Assembly (NCBI GenBank): GCA_044892505.1
Contig: CM097883.1
Location: 256,866,001 to 256,930,000, forward strand
Direction: 5' to 3'
Origin: Schmidtea nova
Lineage: Eukaryota
Length of the DNA: 64,000 bases
Shown here: piece after piece, positions 1 through 64,000 of the stretch
Numbering within the stretch: the first letter of the stretch is position 1
How the letters are laid out: each line of letters opens with the position of its first letter
Translations under genes and position numbers: made by a program
Notes under the pieces: model-generated
Told to the model about the DNA's origin: nothing
The model's input: the letters and a program-made list of their open reading frames with translations, nothing else
Databases searched by the model: none

Positions 1-39
1 CTATTAATTTTGATAAAAGTACTTTGTTAATTTAGGAAA

Positions 40-450
40 GTGACAAAGATCGATCTAATCGCACTGAGCTGAAATATGTGTTGGTATTGCCTTATTCCGA
101 GGGCTTCAGAGAATTTAAGCTTAAGATTCTCAAACATGTAGACAAGGATCAATTTAAGATTGTTCACTAATAAATGTCCAACGCCATTTGGTTTGAGTTC
201 TGAATTCGTGTATCAATTTTCATGTAATAAATGTAATGCGACATACATTGGAAAGACTGCCCGTCATTTCTTCATCCGAGTTCTTGAGCATTGCCGACTA
301 AAAGGGCTGACTAATATTAGTGATCATTTTAAGAAATGTGTCAGTAAAAGATAGGTATCTCTGATTTTAAAATTATTTCAAAAGGTTTAAGTAATTATTG
401 GGAACGAGTAACTTGTGAGGCACTGTTGATTATTCCACGGATATTTTGAA
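40..450 (+). mobile_element. Penelope-like retroelement remnant (GIY-YIG endonuclease fragment)
   Basis: ORF 160-354 contains FVYQFSCNKCNATYIGKTARHFFIRVLEH, matching the VY-x-F-x-C-x2-C-x3-YIGKT-x-R-H...R-x2-EH pattern of Penelope GIY-YIG domains. It is truncated by stops and its boundaries are approximate. Confidence 0.6.
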
Positions 451-1322
451 TGTGTTTAGGTAAATGGATGTTGAATGTTGCGAATTGTGTTTGTGATATA
501 AATATGTTTGTTTTTGTGAATATTTCCATTTAAAAAAAAATTAATTGTATGTTGAATTTTAAATAAATTTTATGTTTGTTTATTAATTAATTTTTAAAAT
601 TTTATGTAAAAAAATTAAACTTTATTTTAAAAAAAATTAAATTTTGATATAGTTTGAGGATGATTTTTATAGATTAACTTGTTTAGATATTGCATATTTT
701 CTATTTATTATTGATTATCTGATTGCTGTCTGAAGAAGATTGTTATAAAATCGAAATATACCACGTTTATGTTGAATTTACTTAGTTTGTGTTTTTCTAT
801 AATTTAAAATGTCATTATTTTCCGCAATGTTTATTAATTGGAATTTTTCAATCTACATTAGATCTCGATTACTCAAGAGCGAAATTCTTTCAGATAGACT
901 TTTACCTTCTTTCTAATTTTCTTTCTCCCTTCTTCACATGTTTATTTATTTATAAAAATTTAAACAAATTTAACTTTTTATTAAAAATATTTTTTTATAA
1001 AAATAATTTTCAAATTATTAAAATATTACTCTTCATTAAATTTCGATCAATTTTTAGCTCGGTTCAAGTTTTTAAAAAATATATAAATTTTTTTTGGTAG
1101 TTGCGGATTTTTTAATTATAATAATATAATATAGTATTGTAAACCTTTTCCGCAATGTTTATTCTTTTCAAAGACTTTTCACTAACTCCTCCTTTTCTTA
1201 TTTCTTCTACTGTTTTTTTTAAATATAACAGTTCAAATAAATTATAATCAATTAATTATGTGAAAATGATTTGTCAATCAATAAATTATTTTAATTAAAA
1301 AAATATTATTTCCAGTTAATAG

Positions 1323-1577
1323 TTTATGTTATCTACTAATAAAATCTCGTTCAGAATCCTCGCAGCACCTATTCAGGAAATGCCTAGTATTGGTAAAAAT
1401 ATAATTTTCACAAAAACATATGAGCAAAATGCGACAAATTTAAACAAATTAAAACGACAGAAATATCTTGTCAATCTGAAATACATTGAAAACGATAAAC
1501 CGATAAAGAACCACGTGTGGATTCCATACATCATCAGTATCGCGTGCATTATTATTCTTTTATTTGTCATTGTTTCG
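1323..1577 (+). CDS. Receptor-type PTP exon: end of ectodomain and most of the transmembrane helix
   Basis: Open frame ending VWIPYIISIACIIILLFVIVS, with a GTAGGT donor at 1578 (phase 0). The 5' boundary is uncertain (AG at 1321-22, alternatives at 1353-54 and nearby). Confidence 0.6.
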
Positions 1578-1626
1578 GTAGGTTATTAAGATTTTCTCTT
1601 ATTGAATGAGCCTTTTCCTGTTTAAG

Positions 1627-2045
1627 GTGTTAATCTATATGAGAAATAAAAGATCACTGACGAGTAAAAATATAATTGTCAACACCAACTACACGACTTT
1701 CGATTTTTTCCATTGCAATAATAGCAACAATCATATTTTTTCTGACGATTCCAAAACTCCAAAAGACAGAAATGGTACCTGGTTGAATTTACAATCGATC
1801 AATGAAGTGATAAACCACTTAAAACTTCCGAAAGAAACGAACTCCGAAAAACTGTGTAAAGATGTGAAAAATGATCTCAACAATATCATTGTTAAAGAAG
1901 TCCAACCAGTTATCTCGAAAAATGAATCGTTTTATGTGGGAAATTCAAATACGTTAACATTTTCACCTCAAACGACTGGAGTTATTGCAGGGTATAGTTA
2001 TCGGAATCACACATATAGGGCGAAAAATAAAGGATTACTGGAAAG
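1627..2045 (+). CDS. Receptor-type PTP exon: end of TM, juxtamembrane region, first half of KIM (GLLE)
   Basis: TTTAAG acceptor after a 49-nt intron (1578-1626). The join gives ...LFVIVS|VLIYMRNKR (TM followed by a basic stop-transfer). The exon ends GGA TTA CTG GAA AG|GTAAAT (phase 2). Confidence 0.75.
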
Positions 2046-5000
2046 GTAAATATATTTCATTAGTATTATAATTATTTATAGTTTTTATGCAATTAAATTA
2101 ATTTTTAAGTCGGAACTATATATTTTTATTTAATTTTTTATTTAATTTTTAGTTTTTTATTGCAAATTTTAATTTTGGGACATTGGGACGAAATATATAA
2201 TATTGTTACGAAATTCTTGTTTACATATTCTTATGAAAAATTAATTTTTATTTTACACAAAACCATGGGCGGATCTAGAAAGGTTTCCAAAAAAATATGT
2301 TTATAGTTTATATTAATTTTAATTTCAAACAAAATTCTGAGTTTCGAAATTACACGTGTATTTTAGACACGAATTTCATTTTTGACGTTGAAATATATTA
2401 CATCCAGAAATATTATGAGTTATATTATTTTAATTGCTATAATGTAATGGAAACCAAAATTGAAATGACATGTTTTTTTTCATTGCAAAAAAGTAAGTAA
2501 TTAAAGTAATTCAGCAGAAATGAAATACAGTAAAAATTTCATTAACTGAAAGGCTAGGTCGGGAGGAGAGCGATCCCGTCTCTTTAAATAAAGTGAAGAT
2601 TTATTTATTATGTTAAATTATTAAAATACTTTAAACCTCAAAAATCAAATAATAAAGATTCACTTTATCAGTGAGATTTTAAAGGCCCTTAATTTTGCTC
2701 AATCGTGTAACGACAGTGGAACTTAATGGGCTAAATTAATATTGTAAATGTTATAAAGAAATTGGAATAATTAAAATATCGTGAAAAGCTTTCAGGGAAC
2801 GAAATCATTGATGCGAATTTCCATTTTTTAATTGAGTATTCCTATCACCTTTTTCAAAGACTTGGGATTGAAAAATGAACCTTAGCATTTCATTAGGTAT
2901 TTGTATATAAATTTCTCCAAATTATTTTATACAAATACAGTAACGGTTTAACTAAAATAGATACATCATTTCCATATTGAATCTACTATAAACTTACAAT
3001 TTTTCATTTTACAGTCTCATGACAGTTTTAGTGGTTTGATAGGAATAAGTCAAAAGTAGTTGTGTTGTCATTTTAAAATGTGATGTTTAAATATACATCC
3101 GGGTGTATTTAATTTGGATTAAAGCTAAAATTCTGACCTCATGCCCCTACTAAATGTGTATGTATCCATTGGTCAGTGTGCACAGTTCTTTGCTTATAGC
3201 AGATTGAAGTTAGAAATGGTGTAACTTTATACTTAAAAAATTTGTAGGGAAAAATATTACATCTCAATTAATTGGAAAACCTATTTCCTAAGAAAGATGC
3301 GTTCCTGGAAAAATTCCTCACGAAAATACTTTTCATATAACGAAATATGGGGTACATTCGCATATAATGTGGAATAAAGAACTGTATTTATTTCAAAAAC
3401 CCATGGGAAAATCTTGAAAAACTAAGCATGCGTATCTACAGTACATTCGCATATAATTTGAGCAGTAAAATTAAAATCACACTTTTCATATATTTTTCAA
3501 AATAGAACTTTCAACGATCCAAAATGGTTACAAATATTAAAAAAGAATTAAAAACTTTTAATTACAAATAATACGAATAATATTTAGCAACAATTCGGCT
3601 CTACTTGATAAGTGCATAGGTTTACAGCGATATGGACTAAAATACTGTCCTCGACTTATTTTATTTTATTTTATAAATTGGGGATTTTATTATATTCCGA
3701 TATTGATTACTTTCACGGAGGCCGACGATAATTAATATTATTAGATAAACAGGACATCCGTTGGAAAAATTAAATATAATTTATTATATTAGCCAAAAAG
3801 ACAACTGATAGCGATATCATATATTTTTTTCTTTTTTTTAATGCGGATTTAATTTTAATTTATTTTTCTCATCTCAAATCGCATGTAAAATTGAAATTTT
3901 TTAAAACACCATTGATTTATTTTGGAATTGGAATGAAATTTAAAAATTGTTCTCAAAACTGTTGAATAAAATATGAAAAAATTGTATAATATTTTTGTTG
4001 TTGTTTTATTGCACTGTGAAATAAATATAATAATGCATTTGCAAAATTCGTTATTATATTGGAAGGGAGGATTGTAGCTCCTATGCTATGCGATGTTACG
4101 TAATCCATTATAATTGTTGTATTTGGATGTTTGGTTGTTTGCTGTCTTCCACTATAGTTTAGACTGAAATTTTGAACTCTTCTTTCTTGAAATTGGGTAT
4201 CTCTAGATTTTGAAAATTAGAATTATTTCCAAACGCTGTCAATTGTACCTTTGATTTGTCTTCATCCGTTTTCTGATATACTTGTTTACTGTTAGACCTT
4301 TCTGTATTGATTCTCAGTAATATTTAGATTCTTTTTTTGATAACTTTATTTTTAGTAAATCCTCTGTAATACAATCATAATAATAATCATAATAATCGTA
4401 ATCATAGTAAATAAATTGTTCATTAGCATCATATGATTTCCAAATTTAGCTGACATAAATGACTATTAACACATGAATTAAGGATGACGTCAATTGGTGT
4501 TCAGTGCTGCTCAATGTTTCATTCTTTTTTTCCGTAAAACTTTGTTGATCATTGAGAGAAACTGGTTTCCGATTTCTCAGAATATCTTAAAAATGACCCC
4601 ATATTTATCCGTTTCGTGGTTTTATCAGTATTTTGAAGAGTGACTTTCTGTGTTTCATTAGGATATTTTGAGAATTTGAAAATATCACTCTTTTTATAAT
4701 GTTTTTGACAACCTTGTATCACACTCCATGTATTATTTTGTACTTACTCTCATCAATTTTCGTTTTTAAGAAAAAAATTTATTTTAGCAACCTGAACAGT
4801 TGTGCGTCTTGCATTCATTCGTTTCTATCAAGGAGCGGTTAGTACGCCAATTGGCATAAAATATAAATAAATAAAGTTAAAAAGTTTGGCAATATTTTCC
4901 AAAAACATTTTTCTTTTGTAGAAAGAAAAAGCTGCCTCTCCATTGGCAGGTTAACAAAAGTTCTAGCTGCAGCGAATGTGTTAAGCTATTATTGCCAGTT

Positions 5001-6411
5001 AGGTTATGACTGTTAGATTAGAATTGAAAACTACGAGTTTAATCATATATATTTTTAGTGGAAAAGTCTCTGAAATTGAATTTTTAAATTTTTAGTTTTT
5101 TTCTCTTCCCAAACAAATCCTTCTAAAAATTTTTTTTTAAAAATAAATTATTGGAAAAACTTTCAAAACAAAAAAAAATATACTACTATTAAATTTCAAA
5201 ACAATAATAATATATCAACATATTTCTAATCGAATCGAGTGAATTATTAATAAAAATTCCTGAGAAAAGAATTAGCGCGATTCGATTTCATTCGATTGAA
5301 GTTTGTAGACATGAATATTGTCAGATTAGTTTTTACATAAATTATAGCGCTGATTATCATAATATACAATCTAGGAATGTGAGAAAATAAGACTGGTAAT
5401 TTTGATAAATTATTCAAAATTCAACAACGATTTTTTTTTCAAGTCATACTTTGTTTAATAAACAATAAATTATTTCGCTGAAAATTTGAACAGTCTTTGT
5501 TAATTTTTCTCGATTTTTACCGCATGACCAACTACCATATCTCACGATGTTGAAGTTCATATCTGAAATACAATTGAAAATATAGTTAAATTGAAAATTA
5601 TACCACTCAAACTGGAAACTTTTATTTAGCAATTATATTTAAGAAATTTAGTTCTATTACCAACTGTAACCCGTGAAAAATCACGAATTATATTTTTATT
5701 ATATTTTAAAAATATTCTGCTATCGATAATAAAGTTTTTTATATTTTTATTTATCTAAAATAATAATTGATAATAAAATTTATTTCTAGCATTAAATTAT
5801 TATAATTAATTACTTAAAAACAATAACTAGTACAAAATTTCTTTAAAAAAATAAATTGAAGATATAAAAGTCCCGACGTAAGTGCAACGGTATTTATATA
5901 GATTTTAGACACTTTTAGCTAAAACAGTTCAAGCTAATTGCATGTTTGACTAAATCGATTTATCTGCAAACGTTGAATATATCTATTTAACAGAGCCATT
6001 TTAACTAAAATTAATAGATGAACCTAACCCTAACTACTAGTTCTAATTCATTTTTATATAAAAAATTATCCATTTAACAATATACTATCTTTGCTTTTTC
6101 TATTTTGTATTCCATTTTCATTTAATAAAATTTACCGGGGTAACTTATTGTTATAAACTTGCAATTTTTATAATTTAAATTGTTCAGATTTTTTATTATT
6201 TCATATTTAAATTTTTAGTTTTAAAAAAGTTAAATGTTTAAAAATATTTTGCATTTAAAAGTTTAATTTCTATCTAGTTTAATTGTTTTAGCCAAAATGT
6301 GCTAGTTGAATTGAATTTTAGTAGAATTGTAATTAGTTGAATTGTTTTAGTTAAAAGGGCCGGTAACGATTTATATAATTTGATTATTTAAAATATTATG
6401 TTGGGGTTTAA

Positions 6412-7560
6412 CACTAGAATTACCAACAGTTGTTATATACCTATCACCACAATTTTTACATATAGACATTTTTTCAATGTACATTTACCACAAACATATT
6501 TTTTACAACAAACATAGATAATCATGGTATTATGGTATTATGGTTTTTTTATTTTTTCATTACATAAACCTATTTGGCAAGTTTTTCTTTTGTTAGAACT
6601 TCTCTTCGAAAGGACATAATAGTTTTCTAGTTCAGATGGATCTTTCTATTCTGTGGAAAGTTCTTCTGCAAATTGAAACAAAAATCTTTTCTCGATATAT
6701 TTTTTCGAGTTGTTTCGTTATATAAAATCCATGCATTTATTGCTCCCAAGTCGAAAAATATTTTAAGATATCATTTTCGAGATCCCGACTTCACACTATC
6801 ATTTTTTATAATAAAACCAAATTCGGGGTAGGCATGGCGGATCAAATGCCAGAAAATATAGTTTCAGGTAATTTATTTTGTCTTTTTCAACGTTGAATGA
6901 ATAATGTTTCGTACTCAGTAGAAGTACTTTTTTTGTTAGCTTACTTTTATATACTGTTAAAGTACAATTATTTGTTTTATAAATTATTATTGAAAATCGA
7001 GGTAAATTATCTTTTTTTTGTTAAGCAAGTTTCGGCAATTCTCTTTTATTTTCACGAATTGTTCCAACTAAAGTTGTGCATTTTTCCAAATATTTTGATG
7101 CTAGTGATTTGTTAGTAAAATAAGTATCAGCAGTTACATTTCTTCCAGCACTGATTAACGGTTCAATTAATTGTAAGACAAAAAGCTCACTCGAAGGAGT
7201 TGACGACTGTCTTGTTTCGTCCTTTCCAAAATGCATGTGCACACGCAAGTAAAACAAAGCAGACAATGAATATAACTTTTGGCCTTCCGGCCAGCATACA
7301 TTTTTGTAACCTTGCCTGGCTTTGTATAGCAGATTCAAGTTAATAATTAAAGATGGTATTATATGTATTTGAAAATGAGTGACGTAGTGTGTCATATTTT
7401 ATAAGCTATACAAATACAACTTTTCATGCTAACAACGAGTTTATTCAAATAAATTTTTCTTGTTATAAAATTCGAAATTCCTTTGGCATCAATTATCATC
7501 AGCGGTTTCAGATTTCACAGCCAGATCTTCGTCATTAAACCCAAGAAGAGCCTACACTGC
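6412..7560 (-). mobile_element. Degenerate piggyBac-type transposon (3' part)
   Basis: Minus-strand ORF 7021-7395 contains GRNVTADTYFT...TTLVGTIRENKRELP. The minus strand near 6650-6770 reads roughly FFDLGAINAWILY...RFLFQFAEEL. The terminus CACTAGAATTACC follows TTAA at 6408-6411. The other end was not found. Confidence 0.75.
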
Positions 7561-8859
7561 CCAACACAGATAAATAATATGTACTAAATAAATATCATTA
7601 TCTAAAAAAACGGTAGTTCACAAGTAAACAACAAAAGAAATCAAACTTATTTTATTTATTCTTTTTTAAATCTTAAAAATAACAAAATTAATTATTCTAA
7701 AAATATCAATAATAGTAGAAAACAATTTTATATGCATATGTAGAACGAGAACACAAGTACCCACCCAATGGTGGCAGATGGATGCATATGGTATAAAAAG
7801 GTGCGGGGTTTATCAATTATTTTTTACTGTTTTAGTGAAAAAGTGCGGGTTATACCCGTCTGCGGGGTATCTGCGGGAAAATACGGTAATTGGCTAATGG
7901 GAAATGCGAGCTAATCGGAAACCCGAGCCAATAGGGAATCCGAGTATAGTGGGAAGCCCGAATAAGCAGCGAGACAGATAATTATCCCTGAGAAAATTAA
8001 TTCCAAAGGAAACCCGATAGGCACGATTGGCGGAAGGGTAGATGATAATTTTATTTGTAATAAAGGAAATTATAAAATGTCAAATTGGGAGAAACTACCA
8101 AACATTTTGATCAGATAGTAAAAATTCATCAAAATGAACAGTATAAAAGGAGAAAAAAAATTCGAAAGTTCGCCAGAGTGGTCGAAGACAAAAAAGTGAG
8201 TAAATATTTATTAAACTATAAGACAAGAGTTAAAGAAGTTGGAAGTAAATTTATTCTTCACAGCATACCAGAAAGAGAGATCTTCCTTTGAGAGTCTTAT
8301 CCATGCGCTCAGTTAGAAAAATCAGTTCAATGAAAGTTGTGAAATTTTTCTACATAGACTTGTTGTTGTCATAAGTTGTATAAAAAATTGTGTTAATTCT
8401 AGTTTCGAATAAAATTTTCAGTGTTGGGTTAATTTCTTGTATCAATCTTAAGAATACTAAGGAGTCAGATAAACAGTACTGACTAATTAATAAATACCCA
8501 ACAGTTACAATATTTTATTTTTAATATATATTAATGACACTCATGATAGTATGTAATTTTTACAATTTTGCATTTTCTAATTTCAAATGAATTAGTATCG
8601 ATACTTACGAATATCGAATTAGTTTCACTTGTCTAAATGTTATCACTAAAAATAACAAAATTCAAGAAACTTTTTTTTTGTTTTAAAAAAATCCAGAATT
8701 CACTGCTCACACGAACATTTATAGCAAAGTTGTCAATTCCAAAAGAGCTCAACACAAGAAAAAATTATTTTAACAATTAATTAAGCGAAGCATACATCTG
8801 AAAATAGACCAATCCAAATCCAACTAGAAAACCAACTCGAATCCAATATAATTCAAAGA

Positions 8860-8936
8860 CCACAAACCACACACATAAAACCACAAACCACACACATAAA
8901 ACCACAAACCACACACATAAAACCACAAACACACAC
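8860..8936. repeat. 21-bp minisatellite (CCACAAACCACACACATAAAA) x~3.6
   Basis: Direct inspection: copies start at 8860, 8881, 8902 and 8923 (partial). Confidence 0.9.
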
Positions 8937-9900
8937 TACCCAGTTAAAAAGAAAAAACCAAACTTGATGCATACACGCATATACATCTCGAGGTTGACCA
9001 ATAGTATTTACCGATAAATATATGACAGAATTTTAAATATAATTTTACAATAATATTATATATAATATTATTTATTATTTAGCATTATTAAAAATAAAAA
9101 CATATTTAAATATTTGTTTTGTAACCTTTTAATTTATTACGTTTCTTTCGCACAATATGACCGACAGAAAAAAACATTTTCTTATATTAATAAACGTAAA
9201 CATTTATTGTTGAAATAAGTAACAATTATTATGAAAATTGCCATCAATTTTTGATAAGTAATATTCATATTTGTTTATAAAAAAAGGCTGGCGATTTGAA
9301 ATTTGTTTAAATAACAATTAATTTTTCTTTTTGATACAGGTTGTGCTGAAATATCGTGTACTTAACAAGCATAAAAAACTTTATCTAGTCTTGTAAATAT
9401 TATTATGGTAATTATTGAAATAAAAATAAAGAATAATTGTTTAAGTTGAATTGCAGAACGATTACATTTAAAATAATTATCGGTAGGTCTTAAATTGAAT
9501 AAATGTTACAATTTTCTCAAGAATTGTATTCGGATGGAAAAGTGTCAATTTTTTTCTTGGTTATATTTAATTTACAAGTATTATTATCCTAATTATAAGA
9601 TCAACTCTTGCATAACTTACTACTTAAGAATGAATATGATTTTTTCTTATTTATATATTTAAAAAATATGTAAAAATAATTCAAAATTTTCAAATTCAAT
9701 TTATATTGTTATCCTACATTGTCAGAAATTTTTAAATTACTTTTCGAAGAAAGAACTAATGCTGTAGAATAGGTTGTTAAACTTTCATATCTTAGAAATA
9801 AAATTTATTAAATTATATTTCCGATTAAGTATTTCAATTATTTTTTACTAACTTAATCACATTAATATAAATTGTTTTGTCGTTAGCAGTGTCTATTAAA

Positions 9901-10012
9901 ATATAATAATAGGGTAAAATTGTTAAGTCTTTCTCCGCAATGTTTATTTAATGAAATATTTCATTAAATAAACATTGCGAAGAAAAGCTTAGAAATTTTA
10001 CCTTATTATTAT
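9901..10012. repeat. Palindromic MITE-like element with a 44-bp perfect loopless core (9936-9979)
   Basis: CGCAATGTTTATTTAATGAAAT|ATTTCATTAAATAAACATTGCG with imperfect extension on both sides. The arm motif TCCGCAATGTTTATT also occurs at ~821-836 and ~1149-1163. Confidence 0.8.
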
Positions 10013-11424
10013 AACTTAATTACATTAGTTGAATTTGTTTCATATATTTTTTAAGACATTTTTAAATTCACTAAAATTATATATACAAGTGATAAATTTA
10101 TTCATACAAATCGTAGTTTACGAATTTCCGTATATCGAATCAATCTACGCCACTGACAACCATTAAACAGTCGTTATGCTAATATAACAGAAAAGTATTC
10201 AACAAATTGTCTAAATCCAATCTTTTGTCTTAGTAAATCGAATTGAGATAATCTTTATCGAAATTGATCTTCATTGCATTCTGATTATGTAGAAAAATCA
10301 AATTTTTTAATGTCTTTAATAGAATTCTTAAAATTACAATAAATTCTCGATAAGTGTCACAAAAAAGATGAATCAATTTCTTTTTAAAATTCCATAAAAA
10401 TAAGCGGTGACAGTTACCGAATTTTAATGAATCAATTTTTAATTCATTTTCTGAGCTTTATTTATGCAGCAAAATAACTATTGAGTGTGATACTTATCGA
10501 GAATTTACTGTATTACAGAAATTTTTGCAAACTTCATAGAAATTCTCTATTAATTGGTGTTATATAAATAGTTGGAACTTCTTTTGTCTTCCACTATTAT
10601 TATAATGTTTATTATATTATTATTGTATACATTTCATGTTTAAATCATGGATATGAAATAGTTGAATAAATAGAAAATACTGTAAATAAAGCACTCAAAT
10701 TATTCATATGATCTTGAAATTTATAACCTAATCTATTATTAGTTTGTATTCATTATTAGAAGGATGACAAATCTAAAAGTTTACTTAGAAATAAAAATTT
10801 ATATTGAATATTAATAAACTAGAATTTATTTGAATAACTAATTTACATATTATCTATAAAGAAACATTTATAAACTTATTTTGCACCTAAAGCCTCGTAA
10901 ACTATTTAATATTAAATCACAGGTCACATATTTTCAATATTAGAAATAAGTAAGCAAAAAAGTTGAGATAAAGATTTTGTTTTCAAAACAAAAAATATTT
11001 TATGACATTAATTTTTAAAAAAACAACAATATTATAAAATTATATAAAGTTTAAAATATTTCTATTATTATTAAATTCAATTGTTAAATCAAAGACTCAT
11101 ACAAAATTCGGACTGGTACAAATCAAAATAAATGCCTTTTTAAAAAAAAATATTAAACAAATTTAAATATTAATTTTTTTACATTTAATTTAAAATTAAA
11201 TACTACATTATTTTAAAATAATCAAAATAATTTATTACTTTTTTGTAAAATTGAATTAAAATAAATTTAAAATTTTAATGAAATTTAAACAAGTAAAAGA
11301 AAAATGTTTTTTAAAGAATTTATTTGCAGACTTCATGTTTGGGAAGCCTATTTTTTATCAATAAATTTACAATTTCATAAAATATACATGGTAAGACTAA
11401 AAAGTCCTTAGACTCATTCAGATA

Positions 11425-12350
11425 TAATAAGTTAGTGGAACCAAATTCATTATTATCAATAAGAAAAATATGTAGAATTTGTTTCTTAACATAACTCCCA
11501 TTAACTCTGATGAACTTTCGTCAACGCTCTACCATTTATTTAAAAGTCATTTCAAATTTTTGTTGCTTCACCTCAAGAAATTACTTAACCTTTTCCTTCA
11601 AATCATGCAATGACTCAAATATTTTACCTCCCAAATCATTCTTTATATGATCGAACACCAAAAATCACTTGTCTGTATTGTGGACGGTACAATTGCATAA
11701 ATCTAATTCTGGTACTGCTTCCTGTGTTTGATAAGATAAGTGGGCTGGAGCTTTGTCATAGAGCAAATAAAGATCCTGGTTTTGTGGTTTGCGTCTCATG
11801 ACCTTGATTTCATTGATCAAAAGGGTAGAGTACTTTGAGTAAATATTGCCGTTAGAAAAATTTACCTTTAAAACTCTTAAAATCCAAAAATACACATAAC
11901 ATCAAGCATTTGTGATGTGAATGAAGCACCTTTGGTGACGTCTCTGCAGGTAATACCCGATCTCTAGATATTTGTCTAGAGTCGGCTATGCAGGTGCTTA
12001 AAGGAGTTTCATCCGTTGTCACGATATTTGCCAGAAAGCTTGATCTTATAGGAAAATATTTTTTTACAAACAACATTTTGTCTATCCATCATGTCTGCCG
12101 TTAAATACCGTCGAACGAACCTACTACATAATTTCTTGATTTCAAATTTACCCATCATTAGATTTATTATCCTCTTGTAAACATTTCGTTTTATAGACAA
12201 CTTCATTTGTGCGATATTCCTATTCTTAGACAGAATATACTTCTATTTTCGAATATAGAAGTCGGAGGAAAACTCTCAAATCTTGTTATATATTGTTGTT
12301 CCTGAAAACGCCTCAAATTCCTATTCTTCTTCAATCTGTTGAATACTTTT
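11425..12350 (-). mobile_element. Degenerate mariner transposon
   Basis: Minus-strand fragments KKLCSRFV, IVTTDETP, KCLMLCVF and LLYDKAPAH correspond to the mariner WVPH, DETW, MLCVWW and HDNARPH motifs. Many stops and frameshifts; boundaries approximate. Confidence 0.7.
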
Positions 12351-12380
12351 TTTTTCTACGTGATGTGTTTAATAAGTGCC

Positions 12381-13460
12381 CGGACTAGATGCTAAAGGAA
12401 ACCAAAAAGATTGGTATATTTTAACATAAGAACTACAAGGGTATGTAGGCTTTATTTTTCAAAATAAGACTCATTCTGGTACACACACTTCCTCCACTAA
12501 TGCAAGAGTTCCAAAAATGCATTTTTGAGGAAAATTGGACTTTGATCTTTCAAGAAAGGTTCCACATCCTGTTATAAATCTGCATCATTTTGGCAGATTT
12601 GCCCTCGCAAATGTTTCTTCACATGCCTGAATATATAAAACTAGATCGGGATTGTGGAGAGGATGATCCATTATTTCCGCACTTTTGTGGATTTGGACGT
12701 TGTCTTGGAGAAGCCATAAAGGGAGACAACGTTGCTTACGGCAATTACGTCTGCATGTGTTCACGAGGTTGCTGTAGTAGGTGTAATTCATTCACAGACT
12801 CCAGCGAAACCTGTACAGATTATGTTACTTTGATGTTAAAAAATTGTCAACATCAGTGATTTTCAATGACCTATTCTAGATCTCATCTTCCTGGAATTTG
12901 TTTCTCCAGGGAATTTTCATTCGCTGAACTCAGGATTTGTTTCAGAAACATTCATTGATAATTAGGTTTCATCCAAAGTAATTATATTTCTAAGGAATTT
13001 ATAAATGAGATGGTTTGTCTGGCAACATTCTTCCACGTTTCGTTCAGCTCACAGGAAAGAAAACATGGGACGATCCAGGATGCCAATTTTTTTATTTTTC
13101 CAGATCCATTCAGGATGGCATATACACCTTCGGTACTCATATTCAACCTTTTGCGATATATAATAATGATTTGGCGTCCTTCCTTCGCAAACATTTCGAT
13201 ATTTTTTGATCAGAAATTTTACAAGGACGACCAGCTTTTTCATCGTCAAACAATGACTGGTGACCATTTTTGAACTGGGTAATCCAATAGTAGATATTTG
13301 CTATCACCACCCAAAACAAGAATTTAGTCACACTTTGATACTCTATGTGCTCTCCCTCGCGATTATGCAGGCGCATATTAAAACAAACTATATTTTTGCA
13401 ACCATGGATAATATATTATGATTCCTAAATTTTGGGAGATTTTATCCTCTTCTCAGAAGA
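12381..13460 (-). mobile_element. Degenerate mariner transposon
   Basis: Minus-strand fragments EYQSVTKFL, IYYWITQFKNGHQSLFDDEKAGRP, KKLASWIVP, LLQDNVQIHKS and HPLHNPDL. The 3' end at 12381-12460 is the reverse complement of the 24464-24545 end. Confidence 0.7.
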
Positions 13461-13733
13461 AACAAGCAAAATACACCGAGTTAACAAAAATAATCACGCT
13501 TATTTTACTGATAACAAATATTTGTTCAATTGATACTAAATTTATAGGTCGATGAAAATATTTTACTTTTGTTTGTTATTAATAAAAATATGACTTAAAT
13601 GTTGAAACGAGTTTATATTATAGAAATTTATTAGCGAATAAAATTATATGTCAAGCGATAAATTTAAATGGATTTTGAACGAAATATAAAATGAGTTTAT
13701 TAAAAATGTCATACTTTTATTATTTTTACTTAG

Positions 13734-14020
13734 CCGACGAGGTTCAAGGACATCATTAACATTGAGTTTATCACCATCGATAGATTCTATAAGTAGTACT
13801 CGATCTCCGTCACCTTTGAAAACAGACAATGAACAAGATAAATATATTCTAGAGCAAAATTCCTTATACCTCACTATTGACGAGTTGAATAAAAAAGTTC
13901 ATGGAGATACAGAAATTCTTTTCCAAGAGTTTTGGTCGATTCCTATGAATCATACTAGTCGTTTTGATTTGAGCATATCTGGGATGGCTACCAAAAACCG
14001 ATACAAATCAATTTTACCGA
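13734..14020 (+). CDS. PTPRR/PTPN5/PTPN7-like exon: KIM second half and start of the PTP domain (KNRY loop)
   Basis: TTTTTACTTAG acceptor. Translation is RRGSRTSLTLSLSP...EILFQEFWSIPMNH...GMATKNRYKSILP, compared with vertebrate ERRGSNVSLTL and KNRYKTILP. GTATGA donor at 14021 (phase 1). Phase is compatible with the exon ending at 2045. Confidence 0.9.
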
Positions 14021-14506
14021 GTATGATATTTTTTATTTATTCACTGTAATAATATTTATTTTCCTATTAATATATCAAGATTTATGATTAATAATTATGT
14101 TACATTTAATTGTCAACCATGGATAAAATGAATAAATCGTAAAATTTTAATTTCAACAATTTTACTTTCTATTTATTTTAATTAGTATTTTTTAACTGTT
14201 AAATAAATAAAGCTGTAGATCTATAACAAATAAATAAAACATGCCAAAAACATTCACTTAAATGCATGGTGTTTTGAGATGATAGATCGTACAATCAAAT
14301 ATTTAATGTAAGTACCACTAATAGTAAATCTAATTTTCTAAGATACAAACTAAATCAAATAAATTCAATTCAATTAATCACAAAGATTATATTTATACCT
14401 GCAATATTTAAACAATCAATAAATAGTTGTTTATCTTACATTCGTCAGCCAAATTGAAATTTTAAATTTTAATTTATATAAACCTCATTATATATATTTT
14501 AATTGA

Positions 14507-14657
14507 NNNNNNNNNNNNNNNNNNNNNNNNNNNNNNNNNNNNNNNNNNNNNNNNNNNNNNNNNNNNNNNNNNNNNNNNNNNNNNNNNNNNNNNNNNNNNN
14601 NNNNNNNNNNNNNNNNNNNNNNNNNNNNNNNNNNNNNNNNNNNNNNNNNNNNNNNNN
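14507..14657. other. Assembly gap (151 N)
   Basis: Run of N. Confidence 1.
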
Positions 14658-15167
14658 AATTGGAATATACATAAATTCTTTGAAGGATATTGACATTATG
14701 TAACAAATATTTTCTGCTTATATATCTTGAATAATAAGAGTATGAAAATATTATTGATAATATTAAGATAGTTAGAAGATGAATAAATCTACCCATCTCT
14801 GTTCAAAGTAGTTTATGAATGTACATATACGCTTGTGGGATCATTTTGTGAGTGAAGCGATATAATTTTGATATAAATTATTATTAAGACATAATAAATA
14901 CCATACAAAACTATTAAAATATATAAAATATGATCAAAAGGTAGTTTATGTGACTTATAAACATTCCATTCTTTTCTTATTAGAGTGTTACATAAAATTA
15001 ATATAATATAACAACTTTCATAGAATATTTGTGAATTCAATCTTTTCATATAATTTCTTATAAAATAATTCAATGAATGCATCACGAATTTAAAAAGCAA
15101 CCATTGGTAATATATCTGTAATATAAATATGCGTAATAAATAATAAAATAAATAGTTAACGGTAAAC

Positions 15168-17832
15168 TAGGGATTGCAGCCCCGGGATTCTGGGATCCCG
15201 GTGTTTCCTTAAATCCCGAAATCCCGGGATTTATATTTTAAAATATTTTTCTCTTCAACATTTTCTAAGAATGTAATTCTCAGTAAATTTATAATTTTTT
15301 TTGAATTAAGTGAGTTGATATATAGGTAAAAACATTAATTAAAAATTGAATAAAAATAATTCTAAAATATATATTAAAATAAACATTCTGTAATTAATTT
15401 TTTAATTAAATATATAAAGACAATATTATAATTTTATAATATTATTTTTACAATAAAGATATTTGTATTTAACAAATCTTTCATTATAATTAATAAAAAT
15501 TTAAAATATGTTAAAATGTCAAAATCATTATGTTTAAAATACATTAATTAAAATGTTATATACATTATAATACATTATATTTTTTTAGTTTTTATGTTTA
15601 TTTTCATTTAGAGATCCCCTTAGCTTACAAAGACTATTCAACTAAAAGTACTTCTGATATTTGGAAACATTTTTTAAGACGTGAAAACGACAAACAGCTA
15701 AATGTATGCTGACTAACTCCCAGAAAATATTGAAAATTGCTGGTGGTTCTACAAAAGGTCTTCATACGCACTTATTTTCAGCGTATTAAATTAAAGCTAT
15801 ACCCATCTACTTCCGTCGAAGAAAATTCATTAGAATTAGAAGTTTCTCCAAAGAAAAAGACAAAAAAACTTACCGATTATTTTTCAAATTTGGAATTTGA
15901 AGAAAATTCACTGGAAGCTACTCTTGCACGCTTAACTGCTCTTGATGGTATTTCGTTTATCGTTATAAGTTCTTCTGATTTACGTTCAGGTCTAGAAGCT
16001 ATGGGATATAAAAATCTACCCACATCAGCTAACACAGTTCGGAAAATTGTTATAGAATATAACAATAAATTAAGAAACTCAATAATTAGTGAAATCTTTG
16101 ATAAAAAATTAATGGATATGTTGTAGGAGAAAGATTTCCCTTATCCTTCGATGAATTGGACGCTATTTAAATATTATTTTTCATGGACAAATTTCCATTT
16201 TTTGAACTTAGGTTGGGCACGGATATGTGTCACATTACCAGCTGGAAAATATATTGAATTATTAGAAGAAAAACTGGCAAAACATAAACTTAATCTCCAT
16301 ACCGACATTGTAACTATTATGATGGATGGTACAAGCTTAATGAAAAGTGGGCAGAATATTATCCGTAGATCAGCAGTTATATTTTGTACATTGTGCAGTT
16401 GGGGGTTATTGATATAATTTATAATATGTTGGAAATTAAATCAGATCAGCAACATAATGAGGAAGAAAGTTATTTCACAGACATAGAGAGTGACTCGTGC
16501 CAGGAGCAAGATATTTTTAACAACGAAGGATTCTTTGACAGTAGCCTTAGTAATGGAAGAAATGAGATAACTGAAACAAGTATTGGTCCACTGATAAATA
16601 AAGTACGAAAAATCATAACAATATTCAGAAGGTCACCAAAAAAGAATAATTTATTACAACAATATATCCAAAAAAATTGGCAAAGACATTGCTTTATTAA
16701 GAGACCGTAAGATGAGATGGAATGAGATGTTATTGGTATTTCGTTCCTATCTACTGAAAGATTACATACAAAAAGCATTAATAGACATAAAAATAGAGAT
16801 AAATCAGTATATTTATCTCATGATGATATCCAAATGTTTTTTGATATAATTACTACTCTTGTACCAGTGAAAACAACTGTTGAAGCACTCTGCCGACGAG
16901 ATAGTAATCTGTTTACAGCAGACATAGCTATAAATTTTATGCTAAAGAAGCTTAAAAATGCAAATAGTGCAATAAGTAAGAAATTATATGACGCTCTCAT
17001 ACGCATGAAAGAATGCCACACAGATCTAAGTGGTTTACTGCAATACTTACACAATTGCATAAACAACATCTCAGGAATAGATTTTATCACAGTTTCTAGA
17101 TTTTATCACAACGTCACGGGCCGCTTGTTTGAGACCACTGCTGTAAACTAATAATGAAGCTGCTTGTAAGACTAAACACTACAAATACTACTGCATTACT
17201 AACAGCTAATGCAACTGGATTTGCTCTTTCAAATGAGGTAACACTTGAAATTGATTCAGATCCTGATTTAGTAACTGAATCAATTTGTTCATAAAAACAT
17301 TTAAATATAGCAGAGAAACTAGATAAAATTATTAAAGAGGGATATGCACCAATGCAGCCAATTAGAATTGAGACGCTATCATCAAAAATTCTAAAAGAAA
17401 TGTCTTTTTTTGAAAATGGAGGGAGACGTGGTGACTATCTGGAATAAACATATTCCTATTTATGACGATAAAGCTTACTAGTGTTGAGCCTGAACAAGCA
17501 TTTTCTTCGACAGGACAATTTGTAACAAAAATAAGAAGTCGTTTTTAACAACGAAACGCTGGACGAGCTGCGTTTTATAAAAGTCTATTTATAAAAAAAC
17601 ACAAGAAATAATGAATTTTTTGAAAATTTCATTATGTAGTATTTCTTATTTATTTTTATAATAAATTGAGTTTTGTTTTGTTTTGTTTCAATAAATAATA
17701 ATAATGAATCAATTTTTATTTATGTTATCACTTTTACGATGTAATTTGAACTATGATAATTGTCCATTTCTAATCCCGGTACCAATCCCGTGATCACAGG
17801 GTTGACAATACAACACGGGATTGCAAACCCTA
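15168..17832 (+). mobile_element. Degenerate hAT transposon with both ends
   Basis: TIRs TAGGGATTGCA (15168) and TGCAAACCCTA (ends 17832). Flanks CGGTAAAC / CTGTAAAA match at 6 of 8 (decayed 8-bp TSD). Subterminal CCCGGGAT repeats. Fragmented transposase: STSDIWKHF, LEATLARLTALDGISF, VRKIITIFRRSP, LVPVKTTVEALC, and a C-terminal SVEPEQAFS. Confidence 0.85.
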
Positions 17833-20279
17833 CTGTAAAAATTAAGTAATATGTAGATGATTGAAATATGCTGGCATTGCTCAAAATATGAAAATGTATT
17901 AATAAATTCTAAGCTCTTGATTTATTAATAGAATTTTATGAAAAATTTTAAACCAATAACCTTAATATGTATGATTATTAAAGTTATGATCCAGTTTTAA
18001 AAGACATAATCTGGATAATTTAATACTATTTTTATTTTATAATTGTTTTTCTGTAATGGTTGCCTTTGGTAATGTATCAATGTTAGTTTTCTTGAATGTA
18101 TCGATTCTGTTTGCTATTCGGGTTTTTCAACAAGATCAGTTATATGTTTAAATGATTCATTAAATTATAAAATATTTAATTCGAGTGCTCATTTTCGATT
18201 GAATTATTATTATCTACTTAAATCAGCAGCGTAACAATGAGATAGCAAAAACAAGCGATGCTTCACTCCCTCAAGTTAAGTGGACCTTATAGAAACCCAT
18301 TCGTATATAAAATTAGTTTTTTATTTATCAAATGTTAAGATATTTAAATTTATCTTAAATAAGCCATATTCAACTTAGTCTAAGAGTGATCCATTACTCG
18401 ATTATAACTTGCTACAAGCACCTTGAGAATATTGTTAAATGCACTAGAATTCCGGTAGGATCAACAATGTTGACGGAGCGGGGGTAATGAAAAACATTTA
18501 ACTCAAGTTAAAGTGGAGAGAGGAGAGACTTGTTTAATGCAAAAATATTTTTATATTTATTAAATCTTGCTCAAATCATTTCGTAAATCATTCAAAATGG
18601 CGCATCAAAATAAGATTTGCCTTTTTGTTTAAAATTTGTTGTTACGTTACTGACTTAGTTAAAATTGCTTCTAAAATTTGAATAAATTAATAAAATTAAA
18701 GAATCTATTAATTATCCTGTATGAATTTTCATTTGTAATTGCCCTATTTTAAATAGTTAGGCATATAGCAACAATGATAAAGTTAATTTTCCCAGGGCTC
18801 CTATTTTTATTTTGTTAAATCTTGAATATATTTTTTCTTTTTTGCTAGTATCAAGTCCAAATTTCGTTATTTTCTTAAAATATAAAATAAAAATAAATTT
18901 TTTTTGAGATTTAAGGTTCATTTTTTGCATGATTTTTTCATCCTCATATTTTATTACTCATTGCTTATATTAAGAGCGATTCTAAGTGATATCTAGTAGC
19001 TTTTAAGGAGAATGGACAATAAAATGTCGTAACACCTACACACAACATGAAAAGCAACCTTTTCTTTTTAATAGAGTTTAATTCATTCAAATACATTAAT
19101 AAATCGACGGACAACGGAAAGTTATTCAACTATTACTCGTATGTTACTTCTGTAAAATAGTTCGAAAATTAAAATTTTATCAGAAATATCACGAAATTTT
19201 ATTTTTTCCCTAGACTAAGTTCATATTTTTATTTTATCTAAAACTATACAAACTCAAAGTCTTAGAATGCTTCTTTCTTAAAAATGACTGACCTCTGCCA
19301 CCATAGTCCCAAAATTTCAAAACACTACAAAGACCTCGTTATGTAAGATGGTGTAAAATATAATTTCGTTTTCAGGGTTCGTTTGTTCTTATTTATATTT
19401 TAAACATATTTTTTTTCGTTTACACTTTTCGTTTGTAAGTTCCTTTTTTGTGGCAAAATAATTGAATTTATCAGCTTGTTTTATTACAAATGTCTTTGAC
19501 CCTTTGTGAAACAATCACGAGTGTGGCTCGTATAATTTTTATAAAATGTTTATTTTTATTTTTTCACTGGAGTTTTTAATAAATAAAATTCTTTATTTTT
19601 CTTTTATGAAATTTCTTTTAAATAATCATTTTGAGCACAATTTATTTAAATAAGTAAAATTACAAAGGGGTTGATTTATATTATTCTGCAATACTGTTGT
19701 TACAAGTCATATTTTGTTAACCCATGAATAAATTTTTAAATATTTACATTTCCTTCAAACAAAATCCTCCAAAGTCTAATCTTTCTATTTGAAGATTTAT
19801 ATCTCACTATTCGAAGTATTAATAATTGATTTTTGAATAGATTTATTAAAATGGATAATAGATTTTATCAATTATCGTTATTTGATTTGTCTTCATTGAA
19901 TTTTAAACTATAGATCAATATTTTATATTAAAAACAAATTTTCGTCCCTAAATTTGCCAAGTATTTTTTTATTAATTTAATTTATTGCACTAACATGAAA
20001 TTTGATACAAAAAAGCACTAGGAAATGCAGTGTCGAAAAATTGTAACTTAAATGAAGATAAATGAGATCGTAAATCAAAACAGATCAAAGGTGAAGTATT
20101 CATAAATGATTTTAGTGACAATTAATAAAGATAAAAGATTTTACTTTAATTAAATATTCATTAACACAACAAAGTGCTAATTCTAAAATGTGGACCTTTA
20201 CATAATTCTAAAATACAAAAAGACAAATATAATTTGAATCACTCTAAACTATTGAAGATTTTTTAGACTTAAAAACATA

Positions 20280-21785
20280 GTTTTAACTCTTAACAAACTG
20301 AACAACAGTCTTAGTTTTAACTCTCAAGAGTGTATTGTGTCATATCTAGCGCACTACCCCTCTCCTTCCCTTAGAACTTACGGTTGAGTCATTATAGTCT
20401 GAATAAACCAACTTTGGGAGAAATTAGTTGTCTGTACATGAACTTTTGTGAGAATATAGCGTGTGTGTAAACAAATATTGATGAAAAATTTAGTGTGTTT
20501 AAATAAATTAGTTTAGAAATATTTTGTTTAAATAAAATTTGGCGGGAATTTCAAAATAATTTTTTTTNNNNNNNNNNNNNNNNNNNNNNNNNNNNNNNNN
20601 NNNNNNNNNNNNNNNNNNNNNNNNNNNNNNNNNNNNNNNNNNNNNNNNNNNNNNNNNNNNNNNNNNNNNNNNNNNNNNNNNNNNNNNNNNNNNNNNNNNT
20701 TTGGCACATTGCTTTAGGTAATGATAATTATTAATTTCATACTAAATTAATATATATCCTTGTTTAAATGTTACTCAAAATTGGTTTATAAATCGATTAT
20801 AAATAAACATGCAAAATATCGATTAAAAATATTCAATTGTATACAGATTACTAAAAATATTATAAAATTTCACGTAATAAATAACTAAAACATTTTATGA
20901 TAAGATTTGATAAACAAAACAAATTTTATCACAATTTATCTTCGTAAATTGTATCACTTTTTCATTGCCATAGTAACCATTTTCGTGAATTATTCTTTTC
21001 AATCTAATTTAATTTTTCATAAGTATTTGTTAAAGTAACTTTCGCCTGTCGGGAACTAATTAATTGATTGTCTTGTCTACCAATTCGACATTTTGATACT
21101 ATAAATATTTTGTTGATATTATAACAATTTAGATACGACTAATATTTAATGTCAGTACACAATGTTTTTCATTTAGCTTTCATTGATTCTTTTGCCCGAA
21201 AACAAAATATACCATTTTGATATGAAAACTAATAATATTGATAAAAATAANNNNNNNNNNNNNNNNNNNNNNNNNNNNNNNNNNNNNNNNNNNNNNNNNN
21301 NNNNNNNNNNNNNNNNNNNNNNNNNNNNNNNNNNNNNNNNNNNNNNNNNNNNNNNNNNNNNNNNNNNNNNNNNNNNNNNNNNNNNNCGGTCAGCAATTGA
21401 AAATAAAAGTTATTTTGAAATCATTGTCAAATTTTATTTAAACAAAATATTTCTAAGCTAATTTGTTCAAACAGACTAAATTTTTTTATCAAAATTTGTT
21501 TACACACACTTAAAAGTCCAGCTAATATTCGTTTACACACACACAATATTCTCGAAAAAGACCATGTACATACATCTATTTCCCATGAAAGTTCATTTAC
21601 ACACATCTAATTCCCTCCAAAATTCATGTACACACACCTAATTCCCACTAAAGTTGGTGTACACATACCATAATTACTCAATTTTAAGTTCTAGGGGAGA
21701 GTGAAGAAAGTAGTGCACTAGATATGACACAACACACTACTTTTAAGAGTTAAAACTACGACCGTTATTCAGTTTATTAAGAATA
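20280..21785. repeat. Foldback/MITE-like element with long imperfect inverted arms; contains two N-gaps
   Basis: GTTTTAACTCT..TGTGTCATATCTAG..CACTAC (~20315-20360) is inverted at ~21710-21760, and GTGTGTGTAAAC (~20461-72) is inverted at ~21531-42. A ~31-bp tandem (TACACA-CTAATTCCC) lies at ~21565-21680. Gaps at 20568-20699 and 21251-21386. Confidence 0.65.
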
Positions 21786-23879
21786 TCTTTCTGACATTAA
21801 GTTTGTGAACACGATGACATTTCCCACCTTGTGCGGATCAAATAAAAACCTTTAAAGGCAATATTTGGATTACAGGTTATCTGCCCTAGAGTAATTTAAC
21901 GCAAATATTTCTCACCATCTCTCACTCTTTCTCCCTTCTTTTTCTTTTTCTCTTTCTCCTTATCTCTTCCTTTTTCTATTTTTCTATTTCTCTCTTTCCC
22001 TAATTTCTTTTATTACGACTTTAGGAATTTATAATTTTAAAACAAAAACTGATTGTTGCTTTCTCCAACTTGTCAATCTATCTTCTTTTAAAAAAATAAA
22101 CTAAATCAGTAAAAAAACGTCGAAAAATTAATAATAAATTTTAGGAAATATTTTAGAATTAACTGAATACTATCTCCAAATAATTATGATTGTAATGTTC
22201 TACAAATTTTGTTTGTTTTTATTCATAAAATAACACCATCTTTAAAGTATATTCTAATTATAATAAAAATGTTTGTTAAAGAATTTTTCTAATTTTATTC
22301 TGACAATTTCTGATTTTGAATACGTAATTAAGATGGAAATAGTACTGAAAAAAGAGTAGATTTCTACTGACTAATAGTTTTAGTAGTAATTCATTTTTGA
22401 AGGCAATTATATATTTTTAATAATTTTATTTTACCAATCTGTTTACCATAATCTGCATATTTTGTTCTATTTTTCTGATCTGTATTTGACAAAATGAAAA
22501 ATTAATAAATGAAACATTCTCTATAGAAAATAAAGTCTATTTTGTGAATAATATTTTAGTTTTTGTAATTTACATATATGCTTATTTACTTAAATTCTTG
22601 ATATGTGTTACAAGAGTGGTTTGTTTTAAAGGTGAATAAATGTTGTCTGGGATCAAGGCGTTATTTACATATTGAGGAGTTACAAAGAAAAGTTATATAG
22701 AATAATAAATGATAAATTGCTATTCTTGTACAGCAATAAGTGCAATGCTTCGATTTAAAATGATAATTAAAATATTTTTGAGAAAATTTCGAAAACAACT
22801 ATGCCCAGAAAATATTTAGAATTCATTAGTGTAAAAAAAATTATGTCATACTTGGAGAATTTTTCCTTCAAAGGAAAAAAAATATTTGTATCAATTCTGA
22901 CTTTTGTAGTAAGCTACTTTATGAATTATGAAGTTTTATCGTAGATTTATATTGGTAATATTAAATTAAAATAACATTAATTATTTTAATTAATTTTTAA
23001 AATGTAAATAAATTTATTACTTAAAACCGCTGTAAATTAAAAATAAATGGGTATTGTATATTTTACATCTCTCAAATAATTTTATACTATATTTTCTAAT
23101 TAAGAATATTTGTCAAATAATTTGCTTCCATATAGGTTTGCAAACCCCCGATAGTTATGAAAAACAGTTTTCTTAATAGTAATAAATATTTGTTTTTAAT
23201 TAATTAATTTTTATTAACCATTGACTTTTATATATGGAATGAATTTCAATAATGAATATGTGAATACAAAATTATTATCCCTTAAAAGTAAAAAAGACTA
23301 ACTGTGGAAACATTTATAAAAAATAATTTTATCATATAGTATGTATAACTTAAATTTGTTGATATAATTTTTAATGTTTCATTCACTTACACCAAATTTA
23401 TTTTACACCAAGTTTTTATTATTATGAACGTTTTAATAATATAACCTGTTTTATCTATGGTTGGTAAGTGGATGACATTTTTCTTATATTTAAAAATCAA
23501 GTTCATGTGCAACCATTTTTAGATTAAATAAATGGTTTATATAAAAAAACATCGTGTTCACATGTGAAACCGAGAATGAATCCTCGATAGCGTTTTTAGA
23601 TATATTAAACAAACGCAAGGATGAACAGTATGAGACAGAGATTCATAGAAAACCAACTATACTGCTCTTTATACAACGCCAGAAAGTGTTTGTGAGTTTA
23701 AATATAAGATAAATAAGTAAAAGGATTGATTTATCGACCATGGTGTTTATAATCTATTTTCAAAAATTCTGTAAAAAGTGTAGAGACACTAGTGGAACTG
23801 TTAATAAAGAAAATAAAATAATAGTGCTCTATCAATATTCAAGTGAAATTATAATATATAATCTATGGTTACAAAGATA

Positions 23880-24545
23880 TAGTTTTTTAATATTCACCTG
23901 CATATTTGCGAAGAAGAGCACATTTTCCATTTATTTGTCAAATCATGCTGCATCCTATCGAATATCGAAGTGTGATTAAATTCTTTGTTTGGCGGGGTGA
24001 TACCAGTCAGCAAATATTGAATAAGTCTCAGACAACTTATGGAAATATATGCACCTCTCGTATCACAATCTACGATTGGATTAACCAGTTCAAACATAGT
24101 CTTCAACCAGTGTTTAATGATGAGAAAGTTAGTTATCTTTGTGAAATATTTCGCAAAAAAGAGATGAATGTTTGCAAATTGTGAAGGAAGAACGACCAAT
24201 CACTATGAAGGGTATCAATAGTAATGATTGAGAAAATGGATTTGTTCTCTTAGATCACCATTTCTAGAGTTCCGATCTCGCGCCTAGCGACTTTTATCTA
24301 TTCAGACATGTGAAGAAACATTTGCAAGGGATTTTAATGCTGCATATTGGCAACAGAATGTAGACCTTTCTTGAAAGATCAAAGTTCGATTTTCTTCAAA
24401 AATGTTTTTTTTGGAACTCTTGTATCGCTGGAGGAAGTATGTTAATCACAATGAGTAATATACTGAAAAATAAAGTCTTCATATCTTTTTAGTTTTTTTG
24501 TTAAAATATACCGTTCCTGTTAGTTTTCTTTAGCACCTAGTCCTG
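23880..24545 (+). mobile_element. Internally deleted mariner element, same family as 12381-13460
   Basis: EYRSVIKFF...IYDWINQFKHSLQPVFNDEK (N-terminal HTH) is joined almost directly to SDLAPSDFYLFRHVKKHLQG (C-terminal YSPDLAPSD motif). The 3' end is shared with the 12381 copy. Confidence 0.75.
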
Positions 24546-27017
24546 GTACTTATTGAACGCACCCCGTATGATATCTATCAGAAACATTTTGTGTACTATG
24601 AGTTATAATCGTATAGTAAAGTTAGCACAAATGAAACCCAGATTAACTATCAGTTTAGTTATTTGGTTATTGCCGCTCCAAACCTCGTTAGTTATTGAAA
24701 GACGCTTACTCAACCTTTTGATCGTTAAAGATCTAAGAGGCCTTTTAAAAAGTTAATATTAATGTTAAATACTTTAAATTTTATTTCTTTAAATTTTATT
24801 CTGAAGCTCCAATATAATGAAACGATAATGAAACGAGTGCCATTGATATATAGTTAAATACACTTGAAATTTATATTCAATAGCTTAAAAATAATAAAAG
24901 AAATATAGATCATTCTGTTGAGTTTATTTTTAAGTCGGTATAGATCTCTGACTCCTCGTTCTCTTATTTAAAATCAAATAAAATCACCCAATACAATAGC
25001 TTTTATTTGAGTTCAACACAAAATCTAAAATTAGCAATAACACTTTTTCTTTCTCAGCACTTTTCTTGCGTTAGGGGTAAGTCTTCCAACGGGAAATCCC
25101 CTTTTCTGATATGCAATAATTGATTTTATGTGGCTGATATATTCTGTTTTTATATGTTTACTCTTACTAATCTTTTAAATTTACTGAATCCCTCTGTAAA
25201 TTTATCCTCGACCGACAGGCAATTTGAAAAAAATTAGGTTATGAATTTTCTAGAATCCTCTTAAAAATAACCCAATAATCGATCTTTTTACATTATTGTT
25301 TTTCACCCCTCCACAATCTCCTAATCTTATTATTTTCCTTAATCCCTCAAATTGTCAACTTAAATTTATTAATTAGTTTATTAACCGCTCGGGTTTCCCA
25401 TTAGCCAATTAAGTTGATTTATTATTTGTAATTAATTTTTAATTTTTAATCTTTTTCTGGGGTCCCTTATTAATTTTATATCTTTATATCTGTTTTCGTC
25501 TCATCGTTTGACATTCGCTCATTCCCGTTTCCCCAGGAAAATGTTAATTTTTCCAAATTTAAATTTATTTTTAATCTTTATTTGATAATTGTTAAATTTT
25601 TACGAATTTACTCTTTCTGTCGATCCATCCACTACTTTCCGTGTTTTTCACTTAATTTTTTACACCAATCTAGAAAACCCCAACAATTCCTTTACTAGTT
25701 AAGACATCTAAAATCTAATTTGGTTATGAAATATTTTCTCTCATTTACAATTTGCAAATTGTACTAGAATCAAACATTACCTTGTACATCTGGAATAAAT
25801 ATAAAATGATGACAAATAGAGAATCTTAAATATTTTCAAGGAACATGATTATCTAGACTAGTGTTTTTCAATCGCCGGTCCGCAACCCTGATTTAACCTT
25901 TTTATGAAGACTTATAAAATATGAAGCCAATATGTTTTTTTGTAAAGCAATTTATTTAAAGCTAGTAAAATAAGAATCCCACAACCATAATGTTGAATAA
26001 CACATGTGTGATGATCGAGTTAGTGATAGCACGATAACAATATTTTAACGCGCCTCTAGTGATGATATTTTAATGACGCGCCTTTTATACTGTCCTTTAT
26101 TTTGCTAAAATAATATTTCACCAGTCCACGTTAAAAAATCAGATGTTATTTGGTTCATGGTAAGATTTTGGTTGAGAAACACTAAACTAGGACTTCTAGT
26201 CTAGATTTATAATTAAGTATTATAATTACGTTTGTCAGATTGGTAAATTAAAGAAAATAGACGATTTTCACAACTTAAATATTTTTTATTGGCATTTTAT
26301 TTGAACCTTCAAAAAACTATTAAACTTATCATTTATTATCGTTTTGAAAACATAATAAATTTGATTTTTGACGTATTCTTATTTGTTAAAATTTGTTTTA
26401 ATCGACTAATGCTTGATCATATTGTGTTGAAGTTTAACACAGTTTATTTTGATAAAAATAATGCTTTGTAAAACGAAAATTTTGAAATAAGTTGTAGTAG
26501 TGATCAAATATGTTGCAGATAATTATGTAGGTAGTTGTTGATTGTTTAATACTTGTGACAAAAAATTTAATGAAATATTCATTTTACAATGACCTCCATA
26601 TTTTATTTTTATTCTTCAAAATCTTTAAATATTTACTTGGTAAAAATAGCAGTAATAAAAATAATAAAAATTGATTTTAATAATAATAATAAAATTTTTG
26701 TTTCCTATTAGCAGTATTAATTAAATATTAAATAATTAATAAATAAAGAAGTAAGCTTATCCTGTCGTTTTATTTGATGAGAATTTTCAATTATCACCCA
26801 ATAAAACTTTGCAACAATGAATCACCTTGTTATTTATTAGTTATTTAATGAATAATAATAATAGTATTAACAATAATAACAATTAATAAATACAATAAAT
26901 AAATAATAATATAATAAATAAATAAATAAATATATAAATAAATATATAAATAAATAATATTTAAAGTAAATATAAATCTATATATAAATAAATATAAATA
27001 TAAATATAAATCTATAA

Positions 27018-28959
27018 CTGGGCGATTACATGAGCATTTTGGGTTTAAGTTGTCGAACGAACGAAAGATAGAAAATGTTGATTACATTTCTTGCATACAT
27101 TGCGATAAACAATTCGCGTATCATGGATCAAACACTTCTCTTACTTACCACCTTCAAAACAAACACCCATTAAAGTATCAGAAACTCCAGCAAGTAAAGT
27201 CAGCTTCATTTAGCAATTTGGTTGCAGGATCGTCTTCCACTTCTAGACAGAGTAATCTAAGTCAGTTTTGTTACCAGTCAGATCGTCCGGTTAGTGCTGC
27301 TGTACAGGGCGACGTTAAATTATCACTTGCAAGTTGGATAGCTAGTAGTGGAAGACCAATATCGATCGTAGAAGATGAGGGCCTCCAGTAAGTGTTACGC
27401 AGAGCACTTCAAAATGCAGACTACAAACTACCATGCAGGCGAACTATTGATAAATTGTTGAATGAAATGTACGACAGCACAAGTACGAATGTTAAAGAAG
27501 CAGTGAAAACCGCAACTGCAGTTGCGTTAACGTCTGATTTTTGGACATCTCTAGGCAATGAAAGTTAATGTGGTATTACTGGCCATTGGATTACCGACGA
27601 CTGGAATTTGCGAAGTATTGTTCTTGAATGTGTGGTTGTTATTGAACGTCACTATTCTAACAATGTGGCCGAATTATACAAACAGTTTGCAGCAGAATGG
27701 AACATATCAAAGAAAGTTCAGGCTCTAGTGACAGACAATGCACGGAATATTGTTTCGGCCGTTAATCTAAGTGGCTTTTCTCATATTCCATGCATGGCTC
27801 ATAGCCTACAGTTGAGCATATTACACGCATTTAAGGCCGCAGATACTGAAAATTTATTTAATAAATGCAGAAAAATTGTTAGCCACTTCAAGCATAGTGC
27901 TGCAAATACGTCAGAATTAAAAAGTTATACTGAGTCACCATTGCGCAAACTGCAACAAGATGTTCCAACAAGATGGAACAGTATTTTTGTGATGATGCAA
28001 AGTTTGCTACGGGTCAGGGATGCAATAACTGTCCATATGTCACGGGAGGAAAAGAAATTCCAAGTTTTTAAATTGTCAGATAAAGACTGGGAGAAGATTT
28101 CAAAATACGTCGATATTTTGGACTTGTTCTGCCAGGCAACGGTTTTTCTTGGTGGTCAACAGTATGTATCATGTAGTTGCGTATTACCGTTATTATCATC
28201 ATTGACGAAACATATGATGGTAAATGATGATGATCCAGGCTATATAGCCAGATTCAAGGAAGCTTCTATTGATGACTTCAAAGAACGTGTAACTGGTATG
28301 ATTAATATTGAAAAATTGCAGATTGCAACAGCACTAGATCCACGATATAAAAACTTGAGGTGCTTGTCAGACGAATTAAAAGAACAAACTTGGTCACTTA
28401 TTCGGAGAAAAATAGCATGCTGTCTGAATGATAATCAATTGCAGACTAATTATGATACTGACGTCTTCACTGAACCTATATTCGAACCTGCTGCAAGGCG
28501 TATTAAGTTGATGGAGTCAGACTCTGACTCGGAAGAAGAGGTTGAAAGCGCGGACGATGAATTAAATCGCTATAAAAATGAAAAAAAAGTTGCTGAGTCA
28601 GTTGACCCACTACAATGGTGGAAGCTTAATGAACATCGTTATCCGAAATTGGCTTCATTGGCCAAAAATATTCTCTGTATACCAGCTACCTCGGTTCCAT
28701 GTGAACGTTTATTTAGCTCGGCCGGTTACATTGTTAATAAGACACGTTCATCACTCGAACCAAATACGGTGAATATGTTGGTGTGTTTGCGCAGCTGGTT
28801 ATCTGACGACGTTTGAATGAGAAAAGCTTGTGCTGTTTTGTTAAATAAACTTGATCATGATTTTAACTACAGGTATTTTTTAATCGAAATTGACTATTAA
28901 TTAATCGTTATTTTTATAAAAGTTAACTATTAAAATTACATTGATCGTTACCAGCCCTA
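27018..28959 (+). mobile_element. hAT (ZBED1/Ac-like) transposon, 5'-deleted
   Basis: Right TIR GATCGTTACCAGCCCTA ends at 28959. The left remnant CTGGGCGATTA (27018-28) directly abuts coding sequence. Both flanks are AATAAAT-rich low-complexity DNA. Confidence 0.85.
27029..28816 (+). pseudogene. hAT transposase with BED finger; two in-frame stops
   Basis: One frame: EHFGF...CIHC...HLQNKH (BED finger), LTSDFWTS, VTDNARN, DVPTRWNS, ATALDPRYK, and PLQWWK...IPATSVPCERLFS (dimerisation domain). TAA stops at 27389-91 and 27566-68. No start codon. Confidence 0.9.
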
Positions 28960-29933
28960 ATAAATATATAAATAAATATAAATAAATAATAATATAATTA
29001 CAATAAACAACAATAAATAAATACAATAAATAATAAATAAATACAATGTGATAACAAGTTTAAAAATCAATAATAAACATTGAATTTATTCAGTAATTGT
29101 AACAATTTATTTTTATTATTCAAAGCACATACAGTTCCAGCACAGTGCGTTTTCAATTTTGGCAAAATTCTAATTTTTATTATTAGATCAATTTTTGTTT
29201 TATTTTTAGATCCGAACCAATTTCAACTTATTTCTCGTATATTTGTTTATTATACACTGTACAAATAGAAATCTTGATATTATTTCAATGAAAATTTAAT
29301 TTCTACTTTTAAAACATACAGTTTGTGATTTTTTTAAAATTGTTTATTTTTTCTAATATAAAAAAACTTTTAATTTTTTTCTATTACATAATATTTCATT
29401 ATATAACGGGGTTATTTAAACAGTGTTTTAATAAAATAATTTTAATACAATTTAATGTAACTTCATTTAATTTGGAAAAAAAACAGAATTTTTACATTTA
29501 TTTTGAGAAGCTAGAAAACATTTATATTTATTTTTGAATAAACTATAAAATGAAAATCATAACTTAATATTTTGGACTGTAAAAAATGAAATTCTGCAAT
29601 TTTTGAAATAAAAAAAAACTTTAAATGTCTGATGGGAAATAGATTAAATTAAAGATAAAAACGAAATTTATTTAACAAATCATCACATATTTTTTAATGC
29701 TATTAATGATTAATCCTGTAATTATCATGTATATCTGATGCATCGAGAATTTCTTTTAGTAACTAAAGTGATTTCGCACTAGTTTGCAAATAGAATTCTA
29801 TTATCAAATTTCAAAACAGTAATATATATATATATATATCTTTAATTTAAAAAAAAATATTTTTTTTAATATAATTTCGGTTTTAACTTTTACTTGAACT
29901 TTATTTTTTAGAAGATATTTAGCATATCTCTAG

Positions 29934-29934
<1 letters not shown>

Positions 29935-29998
<64 letters not shown>
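29935..29998. repeat. (TA)32 microsatellite
   Basis: Direct inspection. Confidence 0.95.
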
Positions 29999-30002
<4 letters not shown>

Positions 30003-32612
30003 CGGTTTCAGGGCGCCTCTGGTGTATCACAGGTGAGGCAATTAACCTGTTAAAACAGTCGGTCATTCAAAAACATAATCATTTAAATAATTTTAAAAAA
30101 TCTTGATTTTCAGCAAATTAATAAAAATTTCATTTTTAAATATCATTTCAAGAAAAGAATTTTGTTTTCCTTGAATTAATCTTTATAAACCATGATTTCG
30201 TTGAAATTCATTTTTAACAATTATTACTTTGCTAAGAATTACAGATTATGATTCTCGTACGTCTTCAGCAGTAGAATCTTGTATGTCGTATCCTCAGTGA
30301 CGTAGCAGTTGGTGGCAGAGAGAGCATATTTCATCAGGATGTCGAGAACTTGTGGCGCCAAAACGAACAAGAAATTTATTGTTCTCCCAATCAATGACTA
30401 TTCTTAATGAATAAAATGATAAAAAAAGTTAACAGTCAAGTTTCTCCTAGCCTTAGTATTTAGTTGTCGGTTATTAAAAACATAAATTAAATGTTAGCTA
30501 TAAAATAAGCTATTACTATTCTTAATTACTGCTTTATCTGCGAGCTTCAATATGAAGGATTGCCTCAGTAATCTTGCCTTTTTCAACTTTGTAGTAACAT
30601 TTTAAATACAATTAGCTTTGACGATGTTATTGACTAATTTACTTCAGTTAAAGCCAGAAGAATTAGTTTTCTATAGAACTAATCTAGATATTACATAAAT
30701 AGGCTAACCATACACCTACCTCATGCATGTATATTTGTTTAATTTAACTTTGATTATACCTTTTTAATAATGAAAGATATTCACTATTATTAAATTTTTA
30801 ACAATAGGTATTCGTCTCCAAGTGCTTAAAAATTTATTCTTTTTAATTAAAATTTTTCATTCCAGTAAAACTGAACTTTATATTTAATGCGAATCATATG
30901 CCTAAATAGGATAGGGCGCATTTTTTATACCTCGCCTTTAATAGTCGGAAATCATAGATCATCATGTATATAAATCGTTGAAGATATAATATATATATTT
31001 TTGTGTTATATTTATGAAATTTTGTGTGAAAATATTTTTATCGATTCTGTTGTGTTTTGAATAGACTAAAATCCAATTTAATTGACAATTAAAATATTTT
31101 TTAAGTTATTCTAAAGTAGAAATTTTTTTAATTTGTGTTGGGCCCGCCAAATCACCTAAAAAACACAATAAAACGAACAAAAGCATGAAACAATAAGGAA
31201 ATAATAAAAATAAAAATAGCAAGAAAAACAAATTAAAAATAACAATAAAACGACAAATAATAATTGATAAATTTTCAGTAAAAGGAAATTTTGAAAATAA
31301 ACCGGTAAACAACCGCAAAAGGGGGCCTGAAATAAGAAAAAATAGAATTAAATAAAATAATAGTACAAATAATTAATTAATTACTTGGAAAATCAGGACC
31401 ACCCAGCGAGAAACCGGAAAAGGAAACAAAATAATGTTTAGGTTAGAATAAAATAATAAAAATACTTTGATGGACGGCCTGATCCTGATTGGTCAATCCA
31501 ACCAGACGGATCAGTATAAATACCGATCCAAAAATCACAACAAAAAAAAACGTTTTACTTTTCACTTACAATCAAGACTAAACTTTGATTTAAGTAATAT
31601 TTCATTGAACAAAACGAGATTTTTTGAAAAAACAGAATTTCATACAAGGAACCACACATTCAAGTACGGAAGTAAATTTTTATTTTATTTTGTCTTATAT
31701 GATGTACCCATGATTTTTATGCAATTAAAATTTTATATGTAAACGTTATTTTATTTTTTTTTGATATTGACACTTTAATGCATATAGCTATACTTCCTAT
31801 GCTGCTCACGCGGCGAGGGAGTCCGAGTCGTCGTTGTGGGACCTCACGGTCTCACATGGCGGTTCAACCTTTTTATTGTGTTGGTTTTAAATTTTAAATT
31901 TGGTAGTTTGAAACAATTAAATTAAACCATTCGAATTTAACCAGATATTTATCAGCGAGATTAAAGAATTTTGATGGTAGGCAAATTCCATGCTTATTTA
32001 GTCGAGTAAATTTTCAGTTACGAAATATCAATAATACGACTAAGTCCAGACAGTTTTCTGGCGATAAGTAAAAAGTCATCATTTGGTTGTGCAGGGGACG
32101 TAGCGCAGCAGGCGGCAGAGAGGATCTAAGGAGATACCAGGAGGGGTCAAGTACCCGATAGGCGTCAGGTACCCGAGACAAATGTGTCGACACACTAAGG
32201 TTAAATTTGAGTACGGGAGAGCAGGTGTAGCATGACAAGTTATAAAAATTTTCCAAGTGAATCGATCGAAATGGTGATTTTCAATTGAGGTCAAGGTACA
32301 GGATATCGCAACTGCATGACAGAGACTAGTAAAACTGAAAATTGGTAAATTCTAAAAATACTTTAAATTCCAATCTAAATAAAACAAAAAATCTGTAAAT
32401 TCTAAAATTACTTTTATGCCGATCGCTGTACATAGCGCGGTAACTCAAATTAATCTTATCCTGATCGTCGTACATGGCGCAGGGAAAACAAATATCTTAT
32501 CCGACCGTGGTATATCGCGGCGATGGTTTAATAACGAAATGGTATTAACTAAAAGGATTGAGATTAAATAGAATTTACATTCAACTCTTTATTAAATAAA
32601 ATAAAATGACAG

Positions 32613-33089
32613 ATGCTGACATCGGTGAACGAAAGATTAACGCGGATTCGGAACTCAGGAAAGGAGGACAGGGCGAATGGATGGTCAAATCGGCTCAAGG
32701 AGTTGCCCCAGCCAATTCTGCGGACCATTAACGCCCAAGCATACAAATGGAGACATGGGTTTGGCCGAAAATGCCCGTTCTCGATATGGACAGGGGGGAA
32801 CGACCAAATACTCTATCGAGGAGGACCGAACTGGCCCATTTCCCAAAGGCCGTACTCAAATAAGTTTGGCCGATTGATCGTATTGGTTAAGAACACTGAG
32901 GGACGAACAAGCCGTATAATTTATTGGGGGCATATCCCTCGACGAGAACTATGTCAACTAGGTCTACACGAATTTCTACCGCAAAAACCGTTCGGCAAGG
33001 AGTGCCAGAAAGGACAACCCTCATTCTCTTGGGCTCGTCTTCGTCGGAGGCCGATTAACAGCGAATTACATAGCTTGTTTCGGAGATAA
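32613..33089 (+). CDS. LTR-encoded ORF A (158 aa, basic, unknown function)
   Basis: ATG-initiated open frame, more GC-rich than the AT-rich flanks, intact in both LTRs. No family recognised. Confidence 0.5.
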   Translation: MLTSVNERLTRIRNSGKEDRANGWSNRLKELPQPILRTINAQAYKWRHGFGRKCPFSIWTGGNDQILYRGGPNWPISQRPYSNKFGRLIVLVKNTEGRTSRIIYWGHIPRRELCQLGLHEFLPQKPFGKECQKGQPSFSWARLRRRPINSELHSLFRR

Positions 33090-33273
33090 AAACTGATTGT
33101 CAAATGTATAAATTGTGTTCAAATATTAATATTCAGCGGTGTTTTTGTTTTGTTGTTTTGAGTTTTGGTTTTGTGTTTTAATGGTTCGTATTCGTAACCT
33201 AATAATCCTATAATCAGATTTTAATTTTTCACATAATTTAATCATAAAGTGAATATCCTAAATAAATTATAGA

Positions 33274-33870
33274 ATGACCACCGATTTGATGCAGAGAGAA
33301 TTGGAAAAGATGTGGCGGATCCGGAGAGCCCAGGACAAGGAATTGGGTCTCCTCAAGGCACAATTGATCAAAGCAGAGGCACAGATTGCATACTTGCGCA
33401 AAAGCTGGTTTGCTCCGGCCAGAATGAAGGAGCAAATCAGTAAAACCGAGCGCGCCCAACAGACTGCAGCCGATTACCAAATGGAATGGGAGGCTACAAA
33501 GATAGAACTCCGAAAATGCCTCCATTCCGTAACTGCCTCATATATTGAGAAAGAGCTCAGAGAGCAAATCCGTCCGGTTACGTATCAAGCTTGGACATCA
33601 GAAAAGAAGACTGTGAATTCCATTGGTACGGATGTCGCCGATCTAATCGAAAGTCGGAATGAGACGGCTCCTGCAGCAAATTCAACCACCTCAACGACAA
33701 CTGCGCACCAGAAACGCAAGCGCATTGGGCAGAAACGGCGAAGACAGAGGAAATTATTCGCTCAACGATTACAGAGTCAGGTAGATGGTCTACATCAGAT
33801 GACCGAAGAAGAATTATTGACGGAGATTTTTCCTCCGGCTGGAGTTTTTACAGAACTAGTTAAAAATTAA
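33274..33870 (+). CDS. LTR-encoded ORF B (198 aa, coiled coil plus basic NLS-like tract)
   Basis: ATG start, heptad-like N-terminal half, KRKRIGQKRRRQRK tract. The stop overlaps AATAAA (33870-75). Intact in both LTRs. Confidence 0.7.
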   Translation: MTTDLMQRELEKMWRIRRAQDKELGLLKAQLIKAEAQIAYLRKSWFAPARMKEQISKTERAQQTAADYQMEWEATKIELRKCLHSVTASYIEKELREQIRPVTYQAWTSEKKTVNSIGTDVADLIESRNETAPAANSTTSTTTAHQKRKRIGQKRRRQRKLFAQRLQSQVDGLHQMTEEELLTEIFPPAGVFTELVKN

Positions 33871-33951
33871 ATAAAATTTTGTGTTATCTTAAAAAGTTTA
33901 TTGTTCCTTTAAATTGATTTGGTAAATTGACAAATAGTTAGATCAATATAG

Positions 33952-34042
33952 TATAAAAGTATAAACTCATCTCACAAAATACCTAACAAAGGTAAATGAA
34001 TAATTAAACGAGCATTTGTTAAAACACTTCTAACAGAATAAA
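33952..34042 (+). promoter_or_regulatory. Candidate LTR TATA box (33952-58) and polyA signal (34037-42), i.e. a putative U3/R/U5 layout
   Basis: TATAAAA followed ~80 nt later by AATAAA, ~300 nt before the LTR end. A second candidate promoter (GATTGGTCAATC, then TATAAATA at 31515-22) lies near the LTR start. Inference only. Confidence 0.45.
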
Positions 34043-34343
34043 CCATGTCAAGGATAAATTTTCTGAAAGATTATGGTAGAATACCTAAGCGGATGATTAA
34101 AGCATAAGTCCTTCTAACGGCAGCAATGGACCCGTAAACATAAATGGGGAGTAGTACTAGCAATGGTGCTCACCTGCCCATCATTGTTTAACCACCCTGC
34201 GCATCACCAACTTGATTATATAGGGAAGTAATCAAGGGCGCTTGAGTGTAAAATTGCAATTTTATGCATGATCATGGATGAGGGATCCCTAGTCATTGTT
34301 AGAACATTTTTCATCTAACCCCTCCATGAACCCAGCATAAATT

Positions 34344-34362
34344 TGGGGGCTCAGCCGGGATC
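34344..34362 (+). promoter_or_regulatory. Primer-binding site, tRNA-Pro type
   Basis: TGGGGGCTCAGCCGGGATC matches the classical tRNA-Pro PBS TGGGGGCTCGTCCGGGAT at 16 of 18 positions. It starts 6 nt after the LTR end. Confidence 0.8.
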
Positions 34363-34653
34363 AACTTCGTTTTATCGGAAAAATGTAAATGTAAAATCTG
34401 CAGAGAAGTTTAAAATGCTCGGGTCAATTAATTTAATAAAAAACAGAAAGGTTATAATTAAATTTAAATTATCGTATAAAAATTAAAATAACAACACGGC
34501 AGTGAACAAAAGTGAATTTAAAATTAAAATGCATGCATAGATAATTTGTCGGGACGACACGGGGGAGTTAAATATTAAAAGATACAAAACGAAACATATT
34601 ACTACCTTAAAACGATAAAAATAACAGAGTTAAAACGATTATTTATTTAGTAA

Positions 34654-35115
34654 ATGGAGGAAAAACTGAAAGAAATTGAAGAATTTCTCAACACAGAAAG
34701 CGAAACATTAGAAACGATCGGCAAGAAAATAAACCGATTTAGAGAAATTGAATTTCAGGAACCCACAACACAGACTGAGGAAACAGATGAATTAATAAAG
34801 ATAACAGAAAGAACAAGAAAAATCGACATAGAGACCCGCTACAAATGGTACAGAGCGCGATTAGAAAATGCAGAACTAAACATTAAGTGCAGGCAAATAG
34901 AACAACGATTAACCCCAACATACAATCGATGGAGGGCGCAGGGGGTAGAAGCAGCGAAAAAATACCGACAGTGCTATATATGTGAGGATAGGGAGATACA
35001 AATTATGTTTTTACCTTGCGGACATTTTCGTTTTTGTAAAATATGTGCCAGCAAGCGCGACCTATGTCCTATGTGCAACCTGATGATAGACGATAAAATT
35101 ATTGTATATTTATAA
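34654..35115 (+). CDS. IAP-type C-terminal RING finger protein without BIR domains (153 aa), upstream of gag
   Basis: CYIC-x8-FLPCGH-x3-CKIC-x6-CPMC-x3-I...IIVYL-stop is the IAP-like C3HC4 RING at the extreme C-terminus. The N-terminus is acidic/coiled. AATAAA overlaps the stop. Confidence 0.85.
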   Translation: MEEKLKEIEEFLNTESETLETIGKKINRFREIEFQEPTTQTEETDELIKITERTRKIDIETRYKWYRARLENAELNIKCRQIEQRLTPTYNRWRAQGVEAAKKYRQCYICEDREIQIMFLPCGHFRFCKICASKRDLCPMCNLMIDDKIIVYL

Positions 35116-35592
35116 TAAATAAAATTTGAATGGAATTTTATTGATTTATTAATAAGGAAATCATGGGTACAATTGTCATATATAAATAATTTTTGAGCTA
35201 CTGCAAAGTAGTCCGATAGGAATCCATTGGGAGGTACCGATTGATCAACTTATTCAAGGTGTATAGAAAGGGGCCCATCGCAAGGGTTGGAAAGTTTTTG
35301 TGATGTGATTGATCACCACATCCTGCATTAATGGACCAACGCGATCTTTTTGTATATTTTGGTTGGGGAGAGAGATAGGGAAATCTTGATGGAGTAAAGC
35401 GCGCATAAGAAAAATAAATAAAAAGTTGAAGCAGACTGTTTAGGAAATAGTTATAATAGAACAAAGAAATAAACGATAGTGTTGAAATAATAAAAGGTGC
35501 ATAGTCAGCTCGCATAGAAGTAGTTATAACTCAGCTGAGAAATTTTAATCGCTAGCGAAGTTAAGAATTGTAATTAACCGGTTAAGTAAAGT

Positions 35593-36203
35593 TTATGAGA
35601 TTTGTCCCTTGAAACAAAGGGTTATGAGATTTGTCCCTTGAAACAAAGGATTAGGAGATTTGTCCCTTAAAACAAAGGGTTAGGAGATTTGTCCCTTGAA
35701 ACAAAGGGTTAGGAGATTTGTCCCTTGAAACAAAGGGTTATGAGATTCGTCCCTTGAAACAAAGGGTTAGGAGATTTGTCCCTTGAAACAAAGGGTTAGG
35801 AGATTTGTCCCTTGAAACAAAGGGTTATGAGATTCGTCCCTTGAAACAAAGGGTTAGGAGATTTGTCCCTTGAAACAAAGGGTTAGGAGATTTGTCCCTT
35901 GAAACAAAGGGTTATGAGATTTGTCCCTTGAAACAAAGGGTTATGAGATTTGTCCCTTGAAACAAAGGGTTAGGAGATTTGTCCCTTAAAACAAAGGGTT
36001 AGGAGATTTGTCCCTTGAAACAAAGGGTTAGGAGATTTGTCCCTTGAAACAAAGGGTTATGAGATTCGTCCCTTGAAACAAAGGGTTAGGAGATTTGTCC
36101 CTTGAAACAAAAGGTTAGGAGATTTGTCCCTTGAAACAAAGGGTTATGAGATTTGTCCCTTGAAACAAAGGGTTATTAGCGGTTTGTCCCTTGAAAAAAA
36201 GGG
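35593..36203. repeat. 29-bp tandem array, 20 near-perfect copies plus 1 degenerate copy
   Basis: Unit TTA(T/G)GAGATT(T/C)GTCCCTTGAAACAAAGGG with period 29 from 35593 to 36172; the last copy is divergent. Confidence 0.97.
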
Positions 36204-36247
36204 TTGAGGCCAATGAGCCATATTGAATGACCTAGCTAGGCGTTAAG

Positions 36248-36406
36248 GAGAGATTAAATTGAGGCCAAGAGAGCCATTTGAGAGATTAAATTGAGGCCAA
36301 TAGAGCCATTTGAGAGATTAAATTGAGGCCAGGAGAGCCATTTGAGAGATTAAATTGAGGCCAATAGAGCCATGTGAGATATAAAATTGAGGCCAGAAGA
36401 GCCATA
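36248..36406. repeat. 32-bp tandem array, ~5 copies
   Basis: Unit GAGAGATTAAATTGAGGCCA(A/G)(G/T)AGAGCCATTT at 36248, 36280, 36312, 36344 and 36376 (degenerate), with a partial copy at ~36204. Confidence 0.9.
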
Positions 36407-37020
36407 GTGAACTATAGATATATCCGGATAAATAGTAATAGAGGGAATATAGACCCCTAGTGTAATCGTCGACGAGATTTAGAGTAGTGCGCACTAGTAG
36501 TTAAGAGAATGCGAGTAAAGCTGATTATGCAACCTTAAGTAAAGCATGCAAGGAGAATAGTAAAAAATTTTTGGGCTGACCGGAACAACCGGCAGAATAA
36601 GTAAAAACGATTGCTAGCAGGGAATAATGAATAGAAATGATAAAATAATGATAAACGAGTCAGAAAGACTCAGGGAATTAGAGCGCTCGAGCGACCAATA
36701 ATTTGGGAAACTGTGGGAAAAGTAATTGATTTGATAAAACATAGATAATTATTACGACATAAACAGATAATTGTGACCAGTCTATAGATAATTTAAATAG
36801 ACTAAAAATAAAGGGGAATCTGGGAATTGGGAAATAATGAAAACCCAGTAATAAGTAATCCCGAAAGAAAGGGAATAAAAGCGCGACGATAACAATAATG
36901 TATCGTTGAGGACCTTTGTATTTTAGATATACAAATCAATCAAATCAATCAATCAAGCAAGAAAAATCAGAACACGATAAGAGATAGGACAAGAAAATTG
37001 AGTATACAAAAGTAATCCCC

Positions 37021-38433
37021 TTGAGAAAAGGAGCAAAGAGTGTCGTAGTAAAGCCAACGGAAAAGAAAGTCGGTAGCAACATTAACAAAAAAGACAAAAC
37101 TAGTACTACAACAAAATCAACAAAAAAGCAGAAAGCCGGCAAAGATAACCCACAAGGGAGTAAATCGAGGAAAATAATAAGAGATAAATCGATTACCGAA
37201 AACGATAAATTGTCAATAGTAAGCAACAGCTCAAGTAACAAAGAAAACCAAGCCGAACCCAAGGAGAACCAAGCAAGTGAAATAGAGAGCGACGAAACTA
37301 ACAACGATAATATCGAAGAAATAGAACACGAGATAGAACAAGAAGAAGAAATCGACGAAACTAACAACGATAATATCAAAGAAGTAGAAAACGAGGTAGA
37401 ACCAGAGATAGAAATCAACGAGAGTGATAACGAAAGTATAATATCAGATAACGAAGGAATAAGAGAAACAGAAAGCGATTCAAGCTCGAGTAAAACGGAA
37501 GACGAACATAACAACGAACTAGAAACAAGAGGAAACGAAAGCAAAATAACTCAAGACAGCGGAATTGAAATGGGTGAACCAAGAGAAGAAATAAAGGATA
37601 AATTTTCAGGAGAACCGTTTAACGGAGATGCGAGTAAATTAGAAACCTTTTTAAAAGAATTTGGCATATTCGTGGAAGTATGCAAATGGAAAGCTGAAAC
37701 AACGGTAAGCAGAATTCAGTTATATTTGAAAGATAGTGCATTGGACCTATATCTGGAAGCGAAAAATGGTACCAATCCACCTACAAGCTGGACAGCGATA
37801 AAGGACTTTTTCCAACAAACATTTGGAATAAATAAAGTGCTGAGCGAGGCATTCATAGAATTCTCAATGAGGAAACAAAAGATGAATGAATCTAATGCGG
37901 TATACGCGAGCGAACTGAAAAAATTAGCAAAATCGGTATTCAAGGATGGAGGTCCAATAAACGAGGAGTTAATGGCAGCTATCTTCATAGGAGGATTAAG
38001 AAGACCCGACATAAGATCGCAAGTAGGATGTCAAGGATGCAAAACCATAGATCAAGCGTTAGAAACAGCTAACCGATTTGAATTGCATATGATAGGAAGT
38101 GAGGGCAGAATTTATTTAGCCATGGACACAGCACAAACCGAACCAGAGGTAAATCTCAATAATCACATTCCAAATTCGCAACAATTAAACTGACCACCCC
38201 CTCAACGAAGGAATGAAGGAAATAAAGTGCAGAACTTTGAAAACCAAAACAATTACAACCCTCAAAGACAAACAAAACAATGTAAAACATGCGGAAAGTT
38301 GGGACACTGGCAGCAAGAATGCTATCAAAATTTGAATTGCGGAAAATGTGGAGTTAAAGGACACTCGGAGAGTAGATGTTCTACGATAATCTGTTTTAAC
38401 TGCGGACGACCTGGTCACTATTCAAGAAATTGC
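37021..38433 (+). pseudogene. gag: Gag: acidic N-terminus, capsid domain, three CCHC zinc knuckles; one in-frame TGA
   Basis: FSGEPFNGDASKLETFLKEF...LYLKDSALDLY...SWTAIKDFFQQTF...RKQKMNESNAVYASELKKLA...FIGGL (retrotransposon CA). Knuckles CKTCGKLGHWQQEC, CGKCGVKGHSESRC and CFNCGRPGHYSRNC at 38281-38433. TGA at 38191-93, after which the frame continues. Confidence 0.9.
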
Positions 38434-41400
38434 GGACAAAAAAGTAATCAGCGAGGAAACTGGCAGAGTAATGGGAACCGACCAAATTACGGAAATCAAG
38501 CAAATACCGTAAACCGACCAGATTATGGAAACCAACAAAACAACAATAACAATAATCAGAACAAAACCACCCCCAAAGAAATTCATTTGATGCAAGAAGT
38601 TCAAAGGTTGACGGAACTGATAAACAATACGACGAGAGGAAATCCGCAAACCAATCAACAGCAAATTAGCATGATGAGAAAAATAGAAAGCGAAAACGAA
38701 CGGTTGAATCGAGAAAGTCAAGCACGACACGCTCAAGAATGGGCAAGAATACAAAGAGAGGATGAACAAAAACAGCAAGAAAGAGAACGACAACCTCTAA
38801 GAATTAACATGCTAAGAGCAACAAACCAAACAGACACTCGCGAGAAAGAAACCACACTGGAAATGAATTCGATAGACCCAAATCCAGCCGACAACGAAAG
38901 TCGAAAAGAGATAGTACAAAAAGATGAAGAAGTAGAAAAAGAAACAAAAAAGGAAGTGGAAACCGAGATAAACCAGGAAGAGGGAAAGGAGATTTGGAAA
39001 AGAGGAATGATGGTAATTATGCCCAACAAATCCGTGTTTAGATTCCAGTATAACGTAAAAGAAGAAGTGAGAATATTATTCAACAAAGTAAACCAGATGA
39101 TTCCAGGAGTAACGAAACTGCCCAGAGAAGCGTTCTTACAAATAGAAGGTGCGCCAAAAGTAAAGTTGGAATTAACGGATATATGGGAAAACTTGGGAGT
39201 AGTAGAAACAAAAAGAAACGTGATGATTATTAAAGAAATAGAACCAGAAGAAATTCCACCACCAATACGTCACGAAACCCGAATCAGGCGAATATTTGAA
39301 GGAAAAATGATAAGAAGACGTTTAAAAGAGATAGACGAGTTGGGAAAGAAAATGGAAAAAGTCGAAGTAATAGAGGACAAGAGTGAACCAACACCAGAGA
39401 TCGACAAAACCGAAACAAAACCAACGGAGAAGATACAAGGAGAAACGAACCAAATAGCACATATTAATATGCTAAGAAATACCACCAGAGAGTTTTCCGA
39501 TGAGGAAGAAGATAGTGACATCAGTAGCCTAGCAGGAGACATATTAAACGAATCCGAAGACGAAAATAAAGAGAGAGAAGTAATAAAGACCTCAGAACCT
39601 ACACAGATAAAAGTAGATGAAATCCAGAAATTATTAGATAACTCGCTAGAAGTAATATATAACGAAGAGTTCATGGACAAGAAACAATATCGGAAATTCA
39701 TGAAAGCATTATTACAAATGAACTACAAAGAATGGTTACAAGATCGGGAAATAGACATGTTAAATCGATACGTAGGGAAATTAATAGAGGAACCACTCCT
39801 CAATTACACCATCTCAATAATAATAAATACATCTACACCAAGAATCTGGATTAAAACTCCATTTACAGACGATATCTACAGATGGGTAGAGGACAGGCTA
39901 GGGAGCTCATATAAAAACAAATTCATTTATTCGCAGAATAGACTCGTAAAGAAAAGAACGCACTTAGTAGAAACAGGTATATGGCCAGGAGAAATAACCC
40001 TGTTATCAATATGTGATGAAAAAGAAGAAGAGAACCTACAAGAAGTTGCAAGGGAAGCAAACACGTGCTTCGAAAGGAGAATAAAACCACGGTTAGAATA
40101 CGAGAAAGAACGAGTCTTACGAAAGAATCTAAATTCCCTGATAGAACAAATCATACCACAAGTCAAAAAACATAGAAAAGAGTTAATGAGAAGCGAATAC
40201 GAGAAATTGAAACGATGTATTGAGTGCATACGTGACACAAGCCACACGAGATGGTCACAGATCTCACACGACAAATTAATCGCAAAAATGGGAAAAACAA
40301 TGTTTAGACAAGGGAAAATAACAGATCTAAAAATTTCAGTAGAATTACCTAATGAGGACACCAAAGAAATTGAAGTGGTAGCGGATTGCACCATTAAAGA
40401 ATTAATAAATGTCATCAACGAGACACTAGTGCAAAGAGAACCAGAAGACGAATGGGAAGACGACATAATCATACAATACAACGAACATGTATTATGGGAT
40501 CACGATGAGAGACGATTATAAAAAATCGGTATATGGGATAATCACCAAACAATCCACGTTAGCAGAATGGACGATACACCAAGGGAAACTGCTAAAGATG
40601 AGAAAAAAGAACGGGAACGACGGAAAGAAGTTGTGCGCAAATTACAACGAATAGTAGAAATTTATCGAAATTGGCGAATTTGGCCAGAGTGGGAAAATGT
40701 ATTAGAAGAACTCAATCTCAACAGACGAATACGAACACCCGTAGAAAAACAATGGAACGAGAAAGGAAAATGTTGGGAACCAAAAGAAGGGGAATATGAA
40801 GAAGAATATAAAAGAGGAATTGAAGATGACTGCGAACCAGAGACAGGAAGAGTTTGCATGGTGACAAGAAAAGCTACGCCAATAGACCTAGATGGACCAG
40901 AAACCGCGGCTATGTGGCTAGAAAGGGAAAAGCAAAAAACGGAAGAATTTGTCGAAATATTAAAAACTAATGCGCACGGTAAGAGAAAAGTAATAAAGGG
41001 TCTCGCAGATTTTTTCGTGGTAAATGGGGAGGATATAACATGCTTGCGTAAAGTAGCAAAAGCAATCGCAGAATATAAAAGAGTTAACGAGTGGTGCCCG
41101 GAACAACTAGACCACGTAATTAGGAAATGGAGAAACCAAGAATTCTCGCAGGAAATTCCACAAAAAGTACATTTAAGAATAATATATCCAAACAAGGATA
41201 AGGAAGAGCTTTGGGTAGGAATAGCAGAAAAAATTCGAGATATTAAAAAGAAATTGAGATACGAACCACCATTCCATTTACAACACCAAGGACGATCATT
41301 AGATAACAGTTTAGAGATTGGAATAACGCCAGCGCAACTAGATCTCATGAATACCTTGACAGTGGAAGCAATAGCGGGGCAACCATTGAAACGTAAAGAA

Positions 41401-42519
41401 GAAAACCATAAACCACACGGAAGTATAAGTACGCCGAGCCCGATGAAATCAGTACTAACACCAGGGACAAGTTCGAGACGATCTGAGACAACACCCAGAG
41501 GAACCAGAGAAAGGACTCCACCACAACCATACGACGTGGACGAAATTTTAACGGATAGCGACGATATGATAGAAGAGTTAACCGAATTAACAAGGGAAAA
41601 GGACGATAACATTTTCGAAAGAATACAAGAACTACCTACGACAATACAAGTAACCAACACCGGAGAAACAGAAGTCGAAGAAGAGATAATAATAGAAGAG
41701 GTAAACGATTTGACGGAAGATGAAACGAGAGGAGCGAATGTCGAAAATGTACAATTAACACAAGAAATGGAAAGATGGTTAGAAGAAAGAGCTAACGAAC
41801 CAAGAGATGTCACCGAAGAAACCGGACGAGCAACAAGGTTTGTGGAAACAGGCACAGGAATGGATAAACGACCTCGAGGTAGACCCAAGGCAGACCCAGC
41901 AACTGTAGTTATAAGAAATAAAGATGAAAAGAGACAAGATCAATGGGAATTATGCTTAAGGAAACTAAATAAAATTGCGGAGATGAAAGAAAAAGAGACA
42001 ACACCAATATGTCAAGGGGAGGAATGGATATCGAAAACAATAATGGAAATATTGGCAATAATTGATCCGGAATTAAGAAAATACTGGCGTATAACTGAGA
42101 TAAGCGAAAAGGCGAAGTCACTACACAGCGCAATCGCACCCATCTTACCGGAATTCATAAAAGAAAAGACGAAGTCAAACCATTTAGACTGGCAAGGAAC
42201 CACTATGTTAATAAAGAAACTGACAGAAGGAGCGGAAACGGATAACAAATACGTAATAGCCATTGCATACACGATATACAATCTGTTGACATTGAGTAGA
42301 GGTCGACCAAAACCCACTGCATTAGAGAGACATATAAAAAATACCGCAAAAATTATAGCCAGAGAAATAGAACCATACGTCATTAACAAAGGAGGATGGG
42401 AAACATTTATAAAAAATAACCAGAAGAAAACGCAAGCAAAGAATATGAAAAAGAAATTCGAAAAAATATTGGAAGAGTTAGAGAAGGAACAAACAGGAAC
42501 AGGAAACGCGAAGTCATCA
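38434..42519 (+). pseudogene. Accessory polyprotein segment between Gag and Env: unknown domains, two ubiquitin-like folds, Bcl-2-like domain; one in-frame TAA
   Basis: Same reading frame as gag and env (ORF starts 38227 and 40567 are both 1 mod 3). TAA at 40519-21. Ubl-like segments at 40327-40566 and 41164-41379; BH2-like YVINKGGWETF at 42376-42408. Confidence 0.7.
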
Positions 42520-44592
42520 ATGAATTTGAGTTCTATAATAATGATGATGCTGATATGGATGATTAGCACCGATAGCGCAACAGCATTCGAAGTGTTTGAT
42601 TGCGACCAAATGAAGTTAGGAGAAAAGTATTCATTGAGAGGTACGGAGCAATGCAAAGATGCAACTCCAGTAGAGTTGCAAAAGATTAAAAAGGAACAAT
42701 GGTACCACGTGTATCAAGAAGCAGAACTCATAAAGACAATGGTGAATGAATGTAAAGTGCAGAAGACGAGATTCGCATTCTACTGCGGGAGAGGACATTA
42801 TTCAGCAATTGTCATGCCAGGAACGGAAAGAGAACCAATCGTGTTACAAGGAGAAGACTGCGAAGCACTGTTTAAACATGGAGAAGTAACAACAAGAGAT
42901 AAAATCAAGATAAGAGGAAAGCCAGGAATGATGATGCAACAGACGTACTATGTAGCAGGACGGATTACGGGAGGAGAAGGATATTGTCAAGGAGAAACCT
43001 ACCCGATATTCGGAGTACCCGCAACCAACTTAGTGGTGATGGATACGTATATAGTCGAATTGAAAAGCTATGAAGCATTCTTTGAACCAACAACGGGAGA
43101 AATGAAAACGTTATCCATGTGTAAAATCGACAGGAGCATGTGTCAAACGGGAATGTCAACATTAGTATACAAACCAAAGGTGAACGAATGTCAACTACAA
43201 CTGCTACAAGGAGCACAGTTCGACGAAATTCAAGGAAAAACGTTCCAGGAAGAAGACGATGACGACAAAGTTAGAGCAAAACATCTCAAGGAAGCTTTAG
43301 AGAATAAAAGACAATTGAAACCAGATCACAGAGAAAAACGGATAGAGATGAGGGCCACACCAACAGTATTGATAACCACAAATCACGATGTGGGAATGAG
43401 GTTCATAAAAGGAAAAGCAACCCTCAAGTGTAGTACAACGGTATACGAAACAAATTAACCAGGAATATATGTGTCAAAACAAGAAGTGCCGAATGCGAAA
43501 CCCAAAATCGACACAATGGATATCAAACTACACCTTTACGTGAATAATAAAATGGATTTCCTATTCCATAGAGGACAAGCCTCATTACAAAAAGTATACT
43601 ACGATCTGATAAACAATGATTGCATACTGAATCGAGAAATATTAAAGACAAAGTTGGCCGTAGCGATTACGAATCCAGATAGCGCGATGCCATTATTACC
43701 ACTGAGAGAAGGACATTTCGGAAGAGTGGTTGGAGAAGCAATGTATGTATACATTTGCGAAAAGACACACGCGTCGTTAGCAGCAACAACGCAGTTGAAA
43801 CCTGGAACCTGTACAAATGAGTTAGAAATCGATTACAAAGGAAAAGTACGATACGTTCAACCGGTGACGAGAATCATCAATCCACCAAGGTTTGAACCAA
43901 ATCCATTCAACTGTAGTAATGCGTATGGACCGCTTTATCAGAAACCAGATGGTAAATGGGTTATGTTTCCAGGAAGATCCGAAGTGATAGCACCAAGAGA
44001 ATTCGAGCTAATGCAGTTGTCAAAGGATAGGCAATTCAGCGACGTAGATGTCTCAAACAACGGAATATATAGTCCGAAAGATTTAGAAGCAGCAAGGCAG
44101 AATATACTATTCCCAGCGAGAAGAGAAGCATTACTGTCAAATATCGTAACGATAACGGGAGGAACGAATTATCGAGAAGGACCGAATTATGAACTGTTGT
44201 TGTCACCAGCACATTTCAAGAAAGCCACAGAAAAAATGATGAAAGCAATGTGGGGAAGATTCCTGATATTTGGACAAATGATGGCCGGAATACTGGGGGT
44301 TATATTAATAATACAAATCGTCAGAGTGATAATAACGCAAATGCTCGCGTGTTTTGACATCTACAAGAGAGAAAAGAAAGTGAATTGGAAAATGGTAGTA
44401 GGGTTTTTACCATTCCTTGCGAAAACGATGGTGTTACATGGTCACTCAAAAGATATCCACCGAATAAAAAGACTCCTGAAGATATTAGCAAAAATGAAGG
44501 GAACAGATGAAGAAGTAGGACGAAAATTTAAAAAGATAATGAATGACGAACAAGCAAGACAACAGCTCAAGAGAGAAAGAAAAGGTTTATAG
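42520..44592 (+). pseudogene. env: Env-like glycoprotein resembling Chuviridae/Jingchuvirales G (class III, gB-related); one in-frame TAA
   Basis: Signal-like MNLSSIIMMMLIWMISTDSATA|FEVFDC. Cys-spaced motifs ECKVQKTRFAFYCG, GYCQG, YVNNKMDF..LQKVYYDLINNDCILNREIL..NPD and GHFGRVVGEAMYVYIC. Furin-like REKR at 43330-41. C-terminal WGRFLIFGQMMAGILGVILIIQIV TM. TAA at 43456-58. Confidence 0.8.
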
Positions 44593-47500
44593 GAGAGGAT
44601 GAAAGGATATAAAACCCAAAATGATTCGAGTGATGACGATGATGACGACGACGACTATAAGGGAGGACAAGTGTATAAGAACCAAGCACCACAATACATC
44701 GAAAAGAATCCAGCCGACGCATGGAAATGTTACGCACCTCCACCAACAATGTATCAAGAACCACTACAAGGAGGAAAAAATAGCACGATGCAAATGATGC
44801 CAATGACAAATGTATACCCCATGATACCAGAAGATTATAAAATGAGAAGATGTAGAAGCGTAGATCCACAAGGAGATACACACACGATCGCAGTGATGTC
44901 ATCAAACACAGGTCCAGTATTAACCACGACAATAGAAATTAACGGAAGAGAAATCGAAGCAATGATCGACACTGGAGCAAATATTTCCGCCATCGACATC
45001 AAATGGATACCACAAGAGCAAAGACGGGAAATAGAAAGGACAAACGTCCACGTAATTGCATGTAGCAAAGAAGTTGTAGAAGTAGCAGGAAGATGGTGGG
45101 TAAAAATACGCCACTTAAACACGGAAATCGATACCTACGTAGCAGTTATACCAGCATTAAGCGTACCTTGCATCATCGGAACAGATTTGATGCCAGCATT
45201 ATTTAAAGAGATTGTAATCGACCTCGGAACAATGAGACTAAAGGATCGCACAGGACAAATATGCGCAATAGAAGCCAAAGTGACAAGTTCAAAGCAAATG
45301 ATAATACCCGCAAGAAAGGAGAAAATATGTTACGTAAAGATAGATCCGACAATCCAAGGGGATATGATTTTCGAACCAAGTAAGAGATTCGAGAAAAGAA
45401 AAGCGTTGCCAATGGCAAGAGGACTAGTTAACATAAACGATGATGGAGAAATCCCAATAAACGTAGTAAACTTCGATGAAGAGGACAAAATAATATACGA
45501 AAACGAAAGATTAGGTAAATTAACCCCAATGATGGATATCGAACTACCAATAGAAGGGGCAGAGAAAGATAAAGAGCCAACCTGGAATATTGATAGTGAA
45601 TTATTAAATAAGGATCAAAGGAAGCAGTTAGAAAAACTCCTGATAGAGTATAAGGATATATTTGCAGCATCCGATTTAGATCTAGGAACATGTGATGTCA
45701 CACTACATACAATACCATTAACAGATGAAACCCCAATTGCATTAAGGCCGTACAAATTAGCGGAAGCACAGAAAGCAGTAGCAGAAGCAGAAGTGAAGAA
45801 AATGTTGGATGCAGAAATAATCGAACCAAGTTGTTCACCCTGGCAATTTCCAGTGGTAATGGTAAAGAAAAAAGACGGAACACAGAGATTCTGCATCGAC
45901 TATCGAAGATTGAATACAGTGACAAAAAGGGATACTTACCCATTACCAGACATTAATGAAATGCTATTAACATTACAAGGAGCAGCATATTTTACATCGT
46001 TAGATCTGAAAAGCGGATATTGGCAAATAAAAATGAAGGAAGAAGATAAGGAGAAAACTGCCTTTACCATCGGGAGAGATTTATATCAATTTCGGAAAAT
46101 GCCATTTGGATTAACGAACGCACCAGCATCATTTCAGAGATGCATGAATTTCGTCACCCACGGAATAAAGCAGTGCATGGTCTACATCGACGACTTATTG
46201 ATTTACTCTAGTACATTCGAACAACACATACAGGATATTCGAGATGTATTCGTTAGACTTAGACAATGGAAGTTAAAACTCAAGCCATCAAAATGCGATT
46301 GGGCAAAAGAAAAGGTTACATTTTTAGGACATATAGTGTCAGCAAAAGGAAAAGAACCGGATCCTAGAAACATCGACAAGGTAAAAGAATGTCCAGTACC
46401 AAAAACAATAACCCAAATACAAGAATTTCTCGGACTATGTGGATATTAAAAAAAAAAGCAAAACCTATACAGGAGCTGGTAAAGAAAGATGTATCATTCA
46501 TATGGGGAGATGAACAGCAAACAGCCTTTGAAACGTTGAGAGATAAACTGATAACCGCACCTATATTGGTACACCCAGACTTCAAGAAGCCATTCCTACT
46601 TGCAACAGATGCAAGCGGATATGCAGCAGGAGCAGTATTAGGACAATACGACGACGAAGGAAAAGAACGGGTAATCGGATATTATAGCCGGACATTCAAA
46701 AAACATGAGAAAAATTATTCAGTGACAGAACGGGAAGCATTAGCGATTAAATATTTAAACACTTTAAATATTTATTATGGGGACACATCATCTGCATAAC
46801 AACAGATCACCAACCGCTTGTATGGTTAGGACAGCACAAGGAAACATCTAGTAGACTAATGCGATGGGCAATGCAGTTACAGGAGTACTCACCAGACATA
46901 AAATTTAAATCAGGAAAAGCGAATGCGAATGCAGATTGTATGTCAAGACTGACATTTCCGGAATTAACCGATCCTGATGTACAACGAATTTGTGTATTAA
47001 TAGCGGAGGATTTAGATTTTAGTGAGTTAAAGAAAGATCAACAGGAAGACAAAGAATTGGGACAGATCATAGAGTTCCTAACGTCTCGAAACATGGAGGT
47101 ATTCAAAGATAATAAAGAATTAAAGGAACATATAGGAAAATATCAACATCGCTACATAATAAATAAAGGATGGTTGTTAATACAAACGGGGAAAAGAGAT
47201 TGATGTGTTTACCGGAAAACAGAAGGAAAGAGATAATGATCCAATACCATGATGGGAAATTGGGAGGTCATATGTCCGAGAAAAAGACCATAAATCGTAT
47301 GAGACAAAAATATTATTGGCGAACAATGGAAGAAGATATAAAGGAATGGATTAAAAATTGTCTAACTTGCGCAACCAGAAAGGATAGTGGGAAGAAATGG
47401 AAGAACCCGCTACAACCAATGCCGATACCAGCAGAGCCAATGACAACTATAGCAATGGACGTAATAGGACCATTACCAGAAAGTTTAAACGGAAATATTT

Positions 47501-48336
47501 ATATATTGGTAATAACGGATTATCTGACGAAATTCCCGGAAGCATTTGCCATGCAAGACCAAAAAGCAAAAACCGTAGCAAAAATTCTAGTGGAAGAAAT
47601 ATGTTGCAGATACGGAACTCCAAAACAAATACTCACAGACCAAGGAACTAATTTTATGAGTGAGTTATTGAACGAGGTGACAAACTATTTCAGAATAGCA
47701 AAATTGAGAACTTCACCATATCACCCACAAACGAATGGACAAACGGAGCGATTTAATGGTACATTGATCAGAATGTTATCAAATTACGTCAGCAGACATC
47801 AGACTGATTGGGACGAATACATAAAATTATGTTTAATGGCATACCGAATGTCGATACATGCAGCAACAAAACTAAGCCCATTTCAACTTATGTATGGAAG
47901 AGAATGCAACATGCCCATAGATTTAGAGTATCAGCCACCATTATCACAATATATGGAAGACGACGACTACGTAACCAAATTCAAAGAAAGAATGCAGGAG
48001 ATATGGAAAACGGCAGAACTCAAAATTAAATTTTATCAGGAAAGTTATAAGGATTTACACGACCAGAAGAAAAATGTTAAAGCGAACGACCTAAAACCAG
48101 GAGACTGGGTGATAATAGAAACTCCCGAAATAATACCAGGAACTGTTAAGAAACTCCAAAGACCTGGAAGAGGACCTTATGAAATTATATACAAAAAGGA
48201 CAATAATGTCAAAGTTAAGCTAATAAATCGACCGTTAGTACGACCCATATATGTAAACACCTGCAGATGTAAGAAAGTGCCTAAAACGATAACTATAACA
48301 CCAGAAAATCGAATAATAACCAGAGCACAAACAGCC
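44593..48336 (+). pseudogene. pol: Pol: aspartic protease, reverse transcriptase, RNase H, integrase; three frameshifts
   Basis: PR: AMIDTGANIS. RT: RFCIDYRRLN, LDLKSGYWQI, MPFGLTNAPASFQ, VYIDDLLIYS. RH: LATDASG, ERE, TDHQPL. IN: H..GH..C-x2-C, MDVIGP, TDQGTNF, QTERFN, GPY. Lesions: a deletion with frameshift at ~46445, and frameshifts at ~46750 and ~47168. Confidence 0.97.
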
Positions 48337-50685
48337 AGGATAAATATGCTCAGAGCAAACACAAGCGAAGACGACAAAGCGGAAATAAGGCAAAAAGAAA
48401 TCAGAAATAAAGAGATCATATTGAAGGCGAGAGAAATAATGGGAAGATGGCATGTTAAAGACGAAGTAGGCATATCAAGGGATATTAGACATATAATTAG
48501 CCGTTACGCACAAGGATTACCAACCGAACCAATTATTTCTGAATTATTGGAAAAAATCCCTGAAATACTCTTATTGAAGGATGTAGGAGGACAACCAGCC
48601 TTACACAATGCGATAGAGTGTAAAAACATTGAAAGAGCAAAAGAATTCCTAAAAATCGCAAAAGAAACAAACCAAAACTTGGACGTAGGGAATCGGGAAC
48701 AAGAAACTCCATTAATGACAGCCGCAATCCACCAAGCAGATAAAGAAATGATAGATCTATTGATAAAAGCTCACTTCAGTTGGACAGAACGAGATAGAGA
48801 AGACAAAACAGTGCTAAATCACGTAATATGGAGTTCTCACCAACCAATGCTGAAATACATAATAGCTAACTCCACTTGGGAGATAGACGAACTAGTTAAA
48901 GGAGACATTATCAAAGAGGCAATCAAAATTGGTAAATGCAACACGATCCGTAAGTTAATCAAATGGAAACGACCAGAAGATGATACATGGGTCTTAGACA
49001 TAAACGAAGTATACAGCGAAGGACAAAACGCACTGTTAAGATATCTTCTGAAATTTACTTGTGATCAGAAGACATTACTAACCTTATTAGACAGGGGAAA
49101 CATAAACATCACAAAGAATGAAGAAGAACACAAATTCGATAAAGAGAAGGAAGCCTTATTCAACAAGATTAGGAAATGGTGTGCGAAACCACTTGATAAA
49201 CTAATAACATACAAAGACATAAACAATTTTAACGATAAATACCAGACGATAGTAAGTGAGTATGAGGAATTAGTAAAAATCTTAAACCATCCCGAAAAAT
49301 GCAAACAGGTTTTAGAGAAAAAAGAAAGAGAAAGTAACAAGAAACTCACACCACTCTTTAAAGCAGAAGCACCATACCAAGCTAGACTAGATGCGATACA
49401 AGAAAAAGCAAAAGAATTGTTACCGGAATTCGAGAATAGTAAACATGCACTGGAAATACTCGGTGCATTAGTTGAAAAAGTACACGCATACGCAAAAGGA
49501 ACATACAATGGTAACGACATAGTAATAATAAAAAAGGAGATGCCAGTAACATTCCTATTACCAAAAGACGGAATAATGCCCATACATAGAGCTCTACGAA
49601 ATGGCAAAGATAGAAAAGTAATGGAAATTGCAAGAGTAATGCTAAACTGCGGAAGCAACATGAATATGGTAGACGAGAAAGGAGATACACTTATGGTATT
49701 TGCAGCAAGGGCTAAAACAAAAACAAAGGTGTTGGAAGAACTATACAAAGCAGGTGCAGGACTTACAGGAAAGACAGATAAAGATAATTCAATTTTGGAT
49801 GTAGCATTACTAACACATAATTGGGAAATGGTCAACTTCATTAAAACAATCTCAAATCAGGAAGAAATAGAATATCTAACTAAAACAATTAAGAAACCCA
49901 GTTTACTGACAATGATGCACAATGCCGAACTAACAGAATCAATACTTACGTGGATAAATCCGAATACTAACAAACCAGCATTCAGGATTAATGAGTTTAC
50001 AGAACATAACCAGAACTGGTGCATAAGAAGTGCCTTAATAACGTATAAATGGCCAGAGATATTGAAGATGTTTATGGAAAGAAAGGATCTAAGAATCACA
50101 ACCAGCCCGAAAGAAGAAAAATACACAGGCAAATGGAAAGAATTGATGAAGACATACATCAACAATTGGATCAAGGCCAAAAAGGAAATCTTAGAATATA
50201 AATCCACTAACAAAGTAATACCGGAGCAGGTAGAAACACAAGAATTTGAGGCAAGTAACCTAACGACATTAGCATATGCAAAATTGATAGAAGAAATCAA
50301 TGTCGAGGACGACATTTTCACCGAGCCAGGGGGAGATGACAACACAGATAGTGACGACGGTAACAACTCAGAAAATTCAAGCGATCACGAACCACCCGAT
50401 AAAGAGGAAAACGAGAGAAAAAACAAGAAACAAGACAAGGAAGAAAAGAAAAGGGAAGACGAAAAACAAAGAGATGAAGAGGGAGGACAAGGAAAAAACG
50501 ACCAAGGAGATAAAAATGACACCCAAAGAACAGGTTATAAATCAACCATAAAACCATTCTTCAAACCAGAATTACTATTACTAACAATGATTATAACGTT
50601 AATTAATCCAAGTCAGGGAATGACATGTGAAGAAAGGGCAATAATACAAATAAAAAACGCAAATGTTGCTATCAGAGAGTTATAA
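48337..50685 (+). CDS. C-terminal extension of the polyprotein after integrase: two clusters of three ankyrin repeats, an acidic/charged tail and a terminal hydrophobic segment
   Basis: In frame with IN (ORF 47170-50685). GQPALHNAI, QETPLMTAA and DKTVLNHVI at 48577-48864. GIMPIHRAL, GDTLMVFAA and DNSILDVAL at 49567-49845. Confidence 0.85.
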   Translation, partial: RINMLRANTSEDDKAEIRQKEIRNKEIILKAREIMGRWHVKDEVGISRDIRHIISRYAQGLPTEPIISELLEKIPEILLLKDVGGQPALHNAIECKNIERAKEFLKIAKETNQNLDVGNREQETPLMTAAIHQADKEMIDLLIKAHFSWTERDREDKTVLNHVIWSSHQPMLKYIIANSTWEIDELVKGDIIKEAIKIGKCNTIRKLIKWKRPEDDTWVLDINEVYSEGQNALLRYLLKFTCDQKTLLTLLDRGNINITKNEEEHKFDKEKEALFNKIRKWCAKPLDKLITYKDINNFNDKYQTIVSEYEELVKILNHPEKCKQVLEKKERESNKKLTPLFKAEAPYQARLDAIQEKAKELLPEFENSKHALEILGALVEKVHAYAKGTYNGNDIVIIKKEMPVTFLLPKDGIMPIHRALRNGKDRKVMEIARVMLNCGSNMNMVDEKGDTLMVFAARAKTKTKVLEELYKAGAGLTGKTDKDNSILDVALLTHNWEMVNFIKTISNQEEIEYLTKTIKKPSLLTMMHNAELTESILTWINPNTNKPAFRINEFTEHNQNWCIRSALITYKWPEILKMFMERKDLRITTSPKEEKYTGKWKELMKTYINNWIKAKKEILEYKSTNKVIPEQVETQEFEASNLTTLAYAKLIEEINVEDDIFTEPGGDDNTDSDDGNNSENSSDHEPPDKEENERKNKKQDKEEKKREDEKQRDEEGGQGKNDQGDKNDTQRTGYKSTIKPFFKPELLLLTMIITLINPSQGMTCEERAIIQIKNANVAIREL

Positions 50686-50997
50686 CAATTGTTTCGAACA
50701 ATTACACAGAATAGAGGAACAACAAAGAACGATAACTGAACTCACCAGAGAAAATCAAAATATAAGCAATATCAGTCAAAGACAAGCAATAGAAATAAAC
50801 CATTTAACACGAGGAGAAGGAGAAGAATCCGAAGAAGGATGGATGGGTTGGGTAATAAATAGGATAAACAACGAAGCGGAACCAGATTCAACGAATGAGC
50901 CATAGATAAATAAAGCGGAAAACTGTAAATATGTAAAAATAAAAACAAGAAAAATCAAAAATAAATGACAAGTCGAATGTATATATTATTGTAGAAA

Positions 50998-52374
50998 ATG
51001 GACAGAGAAGAACGAATAATCGAAATTTTGAGATTAGAAAACAGAAAATGGAGCAAGAGGCTCACATGCGGGAAATGTAACAATTTACTACGAGAACCCA
51101 GACAAACGATATGTGGATGTAGAATATGTACAAAATGTATACAAGAATTAGATGCAACAGGAATAACAACATGCCCAGAATGTAAGGAAGGAAGAATAGT
51201 GTTGGACGAAACCAGAACGGACAAAGCAACCCAAAGAGAAATTATGAGCACCACAACGGAGTGCGTAAATACACCTTGTATATGGCAAGGACAAATAAGT
51301 AATCTGGAAAACCATATGGAAAAATGCGAGGAAAAGAGAGCCGAATGCGAGAAATGCCAACAGACAATAACTCTAAAGAAGAGAGAACAACACAAGGAAG
51401 AATGTAAAGAAGAAGAAATCGCATGCGAGTATTGTGAAACTCGAGAAACAAGGAGAAAAATCGAAGAGGAACACTTGAATATAACAGAGGAGAAAGTATG
51501 CAGACAATATGTAAGTAAATGTCCAAACAATTGCGAAATAACAGAAGAAGTAAAGTTACATGAACATTGGAAAGTATGTACCGAAAGACCAAGAGAATGT
51601 CCATATAACAAACAGGGATGCAAAGAAAAGCGGACGCGGCAATCAATGAAACAACACCTAGAAGAAGCAGCACTAACGCATGTGGAAATGACAAACGAAA
51701 CGACAAAAGAAACTGAACAGACAATCCAGAAATTAGGAAAAGAAGTAGAATCACATAAGATAATGATGAGGATACTACTAGAAACAAGAGAGCAGTTTGA
51801 ACTAACTCGCGAAAGAATGGAAAAGAAAATAATAGCCATAGAAGAATTAGGAAAAGGAATGAAGATACAATATAATCAATTAATACGAGAAATGGACGAA
51901 AGAAGGGACTTACCAATCGCACCTTACCTATGGAAAGTAACAGATTTCAGAGACAAACTAGCAGAAGCCAGAAATATGACGAAAACAGCAGTAATAAGCC
52001 CACCATTTTATTTATGGAAAAACGGGGTTGAAATAAGATTGAAAGTATACCCAAATGGAGACGGAAGAGGACAAGGAACACACGTGTCAATATTTTTCTC
52101 GCTATGTAAAGGAGAATACGATGACCTAATAGAATGGCCCTTGAAAGTAGGAGTCATTATAAGAATCAGGAGTGTGGGAAAACCAGTAGAAAAGTTCTTT
52201 GAAACAGACAAACATACGAGTACGAGCGAAAAACCAACAACAGAATGCGGACTAGCAGCAGGAGAACCAATGTTTATAAGGAAAGAAAACCTATGGGAGC
52301 GACTATATGCAGACACGCTATACATAGAGATGGAGAGGCATGAGAAAACAGACAGAAAAGGATGGTTGGCGTAA
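50998..52374 (+). CDS. Full-length intronless TRAF-like protein (RING, TRAF zinc fingers, coiled coil, MATH; 458 aa)
   Basis: RING CGKC..REPRQTICGCRICTKC..CPEC. TRAF zinc fingers CVNTPCIWQG..LENHMEKC and CPYNKQGC..R..MKQH. MATH YLWKVTDF..SPPFY..LKVYPNGDGRGQGTHVSIFFSLCKGEYDDLIEWP. The ORF is intact. Confidence 0.93.
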   Translation: MDREERIIEILRLENRKWSKRLTCGKCNNLLREPRQTICGCRICTKCIQELDATGITTCPECKEGRIVLDETRTDKATQREIMSTTTECVNTPCIWQGQISNLENHMEKCEEKRAECEKCQQTITLKKREQHKEECKEEEIACEYCETRETRRKIEEEHLNITEEKVCRQYVSKCPNNCEITEEVKLHEHWKVCTERPRECPYNKQGCKEKRTRQSMKQHLEEAALTHVEMTNETTKETEQTIQKLGKEVESHKIMMRILLETREQFELTRERMEKKIIAIEELGKGMKIQYNQLIREMDERRDLPIAPYLWKVTDFRDKLAEARNMTKTAVISPPFYLWKNGVEIRLKVYPNGDGRGQGTHVSIFFSLCKGEYDDLIEWPLKVGVIIRIRSVGKPVEKFFETDKHTSTSEKPTTECGLAAGEPMFIRKENLWERLYADTLYIEMERHEKTDRKGWLA

Positions 52375-52487
52375 TGAAGGAAGTAACCATGTAAATAAAA
52401 TGTATAGAAACAATATGAATTAACAAATAATCAAAAACAATAAAAATAAAAAATGATTAAATATTCTTTTTATCTGTAATTATAGAA

Positions 52488-53549
52488 ATGGGAAATATAG
52501 AAGTAACCTTACAAGAAGTAACAGTACATCAAGACGAAATGATCAGAAATCACATGGAACGGATTGGGATATGGATTCATGCCTATTATCGAAAACAGGA
52601 GGAATTGGAAAGACAAACCCAAGCACTAAGAGAAGCCGAGAAAACGAATCAAAGAAGTCGAGAAAAAATAGAAGAAGTCTACAAACTGCTAAGACAACAA
52701 AACGAATACTACAAAGAGATGATGAAAGAGCGACGAGAGGATAGGGATAGACAACAAATAAAAACAGACCATAAGATTCAGTCAATCACAGAACAAGCAA
52801 GATATTGGAAGAAAGAGGCAAAAGACTCTTACAAGGAAGCAAGGGAGATAATAGAACGAACAGCGTACAGCGATGATTGGAAACTGTTTAAAGAGATCGA
52901 TGAATTAAAAGAGGAATTAGGGCAAAAGATCAGTCAAGAAGCGTCAAATAAAGTATGGAGTAAGAAAAGACAACAATTTATCAGAGAACAAGCCAAGAAA
53001 ATAAAAGAATTAACTTATCAAGTACAAAGAATGGGAGAAGATTTAGCCAATCAAGAACAATTAAAAGGTATGCTGACCGGAATGTGGAATCACAAGGAAG
53101 AAAACATGAAAAGAGACATAAATGGATATCAAGGAGTGATCACCCAGAAGAAAATAGAATTAAAAAGAACTAAAGAAAGACTGGAAGAAACGAGGCAGAG
53201 TTATGTAGAGAACATAACAAATTTGACAAAAGAAAACGAAGAACTGAGAAAGAAGTTGGCAGAAAAACCAACACCAATAAAAGAAACAAGTATCACAGCA
53301 GCAGTGACCGAAATGATGGAGAAGGAAGAGAGAGAGAAAAAATTGGCAGAACTAGAAAAACAAATTGAAACCCTAACAGAACAGGCGAACTATCTGGAAT
53401 ACTTATTAGATGAAGAGATCCAGATATCCCACACATACCGAGAAGAAGTCGAAATGTGGAGGAGCACGGTAATATGGATGCCACTCCCCATAAATCAGGT
53501 GGAACCTCAAGACGAAGGTTTTCACGAACCCAACGAAACCCTTGTATAA
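52488..53549 (+). CDS. Coiled-coil protein of unknown function (353 aa)
   Basis: Long intact ATG-initiated ORF with continuous E/K/Q/R heptad character and the same purine-rich codon usage as the element. Confidence 0.75.
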   Translation: MGNIEVTLQEVTVHQDEMIRNHMERIGIWIHAYYRKQEELERQTQALREAEKTNQRSREKIEEVYKLLRQQNEYYKEMMKERREDRDRQQIKTDHKIQSITEQARYWKKEAKDSYKEAREIIERTAYSDDWKLFKEIDELKEELGQKISQEASNKVWSKKRQQFIREQAKKIKELTYQVQRMGEDLANQEQLKGMLTGMWNHKEENMKRDINGYQGVITQKKIELKRTKERLEETRQSYVENITNLTKENEELRKKLAEKPTPIKETSITAAVTEMMEKEEREKKLAELEKQIETLTEQANYLEYLLDEEIQISHTYREEVEMWRSTVIWMPLPINQVEPQDEGFHEPNETLV

Positions 53550-53624
53550 ATGTGCGGAAACCAAGTGTAAATAAATTATGTAAAATAAAAAGTGTCAAGC
53601 TGTATTGACCGATGTATAAAAGAG

Positions 53625-54203
53625 ATGAGAAAGCTCGCAATAGCAACACTCTTATGGTTAACAACCATTACCCTACAGAGAGAAGATCTACAACTAACCG
53701 AAACCCAATTACGAGTTCTACCCGACAAAACCTATCAAAAAGTAGATAGCCTAATCGAAGAAGTAATTAAAGAAATCAACGAATTCCGACAGGAATACCC
53801 CCACAATCAAGACCATCAAATCCAACAAATCTTCGGTAATCAACAACTGAAATTAAAAGAGACCCGAAAAATCCTGAGAGAAGGTAGAGAGCCCATAAAA
53901 AGCCTATCCCAAGCTGAAATAGAATATCAAGAAAAATGGATCATAGCAATCATCATAATCCTATCAGTCAGCACAACTATCATCGCAATCACAATCCTGC
54001 TTGCCTCGTATAGAATAAAAATCCTAAAACAAAAGCAGAAAATCTTCAACCAAACCTCTAGACGAGATAACCGAGCTCAAAGACGAATAAGGAGCCATCT
54101 CAACCACATTCAAACCCACTACGAGCTACAAATAATCAACGAGAGGACCCGAACTCAACCCCAAGCGAGCCAGACGATCGAGCAAATTGTAGAAACATTA
54201 TGA
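53625..54203 (+). CDS. Small type I membrane protein (signal-like N-terminus, helical ectodomain, TM, basic tail)
   Basis: First in-frame ATG at 53625 (MRKLAIATLLWLTTITL). Hydrophobic WIIAIIIILSVSTTIIAITILLASY is followed by RIKILKQKQK. Confidence 0.7.
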   Translation: MRKLAIATLLWLTTITLQREDLQLTETQLRVLPDKTYQKVDSLIEEVIKEINEFRQEYPHNQDHQIQQIFGNQQLKLKETRKILREGREPIKSLSQAEIEYQEKWIIAIIIILSVSTTIIAITILLASYRIKILKQKQKIFNQTSRRDNRAQRRIRSHLNHIQTHYELQIINERTRTQPQASQTIEQIVETL

Positions 54204-55875
54204 TAAACTTATCGAACTATTGTGACAAATCATTACATTTTTTGACTATTTATTGACAAACTTTATGATATGTATAAATTCGATCACCTTACGTGATTTT
54301 TCTTTGCATGTATAATTCTATAAAACTTTTTATGTATGATGAATATAAGTATTTATGTATAATTAATTGCGGGACGCAATTTTAGGGGTCCCCGGGTGAT
54401 GTTGGGCCCGCCAAATCACCTAAAAAACACAATAAAACGAACAAAAGCATGAAACAATAAGGAAATAATAAAAATAAAAATAGCAAGAAAAACAAATTAA
54501 AAATAACAATAAAACGACAAATAATAATTGATAAATTTTCAGTAAAAGGAAATTTTGAAAATAAACCGGTAAACAACCGCAAAAGGGGGCCTGAAATAAG
54601 AAAAAATAGAATTAAATAAAATAATAGTACAAATAATTAATTAATTACTTGGAAAATCAGGACCACCCAGCGAGAAACCGGAAAAGGAAACAAAATAATG
54701 TTTAGGTTAGAATAAAATAATAAAAATACTTTGATGGACGGCCTGATCCTGATAGGTCAATCCAACCAGACGGATCAGTATAAATACCGATCCAAAAATC
54801 ACAACAAAAAAAAACGTTTTACTTTTCACTTACAATCAAGACTAAACTTTGATTTAAGTAATATTTCATTGAACAAAACGAGATTTTTTGAAAAAACAGA
54901 ATTTCATACAAGGAACCACACATTCAAGTACGGAAGTAAATTTTTATTTTATTTTGTCTTATATGATGTACCCATGATTTTTATGCAATTAAAATTTTAT
55001 ATGTAAACGTTATTTTATTTTTTTTGATATTGACACTTTAATGCATATAGCTATACTTCCTATGCTGCTCACGCGGCGAGGGAGTCCGAGTCGTCGTTGT
55101 GGGACCTCACGGTCTCACATGGCGGTTCAACCTTTTTATTGTGTTGGTTTTAAATTTTAAATTTGGTAGTTTGAAACAATTAAATTAAACCATTCGAATT
55201 TAACCAGATATTTATCAGCGAGATTAAAGAATTTTGATGGTAGGCAAATTCCATGCTTATTTAGTCGAGTAAATTTTCAGTTACGAAATATCAATAATAC
55301 GACTAAGTCCAGACAGTTTTCTGGCGATAAGTAAAAAGTCATCATTTGGTTGTGCAGGGGACGTAGCGCAGCAGGCGGCAGAGAGGATCTAAGGAGATAC
55401 CAGGAGGGGTCAAGTACCCGATAGGCGTCAGGTACCCGAGACAAATGTGTCGACACACTAAGGTTAAATTTGAGTACGGGAGAGCAGGTGTAGCATGACA
55501 AGTTATAAAAATTTTCCAAGTGAATCGATCGAAATGGTGATTTTCAATTGAGGTCAAGGTACAGGATATCGCAACTGCATGACAGAGACTAGTAAAACTG
55601 AAAATTGGTAAATTCTAAAAATACTTTAAATTCCAATCTAAATAAAACAAAAAATCTGTAAATTCTAAAATTACTTTTATGCCGATCGCTGTACATAGCG
55701 CGGTAACTCAAATTAATCTTATCCTGATCGTCGTACATGGCGCAGGGAAAACAAATATCTTATCCGACCGTGGTATATCGCGGCGATGGTTTAATAACGA
55801 AATGGTATTAACTAAAAGGATTGAGATTAAATAGAATTTACATTCAACTCTTTATTAAATAAAATAAAATGACAG

Positions 55876-56352
55876 ATGCTGACATCGGTGAACGAAAGAT
55901 TAACGCGGATTCGGAACTCAGGAAAGGAGGACAGGGCGAATGGATGGGCAAATCGGCTCAAGGAGTTGCCCCAGCCAATTCTGCGGACCATTAACGCCCA
56001 AGCATACAAATGGAGACATGGGTTTGGCCGAAAATGCCCGTTCTCGATATGGACAGGGGGGAACGACCAAATACTCTATCGAGGAGGACCGAACTGGCCC
56101 ATTTCCCAAAGGCCGTACTCAAATAAGTTTGGCCGATTGATCGTATTGGTTAAGAACACTGAGGGACGAACAAGCCGTATAATTTATTGGGGGCATATCC
56201 CTCGACGAGAACTATGTCAACTAGGTCTACACGAATTTCTACCGCAAAAACCGTTCGGCAAGGAGTGCCAGAAAGGACAACCCTCATTCTCTTGGGCTCG
56301 TCTTCGTCGGAGGCCGATTAACAGCGAATTACATAGCTTGTTTCGGAGATAA
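55876..56352 (+). CDS. LTR-encoded ORF A, 3' LTR copy
   Basis: Identical to 32613-33089 except for one S>A change. Confidence 0.5.
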   Translation: MLTSVNERLTRIRNSGKEDRANGWANRLKELPQPILRTINAQAYKWRHGFGRKCPFSIWTGGNDQILYRGGPNWPISQRPYSNKFGRLIVLVKNTEGRTSRIIYWGHIPRRELCQLGLHEFLPQKPFGKECQKGQPSFSWARLRRRPINSELHSLFRR

Positions 56353-56536
56353 AAACTGATTGTCAAATGTATAAATTGTGTTCAAATATTAATATTCAGC
56401 GGTGTTTTTGTTTTGTTGTTTTGAGTTTTGGTTTTGTGTTTTAATGGTTCGTATTCGTAACCTAATAATCCTATAATCAGATTTTAATTTTTCACATAAT
56501 TTAATCATAAAGTGAATATCCTAAATAAATTATAGA

Positions 56537-57133
56537 ATGACCACCGATTTGATGCAGAGAGAATTGGAAAAGATGTGGCGGATCCGGAGAGCCCAGGACA
56601 AGGAATTGGGTCTCCTCAAGGCACAATTGATCAAAGCAGAGGCACAGATTGCATACTTGCGCAAAAGCTGGTTTGCTCCGGCCAGAATGAAGGAGCAAAT
56701 CAGTAAAACCGAGCGCGTCCAACAGACTGCAGCCGATTACCAAATGGAATGGGAGGCTACAAAGATAGAACTCCGAAAATGCCTCCATTCCGTAACTGCC
56801 TCATATATTGAGAAAGAGCTCAGAGAGCAAATCCGTCCGGTTACGTATCAAGCTTGGACATCAGAAAAGAAGACTGTGAATTCCATTGGTACGGATGTCG
56901 CCGATCTAATCGAAAGTCGGAATGAGACGGCTCCTGCAGCAAATTCAACCACCTCAACGACAACTGCGCACCAGAAACGCAAGCGCATTGGGCAGAAACG
57001 GCGAAGACAGAGGAAATTATTCGCTCAACGATTACAGAGTCAGGTAGATGGTCTACATCAGATGACCGAAGAAGAATTATTGACGGAGATTTTTCCTCCG
57101 GCTGGAGTTTTTACAGAACTAGTTAAAAATTAA
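56537..57133 (+). CDS. LTR-encoded ORF B, 3' LTR copy
   Basis: Identical to 33274-33870 except for one A>V change. Confidence 0.7.
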   Translation: MTTDLMQRELEKMWRIRRAQDKELGLLKAQLIKAEAQIAYLRKSWFAPARMKEQISKTERVQQTAADYQMEWEATKIELRKCLHSVTASYIEKELREQIRPVTYQAWTSEKKTVNSIGTDVADLIESRNETAPAANSTTSTTTAHQKRKRIGQKRRRQRKLFAQRLQSQVDGLHQMTEEELLTEIFPPAGVFTELVKN

Positions 57134-60100
57134 ATAAAATTTTGTGTTATCTTAAAAAGTTTATTGTTCCTTTAAATTGATTTGGTAAATTGACAAATAG
57201 TTAGATCAATATAGTATAAAAGTATAAACTCATCTCACAAAATACCTAACAAAGGTAAATGAATAATTAAACGAGCATTTGTTAAAACACTTCTAACAGA
57301 ATAAACCATGTCAAGGATAAATTTTCTGAAAGATTATGGTAGAATACCTAAGCGGATGATTAAAGCATAAGTCCTTCTAACGGCAGCAATGGACCCGTAA
57401 ACATAAATGGGGAGTAGTACTAGCAATGGTGCTCACCTGCCCATCATTGTTTAACCATCTTGCGCATCACCAACTTGATTATATAGGGAAGTAATCAAGG
57501 GCGCTTGAGTGTAAAATTGCAATTTTATGCATGATCATGGATGAGGGATCCCTAGTCATTGTTAGAACATTTTTCATCTAACCCCTCCATGAACCCAGCA
57601 TTTGGAAATTCACAAATCAATAAATTTATTATTTTTTTTTTGAAATATTTTAATTTAAAATCTGGTTTGAAATTTCACGTAAATAAAATATTAATTACTA
57701 GAAAATATAACTTCTAAGGAATATAATTAAATTTAACTTTTCCCATAGACATAGAATTTTCCAAATATTTAAATAATAAAAACACATTTTTTAAAACAAA
57801 TCAATTAAAACTTTAATTTTAGATTTCATTTATGAAAACAATTTAGTTTTCTAATAATAATTTATGACTAGGAAGCACACATAGTTTAATGATATTATTT
57901 CTCTTAAATAAAAAATATATAAAAAAATAAATAAAAAAATTTGCATAGAATTGTAATTTGATAAATGTCATTAATGTCTTTTGTGTTTTACCTTCTTAAA
58001 ATTTTTGAATTTTTAAAGTTTTTTTAATTTTTTAATTTAAAAATATTTGACCGTGATATTTGACTTAAAAATAAAAATTCAAATATTGTGCAATCGATTA
58101 CGCAATAAAATACTAGTTATCGATTATATATTAACAAATTTCATAGGGAAATCTCAAAAACTGGGGATAGTCACTCGATTTTGATTGTTTATGACTAATT
58201 AACTTCATAATTTCCATTGTTCGGGACTCCATACTTTTCCCTACTGATTTCTACAAGTTCAATCTCATTTCTTTAGAAATGGATTGAATTAATCGGAACG
58301 GGTTCAAAGTCCTCCCAGTTATCTTATTGAACAATCAACAATTTTACTGATATAATATTACAAATTATTTTACAGTGAAAAATTTATTTATTTATAATTA
58401 ATTTGTAATTGGTAATTTTTAAAATGAATATTTTTAAAATGTTTATAAGTTGAAAATAGTGTAACCAAATCTATTATTTAATATTTATTGAATTAATTCA
58501 ATGATAATTTATAGAATGATAAAATAAAATTTAAATTAAATTAAATGCAAATAAAAATCTTTTTTGAAATAAATACATACAATTTACTAAAGCATGGAAA
58601 ATGAAATTTTAATTATTTTTAAGAATTTTAAATTTTGTCAAAAATCAAAATATTTTTCTTCATTTTTTGTTTATATAATAATAAATCTTTGAAAATAGAT
58701 GTTTTCAAAAGTTTTAATATAACCAATTAATTTTGAAAATAGTTGAAAATAGTTGAAAATAGTTGAGCCAAATAAGATTATTGAAATGTATTATGATTGG
58801 TCAAATATTTTGAAATTCAAATTTGATCAAGATTTTAACAAAATCAATCTAATTCTATGAAACAATGTTTTTGGATTTTGTTATGAAGTCAATTTTTAAA
58901 ATAAAACACTGGGAACAGTGACACATTCTTACAAATAATAGATGACATTTATTTTCCAACCTATTTGTCAAATAGAAAACATGATACGTTGCGCTATTAA
59001 TCAATTTCAAGTTTATTTATTTGGCATATAATCCAGAAAAGAAAATATTACTGTAACAGGATTTAATTTTAAAGAATGAATATATTCATGTCATAAAAAC
59101 TATTGAAATTAATACCGACGAAAATATCGTTGAGCCACTTGATATTTCTTTAACAGATCTATATTTGTCGTTATTGATAATGTAAAATATTATTGTGATG
59201 TAAAACATTTGATTCGGAAAAGTGATGGTATATTGGATATATATATATTAAAAACAATCCAATTTTATTTGTAAAGGGTTTATGGAACATGATATATTTT
59301 TATAATATCTATTGACAAACCAAGTTTAAAGAGACAAAAATTCGTTGACGTTTTCAGAGACTTATAAAATAAAAATGATATCAAATTATAAACTTAAAAT
59401 TTAAGGTCAACAAAAATTTTGAATACGAACCATGAATTATTCTAATATTACATTTGACTTTTTTTGACTTTCTTTTTTTGTATTTGATTGTATAAAAGAA
59501 CGAAATTTACCATATCGAAGTGATATGTTCAGTTTTCAATCTGTTTAATAAGTGCAAACATATTTCGCTAATAAAAACAACTCAATATTAACATATCATG
59601 ATAAAAAGTGTTCACTAAGTGTTTAGTTAATTTGTGGAATTGAATCACTGTAGATATTATTTAATTATTTTTATCTTTACTTTACTTTAGAAGTAATTTT
59701 TTAATATTACAAATTTAAGGTTGCCAGTTGAATTATGTTAAGTTCAAAAAACAAATAATATAATACTCCTAGAAAAATGGCGTTTAAAATGAGTTTCACA
59801 TAAAAATGCAAGAGTAGCAATAAGATCTTGAATGAGTCAAATTGGTTCACTCCGTAAATCTAGTGTTAATCAAAATAACTAAACTGAATATAGTAGATTA
59901 CTTCAAAGTAAATTTTTCTATGTATAATTGATGTTTTTGCGAAATAACTAAACAATTCTTAAACACTTTGAAAACTAATAGGCGTGTAGTTTATCAAAGA
60001 AACTTTATTTAAAAAAATTTCTTAAAAATTAAATTATTAATGGTTTTTTGATATATTAAATAGAAACTAAAATTCTATTTTTAAGCGCCCTTTTCAAGAA

Positions 60101-62700
60101 GCGCCCGATGCTTTGCAGCTAAAGCCGGCCCTGTGTAGACTAAACATAGATAAAATAAAAAAATTTTTGAAGTAGATGTATAATGATAATTGGGGTAATT
60201 TTGCCTTTTCTTGAAACAATCGATAAGATTGAAATCCACAATATTCTTCTTTTACTACACCATAGAATTTGTATTCTTTGACAATTTTAAGAAATTTTGT
60301 AACATTTTTTTGAGAATTGATCTTTAAATATATCTGTGATATGCAGTACATTAATTAAAATTTAAAATTAAAAATTTGTGAAATTTTTATAAAATTTTTA
60401 TTATCATTTAAGAAATTTCGATTTTGAAAAATTAAATGAAATTTATTGAATCATTATTTTGATCAGTGGATTAAAAAAGTTTGTTTAAATAAGAATTGAA
60501 AGTGAAGACAATTTTAAAAATAAATAAACAATCGATTTTAGTGAAATAAAAATTGGAATAAAAACTTATGTCTTTTGATTTACCGAATGATTCGACCGAC
60601 AACTTCGTTGCGGCTAAGAATATCAATTCGATCAGGATTTTTAGCTTTCACCTTTTAGTTCCTATTATAATTACGCCATGGCGCACTCGCAACTAAATGG
60701 TTAGGAATATCAAGTGTTCTTTTCATGTAATGTAATCAATTATCATAGACCATTTGAATTTCACTTATTTCGAAATATTGTTCATTTTCAGCTTCAGAAA
60801 ATTTATTTTCAATAATTGCTTCATCGGAATGCCATTTTAATGCTAAATTTTCTTTCGCAATATTTATCGGTCATATCATCAAAGAATAGAAATCACTGCT
60901 TATTTCAACCCTCAAAATTATGTCTGTAAATTTTAAAATCGTGGAATAACAATTCAAAATAAAAAAAATAACAACTCAGTGATAGATATTCTAGTAAATT
61001 ATATTTTAAAATTAAATTTACATTTTAACGTATAACTTTGCGTGGTAAAACAAATTTATAATTACAAATTTATCTTTATTAAACAGCTTCGTCCTACGTA
61101 GATTCAAACTTATTCTTTATTTATTATAATTAATTATGCATACCACGCCAACTTTATACCAAATCATAAATACGTATGTATTTCCCAAAATATATTTGAA
61201 AGTTTAAAATAGCACATTTGACCTAGAAATGACAGTCAGAATAACTAGTGCGCATGTCACGTCGCTACTGTTCACCCATTTGGGAGGAGTTCTTGTGACA
61301 GATTATATATATTATTATACATTATTAATTCTAGGAGTTAAATATCCTAACTAAAATTTATAATTTAAACACATTCACAAATTTTACATTAAATTTACAA
61401 AAACCAAAAGTGTTTACTTTAATTTTATCAATATTATCTATCAGTTTATACATCCGATTATCAGTAGCCCTTCATTGCCGCTATATTATTTTAAATTGCC
61501 TACTATTAAATAAGCGTATTTCGGCAAAAATGTTTTATTATATTTTTAAAGAGTGCGCTTCCTATAGATAAAAGTTTATTTATATTTTGAAATTAAATTT
61601 ACACATTAATTTAACTCATATCCTGAGTCAATGATTGTATTCTTTTTCATTGCTTGGTGCTGATTATATGATCCTGAGGAAATTAACCAAAGGAAAGCCA
61701 ACTGTAAAGGTGCTAAAATGAGTAATTATTTCGTAATTTACTTATTCAATTTTGTCATACTCCTATAGTAAAATATTGCAATAGCAAATCTAAAAATTGG
61801 TACATAATAACTAACTCGAAAAAAACCTGGCTAAGTGTAAATCAAAAAATTTGACTAATTATTGAAATCAAATAATTTACGATAAAAATCGTAATAAATA
61901 AAATAAAAATAAATTTGATGCCAAAAGAAAAAGAATTTATAAAAAAACTAAAAATCTAACATATTTTACTACATGGTTCACTTATGTGGTAGAAAACATG
62001 ATAATGATTAAAATGAAAAAAAAATATGCAACGTTTTTAACCTTTTTCTTTTTGTTAAATTATGCATGTTTCAATTCAATTAAAAAACTACGCTCGAGAT
62101 TATATTCAATTTCCTAGCTCCATAGAAACGATTGTAAAAAGATTAAAAAACAAAATTTGTGATTTCTATGAATCTGAACTATTATTATTAGCAGATATTT
62201 ACACTCAATAAAAAAAGCATTCAAGAATCTAAGACACTTGTAAAAAATATTTTTTTTAAAGTGAATATAACCTTATTGAAAGTATATTGGGCCCAACAGA
62301 CTTATGTTTGTTGTTAAGGGTTAATAAAGGATTTTGAAAAGATTCAAAATAATAATGCATTATTATTTTAAAGTTTTTTTGCAAAAATAACATTTACAAT
62401 TTTGAGCAACAGTAAAGAATAAGTGTACGGATTTTAAACAACAATTTTAATTTTATAATAATTAATTGATTTATTTATTAATTTATAAATAAATCCGTGC
62501 CCTTATCGTTTACTATTGCCCAATTTTGTTTATTTTAATTTCTTTCATATCATAGATCAAAGTTTTATTTTCTATTTAACAGAAAACGTTGATCTAATGT
62601 CTAAAATAAATAAAAAAACGAAACTCCAATAAAAAATATTAAAAATGAAGTATATAAAAAATTTAAATGTAAATAATTAATTTTATTAATTTCAATATTG

Positions 62701-62883
62701 ATTATTATTATCAATAATTCTCATAATGACTATAGATCAAAATTTTTTTTTATAAACAATAACACAATATTTCGGCACAGCCTTTATCAAGTGTGTATAA
62801 AGGCTGTGCCGAAATATTGTGTTATTGTTTATAAAAAAAAATTTTGATCTATAGTCATTATGAGAATTATTGATAATAATAAT
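62701..62883. repeat. Perfect inverted repeat: 87-bp arms, 9-nt spacer
   Basis: 62701-62787 is the exact reverse complement of 62797-62883. The spacer is CAAGTGTGT. Confidence 0.93.
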
Positions 62884-63345
62884 AAAAAAAGATCAAAGGT
62901 GAAAAAAGATAATTATGATATTCAATATTGATGTTTCGAAAACAACAGTTTGATTATAAAGAAATGTTAAAATATGATCCGTTTATTTTATAAATTGAGC
63001 AAGTCAATTTTTTTCTATAGCGAATTATTTAAAGATTTGCATTTCAATAAATTTAAAAATATTTATAAACTTTAGTAGCCAACGTTTGTGTGTTTTGTAG
63101 TTATGGATATTGTAAATGCATCATCCAATAATATTTAAACATGTCTAAAGAAAAGAAAAATTTTTTTATTCCCGAATGGAATTGCCTCACTTTTAAAATA
63201 AACGGCTTATTAATGAATATATTCTTATCTGGTCACTACAACAATAATTTAGTCATCGTAAAGACTTACTATTATTTATATATTACTTATTAATTTATAT
63301 TTTATTTTAATAACTTAATCAAAAAATATGATTATTTTAATTTAG

Positions 63346-63422
63346 ATGAAAAAACTCGAGTTATTCTGCCCCAGGTCGATGATAATGATCTATCGTCATA
63401 TATAAATGCTAATTACATACGC
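63346..63422 (+). CDS. PTP catalytic-domain exon (NEKTRVILPQVDDNDLSSYINANYIR)
   Basis: TTTAG acceptor at 63341-45 and GTAAGT donor at 63423. The phase-1 join with the exon ending at 14020 gives KNRYKSILP-N-EKTRVIL...SYINANYIR, the canonical PTP motif 1-3 order. The gene continues beyond the window. Confidence 0.9.
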
Positions 63423-64000
63423 GTAAGTTATATTTTCTGAAGATAAAAATTTGAAATGTTATTTTTTCATGAAAATTAAAATAAAAAATACATTCTCTGA
63501 TGTGGTCAATTTCTAATATATTTAATAAATAGGTAAACACCAAAGAAATCTGAAATGCTTTTTGAATAATTGAAATCGCAATTTATTTCAAAAGACATTT
63601 AAACTGCTGACCAAAGATTTTAACACAATTATAATTTACGACTATTTCTTTTTTAACTATTAAATAATTATAAAAGTATAATTTTATCATTTTGAACATC
63701 GAAAATAATTTAATATTATTTATCTGTGATTACAATCTACAGAAATAATACATTTTTTAAATAAAAATATTTTAATTTCATATATTTTGATTTTAAAAAC
63801 AATAGGTCAAAATTTTCCCTTAAACCACACGAATTTTCGGCACTGTCTTTTAAATGTTTATTCAAGTGAAATAAGCACTTTAAAATGAAAAGAAGGTCAG
63901 TACCGGAGATTAGTGTTTAGGGAAAAAAGATTTGTAAGAGTATTTGAAATTGGAAAAAAAGATAAAAAATGACCAAAATCAAAAATTGTAATGATAAAAA

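Follow-up and report, generated by a model that had tools for sequence, protein, structure and literature searches.

A full-length TRAF gene under purifying selection in a Burro-type giant Ty3/gypsy element of Schmidtea nova

The 64,000-nucleotide stretch of Schmidtea nova DNA analyzed here (the window) contains a full-length TRAF gene (50998..52374, + strand; 458 residues with no stop inside the frame, by ORF reading), which is a stand-alone accessory ORF of a Burro-type giant Ty3/gypsy element. The gene is kept by purifying selection, and its product probably feeds into the TRAF/IAP signalling by which the host controls cell survival and defence, in the cells that express the element. A MATH_TRAF_C domain in Burro elements, including one in an accessory ORF, and a functional captured IAP are already in print (PMC6431247; for the IAP, the accessible part of PMC13465017). 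We add measured selection, the family structure of these elements and splice-acceptor-like sites before their accessory ORFs.

The encoded protein consists of a RING (residues 24–62), zinc fingers (about 89–228), a coiled coil (225–303) and a MATH domain (310–448), and so combines the N-terminal RING and zinc fingers, the TRAF-N coiled coil and the C-terminal MATH/TRAF-C domain of the TRAF family. Pfam matched MATH_2 (E 1e-20), TRAF-mep_MATH (6e-18) and zf-TRAF (3e-7) and made no call for the RING; the RING-zinc finger chains of TRAF6, TRAF5, TRAF2 and TRAF3 align to residues 21–147 (E 1e-13 to 1e-4). An AlphaFold2 model (mean pLDDT 93.9) has a helix at 225–303 and a β-rich MATH domain at 310–448, and its best Foldseek matches are the TRAF domains of TRAF3, TRAF5, TRAF1 and TRAF2. 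These analyses agree on the RING-zinc finger-coiled coil-MATH order that the earlier note had read from the sequence.

The predicted zinc ligands of the RING are eight cysteines (C24, C27, C39, C41, C44, C47, C59 and C62), with C41 at the position of a histidine in TRAF6, and K26 and N28 occupy positions held by isoleucine and leucine in TRAF6. In the MATH groove, all 30 sampled copies have a serine (S410) in place of the phenylalanine of TRAF3, and the element TRAF has AAGEP where TRAF3 has IASGCP; the YPNGDG stretch is retained. We take the altered MATH positions to be residues of the receptor-peptide groove. Given these groove and RING changes, the partners and E3 activity of the element TRAF may differ from those of host TRAFs. 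Its codon usage is that of the element with respect to A, which fills 0.56 of third codon positions, compared to 0.48–0.49 in pol and 0.30–0.35 in six host TRAFs. The A/G-rich style noted earlier thus holds for A but not for G, whose third-position frequency (0.18) is not distinctive among the genes compared (0.12–0.20).

The carrier is a 26.5-kb element between LTRs at 31136–34337 and 54400–57600 (both + strand), which are 99.8% identical over 3,203 columns, have TG..CA ends and are flanked by a 4-bp target duplication (31132–31135 and 57601–57604). The claim of a complete, intact TRAF inside an LTR retroelement is therefore correct: the 458-codon frame is open and lies between these LTRs. 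With a 3.6-kb deletion restored and LTRs of 3.2 kb, the estimated full size fits the approximately 30 kb of Burro elements; the assignment to this group is by size and described domain order. All genes of the element are on the + strand, in the order RING ORF, tandem repeats, polyprotein, TRAF and two further ORFs. The 5′ LTR is followed by a primer-binding-site-like stretch (34344..34361, + strand, by sequence reading), which presumably resembles tRNA-Pro sites. The first accessory ORF (34654..35115, 153 residues) ends in an IAP-type RING (zf-C3HC4_3, 5e-12; XIAP/cIAP RING, 2e-10) and has no BIR match; neither BIR nor BCL2, motifs described for Burro elements, was matched by Pfam in any ORF of the window. 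Tandem arrays of 29-nt and 32-nt units occupy the leader (35443..36407, no strand assigned).

The polyprotein gene (36988..50685) encodes gag, a zinc knuckle, a Monjiviricetes-like fusion glycoprotein, protease, reverse transcriptase (RT), RNase H, integrase and ankyrin repeats. In the window copy it is broken by four in-frame stops, frameshifts and the 3′ deletion, despite the 99.8% identity of the LTRs; this copy was likely copied in trans when already defective. In two of five siblings read, neighbouring stretches together leave about 5,600 codons open; Burro elements have a single polyprotein of about 5,000 residues, with env between gag and pol and ankyrin after integrase. Comparison with siblings places the junction of the ∼3.6-kb internal deletion at 50660..50663 (no strand), as 29 of 29 match the window only 3′ of about 50655. 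The deletion removed the C-terminal membrane-protein part of the polyprotein, for which the siblings give no Pfam match, and the start of a 118-residue ORF that precedes TRAF in siblings (dN/dS 0.12 there) and survives here as a 3′ remnant (50664..50905, + strand). Downstream of TRAF are a coiled-coil-like ORF of 353 residues (52488..53549; dN/dS 0.06) and an ORF of 192 residues with signal-like and transmembrane-like stretches, judged by eye, and no Pfam family (53625..54203). Two open frames within the LTR (32610–33089 and 33262–33870, repeated in the 3′ LTR) belong to no known family, and similarly sized ORFs occupy these positions in siblings with diverged LTRs. A hAT transposase fragment lies 5′ of the element (27569–28816).

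Sibling elements of the window copy (together, family A) carry the same gene. A protein search found at least 92 TRAF copies at ≥95% identity among the best candidates, 85 of these without a stop. Exact-word matching gave 151 TRAF and 156 integrase matches, counts that take in truncated copies and miss copies altered within the word. Among the first 100 integrase places, a listed TRAF lies at the expected 7 kb in 72, at another distance in 13 and is lacking in 15. Of 40 integrase-anchored stretches sampled systematically, 30 have a full TRAF within 10 kb, and its frame is open in 25 of those 30; the remaining 10 stretches break off, carry insertions or, in one copy, have a deletion that removes most of TRAF. 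Seven further stretches, picked because no TRAF was listed for them and excluded from these rates, have the gene in two cases and lack it in five. The 4,161 candidates of a first look were rejected as a TRAF copy number. Copies that share the family-A interior (about 95% alike) differ in LTR type, and some resemble the window LTR patchily, at 80–85%, which suggests LTR exchange; the LTR pair of each copy is 99.7–100% alike. Further deletion derivatives keep the TRAF cassette: one has a 3.6-kb deletion of separate origin, and two lack pol. One family-A copy is fused directly to a family-D TRAF fragment.

The TRAF gene evolves under purifying selection, with a dN/dS of 0.11 (95% interval 0.08–0.15) across 30 family-A copies and 0.10 across 20 copies of the related family D, as counted between pairs of copies that are not independent, and uncorrected for transitions (ts/tv about 5). 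Within family A, the value is 0.14 for the RING, 0.13 for the zinc fingers, 0.07 for the coiled coil and 0.06 for the MATH domain, compared to 0.03 for integrase, 0.12 for the ankyrin region and 0.27 for the membrane-protein region; shifted frames, used as a control, gave 0.80 and 1.84. Of 36 cysteine and histidine positions, 34 are invariant or vary in one copy only. Variants shared between copies have a dN/dS of 0.10 and singletons one of 0.33. The TRAF frame (1.4 kb) is broken in 5 of 30 copies and the 4.8-times longer frame from integrase to the end (6.6 kb) in 11 of 30. Breakage of inserted copies is thus close to neutral, so that the replicating lineages appear to be where selection acts, while inserted copies decay.

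Three related families were identified. Family B (116 exact-word matches) has a TRAF 51% identical to that of family A and the same layout in both copies read. Family D is far more numerous (1,144 matches), with a TRAF 37% identical to that of family A, bringing the exact-word total for TRAF in families A, B and D to 1,411 (151 + 116 + 1,144). The order small ORF, TRAF, coiled-coil ORF is kept in both B and D, except that D has an IAP gene in between. The full order in D is a RING ORF, a protease-ankyrin ORF, the small ORF, TRAF, a BIR-RING IAP directly after it, the coiled-coil ORF and three more ORFs. In all 20 family-D copies examined, ankyrin follows protease directly, with no RT or integrase in between, and gag and env matches are absent in the three copies checked. 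The dN/dS of the family-D IAP is 0.19, and a word-based protein search gave no match for it. Family C (254 matches) has the MATH domain only, within a frame of 4,706 codons and without the RING part. As this family thrives with MATH alone, some Burro elements do not need a full TRAF gene. The LTR of family D is 94% like that of family C. It is possible, if somewhat doubtful, that family D is a cargo-only satellite that has dropped RT and integrase and kept a TRAF-IAP survival module under selection, expressing it in an operon-like manner through the host splicing or spliced-leader machinery and trading survival of the host cell for replication by the MATH-only helper family.

In a full-length tree of 36 rows (LG+G4), the TRAFs of families A, B and D form one clade (support 99/97) within a group (100/99) whose other members are triclad and unnamed TRAFs, and apart from every host subgroup, with composition warnings on the element rows. 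This position among triclad TRAFs indicates an old capture. A sister relationship to the Dendrocoelum TRAF-2/5 group was not rejected in a 28-row test (p-AU 0.43); the placement of the donor in these trees is affected by long branches and biased composition. Family C joins A and B weakly (87) in a quick MATH tree of 85 rows. A 452-residue metagenome protein groups with the element TRAFs (94/97) and may be an element TRAF of another flatworm.

Two features that the earlier note had taken as marks of a captured retrocopy are real but are shared with host genes. The cysteine in place of histidine in the RING (CGC, C41) is present in 15 of the 16 host-type RING motifs found, and likewise in Dendrocoelum TRAFs; we therefore rejected it as an element-specific change in favour of a trait of the host lineage. 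Similarly, the window gene is intronless, but at least eight host-type loci also run from RING to MATH in one open frame, and the host TRAFs nearest to the element TRAF are themselves single-exon. Because many host TRAFs lack introns, intron absence does not indicate a retrocopy and was rejected as proof of one. An LTR element would be expected to capture a gene through RNA. Long residence and maintenance in the element are supported: siblings carry the gene, it is under purifying selection, and three diverged families form one clade. Neither of the outcomes that the earlier note named as refuting, a TRAF missing from sibling elements or one free of purifying selection, was observed. The likely history is a single old capture whose donor was a host TRAF with one exon.

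The suggestion that amplification of elements accounts for part of the apparent TRAF expansion in planarians holds in one respect: raw element copies far outnumber host genes. The host expansion is nevertheless real and forms its own clade. Of 150 scored MATH matches (from 2,419 candidates), 63 lie within a single 50-Mb region, C2:405–455 Mb, outside the element families (a hand count from the list). This region is a host tandem cluster of two-part TRAF-like genes, with separate RING and MATH exons, and includes a double-MATH ORF. Twelve loci of the cluster, read in 10-kb stretches, have neither the A skew nor the cassette of the element, which argues for a real host expansion; unrelated gypsy fragments or weak matches to the LTR ORFs do lie close to some of them. 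Derivation of the cluster from element TRAFs was rejected; the two-exon cluster genes fall on a separate branch of the MATH tree (93). As the host expansion is real and separate, element copies inflate only raw genomic counts. Planarian TRAF counts based on genomes must therefore exclude element copies; the published MATH count, in the part of PMC6109357 available, is 99 transcripts.

How TRAF is expressed is suggested by its upstream sequence. A T-rich stretch followed by TAG (50978..50994, + strand) ends 3 nt 5′ of the TRAF start and resembles a splice acceptor; its AG is kept in 30 of 30 copies. With thresholds chosen after the sites were seen, a site of this kind (T-rich, then YAG) lies before four of five family-A accessory ORFs and before eight of the 12 start codons tested across three families; as background, 12 of the 436 ATGs of the element have one. 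Such sites suggest spliced or spliced-leader RNAs, and such processing is described for a flatworm in PMC8629364, which also cites it for planarians. We propose that an element once captured a single-exon host TRAF, that TRAF would be expressed from a processed RNA, cis- or trans-spliced through the predicted acceptor-like site, and that its product would act mainly as a putative trimeric adaptor within the pathways by which the host signals survival or defence. The benefit to the element would be that host cells bearing it are kept alive. IAP genes accompany TRAF, as an IAP-type RING in family A and as the BIR-RING IAP adjoining TRAF in D; TRAF2 is a partner of cIAP. A search by eye for TRAF-binding motifs in the tails of the element membrane proteins gave nothing convincing. 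Planarian TRAFs are required for cell survival (PMC7586133; PMC8807557), Burro elements are silenced by PIWI (PMC8532177), and the Burro1 IAP is reported, second-hand, to protect stem cells (PMC13465017).

Other roles for the element TRAF fit parts of these data. Rather than relaying a survival signal, it might mainly block host TRAFs, through mixed trimers or a RING poor in E2 binding, and so damp defence against the element. The groove and RING changes, with the hydrophobic residues of the TRAF6-type RING missing, leave room for such a decoy, and the coiled coil is conserved as much as the MATH domain (0.07 and 0.06). However, similar RING and groove changes are found in host TRAFs and in human TRAF2, the RING is itself constrained (0.14), and nearly all Cys/His positions are preserved; we regard this role as unlikely. 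Copies could also be retained since their TRAF benefits the animal, for example in regeneration, for which the Burro1 IAP offers a precedent (PMC13465017, in its accessible part) and the abundance of a family that lacks RT and integrase and yet constrains TRAF and IAP gives some encouragement. Against this, TRAF in inserted copies breaks no less often than the integrase-to-end frame (5/30 in 1.4 kb and 11/30 in 6.6 kb), and dN/dS is higher for singletons (0.33) than for shared variants (0.10). Such mutualism and the proposed service to the element are not mutually exclusive, but we consider mutualism quite improbable as the reason for retention.

It is less probable still that TRAF acts on the proteins of the element itself, by ubiquitination or in membrane-protein trafficking, and not on host signalling. 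The conserved cassette does place TRAF beside membrane-protein ORFs and element ORFs that match no known family, but family D keeps TRAF without RT or integrase and, in the three copies checked, without gag or env matches, and family C manages without the RING part. As the window copy is young (LTRs 99.8% identical), its open frame proves little in isolation, which might suggest a neutral passenger from a recent capture. The dN/dS of 0.10–0.11 in two families contradicts this, as do open frames at 37–51% identity between families and element-like codon usage, making a passenger extremely improbable. A modulator of host survival or defence is the likely role of the element TRAF, judging from its sequence. 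Should the gene prove functional, an entire adaptor of immunity and cell death would be encoded by a selfish retroelement more than a thousand times over in this genome, and the account of the Burro1 IAP would widen from a single gene to a pathway module.

Our search of the literature turned up no paper on a TRAF carried at full length by an element, although Grohme 2018, Jurka 2007, Lee 2026 or their supplements may already show one; the part of PMC11410931 seen does not mention TRAF. Among the closest known systems are the Burro/GYPSM1 elements of planarians (PMC6431247), which have the same size, the same single polyprotein (gag-env-PR-RT-RH-IN-ankyrin), in which a mononegavirus-like fusion protein separates gag from pol, and MATH_TRAF_C and IAP-type cargo. 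There, MATH_TRAF_C is part of the polyprotein or of an accessory ORF lying upstream, and Burro1, with MATH inside the polyprotein, has the layout of our family C. In contrast to the MATH_TRAF_C domain alone named there, the elements described here carry a whole TRAF, from RING to MATH, as a separate ORF 3′ of pol, in three families and with selection measured. The Burro1 B-IAP (Lee et al. 2026 Dev Cell, via the accessible part of PMC13465017) is likewise a captured apoptosis/ubiquitin gene of the same element group, with reported stem-cell protection; it is a different gene, and one with a reported function, while that of TRAF is predicted. Triclad TRAF2/3-like genes (Dendrocoelum TRAF-2/-4/-5, Dugesia TRAF2-like A and Smed-TRAF-2A/B) share the domain order, the C-for-H RING and one tree group with the element TRAFs, which differ in being only 27–34% identical to them, in element-type codons, in the altered groove and in their hundreds of dispersed copies. 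Accessory and captured genes of complex retroviruses and viral TRAF/IAP modulators also provide a parallel, in that genes of host signalling sit in a 3′ cassette and are likely expressed from processed RNAs. Viral TRAF modulators mostly bind TRAFs through short motifs, whereas the Burro-type elements encode a whole TRAF.
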